NCBI GenBank assembly: GCA_963695715.1
Contig: CAVOHP010000014.1
Span: 154,612 to 218,611, forward strand
Direction: 5' to 3'
DNA from: an uncultured Chloroflexia bacterium
Lineage (GTDB): Bacteria; Chloroflexota; Anaerolineae; CG2-30-64-16
DNA length: 64,000 bases
Part shown: positions 1-64,000 of the stretch, piece by piece
Layout of the letters: every line of letters starts with the position of its first letter
How positions within the stretch are numbered: the first letter of the stretch is position 1
The notes under the pieces: generated by a model
Told to the model about the DNA's origin: nothing
The model's input: the letters and a program-made list of their open reading frames with translations, nothing else
Databases searched by the model: none
Made by a program: the position numbers and the translations under genes

Positions 1-323
1 GAGCCACTCGCTGTCGGCCACGCGCCGCGTGCTCACGCCCACCGGGGTCCACGTTCCGAGTAGCGGTCACGCCGGCATGGGCTGGGTCATCGCCGCGTCG
101 CTGGCAGGCGATCTTCGTGCGCCAGCAGGCAGCTCCGTTCGTCGCAGCCACGACCAGCGAGAGCCTGCTCGCGCTCAAGGACCTCATCGAGGCCGGCAAG
201 GTCACTCCGGTCATCGATCGAACGTATCCGCTCGAGCGATGCACCGCCGACGCGTTCGCCTATCTGGACGAAGGTCACGCTCGCGGAAAGGTCGTCATCA
301 CTGTGCAGCATGATGATGCGTAG
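1..323 (+). CDS. Zinc-binding alcohol dehydrogenase / NADPH:quinone oxidoreductase, C-terminal fragment; 5' end lies upstream of the window
   Basis: Translation ...KVTPVIDRTYPLERCTADAFAYLDEGHARGKVVITVQ matches the C-terminal tail typical of MDR-family quinone oxidoreductases; frame stays open to the window edge. Confidence 0.55.
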   Translation, partial: ATRCRPRAACSRPPGSTFRVAVTPAWAGSSPRRWQAIFVRQQAAPFVAATTSESLLALKDLIEAGKVTPVIDRTYPLERCTADAFAYLDEGHARGKVVITVQHDDA

Positions 324-407
324 CGCCGATCACCTTGGGAGAAAGGCAGTCGAACCATGGTGGATGTGATGTAGTTTCCTGCTTCCGGCGGCCCCTGCGC
401 GCAGTGC

Positions 408-831
408 TTGGTTCGATACCCATATGGCCGCACCATTATGGGCAAGCGAATGTTCGACCAAGGCGAGCGCGCCTGGCCAGAGGAGGCTCCGTTTCACACA
501 CCGGTATACGTTCTTACCCATGAGAAACGCGAACCCTGGGTGCGCCCGGGTGAGACGACCTTCTACTTCATCAATGACGGGCCGGAGCGTGCCCTTGAGC
601 TGGCTCGGGAATCCGCAGGCAGTCGTGATATTCGTATCGCGGGTGGAGCCGATGTGATCCAGCAGTACCTGACCATGGGTGTGTTGACGAGCTGGAAATC
701 GCCTTGACGCCCGTGTTGTTCGCCGGTGGGCGGCGTCTCTTCGAGAACCTACGCGAGCCCGGGCCGCAGTTTCGCATTGATAAGGTTCTTGATGGTCCAG
801 CTGCCACACACTTGCGCTATGTGCGTCAGTG
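408..831 (+). pseudogene. Dihydrofolate reductase-family (RibD C-terminal domain) gene fragment: N-terminus missing, internal frameshift
   Basis: RTIMGKRMFDQ...IRIAGGADVIQQYL motif in one frame; it continues as DELEIALTPVLFAGGRRLFENL in another frame to the stop at 829-831; no plausible N-terminus upstream. Confidence 0.6.
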
Positions 832-1096
832 AGGGCGGCCTAACAATCGGTTGCAGCGGACGGCCCGCTGCGCGGCCTGACCGATGCGCCCGCGCAGGAA
901 GTCGCGGCCGAGCGCGCAAGGGGTCGCCACCGAGGGCTGGGGCGTGCGGCTGCTCGCGCTGCAGGGGGCCGATGGCTGGTGGGGCGGCGCGGCAACTGGA
1001 TCTAGACTGTCCCCGGTCGAGGCTGGTTCGTGCTGCTGCGCCTCTATGGTCCGCTCGAGCCGTTCTTCGAGCGGGTTCGCTTGCTCTCAAGTGAAC

Positions 1097-1297
1097 TCAT
1101 CCGCCGCTGATGAGGTGGAGCGCCTGCACTTCGGCTTCGTCGGGGATTTCCGTCGTCGCGTAGTCGGCGCGCAGCACCGCCACGCCGTTCACGCGCACGG
1201 CGATCATCTTGAATGTGAAGTTGAGCGCGTCGAGCAGGTCCTGCACGGTCATGCCGGGCCGCCACGCGACTTCGTACTGGTTGTTGACGTGAATCAT
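1097..1297 (-). CDS. ThiS/MoaD-family sulfur-carrier protein (66 aa, C-terminal GG)
   Basis: MIHVNNQYEVAWRPGMTVQDLLDALNFTFKMIAVRVNGVAVLRADYATTEIPDEAEVQALHLISGG: ubiquitin-like fold pattern with terminal Gly-Gly; ATG at 1295-1297. Confidence 0.5.
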   Translation of the reverse strand: MIHVNNQYEVAWRPGMTVQDLLDALNFTFKMIAVRVNGVAVLRADYATTEIPDEAEVQALHLISGG

Positions 1298-1600
1298 CTC
1301 AGATCGCCTCGCTACCAACCCCTCCAGACGCCCTAAGCATATCGCATGGACTTCGATTTCCGCAATCTCTAACCGATTGCGGAAACTCGGCCCCTTGCCT
1401 GGGGTCCCGGGATTCTCTCTTACCTCCATTGGCTTGCACAAGATTCGTGCATAAGTTATACTTTTCTTGTATCAATCTTGCTTGCCCAGGTGGATTGCCC
1501 GGCGATTCGGGAATCTGCTCTCTGGCGCCTGGGAAGGCTCTTCCGGTAGACTGATCTCAAGATAACGTCTGTCAGAGTCTACCAGAAAGGAACACACACT

Positions 1601-2158
1601 ATGAACTCTCGGTTATTGGGAGCTATGCTGATTGTAGGCTCGCTGGCGGTCATGCTGGCAGGGCTTCTCGGTGGAATGCCGGACACGCTTAGCACGGCAG
1701 ACCACATCGCCTACGTCCTGTGGGGCGTCGGCGGCATCGCCGGCGTCGTCGGTTTGATCCAGCTGAACGCCCTGGGAACGAACGCTACAATCCGCGCTAC
1801 GGGGTCCCTCCCGATCATCGGCTTCGTCGCTTTCATCCTGGCCGACGGGCTGAGCCTGCTCACGAGCGGACTCGAGAAAACGGTATACGATGCCCTGATT
1901 AGTTTCGGTTGGATCGCGATTCTGGGCGGTATGTTGGTGGTCGGGATCCTGACTCTCGCCGCGAAGAGTTGGCACGGTTGGCGGCGCTTCACGCCGCTGC
2001 TCACGGTGATGATGATGCCGATGGCGTTTGTGATCGGCGACGCCATTGGCAACCTCGCCGTTGGAGGGACGATTGCGTACTCGTGCTGGGTACTGCTAGG
2101 CCTCGTCATCGCCACCACCGAACCGGCGCAGACTGTCCCGCAGATCGCAACGGCGTGA
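1601..2158 (+). CDS. Hypothetical polytopic membrane protein (185 aa)
   Basis: AAAGGA ribosome-binding site 8 nt upstream of the ATG; 5-6 hydrophobic helices; no recognisable motif. Confidence 0.55.
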   Translation: MNSRLLGAMLIVGSLAVMLAGLLGGMPDTLSTADHIAYVLWGVGGIAGVVGLIQLNALGTNATIRATGSLPIIGFVAFILADGLSLLTSGLEKTVYDALISFGWIAILGGMLVVGILTLAAKSWHGWRRFTPLLTVMMMPMAFVIGDAIGNLAVGGTIAYSCWVLLGLVIATTEPAQTVPQIATA

Positions 2159-2234
2159 CGGGGACGGCTACACACCTTGTAGACTTCCGAAGTCTGGCAG
2201 ACTTCGGAAGTCTCTGTCGTCCGAGTGAGGTAGC

Positions 2235-4326
2235 GTGACGACCCAGATCGCCGCCAGAACCCTTGGGAACTCCCTGACCACCGGCCGCCGTGTACAAGCG
2301 GCCTGGTTGGCCTTCCTGTTGCTGGCGCTCAGCCTGGCGCTGCCCGGCATCGCTCCCTATCGTCAGCTCTTGCAGACGGTCTGCACCGGAGACGGCTGCA
2401 TCACGGGCCAGTTGTCGCCGCAGGAGGCCTGGAGCATCACCGAGTCTGGAGACACCCTGCTTGAGTACGCCGACCTGGCGCTCATGGTTTACCTCTTCGC
2501 CGCTGTGCTGGCCCTGATCACGGCAGGCTATCTGATCTGGCGCAAGTCGGCCTACCCCCCGGCTGCGTCCATGGGCTTCGCGCTCGCGGCGCTGAGCGCC
2601 GCCACCCTGGCTCAGGCCGCCGCGACGACCTATCCCGCGCTGCACCTCCCGGCGCAGTTGATCGGGATCGTTCCGATAGCTGCTGCAACGCTGTCCTTCT
2701 GTCTCATCCCCGACGGTCGCTTTCACCCTGGCTGGCTGCGGTGGGGCGTGCCGGCGGCGATGACAGCCGGGGCCCTGGCAACACTTGGAGTGTTCGGCGC
2801 CGCCATGGTGGCCGCGATCCAAGTGGGGATCGCGGCGCTGATCGTGGGCAGCCTGATCACCCGCTACCGCTCACTGCCGTCCTCGCCGCAGCAAGAGCAA
2901 GTTACTTGGGCGCTGGCAGCCTTCGCGTTGTTCGCAGGCGTACAATGGATCGGCAGACCGCTGCAATGGCTGCCTCTACCCGCACTGCCCGTGTCAGCAT
3001 TCCCGCTGACGTACAACATGTTCATGATCGTGTTCGGGCTGCTGTTGTTCATCGGCGGTCTGACCTGCGTCGCCGTGGCGCTTCTGGGCGATGAGTTGTT
3101 TCGGGTCGAAGTTGCGCTGAATCGCGCCCTGGTGTATAGCCTGCTCACCCTCTTCGTGATCGGCGGGTATGCGCTGGTCGTAGGCTACCTGTCATTGGTA
3201 TTCCAGTCACAAGGCAGCCTGTGGTTCTCGCTGATCGCCACCGGACTGGTGGCGGTGCTCTTCCAGCCGATCCGGGTGCGCGTGCAACGCGCGGTGGACC
3301 GGCTGCTCTACGGCGAGCGGGACGATCCCTATAAGGTCGTCGCCCAGTTCGGGCAGCGCCTCGAGGATACGTTGGAACCGGGCGCCATTCCGACCGCCAT
3401 CGCGGAGACCGTGCGGGCGTCATTGCACCTGCCCTATGCCGCCCTCACCCTGGAACTGAATGGAGCGACTGAGATGCTCGCTGAAAGCGGCGCCTCGGCA
3501 TCTGAGCTGATCTGTTTCCCGCTGATCAACCAGGGCGCGACGGTGGGCAATTTGCTGGTCAGTCCTCGGCGCGGCGATGCGGGGCTGAACGCCGCAGACC
3601 GCGCCCTGCTCACCGACCTGGCGCTGCAGGCGGGTGTCGCGATCCACGGCGTTCGCCTGCTGAACGACCTGCAGCAGTCACGCGAACGATTGGTGCTGGC
3701 GAGAGAGGAGGAGCGCCGCCGTCTGCGACGCGACCTCCACGATGATCTCGCGCCGACACTGGCAGGACTATCATTACGCGCCGGCGCGATCAGCGATTTG
3801 ATTCTGACGGATCCGATCAAAGCGCAAGGCCTCGCAGACGGCCTGGTCTCAGCGATCCGCGACGCCGTGGGCGACATTCGGAGACTCGTCTATGACCTGC
3901 GCCCGCCGGCGCTGGATGACCTGGGACTGCTGGGAGCCATCCGCGAGCGCGCGGCCGATTACAGCCTGGGGTCTGCCGGCGCGCCCGGGCTGACGGGTGG
4001 ATGTGGATTTACCGGATAGGCTGCCGCTATTGCCTGCGGCCGTCGAGGTTGCGGCCTACCGGATCACTCAGGAAGCACTGATGAACGTCATCAGGCACGC
4101 CCAGGCTCACAACTGTCACGTTCGGGTGACGCTGACGGATGCGCTGACCATCGCGATAGAGGACGATGGCGTCGGCCTGTCAGGACCACGTACGGCAGGC
4201 GTAGGACTCCGCTCCATCCAGGAACGCGTCGCCGAGTTGGGCGGCGAATGCAAGATCACATCGGGCGTAGAGGGCGGCACAAGCATTGTGGTGCGCCTGC
4301 CGGTCGCGCAGAGGCAAAGCAAATGA
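2235..4326 (+). CDS. Sensor histidine kinase, NarL/HisKA_3 type, with large N-terminal multi-TM domain; split by one frameshift near 3990
   Basis: GTG start; 8+ TM helices; H-box LHDDLAPTLAGL; second ORF carries the HATPase_c domain (VAAYRITQEALMNVIRHAQA...DDGVGL). The expected GL-VDVDLPDR junction is broken by one extra G in acgGGGtgg (3994-3997). Confidence 0.8.
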
Positions 4327-4976
4327 CACAGCTCCGTATCTTGATCGCCGACGATCATCCCGTTTTCCGAGACGGCTTGCGGGCGGTGCTGGAAGCCACA
4401 TCCGGCGTCGAGGTCGTCGGCGAGGCGAAAACAGGGGAAGAAGCTGTTACTATGGTGGAAGAACTCTGCCCCGATTTAGTTATGATGGATGTGCAGATGC
4501 CCGGAATCAACGGCATCGAGGCAACGCGGCGGATCGCTCGCAATTGCTCCGAAACGCGCGTACTCATCGTTACGATGTTCGAGGATGATGCGACGGTGTT
4601 CACGGCCATGCGGGCCGGCGCGCGCGGCTACATCCTCAAGGACGCAGAGAAGGAGGAAATCCGCCGCGCCATTGAAGCAGTAGGCAACGGCGAGGCGATC
4701 TTCAGCCCGGCCATCGCCGCTCGCCTCATCGCTTACTTCGCCAGTCCGCATCTGACCATGCCACAGCAGACGTTTCCGGAGCTCACCGCACGCGACCGCG
4801 AGATCCTGGACCTGATCGCTCGCGGCGAGAATAACGGCAAGATCGCCGATCTGTTGGGGCTGAGCACCAAGACGGTCAGCAATTACGTCTCGACGATCCT
4901 GAACAAGCTGCAAGTGGCCGACCGCTCCGAGGCGATCGTGCGGGCGAAAGACGCAGGCTTCGGCAGCGCACCCTGA
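4323..4976 (+). CDS. Response regulator, NarL/FixJ family (REC + LuxR HTH)
   Basis: MTQLRILIADDHPVFRDGL...VLIVTMFEDD receiver domain; C-terminal LTARDREILDLIARGENNGKIADLLGLSTKTVSNYVSTILNKL; ATGA overlap with the kinase stop suggests translational coupling. Confidence 0.9.
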   Translation: MTQLRILIADDHPVFRDGLRAVLEATSGVEVVGEAKTGEEAVTMVEELCPDLVMMDVQMPGINGIEATRRIARNCSETRVLIVTMFEDDATVFTAMRAGARGYILKDAEKEEIRRAIEAVGNGEAIFSPAIAARLIAYFASPHLTMPQQTFPELTARDREILDLIARGENNGKIADLLGLSTKTVSNYVSTILNKLQVADRSEAIVRAKDAGFGSAP

Positions 4977-5085
4977 CCGCATGGAGACTCCCGAAACCTG
5001 GATTATGGATTTACGCCGCGCCCGAAGAGATGTTATCCTCAGCTACCATTCAAGTCAACTGTCTCAGAACACGCGAGGTAAACCA

Positions 5086-6163
5086 ATGACCGAATCGGAC
5101 GGCGCGGTATTTCCGGGCGCAGAGTGGGAGCCGGCGACGCCGGAGTCGCAGGGCGTGGACACGGCCGGCATCGCGGCCGCGCACGCATACCTCGAAGAGA
5201 TGATGGGAGAGAGCAGCACGCGGGAGACGACGATCATCCGGCATGGCCGCCTGATCTGGGAAGGGCCGGACAGCCGGGAAATGCACGGCGTGTGGTCGGT
5301 CACCAAATCGTTCACGAGCACCTGCCTCGGCCTGTTGGCCGACGACGGCCGGTGTGGGCTGGGCACGCCCGCGCACGAGTTCGCGCCGGAACTCGACGCG
5401 GATTATCCTGATGTGACGTTGCGCCACTTCACCACCATGACCAGCGGCTATCGCGCGGTGGGGGATGAGCCGCGTAACGGTTACCTGCACGGCCCCAGCC
5501 TGACGCCCTTCGATCCCAGCCCACAGCCGCTGTTCACCCCGCCCGGCAGCCACTATGCTTACTGGGATTCGGCCATGAACACCTTCGCCTGGGTGCTGAC
5601 GCGCATCGCGCGCGAACCGCTGGAGACGCTGTTCCGGCGGCGCATCGCCGACCCGATCGGCATGAACCCGGCGGAGTGGCGCTGGGGCGTGATCGAAAAA
5701 CGCGACGGGATCGCGGTCAACGGCGGGTCGGGTAACATGAACAAGCACGTCTTCATTTCGGCGCGGACGCTGGCGCGGCTGGGGCTGCTCTTCCTGCAAC
5801 GCGGCGTCTGGGATGGCCGCCGCCTGTTGAGCGCCGACTGGGTAGACGCGGCGACGCGGGTGCAAGTGCCCGCCTCGACTGCCGCTGGGCCACCCGGAGA
5901 GCGGCATTGATGGGCGCGGGGTCTATGGGTTCAACTGGTGGACGAATGATCTCCAACCCAACGGGGCGCGCCCCTTCCCCGATGCGCCGGCGGGGACGTA
6001 TCTGGCCCGCGGCAAGTTCGACAATATGTTGTTCGTGATCCCCGAATGGGATATGGTGGTGACGCGCCTGGGGCTGGCGGGCAATGCGCCCGATCACGTG
6101 TGGAACGGTTATCTGAAGCGGATCGGCGCGGCTATAAGCCTGGCATCACATAGAAGGTCGTGA
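5086..6163 (+). CDS. Beta-lactamase-family serine hydrolase, split by a frameshift near 5890-5910
   Basis: SVTKS (S-x-x-K) motif; downstream frame continues GIDGRGVYGFNWWTND...IPEWDMVVTRLG, as typical for the family, to the stop at 6161-6163. Confidence 0.7.
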
Positions 6164-6363
6164 CTCAGGGATTCCTGAGCGCATCATCGTGTACGCCGAC
6201 ATTGCGCAACAGGATCGTATCGTCGTGTAGTTCAAAAGTCAGCCGCAATGAGTCGCCTGCAGGGGCTTCCCCCTGCTGCCCGCCGGCAAGGACGCGCCTT
6301 GGACACCCACGAAGAGGCTCCGGGATCTGCGCAGACCCCGGAGACCTTCTTCGCCGGTTCAGC

Positions 6364-8118
6364 TCACGGTATTGTCAGCCCGCGTTCGGGGCGGCTGAAG
6401 GTGTGGCACCAGACACAGTCATAGCGTTTGTCGGTGACGTGTTTGTTGTGCAGATCATTGAACGGCTTCCTTTCCTCCAGGCGGTGGCACTGCGTGCAGA
6501 CGGTCGCCTCATCGCCTTTGAGAACGTAGCCTAGCTCCGGCAAGTTCATCCGCGCCGTATTCTCGTGGCAGTCCGCGCACCTCAAGGCGCTGTCCTTCGG
6601 CCCGACGCCATGGGTGATCAACTGTTCGGCAGTCGTGTTGACCCAGCTATAGCTGCCGTTCAGATTCATGAAGGCTACGCCCCGGGCCGCAGCTTCCTCA
6701 TACTTGCCTGTCATGAAGTTCCACAGCACGTCATACTGCACCATACGTCCACTGGCATCATGGCGCGGCTGGACCGCCTCGTGCAACTTGATCGGATATA
6801 ACTTGCTGCCGTCTTCGTCAATGCTACCGTTGGCCTTGGCCATCGCGTACGTGCCATCCGGCTGCGCGGAGACTGACTGCGCCAGGTCATAAACATAGCT
6901 CGTGCCATTCCAGAAGGTATATCGCGGCACGACGTTGCTCGCCTTGACTTCTTCCCCCACCCACGCGCCCTGTCCGCTGCAACCGGCAGGATTCCAAACG
7001 GGGTGCCTCCAATCGCGCGACAACTCGGTCGGCATGTCTTTCGCGAATGTGGGAACGTGGCATGTCTGGCAAGCAACTCGGTCAGTATGTCTATTCAATT
7101 CGGCATTGCCGTGAGGCTTCGCCCCGTGGCAGTCTGCGCAAGACTTGACCGCTCCCCCTTCGGAGATACGCAAGTCAATCCCTTTGCCGGGGATCTGGTG
7201 ATCGGTGGTTACGTGACATGCCTGGCAGGTGAAGTTCGCGCCTTGCGGCGACATGTGAACATCGGAGGTCAACGATGGATTGATGAGCGCCGTGCTCATG
7301 TCGCCGCGCTTCGCGCCGTCCGAGCCGCCCGCCGTGGCATGGCACCGCAGACAGGTCGCACGTGTCGGGAGATGGACGTTCTGAGCTAGCTGCGCCATAG
7401 TCGTCCCCGCCGGCATCAGGTCGAAGCGGGGCTGCATGGTGTAGTTTCCCTCGGCATTCTTGCGCGGGGTCATGTAGGTTTTCTGGTTGCCCTGCCAATC
7501 GGTGACTGTGAGCGGGATGTCCAGCGGTTGCAACGAGCGCCGATACGTGTCGCTGTGGCATATCAGGCAATCCACATCGTTGACGGTCTGATTGGTCACC
7601 TTACCGGTGCTGGCGTGGCATGAGAGACAGGCGTATTCGGCCGGTTGGGGCGCGGTGCAGTAGGTATTCACCTGTGCCCACTTGCCGTCCCACTTCATGT
7701 GCTCAGAGTGCAGCGCGTCATTCGCTTCCTGGGTGTGGCAGGCGACGCAGGTCTGCGGGCCTTCGTAGTTCGTGATGTTCTGATGTGGTTGGGCCGGATC
7801 CGGTGTCAGGGATGGCGCCGGCGTGGGCATCGAAGTCGGTGTCGGCGACGCTGTCGGAGGCGGTGTCGCTGTGGCCGTCGGAGGCGATGTTGGTGTAGGC
7901 AATGGTGTCGGTGTGCGCGACGGTGTCTGTGAAGGCGTCGCTGTCGAGATTGAGGTTTGAGTGGCTGTCGGGGTCGCCGATGCGAGCGGCGTCCTGGTGG
8001 GGCGTCTCGTCGGCTTGGCCCGCTGGGCCAAAACCGGCGCCGGCTGTACAAACAGCACGATTGCCATCAACAGGATCAATGGGGTGACTGCAACTCGAGC
8101 GCGCATTCTTTCCTCCAT
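6364..8118 (-). CDS. Decahaem c-type cytochrome with signal peptide and Pro/Thr-rich linker (intact, 584 aa)
   Basis: Ten CxxCH motifs (CVACH, CLSCH, CLICH, CLRCH, CQACH, CADCH, CQTCH, CADCH, CTQCH, CVWCH); N-terminal hydrophobic signal; TPTPLPTPTSPPTATATPPPTASPTPTSMPTPAPSLTP linker. Confidence 0.85.
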   Translation of the reverse strand: MEERMRARVAVTPLILLMAIVLFVQPAPVLAQRAKPTRRPTRTPLASATPTATQTSISTATPSQTPSRTPTPLPTPTSPPTATATPPPTASPTPTSMPTPAPSLTPDPAQPHQNITNYEGPQTCVACHTQEANDALHSEHMKWDGKWAQVNTYCTAPQPAEYACLSCHASTGKVTNQTVNDVDCLICHSDTYRRSLQPLDIPLTVTDWQGNQKTYMTPRKNAEGNYTMQPRFDLMPAGTTMAQLAQNVHLPTRATCLRCHATAGGSDGAKRGDMSTALINPSLTSDVHMSPQGANFTCQACHVTTDHQIPGKGIDLRISEGGAVKSCADCHGAKPHGNAELNRHTDRVACQTCHVPTFAKDMPTELSRDWRHPVWNPAGCSGQGAWVGEEVKASNVVPRYTFWNGTSYVYDLAQSVSAQPDGTYAMAKANGSIDEDGSKLYPIKLHEAVQPRHDASGRMVQYDVLWNFMTGKYEEAAARGVAFMNLNGSYSWVNTTAEQLITHGVGPKDSALRCADCHENTARMNLPELGYVLKGDEATVCTQCHRLEERKPFNDLHNKHVTDKRYDCVWCHTFSRPERGLTIP

Positions 8119-8217
8119 TGTTGGGTGGGATTCCGATCCGCTACGCTACAGCGCTCACAACGTGAAAGCAGGGGACATTCTGTAGCTCGATCGGATTTAA
8201 CGGCGTGATTCCAGCCG

Positions 8218-8233
8218 TGTACCTATAGGTACA
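8218..8233. promoter_or_regulatory. Perfect 16-bp palindrome TGTACCTATAGGTACA about 100 bp upstream of the decahaem cytochrome start; an extra GGTAC half-site at 8243-8250
   Basis: Read directly from the sequence: candidate operator. Confidence 0.4.
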
Positions 8234-8319
8234 GAGTATCATTAGGTACGCTGATGGACAAATCTGGAAAGGACCGAAGAGGCGGGCTATGGAGGGAAGG
8301 CGAGGATTCCCCCCAGGCC

Positions 8320-8334
8320 TGTGACTGAGTCACA
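8320..8334. promoter_or_regulatory. 15-bp palindrome TGTGACTgAGTCACA (CRP/FNR-like half-sites but with a 5-nt spacer) about 200 bp upstream of the cytochrome
   Basis: Read directly from the sequence; spacing is not canonical for CRP (N6). Confidence 0.3.
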
Positions 8335-8364
8335 AGCCCAGGGGGAATTCGCGGGGAGGAATCT

Positions 8365-10537
8365 CAGCTATGCGCTTCTACCAGGGCGACCACGTCCGGG
8401 AAGTCGATGCCCAGCTCGTGCAGCTTCTCCACCGTCGGGATGCCGTTCGCGTTCCAGCCGCGGCGCTCGTAGACCGCGTCGCAGAGTTCTGGTATTGATC
8501 CTCGCGATAGGCGCGCAGCGCGGCGATCTTCTCGGCGTGGTCATGCCTGACGGATCAATGCCGACCTTCTCGCGCAGTTGCTTGTCGTAGCGCTCGACGC
8601 GGCTCTCGTATTCCTCGACTGTCACCGGCCCGGCGGAGCGATAGGGGATGCGATCGTGCCGGCGCGTGCCGAAGCCCATCCGCAGGTTGAAGACGCGCTG
8701 GAAGTTGTAGACCCGCTCGGACATGGTGATCAGGTCTTCTTTGGTCACCTCCACGCCCGGTGATGCCGGAGAAGAGCGCCGACGTAGTTCGCCACATGCT
8801 CCGGCACCTTCGCCGGCTCATCGGTGAGCGCGTTGTCCACCGGCTCGATGTCGTTCCACGGCAGCTTGCACAGCCCGTTCAGCCCGAACCAGGTGCGCCA
8901 CATCGGGAAGTAGTGCAGCGCCTCGGCCTTGTCTTCGAAGGTCGGGAATCTGGTTGTTCACCATGTCCATGAAGATCAGCCAGGCCTCGTCGTGCTGCGC
9001 GCCCTTGTTGGTCATGCCGTAGCCGCCCTGCTGCGCCAGGCTCTCCTTGGTCATGTACTCGCGAGTATTCCATCCCCTTGTTTTCCATGCCGATGTCCTC
9101 GAGGAACGCCGGATCGGCGCCGTAGTGCTCGGCGAAGTAGGTCCTTCATCGCGCGGACGCCCATGCCCGGCGATCAGGCCGAAGCCGCTCGCCCGCCGCC
9201 ATTCGATGCAGCAGCGTCGATCGCCGCGTCGGCGTTGCCGAAGCGCAGCTCCAGCCCGCCGGTCTTCTCCAGGTCCAGGATGCCCGCCTCGAAGCACTCC
9301 ATGACGAACGCGGTCAGCGTGCCGAAGGAGATCGAGTCGATGCCGTAGGTGTCGCAGTAGAAGTTCAGCTCGATGATGTCGGGCGGGTTGAAGATGCCCA
9401 GGTTCGAGCCGCAGCCCGCCACCGTCTCGTACTCCGGCCCGTCCACGGTGACGCACTGCGCCGCGATACGGCCCGGTGCGCAGCACGAAGCGATCCACCC
9501 CCTTCGAGCACGCCATGGTGCAGCCGTAGAAGCAGGCGTCGGGGATGCCCTGCGTGAAAGGTCGTCCCACACCGTGTGAGTTGATCTTCGGCGCGTCCGG
9601 ATGGGAGCCGAAGCTGAAATTGTGAACCGGCAACAGGTCGTAATCGTCCATGATCTCGACCAGGTGCGCGGTGCCCACGCGGCGCATCCGGTTCTGCTCG
9701 TCGTCGAGATCGGCGATCTCCTTGTTGATGCGTTGGCCTACGGCGCGGATGCGTTTGAGATCGGCCGGGTCGTTGGAGTCGGCCTTCAGCCGGTGTAGCG
9801 GCAGACGATGGCTTTGATTTTCTTGTCGCGCAGCACCGTGCCCAGCCCGCCGCGGCCCGGCCTGCTTGATGCGCGCCGTGCCGCGCCGCAGATCGTACCA
9901 GCTCACGTTGAGGCAGCCGATGCGCGTATGCTCGCTGCCCTGCCCGGCGGAGACCACCGACATGTTGCGCCTGTCGGCTTCGTCCTTCGCGTACATCGCC
10001 GTCAGCTGCTCGCCGATGAGGTGGGAATCCACGGCTTCGAGGGGCGCCGTCCTCGATGGTGACGCGCCCGGTGTCGCCGTCGATGACGAGGATCACGTCT
10101 TCGTCGGCTTTGCCCTGGACCTCCAGCGCGTCCCAGCCGGCGAACTTGAGCAAGCGGGCCGAAGTAGCCGCCGACGTTGCTGTCCACGACGATGTGGGTC
10201 AGCGGCGAGATGGCGACCACCAGCGATTTGCCCGTGCCCGGATAGAGCACCGTGCCGCCGATGGGGCCGGAGGCGATCACGATTTCGTTTTCGGGGTCAT
10301 TCCACTGGGTCTCGTCGCGTCACGGCGTGCCACAACCGCCACAGCCCGAACCCCTTGCCGCCGACGAAGATGTCGCTTCATCTCGTCGGTGACGGGTCGA
10401 GCTTCGATATGGCCGGTGGCGAGATTGACGTAGAGGGTTTGCCCGGCGTAGCCGCGATGCACCTTGGGGACCGCGTAGAGATATTCCGACGTAATGTAAT
10501 GCGCCGTCTTCAATTCCTGGATTGCTTCAAGGGTCAT
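8365..10537 (-). pseudogene. Aldehyde:ferredoxin oxidoreductase (tungsten AOR family) gene split by several frame changes
   Basis: AOR-like segments in successive frames: GYAGQTLYVNLATGHIE (N-terminus, AGGAGG RBS), ASGPIGGTVLYPGTGKSLVVAISPLT, LKFAGWDALEVQGKADEDVIL, DGPEYETVAGCGSNLGIFNPPDIIELNFYCDTYGIDSISFGT, QGGYGMTNKGAQHDEA, ITMSERVYNFQRVFNLRMGF...LVEAHS*. Several frame changes within ~2.2 kb. Confidence 0.75.
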
Positions 10538-10716
10538 CTTTGACGCCTCCTGATGAGTTTTCCCATGACCCCATTCTCGCGCTATCCGAGGCCAACAGTC
10601 CATGACCGGCGTCATGGCCGCGAACGGGGCCGGTCAAGCGGGGAATGAAAAGAGCCGACGATTTCTCGTCGGCCCCTTCGATGATCTCAGGCGGGATCAA
10701 GTACGAACGGAATCGA

Positions 10717-11140
10717 CTAAGCAAGCAGGCTGAGAATCAGATTCATGGCAACAGGATTTGCGTCGACGCCGATACCCAACAGGCTCAACACCCAGTTGAT
10801 GAGCCAGCCGACAACGCCAATCGCGATGGCAGCGATGAGCGCGCCGGTGAAGCCATTGGTCTTTAGGCCCGGCAGGAATGACGCGCCGAACATCAGGACA
10901 AGCGCTGCGACGACGACAGTGATGATCCATCCAAGGAGGCCGCCCATGGATCCGAGGTTGATACCGAGAAGCCCGAGCAGCCAGTTGACGACAGCGACAA
11001 TCAGGGCGATCACCAAAGCCGGCGATGATCGCGCTGCCGAAGCTGTCAACACTGAGGCCGAGGTTGAGTCTGCTCACGATCCAGAGAACCAGAGCAGCCG
11101 CGAGAAGAGCGATGATAAATGTCAGAATTGCACCAAGCAT
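10717..11140 (-). CDS. Small 4-TM membrane protein, resembles the phage-holin-4_2 (DUF360) family; one frameshift
   Basis: MLGAILTFIIALLAAALVLWIVSRLNLGLSVDSFGSAIIAG then, in a second frame, ...LIVAVVNWLLGLLGINLG...LGWIITVVVAALVLMFGASFLPGLKTNGFTGALIAAIAIGVVGWLINWVLSLLGI; family call is tentative. Confidence 0.45.
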
Positions 11141-11306
11141 GTAGAATGCTCCTTTCAGATGAGCCTGAGAAATGAAACGCCCGCCTGTAAGAATATTATA
11201 TCAAGTATGTTGACGCTTGTCCAGATAGCAAAATTTGAAAAGGGCCCAGACTCACCCGGCTGAAGCCTCCAGTCCAGCGCGGGAGAATCGCCTGCACTTT
11301 GGAATC

Positions 11307-12227
11307 CTAACCGGCGTGCGCCTCCAGCTTGCGGAACAGATCGGCGAAGATCTTGTCGCGGCGCAGGCGGGTGGCCTCGCGAATCAGGTGACGGCGCGGG
11401 TCGTGGCTCCAGGTCTGGTCATCCGTCAGGATCGGGCTGTGGATCACGGCGCTCTCGACCCACTCCTGATTGACGAGCCAGGCGATGGCCCCCACATCCC
11501 AGATTTCCTTCGACCACGCGTAATGATCGTCATGGTACGCGCTGAATGTGTCATACAGATATGCGCCGAGCGCGCCGGAGCCTTTGACGTAACGTTCCAA
11601 CTCGGCCTGCGTGGTCTTCAGATGCTCGGTCACGTTGATGCACGGGATCTGCACCAGCGGGACGCCGCAATCGAGGATCAGCCGCGACGCGGCCATGTCC
11701 TGAACCATGTTGAATTCGGTGGCGCGATACCAGTTATAGGGGTTGCCGCCCAACCACACCACGACGATGCGCTCGATGATCTCGGGCGCAGAGAGGATCG
11801 CCGAGGCCACGTTCGTGATCGCGCCGATGGCGACCACATAGAGCGGGTCGTCCGCCGGCATCAGCGCGCGCCGCACGAGGTCTTCCGCCGCCGGGCTGGG
11901 CGCGGGGCCGTCGCCGCCGGTCAGCCACCGCCGCGAGCCGTGATGGACGAACCCTTCGGCGGGGCGATCCATCCGCGCGAGGATGCGGAGGATCTCGTCA
12001 TAGCTCTTGAGCATGCCGTCTTCCGGTCCCGTCGAGCGGTCGTTGAAGAAGGGCGCGGCATAAATCGCCTCACAGTGCAGGCGATCCGGCGAGAGCAGGG
12101 TGTAGGCCAGCGCGAACTGATCGTCCACTTCGTTGAACGTGTCGGTGTCCAGCACCATGCGGACCGGTTTGGCCGGCCACTCCAGCATCTCCAATCGCCG
12201 GGCGGGAGAGATCACAGGGTAGGTCAT
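11307..12227 (-). CDS. Nucleoside hydrolase (inosine-uridine preferring family)
   Basis: LDTDTFNEVDDQFALAY aspartate-cluster motif; 306 aa, intact. Confidence 0.85.
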   Translation of the reverse strand: MTYPVISPARRLEMLEWPAKPVRMVLDTDTFNEVDDQFALAYTLLSPDRLHCEAIYAAPFFNDRSTGPEDGMLKSYDEILRILARMDRPAEGFVHHGSRRWLTGGDGPAPSPAAEDLVRRALMPADDPLYVVAIGAITNVASAILSAPEIIERIVVVWLGGNPYNWYRATEFNMVQDMAASRLILDCGVPLVQIPCINVTEHLKTTQAELERYVKGSGALGAYLYDTFSAYHDDHYAWSKEIWDVGAIAWLVNQEWVESAVIHSPILTDDQTWSHDPRRHLIREATRLRRDKIFADLFRKLEAHAG

Positions 12228-12275
12228 CGTCTATTTGGCTCCTTCGGTCGTATGTGAGTTTTCAGCGACGCGCCT

Positions 12276-13133
12276 TCAGACGGGCAGCGGGAAACCTTTG
12301 CGGCGCTCTTCCAGATAGGGCCAGAAGCCTTCGGGCGCGTGGGTGGAAATCCAGCCTGCGCGGTCGGCCAGCATCGCGGCCCAGATCGTCTCGGCTTCCT
12401 CCCAGGAAATGCGCTCACCGGCAGGCAGCGCCTCAGCCTGCCGTAGCAGTTCGTCGGAGAGTTGCTTGAAGTAGGCGACCTGGCTGGCGACGATGGCTTC
12501 GCCTTCGCGCCGCGAGGACTCGCGCGCGTTCGAAGGCGACGCGAAAATAACGCCCTCATACGGCTCATCGGGCATCCGGGTGAGGTCTACCAGTTCGGGG
12601 CGCAGCGCAAGCAGTTGCGACGTCTCGCACTTACCGGCGTGGTCGCCGCGATAGCCGCCGTAGCGAATGGCCTCCCAATCGGCCAGCGCGACGGCGCGCA
12701 GGGGCCGTTGCGCGGAGTAGAGCGCGCAGACCTGTTTCATGTCCACCTCGATGCCGCCGTAATGGCCGGTGACGCAGATCGCCGCGCGGAAACCGGCCGC
12801 TTCGGCGGCGCGCAGTTGATAGACGAGTTGGTGGAGAAAGACCTCCGGTGGGACACAGGTCAGATAGGGTGACGGCGCATTCTGACGCGCGAGCCAGTCG
12901 AGGCCGAGCGGCGTCTCATGCACGTGCCACCAGACGGGGGGCGCGACCACACCGCCATGCGTCGCGGCGGCGCGCTGCACCAGGGCATACGCCTTCAGGC
13001 CGTCGAGACCCATGGCGTTCTGCAAGCCGTGCGGCTCACTCAAGCCGAAGGAGAGATAGCAGACCGGCCGCGCAGCGACGGCAGCCTCGAACTCATCCAC
13101 GAACATTTCTTGCCAAAGGACGGATGCACACAT
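12276..13133 (-). CDS. Creatininase-family amidohydrolase
   Basis: CYLSFGLSEPHGLQNAMGLDG resembles the creatininase LPxGxxEQHGPHLPLGTD metal-binding region; 285 aa, intact. Confidence 0.7.
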   Translation of the reverse strand: MCASVLWQEMFVDEFEAAVAARPVCYLSFGLSEPHGLQNAMGLDGLKAYALVQRAAATHGGVVAPPVWWHVHETPLGLDWLARQNAPSPYLTCVPPEVFLHQLVYQLRAAEAAGFRAAICVTGHYGGIEVDMKQVCALYSAQRPLRAVALADWEAIRYGGYRGDHAGKCETSQLLALRPELVDLTRMPDEPYEGVIFASPSNARESSRREGEAIVASQVAYFKQLSDELLRQAEALPAGERISWEEAETIWAAMLADRAGWISTHAPEGFWPYLEERRKGFPLPV

Positions 13134-13390
13134 GGGTTTGCTCCAAATGGGGTGGATTCTCGCGGTGGGACGGGCGGGTTATCCGCTCACCGGTATTCTA
13201 CGCCAACTCGGATGCGCTGCACAAGTGCACCCGCACCATACACGCCGCGTGGCTCTTCTTCGTAGTGGCGGCTTCTACGCTGCCGCGATACTCACGGCGG
13301 CTGATGCGATTAAGACTTACGCCGGTGAGCATTGGCGGTCGCCCGTGATGCTCTACCCTATGACATCCGGAGGAAAAAACGATAGCTTAG

Positions 13391-13468
13391 CGAAGAATCT
13401 CGCTGCGTCAGAGATTCTTGGCTGAGACGTCGCACCGTAACGGTTCTCAGGTCAACCGCTCAGAATGC
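13391..13468. repeat. Intergenic repeated element, copy A (inverted repeat GCGAAGAATCTC...GAGATTCTTGG followed by CTCAGGTCAACCGCTCAGAATG)
   Basis: Shares core blocks AGAGATTCTT, GGTCAACC and GCTCAGAATG with 32139-32200; both copies sit in divergent intergenic regions. Confidence 0.5.
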
Positions 13469-13620
13469 AGCGTACCACTGACGTCGCACTACGAAGAGGC
13501 CTGCGACGCGGTCTGGCGACGGCTTTGACGCATGCCCCGAAAGACGCTAGAATCACCTGTGAGCCATGTTGTGTGGTTCGCCTGTGATCTCTGCCCTGTC
13601 ACATCCGGAGGAACAAAACG

Positions 13621-15328
13621 ATGAAACGCACCTTTGTCTTGCTATCTCTGCTGGCGCTTGTCAGCCTGTTGTTTGCGGCTTGCACGCCCGCCGTGGCGCC
13701 GGCGCCGCCCGCGCCGCCTACCGAAGCGCCCGCCGAAGCGCCCACGGCGATGCAGCCCGTCTTGCCGACGCCCACCGATGCGCCGGCCGACGCGCCTACG
13801 GTCGAGGCAACCGATGCACCGGTCATCGAACCGGCGGGGCTTTCAGCTCCCATGACGCTGCGCCTGCCCGATCTGGAGGGGCGCGAAGTGATCGCCGTGA
13901 CAGAGAACGCCTATACGCCGCTCAACTTCGTGGATCCCCTCACCGGCGAGGCCGTGGGCTGGGAATATGAGGCCGTCGAGGAAATCTGCCGCCGCCTGAA
14001 TTGCACCGTGGACTGGCAGATCTCCTCGTGGGACGCCATGATCCCCGCCGTGAAGGACGGCCAGTTTGACGTGGGCATGGACGGCATCACCATCAACGAC
14101 GAGCGCAAGGAGCAGGTCGACTTCTCCATCCCCTACATGACCTCGGAGCAGTTCATGCTGCGTGCGCGCCGGGGAAGACCGCTTCACCGATGCGGCGAGC
14201 TTTGCCGCGGATGAGAATCTGTTGATCGGCTCGCAGGCCGGCACGACTAACTTCTACACCGCCGTATACGAAGTGCTGGACGGCGACGAGGCGAACCCGC
14301 GCATCAAGCTCTTCGAGACCTTCGGCGCGGCCGTGCAGGCCCTGTTGACGGGCGATGTGGACATGGTGCTGATGGACGCCGCGTCATCGAAGGGGTACAT
14401 CGGCGCCAACCCGGATAAGCTGGAGACCATCGGCGAACCGCTGGGCACGGAGGAGTTCGGCTTCATCTTCACGCCCGGCTCCGACCTGGTCGAGCCGTTC
14501 AACGCCGCCATCGCGCAGATGGCAGCCGACGGCTACCTGGATTATCTCAACAATCGGTGGTTCTTCCACACCGACCCCAACGCAGAAGACATGTATGACA
14601 AGCTGCCCGACCTGGAGGGGCGCGAGGTGATCGCGGTGACGGAGAATGCCTATACGCCGCTCAACTTCGTGGATCCCCTCACCGGCGAGGCCGTGGGCTG
14701 GGAATATGAAGCCGTCGAGGAAATCTGCCGCCGCCTGAATTGCACCGTGGACTGGCAGATCTCCTCGTGGGATGCCATGATCCCCGCCGTGAAGGACGGC
14801 CAGTTTGACGTAGGCATGGACGGCATCACCATCAACGACGAGCGCAAGGAGCAGGTCGACTTCTCCATCCCCTATATGCTCTCGGAACAGTTCATGCTGG
14901 TGCGCGCGGACGAGGATCGGTTCCAGACGCCACAGGAATTCTCACAGAATCCAGACCTTCTGATCGGCTCGCAGGCGGGCACGACCAACTTCTACACCGC
15001 CGTCTACGAAGTGCTGGACGGCGACGAGGCGAACCCGCGCATCAAGCTCTTTGAGACCTTCGGCGCGGCCGTGCAGGCCCTGTTGACGGGCGATGTGGAC
15101 ATGGTGCTGATGGACGCCGCCTCCACACGGGGGTACATCGGCGCCAACCCGGATGCGCTCAAGAGCCTGGGCGAACCGCTGGGGACAGAGGAGTTCGGCT
15201 TCATCTTCACGCCCGGTTCCGACCTGGTCGAGCCGTTCAACGCCGCCATCGAGACGATGCAGCAGGATGGCTACGCAGGATCGCTGAACCTGCGCTGGTT
15301 CTATCTGTACGATTCGGCCGCCAACTAA
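13621..15328 (+). CDS. Lipoprotein with two tandem periplasmic solute-binding domains (amino-acid ABC substrate-binding type); one frameshift at ~14164
   Basis: Signal peptide plus lipobox LFAAC, PA-rich linker, then two copies of [92 protein letters not shown]...SEQFML(V)RA.EDRF...[13 protein letters not shown]...; junction ctgCgtgcgcgcc versus copy-2 ctggtgcgcgcgg indicates a 1-nt insertion. Confidence 0.8.
13859..15305 (+). repeat. Direct tandem duplication, unit ~740 bp, copies nearly identical (a handful of substitutions in the ~290-nt block compared; second block more divergent), spanning one complete solute-binding domain
   Basis: 13860-14150 almost identical to 14600-14890; 14215-14520 nearly identical to 14955-15260; identical spurious antisense ORFs 13911-14129 and 14650-14868 arise from it. 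Confidence 0.85.
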
Positions 15329-15437
15329 TCCCCACGTTCGCACGATCTACGAAGCTGGAGGGCGGCTCGGAAGCAGCCTTTCAGCTTCGTATTTTTGCCG
15401 GGTTCGCAAAACCGCAAATATATCAAGGGAGCGCATC

Positions 15438-16295
15438 ATGAGCGCAGACACACTGACCTCGCCCGACGCACGCAGACCTTCCCTGGGCAAACGCCTGCGC
15501 GGCGTCCCCTACTGGCTGGTCGCCGCGATCATTCTGGCCGTCATATTTCTCTATGTCATGCTGACCGACGCCGATTATCGGGTCATCCTCATGGCCGTCG
15601 CGCAGGGCGTCAAGGTGACCGTCACCGTCACGCTGATCGCCTTCACGCTTTCATTGATCCTGGGCCTCATCATCGGGCTGATGCGCGTCTCACACAATCG
15701 GCTGGCGAATGAAGTCTCGACCTTCTACGTCGAGATTATCCGCGGGGTGCCGATGCTGGTGATCCTGTATTACATCGCGTTCGTCGCAACGCCGGCCATT
15801 ATTGTCCCGGTCAACGCCCTCGGGCAGGCGCTCTTATCTATCGGGATCCTGGCCGATCCGGCGAGGGCGCTGTCGGAAGTGACCGTGCGCCAGATGAACT
15901 TCACGGTGCGCGCCGTCATCGCCCTGACCATCGGATATAGCGCCTTCATCTCGGAGATCTTTCGGGCCGGCATCGAGTCTATCGGACGGGGGCAGATGGA
16001 GGCCGCCCGCTCGCTGGGGATGAGCTATCCCAGGGCCATGCGCTACGTGATCTTGCCGCAAGCCATCCGCAACGTCTTGCCGCCGCTGGGCAATGATTTC
16101 ATCGCCATGCTCAAAGATTCTTCGCTGGTATCGGTGCTGGGGGTGCAGGACATCACACAAATGGGCAAGGTTTATGCGGCCAGCACGTTCCGCTTCTTCG
16201 AGACGTATAATGTGGTCGCCTACTTATATCTCATCATGACGGTGGGGTTGGCGCTGATCCTGCGCGGGGTGGAGAAGAGGATGCCGGATCGGTGA
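15438..16295 (+). CDS. Polar amino-acid ABC transporter permease
   Basis: AAGGGAG ribosome-binding site; His/Glu/Gln/Arg-family permease signature region ...[41 protein letters not shown]; about 8 TM helices. Confidence 0.85.
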
Positions 16296-16331
16296 TAAAC
16301 AGGGGAATCTGTCTGTCATACAGAATCTTCA

Positions 16332-16990
16332 TCAGTTCCGTCGGCGAGTCGAGCACCAGGTCGGCGTCGCGTAAGATCTTGGCGTGTGCCGAAACCACAC
16401 AGCACCCCCACCGACGAGCGCGCCCGCCAACCTTGCCGCGCGCACGTCCAGGTTGGTGTCCCCCACCATCACGCATTGCTCCGGCACAAGCCCTAATTGC
16501 TCGGCGGCCTTTTCGACCGGCATGGGATGTGGCTTGAGCCGCCGCACATCGTCACGCGTGATGACGACCCAGAATAGGTCGCCCAGCCCCTGCTGCGCCA
16601 GGTAAGCGACCGCGTCTTCGCGGCTGCGCGAGGTGACCACACCGAGCATCAAGCGTCTTGCCGACCAGGTCGTGCAGCATCCTCACGCTACCGTCCACCG
16701 GCACGAACTTGGCCGGCTTTCGGTGGCCTTGCAACAGACTGCACGAAGCCATTGGTCTTGAATAGAAGCCCATCCAGATGCAGGATATCCAACGGGTGAT
16801 GACGCGATTGGCAAGACCCTCGTTGGCCATGAGCACCCGGCGGGTCAGGCGTTCGTCTCTCCTCGACCGTGAGAGCGCGCCTCCAGGAAGCTCGACAGCG
16901 ACACAAAGCGCTCGATGATCTGGTCATCGGTTTCGATGAGCGTCCCGTCGAGATCGAACAGGACGGCGCTGAGCGGGCGCGCGGCCACCT
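16332..16990 (-). pseudogene. HAD-superfamily hydrolase split by two or more frameshifts
   Basis: N-terminal [15 protein letters not shown] (motif I) in one frame, middle segment in a second, C-terminal KPHPMPVEKAAEQLGLVPEQCVMVGDTNLDVRAARLAG (motifs III/IV) in a third; start approximate. Confidence 0.55.
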
Positions 16991-17039
16991 TCTCCTCCCA
17001 GGTCACTTTCGGGTCGGGTGAGAGGCTCAGGCCCCGGAA

Positions 17040-18146
17040 ATGGTTCCTGATCAAACAGTTTGCGCCCCACGTAAGAGCCGATCACGCGTAACGAGGCGAT
17101 GGTGGGCGCGGCCAGGAGAACGCCCAGCACACCGGCGATCTGCGGCGCCTGCGGCTGCGCCCACGATGACGATGGCCGGGTGCAAGGCGATCCGGCGGCC
17201 TACAATGCGCGGCATCAGATAGGCGTTTTCGACCTGGCCCAGCAACACGTAGGTCAGGGTCACGACGATGCCGAACGCGAGGTTGGGGATGGGCAGCCAT
17301 GATGAGCCAAGGATCAGGGCGATCAGGACGGCCGGGATGGCCGCCAGTCGTCAGGCCGATGCCGGGGACAAATTCCATGACCGCCGCCAGCAGCCCCAGG
17401 GCCGGCGCGTTACGCACCCCCAGGATGCTCATCAGAATCCACACGATGATGCCAATCACGGAGTTCATGACGAACTGGCCCTGCACGAACAGGTTCCAGA
17501 CCGATGCCAGTTCGCTCATCAGCCGGTCCAGCTCTGGCCGCCAGGCGGCAGGAACCCGGCTCAGGAAGGCCCCGCGAATCCGTGGGCCGTCACGCACGAG
17601 GATGAACACGAGGATGACGATGAAGAAGATCCAGAAGATGCTGGTGACTGCGCCGATGACCACCGATGCGGCGCCGGTCGCGACCGGGAAGAAGTATCTT
17701 TGCAGATTCTGGATCGTCGTCAAGTCGGGCTGAATCACGCTACGCAGCCATTGGTTGACCGGGGTATAGAGCGGGCCGAGATCGAAAGTCAACTCAGGCG
17801 TGATCGTTATCGGTCGGGGCGTGACGTCCAGAAGCTCGGTGATGACACTGACGAGGGTCACGGCAAAGGAGACAAGAAGATTATAGAGCGCCGGTACCAC
17901 CAGCACAATCGCCAGGACAAGAAGCACGATCGCTGAGAGCAATACGATGACAGCCAGCAGCGTCCGCGACCAGCCTGTGCGCCTTTCGAGGCGGTTGACC
18001 GGCAACGAGATTACATAGGCAAAGAGAACGGCCAGGGCGAGAGGACCAAGGATGGCGTGGATGCGAAAGAGCAACCATATTGACCCGATCAGGCCGGCAA
18101 TCACTACCAGTTGCTTGAAGAAGGGACTCCAACGAGTCGTCGTCAC
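17040..18146 (-). CDS. AI-2E-family (PerM/UPF0118) transporter; C-terminal ~90 aa displaced into other frames by 1-2 frameshifts
   Basis: 260 aa of multi-TM AI-2E-like sequence, then the frame degenerates; it continues in ORF 17051-17263 as [34 protein letters not shown]; end approximate. Confidence 0.6.
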
Positions 18147-18389
18147 AGTATATCCCTCAAACCAATATCTCGGGGTGAGTCAATCAGGCTTAATCTTACC
18201 ACAAGCAAACATGAGAGAGAAAGCCTCACCGGGAAGAGAAAGATCAGGCGCTGGGAAGATAGGCGCCGATCCGTTCATTGAGCCATTACCCGGCGGGCCG
18301 AAGTGTTATCCCAGCGCCTGATCTGTTCATTCAGCTATACCCCGGCGAACCGAAAACCGCTTCGGCTCGCCGGTGAGAGCACAAGTCGC

Positions 18390-21300
18390 TTACGGGAGGA
18401 TCACCGGGCAGTCCGGCGCCGTCCCGAGGCCGTTGCTGTCGGTGCAGACGATGCGGCCCTGAGGGGCCGGGTTCACGGGGGTGTTGGCGCTGATGTAGTC
18501 CGCCAGCACGTCATCCATTAGGTTCTGGGTGGTCATTCGAGAGGCGACATTCGGATACCCGTCGCCGCCGTAGGCCACGAAGTCGTTGGTCGTGAGCGTG
18601 TAGCTCGCGCCGGCCGTCATATCAATCGGCGCGCCGGTGCACGACCCATCGGCCGCCTGGCGCACCGCGCTCGACACGCGGCTATTGGGCGCCAATGCGA
18701 TGTCATAGGTGAAGCAGAGGCCTGAGATTTGCGGGAAGCGCCCGTCGCTGGTGGTCGTATTGAAGAACGATACGCCATTTTCCAGGAACGCCTTCAACTC
18801 GGAGCCTGAGATTTCCACCGTCACCGCTACGTTTCCGAACGGCAGCACGGCGAGGACTTGTCCACGCGTGATGGGGTACGGAGGCGGCGTGAAGGCCGGG
18901 CAGTAATCGCCGGCGATGTCCGTCGTCGGGCAGGTCAGATTGGCGCGCAAGCCGCCTGCGTTGGTGAGGGCGAAGTCGGTGAGGTAGGTCGTGCGCATCG
19001 CATCGGTGGTCAGATCGCCGATCAGCGACTCGCAGCGACGCCCGCTGGCGTTGCCGCAGATGTCGGCGCGCGGGATGGCGACGCCAGATTCACCAACCAT
19101 CGTGTTGAAGATCGGCCCAAGCTGGGTATTGAGGTCGTCAATCATCGCCTGGATCTCGGGATCAGATGTCACGCCGATGTTCCAGGGCTTGTGATAATCA
19201 CCCGTCATGTAGATCACGTCCTTGCGGTTCGTGTCAATCGTGAAGCGGGTGCGGTTGAACCGGACGCCGGCGTTGATATTCTCCGTCACCATGACGCCGT
19301 TGGGGCGGAAGGTCACGTACTGAAGATGCGTGTGGCCGCCATAGACGGCATCCACACCGACCAATGCATCGGCGAAGTCGAGCAACTCACTGGTCGCCGG
19401 GTCGGGATCCGTCACCGTGCCGCCAAATGCGCCGATGTGCCCCACCGCCAGCACGACGTCGGCCTTGGTCTTGCCCTTGAACTGAGTCACTGCGGTGTTC
19501 ACGGCAGCAACGGGGTCGGTCACCACGAACGGATCGAGGTAGCCGGGGAAGATGAGCTGAGGCAGCTCGGTCAGGGTGTAACCGACCACGCCAACCTTGT
19601 ACCCGCCCATGTTAAAGACCCGCGAAGGCGACCATTCGGCGGGCGTTTTGTTGGTTGCGGGGTCAATCACATTGGCCGACAGGTAAGGATGATCCGCCAG
19701 CGGGATCAACTCGGTGCGCAGGTACTCCTGCCCATAGTCGAACTCGTGGTTACCCAACGCGTCCGAGGTCACGCCCATCATGTTCTTCGTTTCGATGGTG
19801 GGTTTATCGCCAAAGAAGTTCGAGATGGGCGGCGTCGCGCCGGTCGAGTCGCCGGCGGCTACCGTCAGTGAACCATCTTTCGCCTCGGCCCGGTATACGT
19901 CGAACCACGGCTTGAGGAAGGCCGCGCCGCCGATGGCGAACGACGGATTGGTGACTCCGGTACCGCTGAGGTTATCAGAAGTCTGCGTCAGCGGGACGAG
20001 TTGGCCGTGGAAGTCGTTGATGCTCAATACGGTGAGCTCTTTGTATTGGCCGGGCGCCTTGAACAGCTCGTACATGATCCGGCCGCGAGCATTGACCGGG
20101 CCGGGGAAGTTCAGCATGAACGAGAGCGTCGGCGTCAGATCAATGGCCCGGACGCCCGCCGCAGGGCCGCCCTTCCAGATGCCGGGGCCGGCCGCCACGA
20201 ACGTGGCGTGCATGTTGACATTGTCCGCCAGGTTGACGGTCTCCGGCAGGTAGCCGTGCTGCCCGAAGAACTGCGAGAAGGCGATGGTCTGGCCCAGGGT
20301 CGCCGCATCGAACTGATACGGCGGCTTGAGCACCACGACGACATCGCCGCTGCGGTTGGGATGGAGGGAGTCGCTGCCATCCACGTCACGCAACTCTTCC
20401 TTCATCATGATCTTGAGCACAACGTCCGCGCCGGGGTTGGCCGGGTCGGTCAGGCCCTGGAAGGCGTTGACCACGGCTGTGCGCACCTGCTCATAGGTCG
20501 TCCCGGCGGGCAGCGTCGTGTTGACGTAAATCTGCGCCGTGCCGCCCGCCCAGCAGGCCTTGGCCAGGTTGACAGCGCCGGTTCCGGTCGCCGCGCGGCA
20601 GTTGCTGAAGACTTCGCTGCCGTCGCCGTTCTTCTGGATGCCGGCGTTGGCCAGCACCTTGCCGGCGTTCACCGCCAGCCACTGGGCGCCGAACCCATGA
20701 TCGGAGGCGGCGAAGACGGTGGTTTTGTTGCGGCCCATCATCAGCCGGGCCAGGGCCAGCGTGTCATCGGCTTCGGAGTAGGCGGCGCGGATATACCCGT
20801 CCGCAATTTCGGGCGTGATGACCTGGCCGAAAGAGGTGTAGGTGTTGTAGTAGGGGTTGTTGACCCCGTTCACCGAGGAGGTCGTGAGGCCCAGGAACAT
20901 ATGGGAGAACTCATCGGTGACAGGATTCCCCAACATCAGCAGGTCGGGCTGATAACCCATACCCATGACGGTCCCACCGCTCACCGTGGGCACAGGCCCC
21001 GTGCCCAGGATGTACTTGAGGTAGGTGTGGTGGGCGTCTTTCCACTTCAGGCCCTGCTCGGCATAGGTGTCTGCATCTACCAACCCCGATTCGAACACGG
21101 CATAGTCGGCGGCGGTCGAGCTGGGGAACCACTTGTTCAGGTCTTCTTCGAAGTCGCCGGGATACCCACAGCCGTTGCAGGTTGCAATGGCGCGCGCTCG
21201 CGGAGGTGAAGAAGAGGCTGAACTGGCTCAGGTCGGGCGCGAACAGCATGGCCTTGACGTAGAACCCGGCCGTCTTGCCCGAAGTCAGAGTGACCTTAAC

Positions 21301-22140
21301 ATCTGCCCAGCCGCCCTGCATCAGAGTGGCGATAGCCGCGCTGCCATCCTTACCGGCGGCATGGGGGGCAATCAAGACCTTGTCGTAATTGACGACACCG
21401 TCGTTGGTGGTGTCGTAGACGTAGAAGTCGTACTGGTCGTCAGCAACAGACGACGACGCAATATCGAATGTGCCCTGTTTGGCCGGGCTGTAGCTGGCCG
21501 GAACGTTGCTCCAACCGGCGGCATCGGCCAGGTCGTAACGCTGATATTGGACGCCGAACGCTGCGGCGCCGGCAGGCTGACCGGGCACATCCCAGTTGGT
21601 CCACAACCCGCGATTCGAGTAGAAGCCCCGATAGTCAATCACCGGGCCTTGCAACGGGGTGGATGTGCGGGATCCGCCGGCCCATTCAACCGATACGACC
21701 CGCTTGCCGGCGCGCTCTGCGGCTTCGGCGATGGTGTCTGCCTGCAGAACGTCATTCGAGAACGCCGCCGTGCGGTTGTTGAACAGGTCGCCGGATCGGA
21801 AGAAGGTGTTGTTGGTCGAACCATGTTCGCTGGGGTACGCGCCGGTTGCCAGGGTATACCACCCGACGCCGGTGTTGGGCGGGAAGGCTTGAACGAGACC
21901 ATTATCGCCCTTGACGCCTTTTGCCATCAATTCGGCATAGGTGGGCATGTCGCCTTCTGAAGCATAACGCTCCATGATATCGGGGCGCATCCCATCGGCG
22001 GCGAAGAAGATCGCCTTGTAGGCGAGCGGCTTCGGCGGCTGGGGCACTCCCACGGGCGCGGCGCTTGCGCTCAACGGCGCAAGCAACATCACGGCCAGCA
22101 GGCTGAAAACCAGTAGCCTGTACACGGACTTCCTACTCAT
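18390..22140 (-). CDS. Secreted fusion protein: alkaline-phosphatase-superfamily nucleotide pyrophosphatase/phosphodiesterase (NPP) domain plus 5'-nucleotidase/2',3'-cyclic phosphodiesterase (calcineurin-like plus 5'-NT C-terminal domain); one frameshift near 21200
   Basis: Signal peptide; [10 protein letters not shown] and [15 protein letters not shown] (NPP motifs) lie on opposite sides of the frame break; then [22 protein letters not shown] metallophosphoesterase motifs and a 5'-NT C-terminal domain; about 1,250 aa total. Confidence 0.75.
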
Positions 22141-22496
22141 GACCGTCTCCTTTCAGCAAACCTGATGAAAATTGGGCCGGGCCGATGGCGCACTGAAATC
22201 AAGGTGCACGCGAAGACACACCCCGGTTGCGTGAGCTATCGGCAAAATGATGAGAAACTTCGACGGACCGTCAGATGCTGGCATTAGCAGAAGATACCTG
22301 CCCACAGATGATAGGATATTATCATGCCTCGATTAAGAGGCCGGCAAGGTTCCGTGATGCAGCGATAAAGAGAAGGTTAAACTATCTTCAGGATAAATGA
22401 AGGGCGGCCGATTCGGCCACGGCCAGTCATCTATCAACTCGCGTATATTGAGTATAGCAGGGTCGCGGGGATAATTCAAGCACAATATAGCGGTAA

Positions 22497-22527
22497 ACAA
22501 AAACTGCCGGGCTTCACATCCCGGCAG
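22497..22527 (-). terminator. Rho-independent terminator after the protease gene (stem CTGCCGGG/CCCGGCAG, U-tract on the minus strand)
   Basis: 8-bp GC stem, 8-nt loop, flanked by AAAAA on plus (UUUUU on the minus transcript). Confidence 0.55.
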
Positions 22528-22570
22528 TCGAGCCTCCTTCTGCGGTGAGGGCTATCGCTGACCTTCGCTT

Positions 22571-23161
22571 TCAGTTGAGCAGGCTGCGCCGCAAGAACTC
22601 TACGACGACATGCGTCGGCACAGCCAGGCCCACATCCGGCCCGTTGATCATGGTGTTGATGCCCATGAGCCGCCCTCGCACGTCCACCAGTGGGCCGCCG
22701 GAGTGACCGGGCCGCATGTGCAAGCCCACCACGACCCAATCTCGACCGGATCGCGGTATATCCGGCCATTCCGAGCCGGCTCCAATGACGATGCCGGCTG
22801 TGGCGGCGCCTTCGATGCCCCACGGATGCCCGACAGCGACGACCCAGTGCCCCGCCCGCAACCGATGTGAATCGCCCAACTCGATCGTCGGCAGCGCTTC
22901 CGCCTCAATGCGGAGAGCCGCCAGATCGCCTTCCGCATCTATAGCGAGTAGCTCAGCGGGCAAGATCTGGCCGGACGGCAACTCGATCTTCACTGGCCCC
23001 TTATCTACCACATGGGCGTTCGTCACCACCAGTCCCTGCGGATGCCAGATTGTGCCTGCGCCACTCCCGCGTTTCCCGTTTCGCACGTGAACCAGACTTC
23101 GTCGCACTTTTGCCACAACTGCCGCGAGGTCGGCATCCAGCGCCTGCGTTGATAGGCTCAT
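22571..23161 (-). CDS. Trypsin-like serine protease (S1C/HtrA-like catalytic domain, no PDZ)
   Basis: GTIWHPQGLVVTNAHVV (His), ...DLAALRIE (Asp), GHSGGPLVDVRGRLMGINT (Ser) catalytic triad context. Confidence 0.8.
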   Translation of the reverse strand: MSLSTQALDADLAAVVAKVRRSLVHVRNGKRGSGAGTIWHPQGLVVTNAHVVDKGPVKIELPSGQILPAELLAIDAEGDLAALRIEAEALPTIELGDSHRLRAGHWVVAVGHPWGIEGAATAGIVIGAGSEWPDIPRSGRDWVVVGLHMRPGHSGGPLVDVRGRLMGINTMINGPDVGLAVPTHVVVEFLRRSLLN

Positions 23162-23177
23162 CTTGATCCTGCCTGGC

Positions 23178-24086
23178 TCAGCCCTGCTCTCCAATTCGGA
23201 TGACGAGATCGAGCGCTTGACCGCCGCGGACAAGCCGCACAGGCACATCCTTTCCCACGCGATCACCGCTCAACAGCGCCAGCAGATCGTCCATCTGTCT
23301 CACGGGCTGGCCATCCAGCGCAACGATGGTATCGCCCATGAACAGTCCGCCACGCTCAGCCGGGCTACCTGGTTCCACAGAACCCAGCAACAGGCCCGTC
23401 TCCTGTCCGAACTGCGATGCGAGGTTGCCCGGCAGACGGGCCGGCTGAGCGCCCACGCCCAGATAGCCGCGCCGCACCCGGCCGTGCGCCAACAACGCTT
23501 CCACAATGCCCTTCAGGCTGGCCGCCGGCACGGCGAGGCTCAGACCGCGGACCAGCCCGGAGCTGACCAGCCCCACGCTGCGGCCCCGAGTGTCTACCAG
23601 TGCACCGCCTGAAAAGCCCGGATACATCGCGGCATCCGTCTGCATGAAGTGGTCCAGTTGACCTCCCGCCGGCGTGCGCCAGTCGGGTCGCAGCGCGGCG
23701 ATGATGCCCAACGTGGCCATCACGCTGCGGCCGGGGCGCCCCAGCGCCACTACCAGATGCCCGACCCTGATCTCGTCGGTGGGCGCCCACGTAGCCGGCT
23801 TGAGATCACCCGCTTCGGCCCGCAGAACGGCGATATCGGTGCTGGGATCACGTCCAACCAGCTTCGCCATCGTCGAATTCCCATCCGGCAGGCCAATTCC
23901 GATGTGCTCATCCTGCTCGACGACATGATGCGCAGTGACGATCACGCCGTCAGGAGACCAGATGACACCGCTGGCCGGCAGTCGCCGTCGTCCTTCCACT
24001 CTGACCACGCTGCGCCCCCGCCGTCTCCACAGCTCCAGCCAACGCCTCCGATAAATCCACCAATGCTTCAGACATATTGTTCACCC
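23178..24086 (-). CDS. HtrA/DegP-family serine protease with C-terminal PDZ domain; N-terminal 25 codons shifted by a frameshift in a G5 run (~24015-24019)
   Basis: TAHHVV, DIAVLR, GFSGGALVDTRGRSVGL catalytic motifs; PDZ GLLLGSVEPGSPAERGGLFMGDTIVALDG; upstream frame reads MSEALVDLSEALAGAVETAGA and joins VVRVEGRRRLPASG only if one G is removed. Confidence 0.75.
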
Positions 24087-24233
24087 CTGATCGAGTCTCT
24101 ATCGTTTCCCGATGCTTTCGAAGGATCCAGATTTATTGTACAGGCGATCCGCAATCGGCGCATCGCCCGTTTGGTTGGGAAGCACCTGGAAAAACGATCA
24201 GGGTGAGGAGATGTGAAGAGAAACCTTCGAGAT

Positions 24234-24881
24234 CTACAGGATAATCAGCCCGAGTCTCGTGGCGCGGACGACGGCCTCAGTGCGGCTCTCCACGCCCAGC
24301 TTGCCGAGGATGGCGTTGACGTGGAACTTCACGGTGTGCTCGCTGATGCCCAGCCGCTGAGCAATGGTCTTGTTTGGCAGACCCTCGGCCAGCAGGCCCA
24401 GCACTTCGAACTCCCGTGGGGTCAAAGGCTCCACGAGTGAGCCTTCGCCGCCCGGCTCTCCCTCTATCGGGCCGCTCTCCGGGATCAACCTCTCGGTGAC
24501 CCACGGTTCCAGGACGACGAGGCCCCGCGCAGCAGCAACAAGCGCAGCGGTGATGTGCTCCAGGCTTGCGTCTCGTGTCAGTATCCCGCGCGCGCCTGCC
24601 GTCCATGCCCCACGCGGCGGCGCGTCCTCAGGCAACATCACCACCACAGGGCACATCGGCGAATCTGCCGTGAAATCGGACAGCCGGAGCGCATCGTCAC
24701 CGGCACCCCAGCCCAGATCCCAGAGGACGACATCGGGGCGAAACACATCCGCCGCTGCATGCAGGTCATCGCCCGCAGCAGCCTGCCCCACCACGATCAG
24801 GCCGGGCAATTCCGCCAGGAGGACACCCAGCCCGGCACGTGCAAGCGGATCATCCGCAACGACCATCACTCGGACGTCCAT
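24234..24881 (-). CDS. Response regulator transcription factor, LuxR/NarL family
   Basis: VMVVADDPLARAGL...VLWDLG receiver; C-terminal LTPREFEVLGLLAEGLPNKTIAQRLGISEHTVKFHVNAILGKLGV helix-turn-helix. Confidence 0.8.
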   Translation of the reverse strand: MDVRVMVVADDPLARAGLGVLLAELPGLIVVGQAAAGDDLHAAADVFRPDVVLWDLGWGAGDDALRLSDFTADSPMCPVVVMLPEDAPPRGAWTAGARGILTRDASLEHITAALVAAARGLVVLEPWVTERLIPESGPIEGEPGGEGSLVEPLTPREFEVLGLLAEGLPNKTIAQRLGISEHTVKFHVNAILGKLGVESRTEAVVRATRLGLIIL

Positions 24882-24882
24882 T

Positions 24883-25957
24883 TCAGCCTGTCCCCTTCAG
24901 GTCCACGATGAAGATATCGGGTTGACAATATAGCCGCACCGGCGGCGTCTCGGAGCCGAGCCCCGATGTGACGAAAAGGTGCGTGCCGCCAACCACAAAA
25001 TGACCGTGGTCAAATCTGCGCCCGTACCCCGAAGGCACGACCAACGAGCCGATCCCCGGCAACCTGAGTTGGCCGGCGTGATAGTGGCCGGAGAAGATGG
25101 CCGCAACGCCCGGCCCGCCCAACTGCGTGATGTTATCCGCCGTGTGCGAGAGGGTCAGCCCCATCTCGCCGTCCTGCGGCCGCGGCAGCGCGAGGTTCGG
25201 CCCCGACCAGGGGGTCTGACACCCGCAGATCAACAGCGCGGAGCCGTCCGACAGTTGCAGCCGTTCACATTGGTCATCCAGCAAGGTGACGCCCGCCCGG
25301 CGCACGGCCTCCGCCACTTCTCGATCATCCACCCAATAATCGTGATTGCCGAGGATTGCATAGGTACCCAACCGCCCGCGCACCGTCGAGAGGACGGGCG
25401 GGATCAGCTCGACGCCGTGGCCTTTGCTCAGGAAATCGCCGGTGAAGAACACCAAATCAGGGTCCGTCGCGTCGGGCGCGTTCAACCGCAGCGCAGAAAT
25501 AGGCCATCGGGACACGGTCGCTAAGGTGCAAGTCGCTGATATGTGCAATGCGCAGATCCGGGCCGGACCAACCGGGCGCGACGATCTCGTAGCGCGCGAA
25601 CGCCATATCGGTGGTCGTGATGGGCCGCGTCCACGCAAAGGAGGGCGCGGCGCGTTCCACCGGTCCATCGCCGATGTCGCGCCGACGGGCAAGAACTCAG
25701 GCGAGCCTCACCGGCGATGGCAATGGCGACAACGAATAAGGGCGGCAATAACCAGAGTGGATCATCAAGCATGAGCCCAAGCGCCAGGCCGGCCAGCGTC
25801 AGCCCGACGAAACTCAACCCGATGACGGCCATCTTCGGCGTGCTCTTACGGATGGGCATCAAGTAGCGATTCAAGAGATAGATGAAAATGCACCAGGCCG
25901 CAATCAGATAGAGGGCCAGGAAGGCGAGGCGCAACAACAGGTCGGATGCGCTCATGC
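24883..25957 (-). CDS. Membrane-anchored metallophosphoesterase (calcineurin-like); two frameshifts
   Basis: N-terminal 2-TM anchor (MSASDLLLRLAFLALYLIAAW...), then RIAHISDLHL (motif I) in a second frame, then DLVFFTGDF...GNHDYW...GHYHAGQ in the third. Confidence 0.6.
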
Positions 25958-26854
25958 CGCCGCCCACCGGCATGCGAGCCTGACCGTCGCCGCGTGGATA
26001 TCTACGGTGTCCTCGATGGGACGTGCATAGCCGCCCGCCATTACCACTGCCACCGGAACGCGGCGGGTCGCACATGCGCCCAGCACCAGGTCATCGCGCG
26101 CCGCCAACCCCCCTTTGCTGAGCGCAAGGCGGCCCAACGTATCGCCCGCGTAAGGATCTGCACCGGCGAGATAGATCACGAAGTCGGGCTGCGCGGCCTC
26201 CCACACCACATCGAGCGCAGACCTCAGCGCAGCCAGATAGCGCGCATCGTCCGTGGCATCCGGCAGTTCAACATCCAGATCGCTCTGTTCTTTGTGAAAA
26301 GGAAAGTTTTTGGCCCCGTGGATCGAGAAGGTGAAGACCGTCGGGTCATCGGCCAGGATGGCCGCCGTGCCGTTGCCCTGATGCACGTCGCAATCAATGA
26401 TTGCGACGCGGCGGGCGCGGCCTTCGGTCTGCATGAGCCGGGCGGCCACCACAACGTCATTGAAGACGCAGAATCCCTCGCCGTGATCGCGGAAAGCGTG
26501 ATGTGTGCCGCCTGCCAGGCTGACGCCGATTCCCTCGGCAAGGGCCGCGCGCGAGGCCGCGATGGTCGCGCCGACGCTGCACAGCGTCCGCTGAACCAGC
26601 TCCGGCGACCAGGGCAGACCGATGCGCCGCACTTCACGCGGGTCGAGCGCGCCGGCGCGCACGCGCTGCACGTAGTCGTCGTCATGCGCCAGGGTCAACG
26701 CGTCATCGGTCGCCGCGTCCGGCACATGCAGCGTGACATCGCGCGCTAACTCCTGTTGGATGCGTTCCCTGAGCAGCCGATATTTCTGCGCCGGAAATCG
26801 GTGTCCAACGGGCAGCGGATAGGTGAACGTATCACACGAAAAAACCTGCATCAC
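25952..26854 (-). CDS. Histone-deacetylase-family amidohydrolase (acetylpolyamine/acetoin-utilisation type)
   Basis: GGTHHAFRDHGEGFCVFNDVVVAA...IIDCDVHQGNGT...FTFSIHG: canonical HDAC zinc-site motifs; 300 aa, intact; GTG/ATG start abuts the upstream stop. Confidence 0.8.
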   Translation of the reverse strand: MMQVFSCDTFTYPLPVGHRFPAQKYRLLRERIQQELARDVTLHVPDAATDDALTLAHDDDYVQRVRAGALDPREVRRIGLPWSPELVQRTLCSVGATIAASRAALAEGIGVSLAGGTHHAFRDHGEGFCVFNDVVVAARLMQTEGRARRVAIIDCDVHQGNGTAAILADDPTVFTFSIHGAKNFPFHKEQSDLDVELPDATDDARYLAALRSALDVVWEAAQPDFVIYLAGADPYAGDTLGRLALSKGGLAARDDLVLGACATRRVPVAVVMAGGYARPIEDTVDIHAATVRLACRWAAA

Positions 26855-28441
26855 CTATTCCGCGGTTTCGCCGCGGGCGACCGGCGCGAGCAGTTGGTCT
26901 ACCGGGGCATAGCGATCTGTCAGGGTCAGAAGCGGACCCTCGCTCAGCAAGTCGCTCACGGCTTCGGGGGTGAGGACCTGGCGGGCCAGATCGCCATCCG
27001 TGAGGTTGAGAGACTTGAGGCCCGCCAGATCGAGCGGGCTGTCCGTGGCGACGAGCACGTAGGTCATGCGGGGCGACTCGCGCCATGATGGACTGGCCGG
27101 GATGACGTAAACGTGATCGAAGGTCTGCTGGAGCGTATGAATGTACGCCCGCAGGAAATCGCGTTGCAGCCCATCAATCATGTTGACCAGATAGAGACCA
27201 TCGTCGCTGATCCAGGCGCGCACCCGTTCGTTGAACTCGCGGGTCGTCAGGTGATAGGGCACCGAGTAGTCGTTGAACGCATCCCCCATCACCAGATCGT
27301 ACTGCCGGTCGGGAGTGCGTTCGAGGTAGATGCGGGCGTCTTCGTTGAAGGAAGCGATCTCCGAGTCGCGGGAAAGCCCCAGCAGGTCTTGCGCGACGCG
27401 CGTCACGTCGGGGTCAATCTCCACCACGTCGAGCCGGCTGTCGGGATAGACCGCCTCCATGTAGCGCGGAAAGGTATAGCCGCCACCGCCGATGAACAAC
27501 GCGCGCAGCGGGTCATCGGCAGGGTTGCGCCGCGCGGCCAACTCCGTCACCGCGGCGTACACCTTCTCGTAGCCGTAGGTGAGGTGCGTGGGATCGTCCA
27601 GCGAGTTATAGCTGTGCACCAGCCGGTCGAGGATCAGCACGCGCAAGGTTTCGCCGTCGCGATCCTCTTCCGTCACTTTGATGCAGAAATAGTCGGTCTC
27701 CAGCGAACACGGCGAACCGAGCCATCCCTGCTGTAGCGCCAGGACGACGCCGCCGACCAGCGAGCGCCGATACCACGAGCAAGGCGGCCACGGGCGCTCC
27801 CCCGCTCCCTCGAACCGCCGGGAGGCAATGAAGAACAGGATCCCGATGAAGACCAGCAAGGCGGCCACGCCCGCCACGATCGCATGCGTGCCGAACTCGG
27901 AGATCAGCCAGAAGCCGGTGGCGAACGTGCCGAGGATGCTGCCCACCGTGCCCGCTGCGTAGATGCGCCCCACGGTGCTGCCCGTGCTGTCCAGGTCGCG
28001 CACCGCCAGCTTGGCGACGATGGGCGACACCATGCCCAGTATCATGCTGGGGAGGAAGAAGAGCAAGGTGGTGATGGCGAGGATTTGCAGGACGATCGGC
28101 CACGCGTTCGGCAGGCGTAAACCCACGTAGTCTACGGCCAGGACGCCGAGGCTCAAGAGGCCGGCCAGCGAGAAGATCACGCCGAGCAGCCGCAGTGAGG
28201 CGCAGCGGTCGGCCAGGCGGCCGCCCAGGTAGTTGCCCAGGCTCATCCCGGCCAGCACAATGCCGATGACGCTGGTCCAGGTGTAGAGCGACACGCCCAC
28301 GTAGGGCGCGATGATACGCCCGGCGACCAGCTCGAGCACCATCATGCACGCGCTGGAAACAAACGTAATCAGCGCGGGCCGCCACAACCACGCCCGCGTG
28401 AACGAAAGGTCGTCTGCGGCGATCTCGAACTGCGCCGTCAC
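26855..28441 (-). CDS. Fused polytopic membrane domain plus spermidine-synthase-like (aminopropyltransferase) domain
   Basis: 8+ TM helices, then LILDRLVHSY...LFIGGGGYTFPRYM...VVEIDPDVTRVAQDLLGL...LVMGDAFNDYSVPYHLTTREFNE (SpeE-like motifs); GTG start overlaps the mutM stop as GTGA. Confidence 0.75.
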   Translation of the reverse strand: MTAQFEIAADDLSFTRAWLWRPALITFVSSACMMVLELVAGRIIAPYVGVSLYTWTSVIGIVLAGMSLGNYLGGRLADRCASLRLLGVIFSLAGLLSLGVLAVDYVGLRLPNAWPIVLQILAITTLLFFLPSMILGMVSPIVAKLAVRDLDSTGSTVGRIYAAGTVGSILGTFATGFWLISEFGTHAIVAGVAALLVFIGILFFIASRRFEGAGERPWPPCSWYRRSLVGGVVLALQQGWLGSPCSLETDYFCIKVTEEDRDGETLRVLILDRLVHSYNSLDDPTHLTYGYEKVYAAVTELAARRNPADDPLRALFIGGGGYTFPRYMEAVYPDSRLDVVEIDPDVTRVAQDLLGLSRDSEIASFNEDARIYLERTPDRQYDLVMGDAFNDYSVPYHLTTREFNERVRAWISDDGLYLVNMIDGLQRDFLRAYIHTLQQTFDHVYVIPASPSWRESPRMTYVLVATDSPLDLAGLKSLNLTDGDLARQVLTPEAVSDLLSEGPLLTLTDRYAPVDQLLAPVARGETAE

Positions 28442-29298
28442 GTATTGCCTTCTTTCGCTGGGTCGGTGGTTAGCGGGTTTTCCGGCTGGCATTGCGGGCA
28501 ATAGTGGGTGCTGCGCTGCGTTACCACGATGCGCCGAATGGGCGCGCCGCAACGAAGGCAGGGCCGATCCGTCTGTTGGTAGACGCGGAGATGATGCTGA
28601 TATGCGCCCTGTAGCCCGTAGGGCGGGCGATAATCGCGCAGCATGGTGCCGCGCTCGCCGATGGAGGCGGTCAGAACTTCCTGGATCGCGCCGTGCAAAC
28701 GGATTACTTCCTCATCAGTAAGATCGGCGCCGGTGCGCAACGGATGGATGCCGGCCAGATGCAGGGCCTCGTCGGCGTAGATGTTGCCCACGCCGGCCAC
28801 CACTGTCTGATCCAGGAGAAGCGCCTTGAGCGACGTGCGCCGGTGGCGCAATCGAGACGTCAACACCTCCGGCGTGAAATCCCAGGCCAATGGCTCCGGC
28901 CCCAGCTTGCCGACGACGCTCTCCAGATCGGAGACGAGCCAGATGCGCCCGAACTTGCGAGCGTCGTTGAAAACGAGCGCGTCGCCGTCGGTCAGATAGA
29001 GGATCGCGCGCACGTGCGGCGCATCCAGATCGGGGCTGCCGGGGGACGCGACCATCAGCTTGCCCGTCATGCGCAGATGCACGATCAGTGTGTCGCCGGA
29101 CGCCAGCGTGAACAGGATATACTTGCCGCGGCGACCGATGTCCACGATGCGTTGACCGGCCAGGCGAATTGAAAAGCTGTCGGGGTCAGGCGCAGCGACC
29201 GTACGCGACCACAGCGCCCGCGCCGAAGCGAACTCCTTGCCGGTGAGCAGGGGGCGCAAGGCGCGGGCGACAGTTTCGACTTCCGGCAGCTCAGGCAT
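28438..29298 (-). CDS. mutM: Formamidopyrimidine-DNA glycosylase
   Basis: MPELPEVETVARAL N-terminus (catalytic Pro2, Glu3); C-terminal zinc finger CLRCGAPIRRIVVTQRSTHYCPQCQ. Confidence 0.9.
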   Translation of the reverse strand: MPELPEVETVARALRPLLTGKEFASARALWSRTVAAPDPDSFSIRLAGQRIVDIGRRGKYILFTLASGDTLIVHLRMTGKLMVASPGSPDLDAPHVRAILYLTDGDALVFNDARKFGRIWLVSDLESVVGKLGPEPLAWDFTPEVLTSRLRHRRTSLKALLLDQTVVAGVGNIYADEALHLAGIHPLRTGADLTDEEVIRLHGAIQEVLTASIGERGTMLRDYRPPYGLQGAYQHHLRVYQQTDRPCLRCGAPIRRIVVTQRSTHYCPQCQPENPLTTDPAKEGNT

Positions 29299-29308
29299 CA
29301 GACGGCAA

Positions 29309-31255
29309 TCACGGCGCGTTCGGGCTCACGTAATCGTAAGAAATATCTTTGGGCAGCGGCGCCAGGCTGCCGGCGTCTCCGCCAGCCAGGTCGCGCCAGA
29401 CGAGCATCCAGCCTCCGCCCTGATCGAGCAGGGCCAGCAGTTGGCCGGGAGCGACCCAATGCGGATCATACACGCTGATGCTATTGCCCAGCAACTCGGG
29501 TGCACGATCGGGCGCGCCGGCATAGACATTGTTGTCACTCAAATAGAGGAACTCCTGGCCGTATGGCGACCACCCCAGGAATCCGCCGCCCTGCAACTGC
29601 GCGTAGGGCTGCGGATTGGCGCCGTTCGGTTCCGCCAGCACAAGCTCGCGCGCATCGGGCGCGCCGGCGACGGGTTGAAGATACGCCAACCGGGCGCCGT
29701 CCGCCGACCAGGCCGTCTCGACCGCCGGGACGCTGCCGATGAGTTGCGCATCGCCATCCCCACTTTGCCGATAGAGCGCAACGCCCGATGCAGGATCTGC
29801 CGGCGGGGCAGCAAACAGCAGTTCGTCCCCGGTCGCGAGCCACCGCACCTGCGCCGGGTAGGCGGGCGCGCCCGGCGCGGCAGGGAAACGGGCAACCGTC
29901 CGGCCTGCGCCGCCGTCCGCCGCGTAGAGCGTCAGGACGCCTTCGGGCTGTTCCGGCGTACCATATTCCACGGCCGCGAAACGCGAGCCGCCAGGCGCAT
30001 AGAAGACACGCCCCGATGGTCCCATCTCCAGCACACGAAGACGCTCACCCGATGGCACATCCACGCGCCACAGCTCTTGCCGCGATGCGAGGTCACCAAC
30101 GGCGGCGATCAGGGCCAGTTTATCCTGTCCCGGAATCCAGTTTACCGTCTGGATGCGTCGCGCGCCGGCGCCCTCGGCGCTGGTTTCCGCGGCCAGGTCG
30201 CCCTCAGAAACGAGCGTCGCCGGGTTCTTGCCGTCCCAGGAGACGGCCTGGATTTCCACGCCATCTTCGCCCATCGCGCGATAGGCGATCCGGCTGCGGT
30301 TCTCCGAAATGATCGGCTGAGATGCGCCTACGGCGGCGGTTAGCGTCCTGATCCCGGAAGCGGCGTCCAGCGCCGACACGGTCGCACCGTCGGCAAACAC
30401 GAAGCCGGCCCCTTCCGGCAGCACCGTAGCGGGTGAAATCATTGCGGGCGCGAGCGCAGGCGTCAGCGCCGCCGAGGGTTGCCCGGCCTGGGCCGCAAAG
30501 GCTGCACCGCCCAATCCGCCGCCGCCGAGACCCCGCGCCGCCGGCGCCGCCGGGGATTCTTCCATCGCCAGGGTCGGCGCGGTCATGGCGGCATCCGACG
30601 CATCGGCAGCCTCGGCGCCAGGTTCCGGCGCAGCGTCCTTCATCTGCGCCGCTTCGGGCGCGGCTTCAGCCTGGGTTAGCGCTTCCATCGCAAGGGCAGG
30701 TTCAGCGGTCACGGGGGGGGCCGCGGCGGACACTTCCGGCTGGTCTTCCGCGGGGACGGCCTCGAAGGCCATCGCCGCCGCCGGCGCGATTTCCTCAGCG
30801 GGCATATCTGCGGTCACCGCCGCCGGCTCCACGGCAGGGGCCTCAGCCGCGGGAGCCTCGGCCGCGGGTGCGACGCGCGCAACCTGGGCGGTGGGCGCCC
30901 AACTCGTCTGTTGGCGCAGCAACGTCGTGGTGAACAGGGCAATCAGCGCCACCGCCGTCACCACGCCCAGCCCGCGCACCAGCCCGCCCAGCCAGACGGG
31001 TTGCGCGCCGGGCCGGCGAATGCCGACCTGCGCCTCAGACAACGTGAAGGCGCGCGGCACCGGGATGCGCGGCAACGCCCGCATCAGTACAATCGTCTGA
31101 CGCAGGCTCTCGGCTTCGCTCTGGCAGAGGGCGCATTGCTGCAAGTGTGCGCGTACACGATCCCGCTCCGCCGCCGTCACCTGTCCATCCAGGTACGCGG
31201 AAAGCAGTTCGGTCCCGATGTGCGCGTCTCGCGCGGCGCCGAATAATCGCTTCAT
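29309..31255 (-). CDS. Anti-sigma factor: N-terminal zf-HC2 zinc finger, one TM helix, long Ala/Pro/Glu low-complexity spacer, C-terminal TolB-like beta-propeller (648 aa)
   Basis: HLQQCALCQSE zinc-finger motif; TM LGVVTAVALIALFTTTLL; C-terminal PD40-like repeats (ENRSRIAYRAMGEDGVEIQAVSWDGK..., RFAAVEYGT...); sits immediately downstream of the ECF sigma gene. Confidence 0.7.
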   Translation of the reverse strand: MKRLFGAARDAHIGTELLSAYLDGQVTAAERDRVRAHLQQCALCQSEAESLRQTIVLMRALPRIPVPRAFTLSEAQVGIRRPGAQPVWLGGLVRGLGVVTAVALIALFTTTLLRQQTSWAPTAQVARVAPAAEAPAAEAPAVEPAAVTADMPAEEIAPAAAMAFEAVPAEDQPEVSAAAPPVTAEPALAMEALTQAEAAPEAAQMKDAAPEPGAEAADASDAAMTAPTLAMEESPAAPAARGLGGGGLGGAAFAAQAGQPSAALTPALAPAMISPATVLPEGAGFVFADGATVSALDAASGIRTLTAAVGASQPIISENRSRIAYRAMGEDGVEIQAVSWDGKNPATLVSEGDLAAETSAEGAGARRIQTVNWIPGQDKLALIAAVGDLASRQELWRVDVPSGERLRVLEMGPSGRVFYAPGGSRFAAVEYGTPEQPEGVLTLYAADGGAGRTVARFPAAPGAPAYPAQVRWLATGDELLFAAPPADPASGVALYRQSGDGDAQLIGSVPAVETAWSADGARLAYLQPVAGAPDARELVLAEPNGANPQPYAQLQGGGFLGWSPYGQEFLYLSDNNVYAGAPDRAPELLGNSISVYDPHWVAPGQLLALLDQGGGWMLVWRDLAGGDAGSLAPLPKDISYDYVSPNAP

Positions 31256-31285
31256 TAATGGTTTCTCATCTTTATCCAGGATGCT

Positions 31286-31939
31286 TTAGAGACGGTATTG
31301 CGCAGGCAAAAGTTCCTTATGCTCCATGAGCAGGTCGCGCAGCTTGGCGCGCGCCCGGCTGAGCCGTGATTTGACGGTGCCGAGCGCCACGCCAGTAGCG
31401 TCGGCGATCTCCTGATAGTCCAAACCCTCGATATCGGCCAGCACCAGCGTCGCTCGCTGGTCTTCGGGCAATTGCTCGATGGCCGCCTGGATCATGCCGG
31501 CCAGCTCGCGGCGCATGACGAAGGCTTCGGGCCGCTCGGCGGCGTCGATCAGCCGCGCGTCATGCTCCGAATCCATCTCATCGCCCTCCGAGTCGTCGCC
31601 GTCGAGCGAACTGGTGGGGCGGCGCTTTTGCGAGCGCAGCATGTCGTAGCAGGTGTTGGTGACGATCCGCAGCACCCACGCCTTGAAGGAGCCGCCGCGG
31701 TACTGGTCAATGCGCTGGTAGGCCTTGATGAAGGCGTCCTGCGTCGCATCGGAGGCCGAATCACCGTCACCCATCACGCGATAGGCGACGTTATAGGCGA
31801 TGCCCTGATAATGGAGGATGAGCTGGTTGAAGGCGGGGAGGTGGCCGCGTTGCGCGGCGGCGATCAGCGCGGCCTCGTCGAATTGGGGGCCGCGTGGCGA
31901 TGACGGCCCCTCGCCCCACCCGCCATCATATGATGTCAT
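31286..31939 (-). CDS. ECF-type RNA polymerase sigma factor (sigma-70 regions 2 and 4)
   Basis: FDEAALIAAAQRGHLPAFNQLILHYQGIAYNVAYRVMGDGDSASDATQDAFIKAY (region 2); LPEDQRATLVLADIEGLDYQEIADATGVALGTVKSRLSRARAKLR (region 4); start chosen at MTSYDG, an upstream ATG at 32029 is also possible. Confidence 0.85.
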   Translation of the reverse strand: MTSYDGGWGEGPSSPRGPQFDEAALIAAAQRGHLPAFNQLILHYQGIAYNVAYRVMGDGDSASDATQDAFIKAYQRIDQYRGGSFKAWVLRIVTNTCYDMLRSQKRRPTSSLDGDDSEGDEMDSEHDARLIDAAERPEAFVMRRELAGMIQAAIEQLPEDQRATLVLADIEGLDYQEIADATGVALGTVKSRLSRARAKLRDLLMEHKELLPAQYRL

Positions 31940-32138
31940 CCGCAGCAAACGGGCGCGTAAAGGCTCCGACCAAGCCACAACGGCCTGCCGAAAGGAACCT
32001 GCGCCCGCAATCGCCTGTAGCGTAATCATTCAGCCTGTGATCGAAGTTCCGAGATCCGTGTGCTGTCACCCTGAGCGGGTTAACCACTCAACTTGCGCTG
32101 CGGTTAGCCTCCAGCGAAGGGTCTCGACTCGTGATTGC

Positions 32139-32200
32139 GAGAGATTCTTCGCTAGAGTGCTCGCCGCAACCAACGTCCTGAGGTCAACCTGCTCAGAATG
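32139..32200. repeat. Intergenic repeated element, copy B (between the ECF sigma gene and tRNA-Leu)
   Basis: Shares AGAGATTCTT, GGTCAACC and GCTCAGAATG blocks with 13391-13468 at similar spacing (~30 nt). Confidence 0.5.
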
Positions 32201-32291
32201 ACGCGTGATCTCATCTAGATCGAAATTCCAGCCTGTGATGGGTTGAACTTGACGGACGGCACAGAATCGCGTATACTGATTGCTTGCACAG

Positions 32292-32374
32292 GCCGAAGTG
32301 GCGGAAAGGTAGACGCGATGGTCTCAAACACCATTGGGGGTTGCCCCATGTGGGTTCGATTCCCACCTTCGGCA
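32292..32374 (+). tRNA. tRNA-Leu, anticodon CAA, class II with long variable arm
   Basis: Acceptor GCCGAAG/CTTCGGC, D-stem GCG/CGC, anticodon stem ATGGT/ACCAT with loop CTCAAAC, variable arm TGGGGGTTGCCCCAT, T-arm GTGGG-TTCGATT-CCCAC, discriminator A; 83 nt. Confidence 0.85.
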
Positions 32375-32820
32375 CTGAAACTCAGCCGGCGCCCACAAAG
32401 GGCGATACGATGAGATCCGGCGCGACCCATGTGATCCGGCATTATATCAGCGATCAACCCATCGGGCCAAAGCCCCATGCTCGTTTGATACATGGGTAAC
32501 AATCCAAAAAGGTCACGAACAGGAGGGGCGCTTCGCCTGGGTCCAGACTCATATTGAACCAGCGCGGATGTCGCCCCACTGTGATGCCAAGCCATTGCTT
32601 TATGCTTGAAAACCACTCAATACCTCGTGGACCGCGCAGCGTCCGTACACTTCTTCACGCGTCCTGCGGTTGGTCACCTTGAGCCTCATTGTTTTGAGCT
32701 CTGGCCGGATGTTCGCGCTTAGGCACAGCCCGCGCCGGCGACCCCGCGGCCACGATCGGCGAAATCGCAACGCAATATACAGTCAGCGGCGACCTGGCGA
32801 CTGCACAGGCGGCCCTCGCG

Positions 32821-33882
32821 GCGTTGAAGCTGCCGAACGCCGCGCAACTGGTCGCCAGCCTTGCGGAAGATGCGATCTCGCAGGGGCGGGCGGATCAGGA
32901 GGCGCTGGCCCGGCTGGCCGCCGACCTGGGGACGAAAAGCCCGCGCATCCTGGCCTATCTACGGCCCACGGACGCGCCCAGCCCCACCGCCAGTCCGCTG
33001 CCCCCGCCGACGGAAACGCCTCAACCGACCCTGACGCCCACCGAAAGCCCCGCGCCGACGGAAATCCCGGCCACGGCGACCCTCGAACCCACATCCGACG
33101 CCGACCGCGACGCGACGCCCGACGCGCCGCGCGCGGTCGCCGAAAACGACGTGAACCTGCGCGGCGGCCCCGGCAGGCAGTATGCGGTGATCGGAAAGTT
33201 GCGCAGCGGGCAAGAAGCCGATATTATCGGGAGGAACGCGAGCGGCGACTGGTGGCAACTGGATTGGGACGGGCAGGCCTGGGTCGCCGGGACGGTGGTC
33301 AAGATCGTGGGGGCGCTCGATACGGTGGCCGTGGCGAAGAACATTCCCGCTGCGCCCACGCCTCGACCGGTTCCGACCGCCGCGCCTGTTGCGCCCGCCG
33401 CGCCGACGCAACCTCCGGCCGCCGTCGCGCCCAAGGCGTCAACCGCCTACGTGGTGAAAAGCGTGCGAGTGCGGCCATTGGGCCAGGATGCGCAGCAATG
33501 CGGCGGCGGTGAGCATAATATTTTCGTGACAGTCGTGGATCCGGGCGGCGCGCCGATTGACGGCGTACGAATCCGTGAAGTGTTCACCGGAATTGTCCAC
33601 GTGACCGGCGAAAAAGGTCCGGGCCGGGTGGATTACGATATTTACATGAATGGCGGCGGCCAGGTCGAGGTTGTGGACGAAGGAAACAACCCGCTCAGCC
33701 CGCAAACCCGGGGGATGAGCGCCAACCTGCCCGATTGGGATATGTTCCTGGACGCAGGATACTGCAATTGCAAACCCTATCCTGACGTTGACAGTTGCCG
33801 CGCCGGGTGGGAAGCCCGCGACTTCCGTTACATGCCGAACAGCCATTACGTTTACGACGTCGTTTTCCAGAGGACTTACTGA
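32821..33882 (+). CDS. Protein with PT-rich linkers, SH3b domain and an unrecognised ~130-aa C-terminal domain ending VVFQRTY; start uncertain (no ATG or signal peptide in the open frame, TTG at 32821)
   Basis: SH3_3-like VNLRGGPGRQYAVIGKLRSGQEADIIGRNASGDWWQLDWDGQAWVAG; C-terminal CGGGEHNIFVTVVDPGGAPIDGVRIREVFTG...KGPGRVDYDIYM...YVYDVVFQRTY is paralogous to the C-terminus of 33974-35781; the overlapping Arg-rich ORF in another frame looks spurious. Confidence 0.55.
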   Translation, partial: ALKLPNAAQLVASLAEDAISQGRADQEALARLAADLGTKSPRILAYLRPTDAPSPTASPLPPPTETPQPTLTPTESPAPTEIPATATLEPTSDADRDATPDAPRAVAENDVNLRGGPGRQYAVIGKLRSGQEADIIGRNASGDWWQLDWDGQAWVAGTVVKIVGALDTVAVAKNIPAAPTPRPVPTAAPVAPAAPTQPPAAVAPKASTAYVVKSVRVRPLGQDAQQCGGGEHNIFVTVVDPGGAPIDGVRIREVFTGIVHVTGEKGPGRVDYDIYMNGGGQVEVVDEGNNPLSPQTRGMSANLPDWDMFLDAGYCNCKPYPDVDSCRAGWEARDFRYMPNSHYVYDVVFQRTY

Positions 33883-33973
33883 GCTAGCAAAGCTAGAATG
33901 CTTCGCTCGGGCAGCACAGCGGTTGAGCCGGGGACACAGGCCCGGTGTGTGCTGATCTGCAAGGAGTGAGTTT

Positions 33974-35781
33974 GTGAAAGCATCCATGATAGATAATGCG
34001 CCGTTGTTCGCCGACCTGTCGGACGAGCAGCGCGCGGCGCTCGCCGATCGCATGGCGTTGCGAGCCGTGGCCGCCGGGGCCGTCATCTACGCCCAGGGCC
34101 AGCCCGCAAGAGACATGTACTTCGTCGGGTCGGGGCGCGTGCGGCTGCTGGCAGGCGAGGACACCGTGGTCGCCAATCTGGGCCAGGGGGCGCTGTTCGG
34201 CGACGCCGATGTTCTGGCGGGCCGCCCTTACAGCCTGACCGCAGAGGCGGCGACGGATTCGGCGTTATGGGCGCTCGAGCGCGGACAACCTGGCAGGGGT
34301 GATCGAAAAGTACCCCGAGATGGGCCGCAAGTTGATGCTGGCCGCCGGCCTCAGCGTCGAGCAGACCGCAGAACGACATCTGAAGCGGCTGGGGTTGCTC
34401 AGCGGGCTGACCTCCGAGCAGATTCAGGAAGTCGCGGGGCATCTGACCACGCAAGATTTCGCCGCCGGACAGGCCATCTATCGCGAGGGCACACCGGGCG
34501 AGGCGCTGTACATCATCGAAGACGGGCAGGTGTCGTTGCAAGCCGGCGGGTTCGTGACCGGGAACCGTTGGCGAGGGCGAGTTCTTCGGTGAAGCCGCGC
34601 TGCTCAACAACGACCTCCATGCCAACGATGCCATTGCACAAACCGCCTCGACGATCTGGGTGCTGGGACGCGACGATTTCGAGGAGCTGGCGCTCAAGTA
34701 TCCCGCCCTGAGCCTGAACCTGATGCGCGCGCTCAGCCGCCGATTGCGCGTGGGCGCGCCGGCAGCGGCGGCAGTCGCAGCGACGGCACCGGCCGTCCAG
34801 GCTTCGGCCCGCGCCGCAGCGCCGGTCGCCGTGGCGAGCGCGGCGGCCCCGCGCCGCCCGGTTCCCGTTGCGCCGCCCAGCGCGGCGGCCGTCACCGTCG
34901 AAAAGGCCTCGGGTTCGGCGACATCATGGTGGGGTACAGCCACGACGGGGGCGAAGATCCGCCTGGTGGCGTTGATCTTGCTGCTGATCTGGCTGATCGG
35001 GATCGCCACACCGCTGGCGATCATGAGCATGCGCCAGAACAACCCGGCATCGCGTTCGATGAATTCGGCCCGCCAGCGGCCTGATGTGCGCAGCCAGGTC
35101 GTCCTGTTGGCGCTGGCCGCGGATTTGCCGGTGCAGACCACGCCGACTTACACGCCCTGGCCCACTGAGACGCCGATGCCGACGGCCACCTTCACGCCCA
35201 CGGCCACGCCGACCGAAACGCCCATCCCGACGGCCACCTTCACGCCGACCGAGACGCCGGTCCCGCCGACTTCCACGCCGGTCCCGCCCGCGCCGGTCGC
35301 CCGCCAGGCCGCGCCGGCGCCGGTTGAGCAACCCGCCGCGCAGGAAGCTGCGCCGGTTGCAGCCGCCGCCGCAGTCCAGGCTGCGCCGGCCGCGCCAACC
35401 GTGCTCTACAAGCTGGTCGAGATGCGCCGGTTGACCGCGTGTGAGAATAAGGGCAACCATAACATCTTCATCGAGGTGATTGACGCCGCCGGGAATCCCC
35501 TTGATGGCGTCACGCTCGTTCAAACATCCCAGGATCAGATCGGCAACGTGCTGGATAAAGCGGTTTCCGGCGTGAAAGGCCCCGGCAAGGCCGAGTTCCT
35601 GCTGTGGAAGATGGCCGAGTACGCCGTCTACGTCACTGAAGACGGCTCTAACCCGGCCAGCACCGACATCGCTCGCCCCCTGCATTCCAACTTCACCGAC
35701 GAAGCCGAGTGCTCGGATGGCGGCGGCGGGAACACGCTGTTCCACAACTCCTTCAAGGTTGTGTTCCAGCGCACGTCCTGA
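33974..35781 (+). CDS. Single-pass membrane protein: two N-terminal cyclic-nucleotide-binding domains, Ala-rich spacer, TM helix, PT-rich linker, C-terminal unrecognised domain ending VVFQRTS; two frameshifts (~34280, ~34565)
   Basis: CAP_ED-like 1: FADLSDEQRAALADRMALRAVAAGAVIYAQGQPARDMYFVGSGRVRLL...GALFGDADVLAGRPYSLTAEA; CAP_ED-like 2: LTSEQIQEVAGHLTTQDFAAGQAIYREGTPGEALYIIEDGQVSLQAG...GEFFGEAALL...TIWVLGRDDFEELA; TM IRLVALILLLIWLIGIATPLAIM; C-terminal CENKGNHNIFIEVIDAAGNPLDGV...KGPGKAEFLLW...FKVVFQRTS. Confidence 0.65.
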
Positions 35782-35805
35782 ACGATCTCAATACCCAAAA
35801 GTGAA

Positions 35806-35837
35806 AGGCCCCGGTGAATTCCGGGGCCTCTTTTTTT
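35806..35837 (+). terminator. Rho-independent terminator (AGGCCCCGG-TGAATT-CCGGGGCCT followed by T7)
   Basis: 9-bp GC-rich stem plus CTTTTTTT immediately after the stop at 35781. Confidence 0.7.
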
Positions 35838-35898
35838 GGCCATGCCACAAGGTGCAACGCACCTCGGAAGTGCGTTGCACCTTGCTGATCAGATCTGC

Positions 35899-36147
35899 TC
35901 AGACTCTACGGCCGCGCACGAGGCGCTCTTTTTGTTGCCGGGTGTAGCGTTTGATGCACGCCTCGCGCTTCATGGCCGAGGCCCGATCCGCGGCTTCTTC
36001 TTGATAGACCAGCGTCACCGGGCGGCGCGTCTGTGTGTAGCGCGCGCCGCGGCCGGCATTATGCGCCGCCACGCGCCGCGCCACGTCAACGGCCCAGCCG
36101 GTGTAATAGGTGCCGTCGGCGCAACGCAGGATATACACATAGGGCAT
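35899..36147 (-). CDS. GIY-YIG nuclease-family protein (82 aa)
   Basis: MPYVYILRCADGTYYTGWAVDVARRVAAHNAGRGARYTQTRRPVTLVYQEE: GIY...YIG motif spacing plus conserved Arg/Glu; start overlaps the upstream stop (TGATG). Confidence 0.8.
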   Translation of the reverse strand: MPYVYILRCADGTYYTGWAVDVARRVAAHNAGRGARYTQTRRPVTLVYQEEAADRASAMKREACIKRYTRQQKERLVRGRRV

Positions 36148-37136
36148 CAGCGCTTGCCGGACTCCGCAGGCGGCGGACGCTTCGTGCGCCCGATGCCGAG
36201 CATAGACTTGAGCATGCTGCCCTTCGTGGGCATCTCCGGCATCGGCTCGGTCAGATCCCACCGTCCGCTGTAGTACGCCTCCAGCCAGCCCGTGCGCGCC
36301 GCCAGCGCCTCGTCGAATTGCGCCGCCAGCGCAGCCTCATCGGCATCGGCGATGGCCGCGCGCAACGCGCCCAACTCGGCCGATACCGCATCCAGCCAGT
36401 GCAGCACCGCGGTGGAATTGGCGAGACACGCCGCGGCGGCCGCGCCGCCCGTCGCCGGCATGATCAGGCTGCTGCTGTAGAACTGGCCCGCCGCCAACCG
36501 CCGCATGTCGCGCCAGTTCGGGCTGCTCGACCCGACCCCCAGCAGCGCCGCGGCCATGAGAGACGCCGCGCCCTCCGTCGCTGCGGTGAACACATCGTGC
36601 TCCTGCGCATCTACGAAGAACGGCTGCGCGCCCAGCGCCGCCACCAGATCAGACGCCAGTTGGACGGCCGTCTCATTCGTTGCCGCGTCGGGGGCCAGCG
36701 CGAATACCCGATCCTTATACAAATCGGGCGAGGCCACGGTGGTGTCGCTCAGGTCGGCGAGGATGATCGGATGGCCGGCCACCAGATGCACGTTTGACGG
36801 CAAGGTTTCGCGGCCCAGGGCGATGACCGGAGAGATGACGTCGCTGAGCGCCAGGATGACGCAACCCGGTTTGAGGTTTTCGCTCATGACCGCCAGGGTG
36901 TCCTTCACTTCGTCCAGCGGCACGACCAGGATAATGCGATCGGCCCCTGACGTGGCGGCGGACAAGTTCCACTCGGTCTTCTCCACCGCGCCCAGCTTGC
37001 GCGCGCCGGCCGATAGCTCGGCGCTGGCGTCGTGCCCGATCACGACGACGCGATCCGCATGACGGCGCAACGCCATGCCCGCGGATGCGCCGAGCAGGCG
37101 CAACCCGATGATCGTGACTTGTATCTTATCCGGCAT
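36147..37136 (-). CDS. Prephenate/arogenate dehydrogenase-family protein
   Basis: VTIIGLRLLGASAGMALRR Rossmann GxGxxG; ...LVAGHPI...; 329 aa; family-level call only. Confidence 0.65.
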   Translation of the reverse strand: MPDKIQVTIIGLRLLGASAGMALRRHADRVVVIGHDASAELSAGARKLGAVEKTEWNLSAATSGADRIILVVPLDEVKDTLAVMSENLKPGCVILALSDVISPVIALGRETLPSNVHLVAGHPIILADLSDTTVASPDLYKDRVFALAPDAATNETAVQLASDLVAALGAQPFFVDAQEHDVFTAATEGAASLMAAALLGVGSSSPNWRDMRRLAAGQFYSSSLIMPATGGAAAAACLANSTAVLHWLDAVSAELGALRAAIADADEAALAAQFDEALAARTGWLEAYYSGRWDLTEPMPEMPTKGSMLKSMLGIGRTKRPPPAESGKR

Positions 37137-37175
37137 GGCTTCTTCCCTTTGTGTTATGTCAATATCTAGTTGTCA

Positions 37176-37736
37176 TCATCTGCGGCCTGCAAGGCGACCA
37201 ACAGGTGATCCGGCTCCGCCTGCGCCGGCGGCTCCTGATGCCTGCGGATGAGGCTCACGGCGCCGCGGATCGCACCCCGCGGCTTCCGCGAGGGTCGCGC
37301 CGACATCGGGATGATGCACGTGCGCCCAAAAAGGTTGTCGCCATCCGCCGGGGCCAGGGGCGGGCGCCGCCGCCCACCCGGCGAGAGACGCGGGCCAGTA
37401 CGCCTTGATCAGTACGGCGATCACACGATGCGCGAGCGTGATGCCGCCCCGATGCTTGGCGCAATCATGGAGCAGCGCCGCCTGCGCCAGGGCCGGCTCC
37501 GCATATCCCCGCGCGCGCAGCGTCCGCCACACCTCGAGCGCGTGGCGGCGATCCACCTGCGGCATCGCCGCATAGAGTTCCCAGGCCGACTCCGGCAACA
37601 CGCGCCGCGCTTCGGCCTCATCGGCGGGCTGCAAGGGGTGCAGTAACACCCTCACCGCCTGCCCAAACTGGCGAACCCGATAGCGCGCCTGGCTCAGGGC
37701 TGAGCGCGGAGGGGTACGAACGCTATCGGCCATCAT
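37176..37736 (-). CDS. HD-domain phosphohydrolase-family protein
   Basis: H...HD motif: RRHALEVW...AALLHDCAKHRGG; C-terminal ~40 aa low-complexity, possibly frameshifted. Confidence 0.55.
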   Translation of the reverse strand: MMADSVRTPPRSALSQARYRVRQFGQAVRVLLHPLQPADEAEARRVLPESAWELYAAMPQVDRRHALEVWRTLRARGYAEPALAQAALLHDCAKHRGGITLAHRVIAVLIKAYWPASLAGWAAAPAPGPGGWRQPFWAHVHHPDVGATLAEAAGCDPRRREPHPQASGAAGAGGAGSPVGRLAGRR

Positions 37737-38393
37737 ACGCCGAGCAAGGCCCCTCGAATCGTGTTCATCAGCGGCCCCAGCACCTTGCCCAGGAAATTGA
37801 GGCCGGGCGAGAAGTAGCCGATCATCAGCAACCCCATCAGCAGGAGCGAACCGTAGGTGCGTAACGGCTCGAAGAACCGCGCGGCGTCTTCGCCCACAAT
37901 GCCCATCAGCACGCTATAGCCATCCAGTGGGCCCAGCGGGATCAAGTTGAAGATGAAGAGCACGACGTTGATCGTGACGAAGGTCCAGATCACACCGAAG
38001 ACCCACGGAGGCGCAGCATCGAACAGCGCCCAACCGATAGGGGATGGCGACGATGATCGCCATGAGCAGGTTGCTGAGCGGCCCCGCGGCGGCGACAATG
38101 GCGTTGCCGACGCGCGGCCCGTAACGCAGACGATAGGGATTCACCGGCACAGGCTTGGCCCAGCCGATGAACTGCGTCACGATCAGCATCAGCGACCCGA
38201 AAATATCGAGGTGGCGCAGCGGGTTGAGCGTCAAGCGGCCCATTTGCTGCGCGGTGTCATCGCCCAACCGATAGGCGACGAGCGCGTGGGCAAACTCATG
38301 CACCGGGAACGCCACCAGCAGGATCACGGCCATCGCGACGATGGTCGAAATATCAATATTTGGCACTACATCTTCCTTGCAAGACAAACTCAC
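37733..38393 (-). CDS. Site-2 protease-family (peptidase M50) zinc metalloprotease; one frameshift
   Basis: HEFAHALVA (HExxH) in the first frame; NVVLFIFNLIPLGPLDGYSVL (LDG motif) in the second frame. Confidence 0.7.
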
Positions 38394-38516
38394 CTGAAAA
38401 TAGGACGCTGACGAGCGCGGATGAACGCGGATTTACCTGCATTTTCGTCGTTCTACCAGCGGATTATACCACGGTTTGAATCATCGGCGATGCGTGCTAT
38501 CATGGGCTGAACGCAC

Positions 38517-40798
38517 ATGGCCCGAAAGATCGTTGATTTGTCTACCTACCCGTGGCGCATGGGCCAGGTCCCCCGCCAGCCGTTCGGCGCGGCGCCCCAC
38601 GATGACCGTGACGCAGTGACCGAATGGCTGCCCGCGCGCGTGCCGGGCGATGTGCGCGCCGACCTGATCGCCGCAGGCCGGATTCCCCCTGTGGAAAGCC
38701 CCGAGGGCATCGCCGCCGGAGAGTGGGTGGACGAGTAGCGATTGGTGGTATCGCGTGGAGTTGCCCCGCGACTTCGCGGCGGATGAAACGGTGATCCTCG
38801 AAGCGGACGGGATTGACTATCAGAGCGCGATCTGGTTGGATGACATGCTCCTCGGGACGCACGTCGGGGCGTTCGCGCGGCAGGCCATGCCGTTGGCGGT
38901 GCAACCCGCCGGCGCGCACGAACTGGCGATCCGCATCTGGGGCGGCGGGGCGCTGCCGCGCCTGCCCGCGACGACGAGCAAGCATCTCATGCGCGGCGTC
39001 CTCGGTCGCCTCGCTCCCGGCATCGAGTACTTCCCCGACCGCATGGCGACGACGAAAGCCCAGTTCGGCTTCGGGTGGGATTTCTCACCGCGCCTGCTCA
39101 GCGCCGGCATCTGGGATGAGATCCGCCTGATCCGCACCCATAACGCCTACATCGAGGACCTGCACATCCGACCCGATCCGCTCACCGAGGCCGATCCGAC
39201 GGCGGTCATCTGGCGGCTGCGGCTGCGGGTGGCCCGCCTGCACCCCTGCGCGGTGCGCGCCGAAGTGACCATCCGTCCCGAGAATTTCGAGGCCGGTGGG
39301 TATCACGCCGCGGGGCGCACCATCAACCTGTGTCCCAACGATGCGCCGCTTTGCACCGCCGATTACGACCTCGCTGTGGAGATGGCCGCGGCGCGACGCT
39401 GGCAGCCGTGGGATCAGGGCGATCCGTGTCTTTATCGCGTCACCATACGCCTGCTCGACGGGAACACCGTGCTTGACGAGATCAGCGAGGTCACGGGAGT
39501 GCGCCGGGTCGAGCGGGCGGCCCTGCCCGGCGGCGCGCCCTGGAGTTTCCGGGTCAACGGCCGGCCCTACGTTCCTCCGCGGGGCAAACTGGGTTCCGGC
39601 GGACATCCTGCCGGGTCGCGTCACTGCGGACGATTACGACCGCCTCATCGGGCACGCACGCGCGGCGGGCGTCAACTTCCTGCGCGTGTGGGGCGGCGGG
39701 GTGCGCGAGAAGCGGGCCTTCTGGGACGCCTGCGATCGGCTGGGCATCCTGGCATGGCAAGAGTTCCCGTTGGCCTGCGCCTTCCTCGACCACTACCCGC
39801 GCAGCCCGGAGTATCTCGATCTCCTGGAGGCGGAGGCGCGCGGCGCGGCGCAGTTGTTGCGGAATCACCCCTCGCTGCTGGCCTGGTGCGGCGGCAATGA
39901 GATCAACGCGGCGCGCGAGGCGCTGCCGCTGGCGCGCCTGGCGAATGTGCTGCGCGAGGAAGACCCCGACCGGCCCTGGATTCCCGCGTCGCCGTCCGAC
40001 GGGGATATCCATCAATGGAACGTCTGGCACGCCTTCGAGGATTGGGCGACGCTGGCCGATGCGCGCGCGCCCTTCCTGAGCGAGTTCGGGATGCAGGCGC
40101 TGCCCTGCGCCGATTCGGTCGCAGAGATGTTCACCGCTCCCGCGCCCACCTCGTTGAGCGACCCACGCTGGGCGGCGCGGCTGGCGCAAACGGCGAAGCT
40201 GGCATTCTATGCGGGCGATGCGCCCGATCTGACGGCGGCCATCACGCAGACTCAGAGAGTGCAGGCCGCAGCATTGCAAACGGGGATCGAAGCCTGCCGG
40301 ATACGCCGCGAACCCTGCGAACCGGCAACGGATGGCGCAGATGCGGCCTGGGACTACTGCGGAGGCGTGGCATTCTGGCAATTCAACGAACCGTGGCCCG
40401 CAGTGAGCTGGTCGGTGATGGATCGCGCGGGACGCCCGAAGGCCGCCTACGCCATCCTGCGACGATCTTACCAACCGCTGTTGATCGCCGCGCGCTTCCC
40501 GTGGATGGAGTTCACCACAGCAGCCGCCCTGCCCATCGAATTCTGGATCGTGAACGATGCGCCGGTAGAGCATCGGGGGTGCAGGGCGGAAGCTCGCCTC
40601 GACGGGCGGCTGGTCTGGTCTGCCGCCGACCTGAACGTACGCGGGGGCGCAGCAGCCCGCATCGCCCGTGTAGAAATCGCCCTCAGCGGGCCGCCGGAAC
40701 AACTGGAACTCGCGTTGCTTGCAGCCGGAGGGAACCCACTCGCCTGCAATGTTTACGACCTGAGCGTCCCCCGTCCGCACAACGCGCCCCGCGGCTGA
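38517..40798 (+). CDS. Glycoside hydrolase family 2-like (beta-mannosidase-like) protein; two frameshifts (~38737 and ~39580)
   Basis: EWVDE|DWWYRVELPRDF junction (one extra T at 38737 creates a TAG); RVNGRP|FLRGANWVPADILP junction; downstream ...WQEFPLAC...GGNEI...WQFNEPWPAVSWSV blocks typical of GH2 TIM-barrel and C-terminal domains. Confidence 0.7.
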
Positions 40799-40834
40799 GC
40801 GCGCTGTTGCACCGGCTGGGGATGCGGTTGATCG

Positions 40835-41780
40835 GTGGATAGCCCCATGCGCATCGCCGTCAACGGCTGGTTCCTGGATCAAATCGCCACGGGCAGCGGG
40901 CAATACCTCAAGGCCCTGATCGAGTGGTTACCGCAGTCGGGGCCGGAGCATCGAGTATCACCTGATCCTGCCGGCGGGTTCACGCGCGATCGCCACGCTG
41001 CCCATCTCGTGGCGGGCGACGCGCATCGCCACGCCTTTCGACAGGATCAACCGCAACCTGGCGAAGCTCTGGTTCGAGCAGGTGACCTTCCCGGCGGCGG
41101 CGCGTGACATGGGGGCCGATGTCGCGTTCGTGCCCTACTGGGGCGCGCCCTTCCGACGGCCCTGCCCGGTGGTCGTCACCATCCACGATCTGATCCCGAT
41201 GTTGTTGCCGCTCTATCGCGGCGGCGTGCTCCAGCGCGCCTACACACGGCTGGTTGCCCTGACGGCCCGCCGCGCGAGCGCGGTGCTCACCGATTCGGAA
41301 GCGGGGAAGCGCGACATCGTCGCCCACCTGGGCATCGCGCCGGAGCGCGTCCACGCGGTGCATCTGGCCGCGGGACCACAGTATCACCCCGTCAGCGACC
41401 CGGGCGAGTTGGCGCGCGTGCGCGAAAAGTACGCTCTGCCCGCCGCGCCCTTCCTGCTCTATCTGGGCGGTTTCGACGCGCGCAAGAACGTGATGCGGAT
41501 GGTGCAGGGTTACGCCGGGATACCGGCGGATGGGCCGCATCTGGTGATCGGCGGCAAGCTGCCCGCAGAGGACTCGCCGTTCAGCCCCGACCCGCGCCCG
41601 CTCATCGAGCGCCTGGGTATTGCGGAACGCGTTCACCTGATCGGTTGGGTGGATGAAGCCGACAAACCGACTCTTTACTCGCTGGCATTGGCGACCGTCT
41701 ACCTGAGCGAATACGAGGGCTTCGGCCTCCCCGTGATCGAGGCGATGGGCAGCGGCTCCGCGGTGCTTACGGCGAGGTAG
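40835..41780 (+). pseudogene. Glycosyltransferase family 4 (GT-B) gene: one frameshift (~40950) and truncated C-terminus
   Basis: MRIAVNGWFLDQIATGSGQYL...; then LAKLWFEQVTFPAAARDMGADVAFVPYW...TIHDLIP...; ends ...YEGFGLPVIEAMGSGSAVLTAR* without the expected ~100 further residues. Confidence 0.6.
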
Positions 41781-41849
41781 CCGGCTTCGTCGAAGTGTGA
41801 TAAAGTGATCCCCCGCGCTTGTCAGCGGCGCGAGGAGCGTGATGGAGAA

Positions 41850-42194
41850 AGCCCAATAACGACCGAGCGACTTCCGAGACGCCTGTCTCGCCGGCAGTTC
41901 ATTGCGCTGTGCGCCGCGGCGACGCCGGGCGTGTGGCTTGCAGCCTGTGTGCCCGTCCCGGCGTCGAATTTCGAGGAGGAAATCCGCAGGGCGGCGCTCG
42001 CCGCGCGCGCGCCCCTGGGCGGCATAGACTACGATCCTGCCTCCACATTCCCCCCTTTCGCCCGCGCGCATGGGCTGGGCATGCCCCTCACGCAGGAATT
42101 GGGATATGCCGGGTATCGCTTCCAGGGCTACGCCGGCGGCATCGTCTACGCGCCCGTCGCCGATCTCACCGACCTGCGCATCCTCTCCTGGTAA
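41850..42194 (+). CDS. Hypothetical small secreted/lipoprotein (Tat-like RRQFIALCAAATPGVWLAAC), start uncertain
   Basis: Twin-Arg-like motif plus hydrophobic stretch plus Cys; no homology recognised. Confidence 0.3.
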   Translation, partial: SPITTERLPRRLSRRQFIALCAAATPGVWLAACVPVPASNFEEEIRRAALAARAPLGGIDYDPASTFPPFARAHGLGMPLTQELGYAGYRFQGYAGGIVYAPVADLTDLRILSW

Positions 42195-42379
42195 CGGCAC
42201 GAAGCGAACACCCCAAGAAGCACCCCGCGCTGCGACGCCGGAAATCCTGCCGGGCGACGTCACGCGGCGCGCCCTGCGCCGACCGGAACACCGATCATCC
42301 AAAGCAGGCAGTTCATGCACCAGAGTAACATTTGCCATAACCACTATCATATGTTACTTTTCTCCTGGAGATAAATGCC

Positions 42380-43337
42380 ATGCCAATCAGGCAACGAGAA
42401 GACCTGGCGGCGCGCACGGCGCTGCTCTATTATCAATACCAGAGAAGCCAAAATGAGATCGCCGTCGAACTCGGCATTTCCCGGTCCTACGTATCCCAAT
42501 TGCTTACCTATGCCCGGGGGACGGGTATGGTGAAAATCAGCATCAACATTGATAGCGATTATCTGAAAGAAACCGAATTCGCCGCAAGGTTCCCCGGTTT
42601 GCGGCACGCCTATATCATGCGGTCCGATTCAGACGAATACACCGCGGCGAACATCGGCAGTTTTGCCGCGCCCCATGTTACGCGTTTGATCCATGCGGCG
42701 CAAGCCATCGGGATCAACCTGGGCAAGGCCGTACAGAGCGTCATCGAATGCCTGGATAGCACAGACTTCCCGGAATCCGGGCCCAGAACCGTCGCGCAAA
42801 TCATGGGCGGTTTCGGAAAGAACCAGCCTGATACCACGCTACCTGGCGAACTTGTGGCACAGCTCGCCAGGAAGATCGGCGCAAGAAGCCTCTATCTGAA
42901 TTGCCCGGCCATCCTTGAAAACCCGGGGCTGAAAGAGTCTTTGATGCAAGAGCATTCCATTGCGACGATTGCCGCATTCTGGCAGACGCTCGACCTGACG
43001 ATCATGGGCATCGGAGCAGCCGACGAGAGTTCGAGGATCTATGCCCAGCTTGCGCCCGAGATGCGGGAGACACTGAAAGATCAAGCGCGTGTGCTCTGAG
43101 ATCACGGTCAATTTCTTCGATGAAGAGGGTCAATATCACCCCCTGCTTGATGATCACAAGATCAGCATCCCCTATGAAGAGTTACGAGCGGTCAAGACGA
43201 AAGTTGTCATTGGACACGGGGCGAACAAAGCCCGCGCGATCCTCGCCGGACTCAAGGCCGAGATGATTGACGTGCTACTGACCGACTACTTGACGGTCGC
43301 ACAGATAGACGCATTATTGGCGACCGACCGGTCATGA
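42380..43337 (+). CDS. SorC/DeoR-family sugar-binding transcriptional regulator; frameshift at ~43085
   Basis: N-terminal HTH ARTALLYYQYQRSQNEIAVELGISRSYVSQLL; sugar-binding domain continues into the second ORF CSEITVNFFDEEGQ...VVIGHGANKARAILAGL; 239+82 aa matches the usual ~320 aa. Confidence 0.75.
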
Positions 43338-43415
43338 ACACTCCGCGCCGGTGACGGGGTCATGAAAACACTCGGATCGCCGCGGTCATCACCATATCGC
43401 CATCCAGGAGTTTCG

Positions 43416-44714
43416 ATGAACGAGAACAAGATGCTCATTTGGGGCGCGGGGCGTATCGGAAGAGGATTCGTCGCCGATCTCTTTCAGCAGGCCGGATACG
43501 CATTGACCTTCGTTGATGCAGACAAATCGCTGGTGGAAGGGCTTAGGGCGGCAGGAAAGTTCGCGATATTGCATATACCCGGCAAGGATCAACCATCACA
43601 CTCTGAGGTGAGTGGGTTCGCAATACTCAACGCATCTGAGCGCATCGCCGTAGAAGCGGCGTTACGGGATTGCACGCTGATGTCCGTCTGCGTTTTCCCA
43701 TCCGCATTTGAAGAGGTCGCCGCTGCGCTGACGCCCGAATTGGAAAGACGCGCGGCGCAGGATTCGCCCGGGACATTGGATATCCTGATCTGCGCCAACA
43801 CAAATCATCCGTCGGCGCTCTTGCGGGCATGCTTCATGGGGAACCTCTCTCCGCGCGCGCAACGCTATTTGGAAGAAAGCGTCGGTCTGGTGGATACGGC
43901 GGTGATGCGCATGGCGATTATGCCCAATCCCGAACAGAGCGCCCTGGATCCGTTCATTGTCGTGACGAACGGATATGCAGAAATGCCCGTGGATGCCGCG
44001 GCCTTCAAGGGTGCGAAACCGGATGCGCCGGGCCTGGTTTTCGTGTCGAATATGCGCGCGGAAGAGACCCGCAAAATGTATACCTATAATATGCTGCATG
44101 CCCTCTACGCCTATGTGGGACAATCCAGGCAACTCGAGCTGGTTTACGATTGTACGCAGAACCCGGCGGTGGAAGCGGTGGCCGCCGGCGCCATGGATGA
44201 GGTGTGCGCGGCCTTAATGAAAGAGTTCGGTTACTCCGCCGCTGAGATGAACCGGTGGAAGGGCGTGGCCCTTAATAATATGGCGAATCCCGCCCTGATG
44301 GACAAACTCAAACGTGTGGGCGCGGATCCGGCGCGCAAGCTCAAGCGCGATGATCGCCTGGTTGGCCCGGCTCTCTTATGCCGAAAGCACGGCGTTATGC
44401 CGTATTATCTGGCAAAAGCTATTGCGGGAGGTTTCGTCTTCGAGAACTCCGACGACCCGTCTTGCGAAAGAATCAAGAATCATATCGCCGAACACGGAAT
44501 CAAGTCTGCGATCCGTGAGTTCTGCCAACTGGATCAGGAAGCGGAACTGATTCAGTTAATCGCCGAACAATATCAGAAGCACATCGGCGACGAGGCCCTG
44601 GATGAAGACCCCCGCGAGTGGCCGTCATCAAAAAGGCGTATGCACTCGGTTTCAAATATGAGCAAACCATCAAGGGGTGCGCGCAATGCACGCTGGCGAC
44701 CCTGGCCGAGCTGA
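43416..44714 (+). CDS. Mannitol-dehydrogenase-family (mannitol-1-phosphate 5-dehydrogenase-like) oxidoreductase
   Basis: MNENKMLIWGAGRIGRGFVADLF Rossmann N-terminus typical of the MtlD family; the last ~35 residues overlap the next gene and may be frame-shifted. Confidence 0.65.
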   Translation: MNENKMLIWGAGRIGRGFVADLFQQAGYALTFVDADKSLVEGLRAAGKFAILHIPGKDQPSHSEVSGFAILNASERIAVEAALRDCTLMSVCVFPSAFEEVAAALTPELERRAAQDSPGTLDILICANTNHPSALLRACFMGNLSPRAQRYLEESVGLVDTAVMRMAIMPNPEQSALDPFIVVTNGYAEMPVDAAAFKGAKPDAPGLVFVSNMRAEETRKMYTYNMLHALYAYVGQSRQLELVYDCTQNPAVEAVAAGAMDEVCAALMKEFGYSAAEMNRWKGVALNNMANPALMDKLKRVGADPARKLKRDDRLVGPALLCRKHGVMPYYLAKAIAGGFVFENSDDPSCERIKNHIAEHGIKSAIREFCQLDQEAELIQLIAEQYQKHIGDEALDEDPREWPSSKRRMHSVSNMSKPSRGARNARWRPWPS

Positions 44715-45121
44715 CCGGAAAGCCGGACCCGGCGCTGTTTCAGGCTGCCAGCGGCCTTTCGGGAGGCATTGGCCTCAGCGGAGATGGCTCCTGCGGCGGG
44801 TATACCGGCGGCGTCATGTACATGAGTTCGCTCGTGGGCCGGCGGTTGGATCACATTCCGGTGGATGGAGATAAGATCGCCCAGTATCGATCCTATGAAA
44901 TGGCCCAGAAGCTCCATGATCGCTATATCGAAACCTACGGGAGCGTGACTTGCTCCGATATTCACGGGGCTATTTTCGGGAGGGCGTATTGTCTACGCAC
45001 CAGCGAAGTGAGGGCCGAATTCGAGGCGGCCGGCGCGCACGCCGACAAATGCACTACGGTCATCGCCGCGGCAAGCGCCTGGGTCGCTGAAATCCTTTGG
45101 GATGAACAGCTCCTTCCGTAA
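44618..45121 (+). CDS. C_GCAxxG_C_C-family putative redox-active protein
   Basis: GTG start; KGCAQCTLATL motif (C-GCAxxG) plus downstream GSCGGYTGG and C...C. Confidence 0.55.
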   Translation: MAVIKKAYALGFKYEQTIKGCAQCTLATLAELTGKPDPALFQAASGLSGGIGLSGDGSCGGYTGGVMYMSSLVGRRLDHIPVDGDKIAQYRSYEMAQKLHDRYIETYGSVTCSDIHGAIFGRAYCLRTSEVRAEFEAAGAHADKCTTVIAAASAWVAEILWDEQLLP

Positions 45122-45161
45122 TCGCGCAACATCACAACACAAGGTCAATGGAGGAATGACA

Positions 45162-46430
45162 ATGCAAACGACAGCCGTCCGATTGCATGGCAAGAAGGAT
45201 TTGCGCCTGGAGACCCTCGCTCTGCCGAAAATCAAGGATGATGAAATCCTGGCCAAAGTAATCTCAGACAGCCTCTGCATGTCCACATACAAAGCTGCCC
45301 TGCAAGGCAGTGATCACAAGCGCGTTCCGGCTGATATTGACGTGGTTCCTGTCGTGGTCGGCCATGAGTTTGCGGGCGAGATTGTTGAGGTTGGGGATAG
45401 ATGGAAAGCCCAATTTGCGCCGGGAGACAAGTTTTCCATCCAGCCAAACATCAATTCGCGCGGACTGGGCTACGCGCCGGGTACTCCTTCCCATACTTCG
45501 GCGGAGACGCCACCTATATTGTGGTTCCGGGAGAGGTGATGGAGAAGGGTTGCCTGCTTGATTACGAAGGCGACGCCTTTTTCAAGGCATCGCTGGCCGA
45601 ACCGATGTCGTGCATCATCGCGGCCTTCCATGCGTCTTATCATACCGAAGAGGATGGGCAGGCTCACAAGATGGGCATAGTCGAAGGGGGAACCCTGGCG
45701 CTCCTCGCCGGAGCCGGCCCGATGGGTCTCGGCGCGATTGACGTCGCGCTGCATGGCGCGAGAAAACCGGCTCTGGTGGTGGTGACAGATATTGACGACG
45801 CAAGGCTGCGGAGGGCAAGCGCCCTCTTCACTCCTGAATCCGCCGCCAGAGCAGGGGTCCGGCTGGAGTATGTCAATACCAAAGATCGTGCGGATGCCGA
45901 CAGAGCATCTGCGAGAGTTGACCAACGGTAAGGGCTTCGACGACGTATTCGTCTTCGCACCCGTCAAGCCGGTGGTAGAGCTGGCAGATCGGATCCTGGG
46001 GAAAGATGGGTGTTTGAATTTCTTCGCCGGCCCCACGGATCCCAGGTTCTCGGCGGAATTCAATTTCTACAACGTGCATTATGCTTCAACCCATATCGTG
46101 GGCACCAGCGGCGGAAACACACAGAATATGGTGGAGGCCCTGGACCTGATGGGGAAAGGTCTGGTCAATCCCGCAGCCATGATCACCCACGTCGGCGGCC
46201 TGGACAGCGTCGCCGCCACGACCCTGAATCTCCCCCAGATACCGGGCGGGAAAAAGCTGATCTATACACACATCAAAATGGATTTGATCGCCATCGAAGA
46301 CCTGGCGAAGAGAGCAGAAACGGACCCCCGATTCGTTGAGCTGGCAGAAATCGTGCAAGAAAGCCAGGGCCTGTGGTCCGCCGCGGCTGAGCGGTATCTG
46401 CTTGCGAACGCTCCGGCCATACAGGCATAA
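45162..46430 (+). CDS. Zinc-dependent medium-chain dehydrogenase/reductase (polyol/sorbitol-dehydrogenase-like); two frameshifts (~45480 and ~45900)
   Basis: GGAGGA ribosome-binding site; CMSTYKAAL...GHEFAGEIVEVG (catalytic Zn ligands), GAGPMGLGAIDVAL Rossmann motif; three successive frames. Confidence 0.7.
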
Positions 46431-46441
46431 AGGGGATCATC

Positions 46442-47641
46442 ATGGAAGCGGTCGTCGCCGGACATATCTGCCTGGACCTGACGCCGGGCTTTGGGGAAAC
46501 AGCCGGAAAGCATCTTGGCGATATCCTGTTGCCAGGGAAATTGACCAATGTATCCGGGATCACGCTGTCAACGGGGGGTACGGTTTCCAATACCGGGATT
46601 GCACTCTCCATACTGGGCGTCAGTACGCAGCTTATGGGCAAAATCGGAGACGACTTCTTCGGGGATATCGTGCTGAAAATCTTGCAGCAGTATGACCTCG
46701 GCAGCGCCATGGCTGTCGCGAAGGGAGCGAAAACTTCCTACACGGTCATCGTCGCTCCGCCAGGAACCGATCGCATCTTCTTGCATGACCCGGGCGCCAA
46801 TGACACTTTTTGCGCTGATGATATTGCCTTCGACCTCGTAGGAAAGGCGCGACTGTTTCATTTCGGGTATCCGCCGGTCATGCGGCGCATGTACCAGAAC
46901 GGCGGCGCCGAATTGTTGGATATCTTCAAAAAGGCCCAGGCTGTGGGAGTCACGACTTCCATGGACATGACGGTTCCCGACTCCAGGTCGGAAGCGGGCC
47001 AGGTAGATTGGGAAGGGCTGCTCACACGGGTCCTGCCCCACGTGGATATTTTCGCGCCCAGCATCGAAGAGATTCTATACATGCTGCACCGTGAGGAGTT
47101 CACGCGGCTGGCGCGTATGAGCGCCGGGCGGGACTTTGTAGAGGCCCTCGACATCAACATCCTGCAAGGGCTGGGCGACAGGATCCTCGCGCTGGGCGCC
47201 AAAATCGCGCTGATCAAGTGCGGCAAGAGAGGATGCTATATCCGAACGGCCGATGCGGCCACGCTGTCAAGTATGGGCCGCGGTCAGCCCGCCGACAAGT
47301 CGAACTGGGGCGGGCGTGAGCTATTCGAGGAAACCTTCAAAGCACCGAACGTGGTTTCGACCACCGGGGCAGGGGATGCGTGTATCGCCGGCTTCCTGGC
47401 GGCTCTGCTGAAAGGCGAGGGAGTGGAAGAGGCGCTGAAGATCGCCTGCGCAACAGGCGCAGAGTGCGTGCAGACTTATGATGCGTTGAGCGGCATCAAG
47501 ACCCTGGATGAGACGAGGGCGCTCATCGCAAAAGGCTGGGCAAAGGAACCCATAACAGTGAATGGAGCTTATTGGCAATACGACAAACAGGGTACGGTCT
47601 GGTTCGGAAAGCAGGATATTCAATACCCCACGAGTGTTTGA
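46442..47641 (+). CDS. PfkB-family carbohydrate kinase
   Basis: N-terminal VVAGHICLDL..., C-terminal TTGAGDACIAGFLAALLKGE (PfkB signature 2); intact, 399 aa. Confidence 0.8.
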   Translation: MEAVVAGHICLDLTPGFGETAGKHLGDILLPGKLTNVSGITLSTGGTVSNTGIALSILGVSTQLMGKIGDDFFGDIVLKILQQYDLGSAMAVAKGAKTSYTVIVAPPGTDRIFLHDPGANDTFCADDIAFDLVGKARLFHFGYPPVMRRMYQNGGAELLDIFKKAQAVGVTTSMDMTVPDSRSEAGQVDWEGLLTRVLPHVDIFAPSIEEILYMLHREEFTRLARMSAGRDFVEALDINILQGLGDRILALGAKIALIKCGKRGCYIRTADAATLSSMGRGQPADKSNWGGRELFEETFKAPNVVSTTGAGDACIAGFLAALLKGEGVEEALKIACATGAECVQTYDALSGIKTLDETRALIAKGWAKEPITVNGAYWQYDKQGTVWFGKQDIQYPTSV

Positions 47642-47653
47642 GGAGGATCAAGA

Positions 47654-48686
47654 GATGTCGCCTTTCAAGTTTTCGGTTGGTCCCTGGAATGTGAGCGAAG
47701 GCTCCGATGCTTTCGGCCCGGAAGTCAGAAAGACCATCGCATTTGCGGAGAAGGTGAAGAACTTCAAGCGGATCGGCTTCGACGCGGTACAGTTTCACGA
47801 CGACGACGCGGTTCCCAATATCAATGATTTGACTGAAGCGCAAATCCGCGCGAGGGCGAGAGAAGTCAAAAAAGTTCTGGATGATAACGGCATGGCGGCG
47901 GAGTTCGTCGCCCCGCGTTTATGGTTCGACCCCAGAACGATAGATGGGGCATTCACGTCTAACAGCCAGACGGACCGGGAATTCGCGTTATGGCGCGCGT
48001 TCCGTACAGTGGATATCGCAAACGAACTGGGCTGCGATATGCTGGGCTTATGGTTTGCGCGTGAAGGAACCCTGTGCGCGGAAAGCAAGAATCCAGTTGA
48101 GGGCATAAAGCGGACCATCGAAGCCATCAACGCAATCCTCGAATACGATCCACATATCCGCGTCTTCATCGAAGCGAAGCCCAACGAGCCGACAGATCGA
48201 AGCTTCTGCCCGACCATGGGACACGCCATGGCGATCGCTGAAGCATCAAACGATCCGTCGCGGGTGGGCGGCATGATGGAATCGGCGCACGCCATCCTGG
48301 CCGGGTTGGATCCCGCCAACGAGATGTCTTTCGCGCTCGCATTCGGCAGGCTGTTTGGCGTCCATCTCAACGACCAGAACGGGATGAAATATGATCAGGA
48401 CAAGTCGTTCGGCGTAGAGAATATGCGCCAGGCGTTCAACCAGGTCAAGGTTCTTGTGGAAAACGATTACGGCAGCAAAGGTGAATATATCGGCCTCGAT
48501 GTCAAAGCCATGCGGACCCAGAAGGATGAGAGCTGTTACAAACATTTGGAAAACAGCATGCGCATCACGAAGATGCTGGAGGAAAAGGCCCGCAGGTTCG
48601 ATTATGCTTTCCAGAGCCAATGCGTGGAGGTCAGGGACTACGAAGCTCTCGAAATGTATGTGATGGAATTGTTGATGACCGGTTGA
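47654..48686 (+). CDS. xylA: Xylose-isomerase-like TIM-barrel protein, probably class I xylose isomerase
   Basis: GAGGAGG ribosome-binding site; FKFSVGPWNV, FHDDD, WFAREG, IEAKPNEP, PTMGHAMA, HLNDQNGMKYDQDKSFG match the FTFGLWTVG/FHDDD/WGGREG/IEPKPNEP/PTVGHALA/HIDLNGQ..KYDQDLRFG blocks of actinobacterial XylA. Confidence 0.65.
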
Positions 48687-48838
48687 GGTCCTCATTTACG
48701 CGCCCTGTTAGCCGTGAAGTTGTGATTGCCGGCGCGCCTGCTTCGCAGCGAAACTCGCGTCAACGCGGTTAACAGGGTCCACACAACTCAGCGGTGAATC
48801 TTAAGATCATTCAGGCAATAACTTTTGGAGGAGTTCGC

Positions 48839-49297
48839 ATGACAGAGATCAAGTTTCGCGGAAAGGGAAGAAGCGCCAGTCCTTCACAGACCATTGTGGA
48901 AACGAGAAAGTTTCGGATTGTTATTGACGAACCGAAATCCGCCGGCGGCACGAACGAAGCGGCGAATCCTGTCGAGTATCTTTTGGCCGCACTCGCCGGC
49001 TGTCTGAATGTTGTTGCCCACAATGTAGCTCGCGAACGAGGCATTGAGCTTCGTGGAGTTCAGATCTCGATCGAAGGCGATCTCGATGTTCAGCAATACG
49101 CCTCGGATGACAGGGAGAGCGCTGTCTATAAAGAGATCAGGGCAATCATCCAACCGGATACGGACATCCCGAATGAATTGCTGACGGACTGGTTGGAAGA
49201 GGTCGAGGAGCGCTGTGCGGTCAGCAGGACGCTGAAGGCGGCGATCCCTGTTGTCATATCGCTCCATGATGGTCACAAGCCAATGCGGATGAACTGA
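48839..49297 (+). CDS. OsmC/Ohr-family peroxiredoxin-like protein
   Basis: GGAGGAG ribosome-binding site; 152 aa; ...EYLLAALAGCLNVVAH... conserved Cys context. Confidence 0.8.
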   Translation: MTEIKFRGKGRSASPSQTIVETRKFRIVIDEPKSAGGTNEAANPVEYLLAALAGCLNVVAHNVARERGIELRGVQISIEGDLDVQQYASDDRESAVYKEIRAIIQPDTDIPNELLTDWLEEVEERCAVSRTLKAAIPVVISLHDGHKPMRMN

Positions 49298-49372
49298 CCG
49301 ACTTACAGACTCTCTCCGGGCATCGGTCACGACGAACGAAGAAAGATCGCTCTGCGCGGTCGAGAAAGCGAT

Positions 49373-49401
49373 TTGACACGATTTCGAATAGAAGCCATAA
49401 T
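49373..49401 (+). promoter_or_regulatory. Near-consensus sigma-70 promoter TTGACA-17-CATAAT upstream of the small ORF 49434-49676
   Basis: Read directly: ttgaca cgatttcgaatagaagc cataat. Confidence 0.5.
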
Positions 49402-49433
49402 GCGAACACTTGTTCTACCAGGAGATATAACAG

Positions 49434-49676
49434 ATGTCGCTCGAATTATGGTTTCGCCAGGATTTGAAGAATATCCTGCTCTCGATCAATGTGGCGTCGG
49501 CGGCTTCCGCGCGCTTCTCCGATGAAGCGCGGGTGATCGCTTACCGGCAGGGCTTCGAAGAGGCGCTGGAATTGGCGGCGGTGGCGCTGGGCATCCCGCC
49601 GGAAGAGGTGGGGCTGCATCCGGGGCGTGAGGGGCAGCCGGGCGAGCGGCTACGCGGGCTGCGCTTGCTCCGCTGA
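49434..49676 (+). CDS. Hypothetical small protein (80 aa)
   Basis: Strong ribosome-binding site CAGGAGAT and near-consensus promoter; no recognised motif; the Arg/Gly-rich C-terminus may run into antisense of the next gene. Confidence 0.35.
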   Translation: MSLELWFRQDLKNILLSINVASAASARFSDEARVIAYRQGFEEALELAAVALGIPPEEVGLHPGREGQPGERLRGLRLLR

Positions 49677-51330
49677 TGCGCCATCGCCATCGGTCGGCGA
49701 GATCGGGCCAGGCGCTGCGGGCCGCCCGGCGGGCGCGGCCTCAGGCTCGGGACCCGCGGGGGGCAGGGGTCTCAGCCGCTCCACCAATTGCAACACGTCG
49801 GTAGGGATCACGAACTTCGTTGCGGGGTTTTCCGCCATCTTCTCCAGCGCTTCAATCAACCGCATATTGAGCAACACCGCGGGATCCACATTTTGCACCC
49901 CGGCAATCCCATCAGAAATAGCCAGCATCATGGCGCGCTGCGCGACGGCGCGTTCGGCTTCCAATAACCGCAGATGCACGGCCTCCGCACGCGCCCGGGC
50001 CTGCCGCCTCGCGCTCCTCACGCTCCGCCGTATCCGCCTTCCAACCCGCCACTTGCCGGGCCTGAAGACTCTCGCGCACTTCCGCGGGGACGCGCACTTC
50101 TCCGAAATCCACGGCCGTCACGTTCACGCCCATCAGGTTCGCCGTGACGCGGTTGACCGCAGCCATCAACTCTTCCCGGAATGCCCAACGATTGGCATCG
50201 GCCAGCGGCAGGATTTCCTCGAGCGTGTGACGACCCACGACATCACGCGTCGCCGTCTCCACGACATTGCGAACGCTATCCCGCCAGTCATTGCCGCTCA
50301 TGGTCCAAACACGAGTGATCAGGATATCGGGGTCGAACGGAAAGCGCCCCTGTGGGTTGGAAGCGGGCGACGGAGGTATGGCGGGCGCGGGGACCGAGCC
50401 GTTCGAAGCGAGATTCGGCGCGGGGGGCGGCGCGGAAGCGGTCGCCGCCGCTTCAATCCCGTCCGCTTCGGGGGCAGGCGGCGGAGGAGAAGTCGCCGCA
50501 CTCGGCGCATTCGCGGCGCTCACAGTCGGGTCGGGAACCAACACCCTGTGGAAGGCCCACAGTTCGAAATTCTCGATCAGGATGCGATCGGCCGTGGCGA
50601 CGTTTGCGATGTTGAGATGCTCGGAACGCAGCGTTAGCGGCACGACCATGGCCACCCGCTCGTAAGGCGCCAACTGCGTCAGGCCGCTGCCCACAACCCG
50701 CGAGAACTGCCCGACCTTCTCCAGGATCACCGCATTCCCATCTTGCACGATCAGCGTGGCGGGGCCGCCCAGCGCCTCAAGGCTTTCGGTCTGATCGGCA
50801 ATGATCCGGCTCGTCCCATTGTTGACCACCCAGATACCCTTGTTGATGCCGACGATATCCTTCGCGGCGCTGACGGTTGCCTGTGGCTTCTGGCCCTGAT
50901 ACTGGTTATGCGCGCCGTAGGTCATACGGCCGTTGGCGATGGCAGTCGGAACAACAAAAACTGAACCCAGGATCAAAGCGATCAGCAGGGCGGCGATGAC
51001 GATCCAAAAGGAGCGCAGAGGGTTCGTCCCCAGCAGGAACGCCGTTACGCCGCTGCGGGTCAACAGGGCCGGATCGTTGGCCATGATGGACGCCAATAGC
51101 TCGTTCAGCAACCAGGCGACCAATAGCGCGGCCAGGGAAAAGACGCCCAGCGAAAAGAACAGGCGCGTGTTGAAGGTGGGCGACTTCGTGAAGCTGAACA
51201 TGCGCAGCGAGCACATGAAGAAGATCAATGCAACGAAGAATGCCGGGGCAGGCCATCCTATTTTGATGGAAATGAAAATCCCAATGAGAATGCCGACGAT
51301 TTCAGCTACCTGGCGCATGGAGAACCTCAA
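49650..51330 (-). CDS. SPFH/band-7 (stomatin/flotillin-like) protein with N-terminal 4-TM domain and a PA-rich insert; frameshift near 50000
   Basis: SPFH core IVGINKGIWVVNNGTSRIIADQTESLEALGGPATLIVQDGNAVILEK...; the C-terminal coiled region continues in ORF 49650-50021 (LEAERAVAQRAMMLAISDGIAGVQNVDPAVLLNMRLIEALEKMAENPATKFVIP). Confidence 0.65.
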
Positions 51331-51851
51331 TGTTGGGAGCAGGTAAGCATCTGACCTCGATGTCAGGCATGGCGGCGTCAGTATTGCGTCCTATCTGGAA
51401 TGAAACACAGTATAGTGCATATGCCGTTGCACGGCAAATGTTCTATTTTGCACGCAAGAGAGTCATTCTTGTCGGGTCGGATGAGGGTGATGGCTTATGA
51501 CCACCTGTCGCCAGCAGGAACTGCGGCGTCATCGCTGATGTGCCACTCGCCCAGCGCCACCGGCGCTTCATCGGCGTTAAAAAGCTCGATCCATCATGGA
51601 TCGCGACACAATCAACAACAAGGTATGGTGCTCAGCGCACGGCTTGTATTACCGGGGGGAAAGCGATGAGGTGAGCTGGACGCGAACGCTAGGTTCTACT
51701 GGAACCAAGCGTTGGCGAGACGGAGGGGTGGTCGAGAGTTTGGGCGAATTCCTCTGAAAAACGTTGGTGTAAATCATTGGGACGCCCAACAACCAAGCTC
51801 AGCGGACTGGCCCGCCGTGGCATGAGGTTAGGCACCATCGCTCCACAGCAG

Positions 51852-52478
51852 TCAGAGGGTCGAGCAATATGCGAGGAAGTCGGCGATTGGTGCATCTAGC
51901 TTCGCCCAGGGTCCATCGGAAAGTAGTAAAAATGCTCGTCGTTGAAGATCTGGTTTAGCGACCGAGACCGCCTCATGAGTTCTTGGATTGTGCATGAACC
52001 GTTCTAATACCCATCTGTATAGAAATTGGGGCTTCGGTGAGCTGCCGCGAAGCATGCGCCGAGTCGGCTGCGTCATCGGCACGCACCCAGATGTAGATCG
52101 GCCATCGTGCCACGGAGTAGGAGGAGTTGTACCTTGTACCCAGTAGCCCACCCTTCGCTCGGACATCACGATCTTCGGCGATTGTCTCAGGTGAACTGCT
52201 CCCGATAATGCTGAAGCGCCATCGTGAATCACGCAATGCCGATCAGCGGACGCGGGCGGCAACAAGGCGCGCACATCGTTGAATAGATCCATTCCAGGCC
52301 TTGCTACTGCGGCTGAGTACTTCGTGATGTCGTCAGTGTGATAGCAGGGGACTGGGGGGTTGTAGGGAAACAGAGGCATTTCGGAGTCCTCCCTCAAATG
52401 AACAACGCAACACAGCGACGGCTTTGACGGCAAACGTCCGCGCTTCAGATGCGGGGCGCTCGTTCCTAGCAGTATCAC
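51852..52478 (-). CDS. Hypothetical ORF within the lower-GC island (possibly a gene remnant)
   Basis: Longest ORF in a ~2.3 kb region with no convincing coding signal; no motif recognised. Confidence 0.25.
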   Translation of the reverse strand: MILLGTSAPHLKRGRLPSKPSLCCVVHLREDSEMPLFPYNPPVPCYHTDDITKYSAAVARPGMDLFNDVRALLPPASADRHCVIHDGASALSGAVHLRQSPKIVMSERRVGYWVQGTTPPTPWHDGRSTSGCVPMTQPTRRMLRGSSPKPQFLYRWVLERFMHNPRTHEAVSVAKPDLQRRAFLLLSDGPWAKLDAPIADFLAYCSTL

Positions 52479-53131
52479 AAGATAACGCGTGCGTCGGCTG
52501 CAAGTGTTGGTTAGGCGGCAGCGCGATTCTGGCGCTGCCTATTTGAACAAGACGACCAGACGCCAGAAGGCATCGGGACGTAATGGCGCGTGCGGTCGTA
52601 GTCGCTCCAAGTCGTCGGGTTAGCCCTCTTCAGGCCACGACCGTCAAGTCCCGCATCCTGTGCCAGTCAACCCGTTCGTGTCGGCCAGGCAAGAGACCGC
52701 CACCGCAGCGAGGCAGCGGTCGGGCAACTCGGCCGCGGCACGCCAGTGCGTGCGGTCCGCCGCTCGAGAAGCCCATAGTCCGGAATGTCTTTGCGCCGAA
52801 AGCCTTCACGACGTGCGCTGCATCCGTTGCGCCATTGACGATCTTACTGCACGGGCATTGACGCGACGTGCTGTTACCAGGGCACGACGATGAGCGGGGT
52901 AGGGGCGCCTCCTCCATGTGCCACGCTGGGGATCTGTGGGTGGCCTGGGCTGGCGAGTGGGCGTACCCTTCGCGCAAACGGGTTGCTGAACTACGCGTCA
53001 GGCGCTGAGTCAGGGCATTGCGATAGGCGATTTGGTGGCGCTCCACCGGTCGAAGCGCATAGTCGACCTCTCACCATATCCCGGCGGAATTCGGAACGCC
53101 AAGGATCGTGGGATTCCCTGACGCGCCCGCC

Positions 53132-53518
53132 TCACGTGGTCACTATCCAATCCTCTACGATGCGGCCATCAGCCAGACGATATATAATTTGACCGGATGA
53201 GGTGGTCGATTCGTTGGTTGCCGCGACACCCATGAACTCACCTCGTTGGGTCCCACGGAACGTATAGCGTGCGGCTACTCTATCGCCCTCGAGCGACCAG
53301 GTCTTCAATAGTGAAGTGCATGTCCGGGTAAGCTGCATGGAATGCCCTGACCGCTTGTTTGACGGCCTCGGGGCCGATAACATTGCTGCCATCTGGCCAG
53401 TGCCGGACATAGTCGGGCGAAAAGATCTCATCAGCCGCGGCCAGGTTGCCTTGGTTCCAGAGTTCGTTGAAGTTACGCCTGATGACACTGCGGTTCTGCT
53501 AATTAGCTCGGCTGGCAT
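53132..53518 (-). CDS. SnoaL-like / predicted ester-cyclase-family small protein; two single-nucleotide frameshifts
   Basis: GAGAGGAAG ribosome-binding site plus ATG at 53518; NRSVIRRNFNELWNQGNLAAADEIFSPDYVRHW...FTIEDLVA then GDRVAARYTFRGTQRGEFMGVAATN...GRIVEDWIVTT in the next frame; first shift fits an AAA-to-AA change in agaAAcc. Confidence 0.55.
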   Translation of the reverse strand: MPAELISRTAVSSGVTSTNSGTKATWPRLMRSFRPTMSGTGQMAAMLSAPRPSNKRSGHSMQLTRTCTSLLKTWSLEGDRVAARYTFRGTQRGEFMGVAATNESTTSSGQIIYRLADGRIVEDWIVTT

Positions 53519-53750
53519 GATCGTCTTCCTCTCTCTAGATCAGAATCCGCTCGATACCCAGAACAGCGGGGCAGGTTCTCTCATCCAGGCTGATCGCATC
53601 GTTGGTGCGGTCGTAGAGCTTTGTCGTGCGCGGCGACTCGCCGAAGGTCTAGCGATCTGAGAGCCAACGGCACCCTGTGGCTACGCCTACTCCATTGTAC
53701 TACCATTTTGACCGGGCGGCGCGGGGAATTTCTCATGAGCAGAAAGCCAA

Positions 53751-56700
53751 TCAATCATACGCAGACCGATCTCCTCCGCCCGTCACCGGCAGGAACATCG
53801 GCGGCGGGGCCACGTCACCCTTGAAGCGCGGGATGAGCCGGTAGCCGCCCACGTAAGGCTGCTCTGCGACGTACTGGCCGACCACGCCGCGCGCCACCCA
53901 CCAGTCGCCGAGGTGGACGTAGGGCCGCCGCCAGGGGAGGTCTTCGGGGAAGTAGACGCGGAGCGCGCCGCTGCCGTCATCCAGCAGGAGCGCGTTCGGC
54001 TCGTACCTGACGACGCGCCCAAGCACCAGCGCAAGCTGTCCTTCCTGCGCTTCGCCGAGGCGCCCGGTCGCCACGCGCACCGCCGCCGGTATCTCGCCCT
54101 TGCCCAGCAAGGTGATGTAACCGGGGTCGGGGACAGACAGTTCCAGCTCGCCGTGATAGTCGCGCGTCCAGCCGGTGACGCGCAGCAGGTCGCCCACAAC
54201 CAGCGGCGGATACTCGCCCTTGCGGAGATAGATGCGCGCGCCGCCCGTCGCATCCTGGATGTAGATGCTGCGCCCGAACAGCCCCGGCGGCAGCGTTACG
54301 ACGCCGGTGAGCGTGACGCGCGTATCGGGCGGCAAGGCGCGCACGTTCGCCATCGCGGTCTCGCCCGAAAGACCGCCAGAGCGGGGACGGGGGTCGCCCT
54401 GCCGCCCGGCGGCGATCGTCGTCATCGGCGTCGTCATCCCGCGGCGGTCGCAATCGGTTCGCCTGCCCCGGCGTGACCACGCAGTCGGAGGTCCAATCGC
54501 CTGAGCCGTCGGCGGCGCGGCAGAAGCTACGGTCGTCGCCGGGGCCATGCGCGTATTCGAACCGGTCAAGCTCGACGCCATCGGGCCGGGAAAGCGTCAC
54601 GCTGTCGCGTGAATCGCCCAGCGACAGGCCCGTTTGCGCGCGGAACAGCAACAGGTAGGCGCGCGGCCAGATCACTGTGCCGGCGGGGAGCGTGTAGGCG
54701 CCGGCGTCATCGCCGATGCGCCATCCACCCAGCGTCGCCGGCGTTTCACCGGCGTTGAATAACTCGATCCACTCGTCGCGGAAGTCGGCCGCGCCATCCC
54801 CATCCCAATCCACCTCGCGCGGGTCAGGCAAAATCTCGTTCAGCGTGACGCCTTCGGGATAGGCGGTCGCCGTCGGCGTTGCTGTCGGCGTCGGCGTTGC
54901 GGTCGCCGTTGCAATCGCCGTGGGAGAAGCGGTGGCCGTCGGCGTCGGTCGAATCGAATTCGCGGTTCCGGGCGAGCCGAAATCGCCCGCGCCGCCGGGC
55001 CACGGCGACCAGGACATGCCCCAGCTCGCGCCCAGGCTGTTATCGAGCGCCACATCCAGCAAGACCATAGACGCCCCGGTCGGATCGGGAAACTCCGGCC
55101 CGCCATCGTAGGCCACGCGATCTATCTCGCTTCCTGCCCCATCCAACAGGATGATCTCGTCCACATCATTCCCCAGCAGGAAGCCGGAATATTCGTAGGC
55201 CATCGCCACGCCGCCGTTCACCGCGCGCATCGGCATTCCGACCCAGGACCAGATAATCGCCAGGCGCAATGAATAGCGGGCCGCCCGCCGCAATGCGATG
55301 CGTATCGGTTCCTTCGTCACGCAGGGTCCAACCGTTCAGATCAATCATATGGTCGCCCGCGTTGTATAGCTCGAACCACTCGCCGACAACGTCCGGCACG
55401 ACCGCGGGGTTCTGCATGATCTCGGTGATGATCACGTCGCCGGGTTGACCCAGGCCAGGCGTCTCTGTCGCCGTGGATGTGGCGGTGGGCGTAGAAATCC
55501 GGGTAGAGGTAGGCGTCGGCGTCAACGTGGGCGTAGCCGTTGCCGTCGGGGTGAATGACGATGTCGCCGTAACTGTGAAGGTGGCGTGGGGGTTGCCGTC
55601 GGCGTCCCGGACGGCGTAGGTGTGGGGACCGGGGGATTCGCGGCGCCGGGCGAGCCGAAGTCGCCCGCGCCGCCGGGCCACGGCGACCAGGATAAGCCCC
55701 AACTCGCGCCCAGGCTGTTATCAAGCGTCACATCCAGCAAGGTCATGGACGCCCCACTCGGATCCGGGAACGCATCCCCGCCATCATAGGCGATCCGATC
55801 AATCTCGGTGCCCATCCCATCCAGCAGGATGATCTCGTCGGCAGCGTTCGCCAGCAGGAACCCGCTGTAGGCGTAAGCCACCGCCACGCCGCCGTTCAGG
55901 GACGCATCGGCCTCGCGGCCCAGCACCAGATAATCGCCAGGCGCGATGAGCAGCGGGCCGGCGGCCTGGATGTGGTGATGGTCAACGCCATCATCGCGGA
56001 TCGTCCAGCCGTTGAGGTCAATGGGGCGAGCGCTCGCGTTATACAACTCGAACCACTCGCCCACCGTGTCCGAAACGGCGTCGGGGTTCTGCATGATCTC
56101 GGTGATGATCACGTCGCCGGGTTGGGCCGGTTCGGATGTCCATGTCGCGACGGGCGTACTTGTACTCGTGGCAGTTGATGCAGGTGTGGGGGTGACCGTC
56201 GCGGTCGGCGTCAGGGTATGCGTGGGCGTCGGCGTCAAGTGCGAGTCGGCGTGGGCGTCGCGGTCGGTGTCAGGGTATGCGTGGAGGTGGCGTCGCGGTC
56301 GGTGTGGGCGACGGCGTCATGGTGGGAGGCGGCGCGATGTTCGGGGAAGCCGGGCGACGGCGAAAAGCCCTCCATCCATTCCCCAAACCCATCTACCGCG
56401 CGGCTGTAACTCCGATCCGCGGTCGGGTTGGTGTAGGAAAAGGCGTCCACTTCGAGACCATCGGGCGCGAGCAGGCGCGCGGTGTCGGCGTCCTGGTTCA
56501 GCGCCACGCCCGTGCCCGAACGGTGACGCACCAGAAAGCCCATCGGCTCCAACACAGTCCCTGGCGGAAAGATGTAAGGCGATGTGCCGCCAAAGGCCAT
56601 GTCGTCCAGCGCCCAGCCGCCCAGGTCTATCGGATACGGTTCGAGGTTGTAGACTTCGATCCACTCATCGTAGGCATTCGCGACGCCGTTCCCGTCCCAA

Positions 56701-58215
56701 TCCACACTCATCGGTCGAGGCAATACTTCGTTCAGACGCACTCTCGGCCAGGGGGTGGCGGTCGCGGTCGGCGCCGGCGTGGTCGTGCAGGTTGGCGTCA
56801 GCATCGCGGTTGGCGTCAGCGTCGCAGTTGAAGTTGGGGTGGGCGTGTGAGCAGTCGTCGGCGTTGCGTCCGGCGGCGATGTTGCGACCTCCGTCGCCGT
56901 CAACGTGACGGTCATGGTCGGTGTGCGCGTGGGCGCTTCCGTGGACGTAGGCGTCGCCGTGGGCGCGGGCAGCGGGAGACCGGGGTGCGGCGTTGCCTGC
57001 GGCAGCCAGTCGGCGCGCGTGTTCGTATCCTCATCGGGAGGAACACGCGCCAGCGACCAGCCGGGATCGACATCCGGGCAAGGCGGGTCGAAGATGCCCG
57101 TATCCGAGCCATAACTCATGGCATCTATGAGTGTTCCATCCGGCGCCAGGAGCAACACCCGATCTCCGGCGTTGATCAGCCCGTCGCCGATGATCCCTTC
57201 CAGCGACACCAGCGGGCCGGCATAGCCGGGATGGTTGGCGAAGAACCCGGAAGCCGTGGCGGCGATCACCAGGAATTGACCCGACGGCAACACGATCGCC
57301 GGGATGGCGTCCGCCTCGGCGTTGTCGGCCACGCGCCAGCCCGCCAGATCAACGTCCGAGCCGCTCGCGTTGTAGAGTTCGATCCACTCGAACGGTTGGT
57401 CGCTGCCGGCCTGTGGTGCGTCGTACATGACCTCGCTCAGGAGCAGCCTGGGCCAGACAACAGGGGTGCGCGTCGCCGTTGAAGTCGCTGTTGCGGTTGG
57501 GGGCGCCGGAACGGGCGTCTCGGTGGGCGTCGGAGAGGGCGTCATCTCCGGCGTATCCGTGGGCGTTGTGGAGGGCACAGGGACTGGGTGTGACCGTGTA
57601 GGTCGGCGTCACGGAGGCAGTTGCCGTGGGCGCGGGGGCGGCGGGAATTGCGCCGGGGGAAGGCGCAGGTTGCGCGCGCCAGTCGGCGGCGGCATCCGTA
57701 TCCTGCGCAACCGAAACACGCTCCAACGACGACCCGGCGGGCACGTCGGGGCAGGGCGGACTGAAGGCCGAGACGTCGGAGCCGTAGCTCAGCGCGTCCA
57801 CGGCGTTCCCGGCAGGGTCCAGCAAGATGAGGCGGTCGGCCGCGTTGTTCAGACCATCGCCGATCGAACCCTCCAGCGTCACCAGCGGGCCAGAGAAACC
57901 GGGGTAATTGGCGAAGAAGCCGGAAGCTGTTGCGGCGACCACCAGCGTCTCGCCAGGGGCCAGCACGTAGGCGGGTACGAAGTCGCTCTCTGCGTTGTCG
58001 CCCACGCGCCACCCGGCAAGATTCACCGGCGCGCCGGTCGGGTTGTGGAGTTCCAGAAATTCATATTGCGTATCTGTGCCCGACTGCGGCGCGTCGTAAA
58101 GCACTTCGCTGATCAGGAGATGATCGGGCGATTCGGCGGCGCTGCGCCGGGAGAAAGGCGGTAGAAGGAACGAGGCGAAAAGAAGGACGACGGAAAAGAT
58201 ATGCAGGCGCGCCAT
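53751..58215 (-). CDS. Giant secreted multidomain protein: signal peptide, at least six lamin-tail domains (LTD) separated by Pro/Thr-rich linkers, C-terminal OB-fold-like domain; several frameshifts within internally repetitive DNA
   Basis: LTD signatures recur: LISEVLYDAPQSGTDTQYEFLELHNPTGAPVNLAGWRVGD, LSEVMYDAPQAGSDQPFEWIELYNASGSDVDLAGWRVAD, RLNEVLPRP...DEWIEVYNLEPYPIDLGGWALDD, VIITEIMQNP...GEWFELYNA...IDLNGWT(I/L)RD (twice), TLNEILPDP...DEWIELFNAGETPATLGGWRIGDD; C-terminal TLTGVVTLPPGLFGRSIYIQDATGGARIYL...; pieces lie in 6 ORFs in successive frames. Confidence 0.65.
54850..58100. repeat. Internal near-identical repeats (~700-bp period) inside the LTD gene
   Basis: For example 54940-55040 versus 55640-55740 (~90% identical) and 57000-57400 versus 57700-58100. 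Confidence 0.7.
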
Positions 58216-58371
58216 GGCCTACCATCCATTCAGAGAACCGTGAAGCTACAATGAGCGAACGGGATAGACTCGCGCGTTATATCACGAAGGCGAATGACTT
58301 GTCAAATGGGGCGACAAAAAACCGGGCGCTTTACAGCGCCCGGTCCAGATGTTCGGTTGCTTATTCCAGGT

Positions 58372-60601
58372 TTACTCGGCGCGGGTCAGGCCGGTCATGT
58401 CAACCTCGATGCCGCCCTCGCCCAGGTCTTCCAGCGCATCGTACAGGACCTGCGCTGCGTACACAGGGTTGTGTGCGAAGACGCCGGGGTCCTTCTGGAT
58501 GTACTGGTAGTTGTAGGCCGCGCGCAGCAGGCGAGGCGTCCAGGCCGCGAAGGCCCCTTCACCCTCATCAATCTTGCCGTTGGCGTTCGCATCTTCGAAG
58601 AAGTACGGATACGTCACTGCATCGTAGAGGATGGGTTTCTTGGCGACGTCTTTGGCATAGAGCTGCATCGCTGCGAACAGCTTCTCTTGCAGCGCCGTGA
58701 TCTCCGCAGACACGCCTTCCTTGGCGTCCTTGTCGCCGTCGAGGTCAGCCGCGCTGATGCGGATGTCCTGAGGCGTCTTGACGCCCGCATGGCAGGTCAC
58801 GCACTTGTCGAAGGCGAGTTCCTGCGTATGCGTGCCGTGGCAATCGGTGCAGGTCTGGAAACCGGGGGCGTGCATGTTACGACCGGCGTATTCCTTGTCG
58901 GCGTACTGATACGCGCCCTGAGCCTCGTCGCCGAACAGCGACGCGCCCGCCGCGAAGTAGTGTACGTTCGAGAAGCGCAGCGGCGTCTCGGGCACGACGT
59001 CATCTTCCTTGCCCTTGAGCTTGGCGTTCATCGAGGCCGTGGATTCGCGACCCTGATGGCATTCGAGACAGACGTTGGCGTCTGCCGGCAGGAGGTCGCC
59101 TTCTGCATTCTTCTCGGTGCTGAACGTGACGCTCTTCCCGCTGGGGAAGGGCACATTCGTCACCGGATGCAGGGTGAATTTAGCCAGATCGTTGTGGCAG
59201 GTGGTGCAGGCGAACCCGTTCGCCGGGTGCGCCGCCGTGACGCCGGTGGTGACGACGTTGCCGCGTCCGTCAACCGCGACTGTGCCGCCGTTCGCGAGGA
59301 ACTCAGGCAGGCCCTCGGAGGAGTGGCACTTGGCGCACGAAGCCGGAACCATGCCCTCTTCGTCCCAGTGACGGAAGGCTTCAGACGTGCCGTCGAAATG
59401 ACCGGCGTCGTCCCGAACCGCAGCCTCGAGGTCAATCGGCTTCGGCGAGCTTGGTGTTCAGGTCCGCGATCGAATCGTGCATCAACTGGACAACGTACTT
59501 GGCGTTGTGCGCGAACTTGCCGGGGTCCTTGCTGGCAACCTGGTAGTTGTAAGCCGCCTGCAACAGGCGCGCCGTCCAACTTGAGTAGCCCTTCTCATCC
59601 TCATCGGCCTTGCCGTTGTTGTTGGCGTCGGCAAACCAGTACGGATACGCCGCCGGGTTGTAGGCAATAGGCGCTTCCGAGACCTCTGCGGCGTAGGCCG
59701 TAATGGCCTCGCCCAGTTTTCCTTGCAGACCGGTCACTTCAGCCGAAACGCCTTCCTTCGCATCGCCGTCGCCGTCATAATCCATCAACGAGCCGGGCAT
59801 GCGAATCTTGGCGAGGTCTTCGACCTTGGCGACGCCCGCATGGCACGTGGCGCACTCTTTCACATCGAGCGCCAGCGTGTGCGAGTTGTGGCAGCCGACG
59901 CAGGTGTCATACGGCGCAGGATGCTGGAACTTGCCGTCATACGACATGTCGTCGTATTCGTAGCCGCCCTTGGCCTGGGTACCGTATTGCGTGGCTGCAG
60001 CAGCGAAGTAGTGAACGTTGCGGAAACCAAACGGCACTTCTTTGCCATCTACCGTCATGGGTTTGACGACAGCATCAAGATCGGTGACTTTGAAGTCCGC
60101 GATCTGCTTGTCCACGCTCACTTTGGATTCGCGCCCCTGATGGCATTCCATACAGCGGGCTTCGCTTCCGAGGCCGGTCATTTCGATGCCAGACGGGAAG
60201 ACAACGCCATCCTTGGTCGGGGTCACGGTGTTGTGGCAAGCCACGCACTGGATGCCGTTTGACGGGGGATGCTTTGCGTCAATCTTTCCGGCGGCGCTGC
60301 CATCAGCGCCCAGAAAGTCAAGATAGCCGGTGGTGGCGTGGCATTTGGCGCAGGCGGCAGGGACTTCCTTCGGATCTTCGGCGTCCCAATGGCGGAACGC
60401 CTCTGCCATCGCGTCTGCATGGCCGGAGCCTTGCCAATCCTTGAGGAAGGGGATCTCCGGTATAACGGGCTCGTCAGCCGCAGCGGCTGCTGCGGGCGCA
60501 GGGGTGGGCGTGGCATCCTGTGCGTAGGCCACAGCGCCGAAGGCTGTGAGCAACAGGACAACAATCAGGGCCAGCCCAAGGGACTTTCTCATGGCCTTCA
60601 T
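58372..60601 (-). CDS. c-type cytochrome made of two tandem pentahaem modules (decahaem if fused); the second module lacks its own signal peptide and the split coincides with a frame change at 59432-59440
   Basis: AAGGAGG ribosome-binding site, signal peptide MKAMRKSLGLALIVVLLLTAFGAVAYA; module 1 CAKCH, CVACH, CMECH, CVGCH, CATCH; module 2 CAKCH, CTTCH, CLECH, CTDCH, CVTCH; modules are paralogous (AEAFRHWDAEDPKEVPAACAKCH versus SEAFRHWDEEGMVPASCAKCH; both end KDPG.FAHN); the module-2 frame is open upstream to within 3 nt of the module-1 stop. Confidence 0.7.
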
Positions 60602-60802
60602 CGGTCCTCCTTGTGTCTTGCATGGGGTGGAGACACATGTTGAGATACTGACGTTGCAAATACAAATTGAGGAGCTTATGCCGTTATTGTCACCTCCTTC
60701 ACCGGATATATGATCCTGCTCAGAGACGGGACAGTCCTGTCGCAAGATCATCTGGCGCTCACGGGGTGCAAAATCAAGGTGAGCGTTTAGACGGGATTAC
60801 GT

Positions 60803-60822
60803 CGTGTGCATTTTAGCACACG
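60803..60822. promoter_or_regulatory. Inverted repeat CGTGTGC-ATTTTA-GCACACG in the divergent cytochrome/def intergenic region
   Basis: Perfect 7-bp arms, 6-nt AT spacer. Confidence 0.35.
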
Positions 60823-60915
60823 AATTCCGCCGATACAAATCATGTATAACACATTCCTGTCATCGCGTCCAATCTTCGCTGATTGCCAAAGCGACGTCGG
60901 TTTCGCGGAATCACT

Positions 60916-60944
60916 TTGACAAATCGCCCCTGCATACCTATAAT
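60916..60944 (+). promoter_or_regulatory. Consensus sigma-70 promoter TTGACA-17-TATAAT for def
   Basis: ttgaca aatcgcccctgcatacc tataat, 48 nt upstream of the def ATG. Confidence 0.6.
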
Positions 60945-60992
60945 TTATCTAGCGTTTTGTTGCTTAATTTGGGTTGAGGACGGGAGAGCGGC

Positions 60993-61550
60993 ATGGCGAT
61001 TCGTGAGATCATCACTTTAGGACACCCGACCTTACGCCAGCGCGCGCGCAAGGTGACGGAATTCGGGCCAGAGTTACAGCAACTGATTGATGACATGGTC
61101 GAGACGATGCGCAAGGCGCCGGGCGTCGGGCTGGCCGCACCGCAGGTGAACGTGCTGGAGCGCGTGATCGTCCTGGAACTGCCCGCGGATGAAGAAGAGG
61201 ATCGACCGGCCGAACTCTACGCGTTCGTCAACCCGGAAGTCATCAAGACGTCGCGAGAGATCGAAGAAGATGAAGAAGGGTGTCTTTCGATTCCGGGATA
61301 TATCGGTGAGGTACCCCGCCACACCATGGTGATCGTACGCGGGCAGGATGCTTACGGCAAGACCCAAAAGGTGCGCGCCTATGACTACCTGGCCCGCATC
61401 TTTCAGCATGAAATTGATCACCTGGACGGTGTGATGTTCATTGACCGGGTGACGGACCCGGCCAAGATCCGCCCGGTGACGGCGGAAGACGCCAATAACC
61501 CGGAAACTGCCGAGGCGATGGCGCTGATGGAAGGGCCGAGCGCGCCCTGA
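60993..61550 (+). CDS. def: Peptide deformylase
   Basis: GVGLAAPQV, EGCLSIPG, HEIDHLDG motifs. Confidence 0.9.
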   Translation: MAIREIITLGHPTLRQRARKVTEFGPELQQLIDDMVETMRKAPGVGLAAPQVNVLERVIVLELPADEEEDRPAELYAFVNPEVIKTSREIEEDEEGCLSIPGYIGEVPRHTMVIVRGQDAYGKTQKVRAYDYLARIFQHEIDHLDGVMFIDRVTDPAKIRPVTAEDANNPETAEAMALMEGPSAP

Positions 61551-61632
61551 CGACATGTCAGCGAGATACTTCAGAGCCGCAGGCCCCCCTGTAGGACTCC
61601 ACTCGGAATGACGGCTTGCCAAACAAAAACAA

Positions 61633-61668
61633 GACACGGGGAGCGCAATTGCTCCCCGTGTCTTTATG
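61633..61668. terminator. Bidirectional rho-independent terminator between def (+) and the ABC ATPase (-)
   Basis: GACACGGGGAGC-GCAATT-GCTCCCCGTGTC stem, TTTAT on plus, TTGTTTTTGTTT on minus. Confidence 0.65.
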
Positions 61669-61693
61669 ACGGCTCAAGCCGATAGTCTATGCG

Positions 61694-62806
61694 TCAGGCG
61701 GCGACGACGTCGAGCGTTTTCTCGGTCTGCGGATCGAACAGGTGCATGTTGTCCATATTCAGAACGAGATCAATTTCCTCGCCGGAACGGACACTCGTGC
61801 GCGGATCCACGCGGGCGATGAACGATTTCGTCCCCGTCAGCAGGTAGAGGAAGATTTCGTTGCCCATCAACTCGGTGACGTCTACCGTCGCCTTCATCGG
61901 CGCGGGGACGATGCCGGGCGCAGCGTACTGGGTCGAATAGATGTCTTCGGGCCGGACGCCGAAGATGACCTTCTTGCCCTTATGCGGCAAGTAGATTGCC
62001 TTCTTCTTCTCCGGCACTTCCAGCTTGAAGCTGCCGCCATCTACCCACAGCTTGCCGTCTTGCTCGACCAGGGTCACGTCGAAGAAGTTCATGGACGGGC
62101 TGCCGATGAAGCCGGCCACGAAGACATTGGTCGGATGATCGTACAACTGCTGCGGTGTGTCGATCTGCTGGAGGAGGCCGTCTTTCATGACGGCGATGCG
62201 CGAGGCCATGGTCATGGCTTCCATCTGGTCGTGGGTGACGTAGATGAAGGTGGTGCCCAGGCGCTGATGGAGCTTGCTGATTTCCGCACGGGTCTGGACG
62301 CGCAGCTTGGCGTCGAGGTTCGATAGCGGCTCATCGAAGAGGAAGACGGCGGGGTCGCGGACGATGGCCCGACCTACCGCCACACGCTGGCGCTGACCGC
62401 CGGAGAGTTGTTTCGGCTTGCGGTCGAGCAACTGGCTGATGCCCAACATCTCGGCGGCTTCCTTGACCTTGCGGTCAATCTCCGCCTTGGGGGTCTTGCG
62501 CAGCTTGAGGCCGAACGCCATATTGTCGTACACGCTCATGTGAGGGTAGAGCGCGTAGCTCTGGAACACCATGGCGATGTCGCGGTCTTTGGGGGGCACA
62601 TCGTTGACCACGCGGTCGCCGATGAAGATGCGCCCGTCGGAAATTTCCTCCAGGCCGGCGAGGAGGCGCAGGCTGGTGGTTTTACCGCAGCCGGACGGGC
62701 CGACGAAGACCACAAATTCCTTGTCGGCGATCTTGATGCTCAGATCGTTGACTGCCGTAACATCGCCGAACCGCTTGTAGACATGATCGTAAGTTACACT
62801 GGCCAT
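61694..62806 (-). CDS. ABC transporter ATP-binding protein, sugar-import (MalK/UgpC/MsmX-like) type with C-terminal TOBE domain
   Basis: Walker A GPSGCGKTT, signature LSGGQRQRVAVGRA, Walker B FLFDEPLSNLD; AAGGAGA ribosome-binding site; stand-alone (no permease adjacent). Confidence 0.9.
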   Translation of the reverse strand: MASVTYDHVYKRFGDVTAVNDLSIKIADKEFVVFVGPSGCGKTTSLRLLAGLEEISDGRIFIGDRVVNDVPPKDRDIAMVFQSYALYPHMSVYDNMAFGLKLRKTPKAEIDRKVKEAAEMLGISQLLDRKPKQLSGGQRQRVAVGRAIVRDPAVFLFDEPLSNLDAKLRVQTRAEISKLHQRLGTTFIYVTHDQMEAMTMASRIAVMKDGLLQQIDTPQQLYDHPTNVFVAGFIGSPSMNFFDVTLVEQDGKLWVDGGSFKLEVPEKKKAIYLPHKGKKVIFGVRPEDIYSTQYAAPGIVPAPMKATVDVTELMGNEIFLYLLTGTKSFIARVDPRTSVRSGEEIDLVLNMDNMHLFDPQTEKTLDVVAA

Positions 62807-63272
62807 CGGGTGAAATTCTCCTTAGAGTGATTGGAAATCCACAGCCGGGCAAACAGAACTGTTCGGTCGGATAGACTGCGCTCCCGATGGGACGGGCCAG
62901 GCCAAACCTTAGCACGCCCAATGGCCAAGACCGGGTTACTCAGGCTATCGCGGGCAAGCCTGCCAAAACCGTCATGCCGCGGCAACGTGGTAAATGTATC
63001 GAATTAAGTCGGAGGGTAGAGGATATGAAAGAATCATAGCCGAGTGGAGACGGCTCTTGACAGGTGGTCATCCGTCTGAGTCGCAGGCACTCCGCCTTTG
63101 AGTGTTGCACCTCCCAGGGATCAGATCGGCCGCCCTCCATTGGGGGCAGACGGCTCACCGCGAGACAGATGCTTGGCCGCATCTTCACTTGCGTTCCCGT
63201 GAGCTAAAGCACAGTCTACCACAGCGGGGCCGGGTGGGCCAAATTCTCAAAAACAGGTATGCGCGCATACAA

Positions 63273-63301
63273 AAGCCGCTGCTATTGTCTTGCAGCGGCT
63301 T
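63273..63301 (-). terminator. Rho-independent terminator downstream of lepB
   Basis: AAGCCGCTGC-9 nt-GCAGCGGCTT, followed on the minus transcript by TTTTGTAT. Confidence 0.55.
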
Positions 63302-63350
63302 CGAAACGAATGATCCGATGTTGCCAACCCGCGGAGATATCTATGGAGGG

Positions 63351-63944
63351 TCAGTGGATAACAGCCAGCTCGTTGAGGGGCCAGTAGCGGACGACGGCGC
63401 GGCCCATGATGCTATCCATCGGGATCGGCCCGAAGATGCGCGAGTCGCGGCTGGCGCCGCGGTTATCGCCCATCACGAACACGCTCAACGGCGGCACAAA
63501 CCACGAACGCCCATTGCCGGACGTTACCTGATTCAGATACGGCTCATCCAGCGGCGCGCCGTCCACATACACCTGACCATCGGCCACCGTCACCCGCTCA
63601 CCGGGCAGGCCGATGACCCGCTTGATGAGCAAATCAGGCCCGCCATCGGGGTCACTCAGGACGACGATATCGCCGCGCTGCGGGCTGTGAAAGCGATAGG
63701 TGAGCTTCTCGACCACCAACCGCTCGTTGGTGTGGAGGTTGGGTTGCATGCTGCCGCCGTAGACGCGGGTCGCCTGCGCCAGGAACAGGTGAATCAGGAG
63801 CGCGATGATAACCGCCGGCACGATGGTGCCGAACAGATCGCGGATCACAGCACGCGCCCAACTCATCGCCTGGACAGTGTGTGAAACTGCCGGGGGTTGT
63901 TCCGGTGTTGATTCTTGCGTGGCTTCAAACGGTTCTTCAGACAC
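63351..63944 (-). CDS. lepB: Signal peptidase I
   Basis: GGSMQP (catalytic Ser region), KRVIGLPGE (Lys), GDNRGASRDSR box E. Confidence 0.85.
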   Translation of the reverse strand: MSEEPFEATQESTPEQPPAVSHTVQAMSWARAVIRDLFGTIVPAVIIALLIHLFLAQATRVYGGSMQPNLHTNERLVVEKLTYRFHSPQRGDIVVLSDPDGGPDLLIKRVIGLPGERVTVADGQVYVDGAPLDEPYLNQVTSGNGRSWFVPPLSVFVMGDNRGASRDSRIFGPIPMDSIMGRAVVRYWPLNELAVIH

Positions 63945-64000
63945 GGCGCTTGCCTGATATCAACTCAGGGTTACTTTGTAGTGAAGGCTCCAGCCGTTCG

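Follow-up and report, generated by a model that had tools for sequence, protein, structure and literature searches.

The question raised by this locus is how many genes it contains. On the reverse strand of the window, i.e. the whole 64-kb stretch of DNA that was analysed, the haem-binding motifs of a multihaem c-type cytochrome are distributed over two open reading frames (ORFs) lying in different frames. The original prediction considered the pair as one decahaem gene, built from two tandem pentahaem units and interrupted by a 1-nt frame error. The comparison with related genomes leads to the same answer. It is quite probable that the locus is one exported decahaem c-type cytochrome gene and that one spurious base entered the assembly at 59441/59442.

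Two open reading frames in different frames

The two ORFs, the open frame to which the second belongs and their CxxCH motifs are positioned as follows.

60601..59432, reverse strand: ORF 1 (module 1), 389 aa, five CxxCH motifs, starts MKAMRKSLGLALIVVLLLTAFGAVAYA
59434-59432, reverse strand: TGA stop codon of ORF 1, following the C-terminus ...LNTKLAEAD
60352-60338, 60247-60233, 60154-60140, 59902-59888 and 59854-59840, reverse strand: CxxCH motifs of ORF 1
59352..58372, reverse strand: ORF 2, 326 aa, begins MVPASCAKCH, five CxxCH motifs
58372..59457, reverse strand: module-2 open frame, 361 codons plus stop, first ATG at 59352
59337-59323, 59208-59194, 59070-59056, 58851-58837 and 58803-58789, reverse strand: CxxCH motifs of module 2

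A pattern search over both modules returned 5 + 5 CxxCH motifs. The module-2 frame is +1 relative to ORF 1 and is limited upstream by a TGA at 59460-59458. It had been proposed to end 3 nt from the module-1 stop. It overlaps instead the last 26 nt of ORF 1 (59457-59432). For ORF 1, the ORF finder also lists a longer version starting from an ATG at 60751, which is not the start because the orthologues begin at an equivalent MKxxxK.

ORF 1 possesses a signal-like N-terminus whereas ORF 2 as given does not. Neither ORF 2 nor the whole module-2 open frame presents a hydrophobic N-terminus or an export signal, which confirms what had been noticed of the module beginning with MVPASCAKCH. A c-type cytochrome that is not exported receives no haem. 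The earlier argument that an unexported half could not mature is therefore sound biochemistry, and the module-2 segment AGHFDG is additionally left upstream of the ORF-2 ATG. An export signal is available to all the haem motifs only if both ORFs are read as one gene.

A family of fused decahaem cytochromes

The search with the conceptually fused protein yielded 3,970 significant matches. Among the best 120 of them, almost all are full-length proteins of 730-770 aa with a query coverage of 93-100% and an identity of at most 82%. Some longer forms of the family (1,030-1,290 aa) bear extra Ig-like domains. The 90%-identity cluster of ORF 1 also includes a 755-aa fused protein. Scanning one genome per species identified 79 loci, nearly all from metagenome-assembled genomes (MAGs) of Anaerolineae and other Chloroflexota, among which Ca. 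Amarolinea aalborgensis, Promineifilaceae, Caldilineaceae and Ardenticatenaceae, with a minority from Myxococcales or Aminicenantes. Approximately 66 of the 79 loci are complete, and all of these keep the ten CxxCH motifs in a single open frame, with no split between the modules. Disruption was otherwise observed only in two loci, by an in-frame stop (L070) and by a frameshift (L075), both at other positions. Looking for a fused orthologue of about 740 aa in related genomes had been suggested as a check, and it was answered by more than 100 proteins and by these ~66 complete loci of 730-770 aa. In the databases, family members are labelled 'hypothetical protein' or 'cytochrome c3 family protein'.

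The junction between the modules is itself conserved. Of the 87 aligned orthologues, 86 have a junction of identical length, 39 residues, with the pattern ...DSIADLNTKLA[EK]P[IV]D...R.D.GHFDG. In this 87-sequence alignment every motif His and most Cys are invariant, the other Cys being nearly so. In a scan of metagenomes, most of the 56 loci match from query residue 1, located in the module-1 tail, so that a single match crosses the junction.

Once repaired, the window protein aligns colinearly from end to end (100% of its length) with 730-755-aa orthologues, at 82-87% identity. It is 82% identical over 100% to the orthologue P0001 and 85-89% identical to the 755-aa protein of the closest relative. 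The latter (loci L001/L002) is encoded on contig JBBQRS010000047 of the Anaerolineae MAG Co_metawrap_1702, and L001 shares with the window the gene order lepB, ABC ATPase, def, cytochrome and LTD giant protein. Across the uncharacterised fused cytochromes of Anaerolineae and Chloroflexota, full-length colinearity with the window protein is retained at 45-87% identity, together with the ten CxxCH motifs, ten conserved non-motif His and the inter-module linker. The window copy differs from them by its extra base at 59441/59442, a +1 change, hence two ORFs where the Anaerolineae fused family has one. An exact-pattern scan of metagenome contigs tolerating zero or one extra base gave no match, the best metagenome relative being only 78% identical, and a second, independent assembly of the strain was looked for without result.

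A few relatives consist of a single module. L077, from a Thermodesulfobacteriota MAG, is of the lipoprotein type, and L078 is another single-module protein. L069, from an Anaerolineales MAG, is a module-2-like paralogue with its own transmembrane anchor and a P/T-rich linker. Each of the three has its own signal or anchor whereas module 2 of the window has none.

Relation between the two modules

Modules 1 and 2 align end to end, as had been observed, with 45% identity over 357 columns (E 4e-93). At the sequence level this similarity is far beyond chance. It extends upstream of the ORF-2 ATG, where AGHFDGTSEAFRHWDEEG of module 2 corresponds to SGHADAMAEAFRHWDAED of module 1, and this upstream portion contains AGHFDG, a conserved candidate distal-His segment. 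The module thus starts before the ATG at 59352, which is an internal codon.

Against L001, module 2 has a dN/dS of 0.17 and module 1 one of 0.09, while dS lies between 0.38 and 0.64. Module 2 contains no stop codon, and neither module has lost a haem motif (10 in total) or any of the 10 conserved candidate distal His. These ratios indicate that module 2 is still under purifying selection. Since module 2 is undecayed, the frameshift is either very recent or unreal. The pseudogenised duplicate formerly envisaged as an alternative is not quite the right description, as module 2 forms the C-terminal half of what was ancestrally one gene and evolves with a dN/dS of 0.17.

A single extra base at the junction

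The lesion and the gene obtained by its repair are the following.

59441..59442, forward strand TT: 1-nt insertion site, coding strand GAAG versus GAG in the closest relative
58372..60601, reverse strand: reconstructed decahaem c-type cytochrome gene, 742 aa after removal of one T of 59441-59442

The window cytochrome gene is 85.6% identical to L001 at the nucleotide level. In the whole-gene MAFFT DNA alignment, only two indels separate them across 2.2 kb. One is an in-frame difference of 39 nt (13 aa) in the N-terminal A/P/T linker. The other is one extra base in the window and is the sole frame-breaking difference: the coding strand reads CTC GCC GAAG CCG ATT GAC in the window versus CTG GCC GAG CCC ATT GAC in L001. 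The inserted base turns a single A into AA and lies outside any long homopolymer. The tblastn alignment of the L001 protein switches from frame -1 to frame -2 at the same place, with query residues 1-400 ending at 59441 and residues 400-755 starting at 59442. The module-2 frame is 89% identical to the latter residues. The frame error expected at 59432-59440 is thus present but its position was slightly misjudged, the extra base lying 1-2 nt outside that interval.

The conceptual repair restores one ORF with 10 CxxCH motifs and the family junction LNTKLAEPIDLEAAV / LNTKLAEPID. With fused orthologues as the rule and a one-base difference from L001, the prediction of a single decahaem gene with two pentahaem units in tandem is upheld. 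If the gene is intact, its product would hold the stretch LAEPIDLEAAVR; a truncated module 1 would end with ...LAEAD.

Expression signals

Three elements flank the reconstructed gene or open it.

60606..60612, reverse strand: Shine-Dalgarno sequence AAGGAGG, 4 nt upstream of the ATG at 60601, read from the sequence
60521..60601, reverse strand: putative Sec-type signal peptide (or N-terminal anchor) MKAMRKSLGLALIVVLLLTAFGAVAYA, followed by an A/P/T-rich linker
58316..58343, reverse strand: intrinsic-terminator-like hairpin, CCGGGCGCU / AGCGCCCGG with loop GUAA, then UUUUUU

The putative signal peptide opens with a basic n-region, its hydrophobic core is ~15 residues long and A-Y-A precedes QD. 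The equivalent region, residues 6-26, is helical in the model of an orthologue. The terminator-like hairpin lies 29 nt past the module-2 stop. It was not listed by the consensus terminator scan but was supported by RNA folding (-26.1 kcal/mol, z -3.1, none of 200 shuffles as stable). No comparable hairpin was seen in the 80 nt between the ORF 1 stop and the ORF 2 ATG. One strong Shine-Dalgarno sequence, one putative signal peptide and one terminator hairpin with a U-tract fit a single gene.

The succession of events would then be as follows. The extra base would shift the frame at the inter-module linker, leading gene callers to output two ORFs from what would be a single transcript, equipped with one ribosome-binding site and one terminator and encoding one signal peptide. 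Sec would export the protein, whose ten haems would be attached outside the membrane. The five conserved non-motif His of each module would provide bis-His ligation of all ten haems, and the decahaem protein would act as a non-catalytic electron-transfer wire at the surface of the monoderm cell.

Frame breaks in the window and rival explanations

The cytochrome is not the only interrupted gene. At least nine further same-strand frame breaks were counted in the 64 kb, five or more of them in the adjacent LTD giant gene. This gene is a single 1694-aa ORF in L001 and passes in the window through frames -2, -3, -2, -1, -2 and -3, one of these breaks being a clean 1-nt insertion that interrupts a conserved domain at ~55226. 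In a histidine kinase, the HisKA_3 and HATPase_c domains are found in different frames. A cNMP-binding domain is split between one frame (profile positions 2-30) and the next (44-88), and a Phosphodiest domain between different frames (profile positions 2-117 and 157-341). The AOR, ADH and beta-lactamase matches appear truncated and may correspond to further breaks. Break points other than that of the cytochrome were placed at approximately 3970-3994, 20911-21227, 34560-34590, 54367, 54416, 55226 and 57586. In ORF coordinates, the breaks of the cytochrome, histidine kinase, cNMP-binding and phosphodiesterase genes are all +1, as from 1-nt insertions. In the clear cases the downstream piece is still open and gives good domain matches, and the same genes are intact in the short-read relative L001. 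So many real frameshifts with intact downstream pieces would all need to be very recent. With at least nine other frame breaks, an indel-prone assembly is the best explanation.

The most serious competitor is a real, recent frameshift in the strain. Only the 389-aa pentahaem module 1 would be exported, the gene being truncated or in the process of pseudogenisation, and module 2 would be either untranslated or produced from an internal ATG as a cytoplasmic, haem-free apoprotein. The break falls exactly at the inter-module linker, the least harmful position and the one where it would be best tolerated, because module 1 keeps its signal peptide and all its haems; for a random error, the chance of hitting this linker of ~60 nt in a 2.2-kb gene is ~3%. 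The insertion is not within a long homopolymer, the in-frame stop of L070 and the frameshift of L075 show that two other loci of the family are disrupted elsewhere, and natural single-module relatives with their own export signals (L077, L078 and the module-2-like L069) imply that a truncated module 1 could be viable. By analogy with these relatives, a natural fission of the decahaem protein, with module 1 exported and functioning alone as a pentahaem cytochrome, could be imagined but is improbable; if it were true, the two halves of the family would be functionally separable units. Against a real frameshift, module 2 is undecayed (dN/dS 0.17, no stops, all motifs present) and at least nine other breaks occur in the same 64 kb, several of them inside conserved domains of unrelated genes, which makes an assembly-wide error process much likelier than many independent recent mutations. 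Weighing about one break per 6 kb against the ~3% coincidence, the assembly artefact is favoured with good though incomplete confidence and a real frameshift is considered unlikely.

Two other explanations accept the sequence as given and are far less probable. In one, the decahaem protein would be restored by slippage during transcription or by a programmed +1 ribosomal frameshift at the junction. The stop of ORF 1 is a UGA followed by C, a weak termination context that recalls prfB at least superficially, and the module-2 frame does overlap the end of ORF 1 by 26 nt. However, the reading frame is continuous across the junction in all ~66 complete loci and all 87 aligned orthologues. Because the +1 frame already encodes the conserved P-I-D upstream of the stop, the shift would be needed at GCC-GAA-G, which is neither a slippery site nor a homopolymer, and a shift at GAU-UGA would remove the conserved P-I residues. 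No Shine-Dalgarno-like stimulator is found upstream of the junction either. A prfB-like programmed frameshift, not conserved in the orthologues and lacking a slippery site, was rejected, and such recoding at this junction is very improbable. It is equally hard to believe in two separate genes with module 2 as an independent cytochrome, even though L069 offers the precedent of a stand-alone module-2-like paralogue in another Anaerolineales MAG and a weak GAGG stands 2 nt before the ATG at 59352. L069 has a transmembrane anchor and a P/T-rich linker, and module 2 of the window has neither. The ATG at 59352 is not conserved (V or A in the orthologues) and is downstream of the invariant distal-His segment GHFDG, and haem attachment to a c-type cytochrome needs export. 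Overall, the gene is most likely intact in the organism and the ORF split is most probably not one of its features.

Fold, haem ligation and relation to known cytochromes

Profile searches with Pfam and NCBIfam mainly returned generic c3, c7 and paired-CxxCH matches, none of them at an NCBIfam cut-off. A sequence search of the PDB with the 755-aa relative gave no significant match and fold comparison was therefore required. The AlphaFold2 model of P0001, the 82%-identical orthologue, was obtained without haems with a pLDDT of 88.6 and a pTM of 0.84. Its top Foldseek match is OcwA (6I5B; probability 0.98). At the fold level, the pentahaem core with long C-terminal helices of NrfA, OcwA and ONR was recovered. 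Each module is thus modelled as an NrfA-type pentahaem unit with long C-terminal helices, tandem-duplicated in the protein.

Five non-motif His are conserved in each module, in SGH, NVH, FQH, CHNSH and FAH of module 1 and in AGH, NVH, NMH, CHGTH and FAH of module 2. Judging from their conservation, they are candidate distal ligands and could supply a second axial His for every haem. A role in electron transfer rather than catalysis is predicted.

The nearest working analogue of this predicted role is OcwA of Thermincola potens, a surface cytochrome of a monoderm bacterium and a terminal reductase of extracellular electron transfer (PMC6703420). In OcwA, a c554-like tetrahaem unit is joined to a single pentahaem unit resembling NrfA, and two of the nine haems have an open coordination while one is a His/Met haem (PMC6703420). 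The window protein resembles this nonahaem cytochrome (PDB 6I5B) by its NrfA-type haem-packing core and its C-terminal long helices, the identity being only 14-19%. Unlike OcwA, it is composed of two tandem pentahaem units and possesses a candidate distal His for every haem.

The likeness to NrfA (PDB 1QDB, 6V0A and 1OAH) is found in a partial match of module 2 to PF02335, covering haems 4-5 and the helices (26.2 bits for a cut-off of 24.1, profile positions 237-376 of 438). PF02335 does not match module 1 and gives no full-length match in either module. The modules are also smaller, ~350 aa versus ~450-480 aa for NrfA, and the window family is a tandem duplication. In contrast to NrfA, a conserved His precedes haem 1, which suggests six-coordination. 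The CxxCK motif is absent from both modules, where only CxxCH was returned and the first motif is CAKCH. An identity as NrfA nitrite reductase was rejected, there being no CxxCK and five conserved non-motif His per module.

The MtrC, OmcA and MtrF cytochromes of Shewanella also carry ten haems, arranged as two pentahaem domains that are thought to have arisen by duplication. They resemble the window protein in their haem number and are extracellular electron conduits. The modules score 15.6 and 28.9 bits with PF22113 (MtrC domains II/IV), below the cut-off of 30. No MtrC-family structure was found among the structural matches and no beta-barrel domains I/III are predicted in the P0001 model. 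Membership in the MtrC/OmcA family was rejected on the sub-threshold PF22113 scores and the lack of a structural match.

In other genomes, the family gene often adjoins NapC/NirT-type, MtrC-like and b-type cytochromes. Such a cytochrome-rich neighbourhood fits an electron-export chain, although the window does not share it. For Anaerolineales and Ardenticatena, multihaem cytochromes as well as respiration with electrodes or iron were reported (PMC7399161, PMC5808234). A literature search on this decahaem family returned only such general multihaem reports on Anaerolineales and Ardenticatena and nothing specific to it.

Significance for the locus and the family

The appropriate annotation of the locus is a single decahaem cytochrome of 742 aa and not a pentahaem cytochrome followed by a signal-less orphan. 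The corrected annotation alters the haem counts on which genome-based predictions of extracellular electron transfer rely. The many frame breaks are a warning that genes called on this assembly need to be polished or handled with frameshifts in mind.

The decahaem cytochrome family to which the window gene belongs is large and unnamed, and the gene is an ordinary representative of it. The family was found to have neither a dedicated model in Pfam or NCBIfam nor an experimentally studied member. The family is present in most of the Anaerolineae lineages sampled, and its wider interest is independent of this window. Given its size and spread, its tandem NrfA/OcwA-type fold and its cytochrome neighbours, the family can reasonably be proposed as the surface electron conduit in these monoderm bacteria.

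Frame breaks along the window

Frame disruption affects several genes of the window. The decahaem cytochrome is directly followed downstream by a giant gene for a lamin-tail-domain (LTD) surface protein, and three further genes carry a domain or a domain pair divided between reading frames. The features are as follows (window coordinates):

53757-58215, minus strand: the giant LTD gene that follows the cytochrome
2229-4326, plus strand: histidine kinase split at about 3970-3994, where the frame changes by +1
34239-35781, plus strand: a single cNMP-binding domain over two frames, shift at about 34560-34590
18390-22152, minus strand: phosphodiesterase / metallophosphatase / 5'-nucleotidase gene, Phosphodiest domain in two frames
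6364-8145, minus strand: second decahaem cytochrome, an open frame of 594 codons with 10 CxxCH motifs

The LTD gene is a single ORF of 1,694 aa in L001, the closest syntenic relative (Anaerolineae MAG Co_metawrap_1702). Comparison with this relative divides the window copy into at least six pieces, in frames -2, -3, -2, -1, -2 and -3. The break at about 55226 is a clean 1-nt insertion within a conserved domain and the remaining ones are located in or near P/T-rich linkers. The cytochrome itself also differs from L001 in the A/P/T-rich linker behind its signal peptide (window about 60490, minus strand), where a 39-nt in-frame length difference is found; this is ordinary length variation of the linker.

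In the histidine kinase, HisKA_3 is encoded in 2229..4019 and HATPase_c in 3994..4326, and CCC/GGG runs are abundant around the frame change. For the cNMP-binding domain, the first frame matches profile positions 2-30 and the second matches 44-88; the shift, near GGGAACC, resembles a 1-nt insertion. The Phosphodiest domain is recovered as profile positions 2-117 and 157-341 in different frames, and the open frames overlap at 20911-21227.

The genes at 8818-11073 (minus), 45786-46430 (plus), 4903-6163 (plus) and 13588-15328 (plus) are possibly also broken. Their domain matches are incomplete: of the 385 profile positions of aldehyde:ferredoxin oxidoreductase only 2-82 are matched, the ADH_zinc_N match is devoid of its N-terminal part, the beta-lactamase match ends at position 260 of 329, and the SBP_bac_3 match ends at 93 of 132, with a second SBP frame behind it. 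The fragmented aldehyde:ferredoxin oxidoreductase gene adjoins the second decahaem cytochrome, which matches Cytochrome_cB (PF11783) and is unrelated to the cytochrome at 58372..60601.

The cytochrome family in other genomes

Two family members are disrupted elsewhere, both at positions different from the break in the window cytochrome: one by an in-frame stop splitting the haem motifs 8 + 2 (L070:5896-7971), the other by a frameshift splitting them 3 + 7 (L075:12-2085). Either may be a sequence error or a pseudogene, and the stop in L070 may instead be a recoded TGA. Stand-alone relatives made of a single pentahaem module also occur (L069:988-2736, L077:5788-7017 and L078:4411-6987). L069, a paralogue resembling module 2, is equipped with a transmembrane anchor of its own and a long P/T-rich linker; the same Anaerolineales MAG also encodes a complete decahaem protein (L015). 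The signal of L077 is of the lipoprotein type.

At three loci in more distant genomes (L081-L083), the decahaem gene is accompanied by NapC/NirT-type cytochromes (560-730 aa), an MtrC-like cytochrome (818 aa) and b-type cytochromes (Ni_hydr_CYTB), a neighbourhood that is absent in the window. The cytochromes near the decahaem gene at these loci suggest a quinol-to-surface electron chain.
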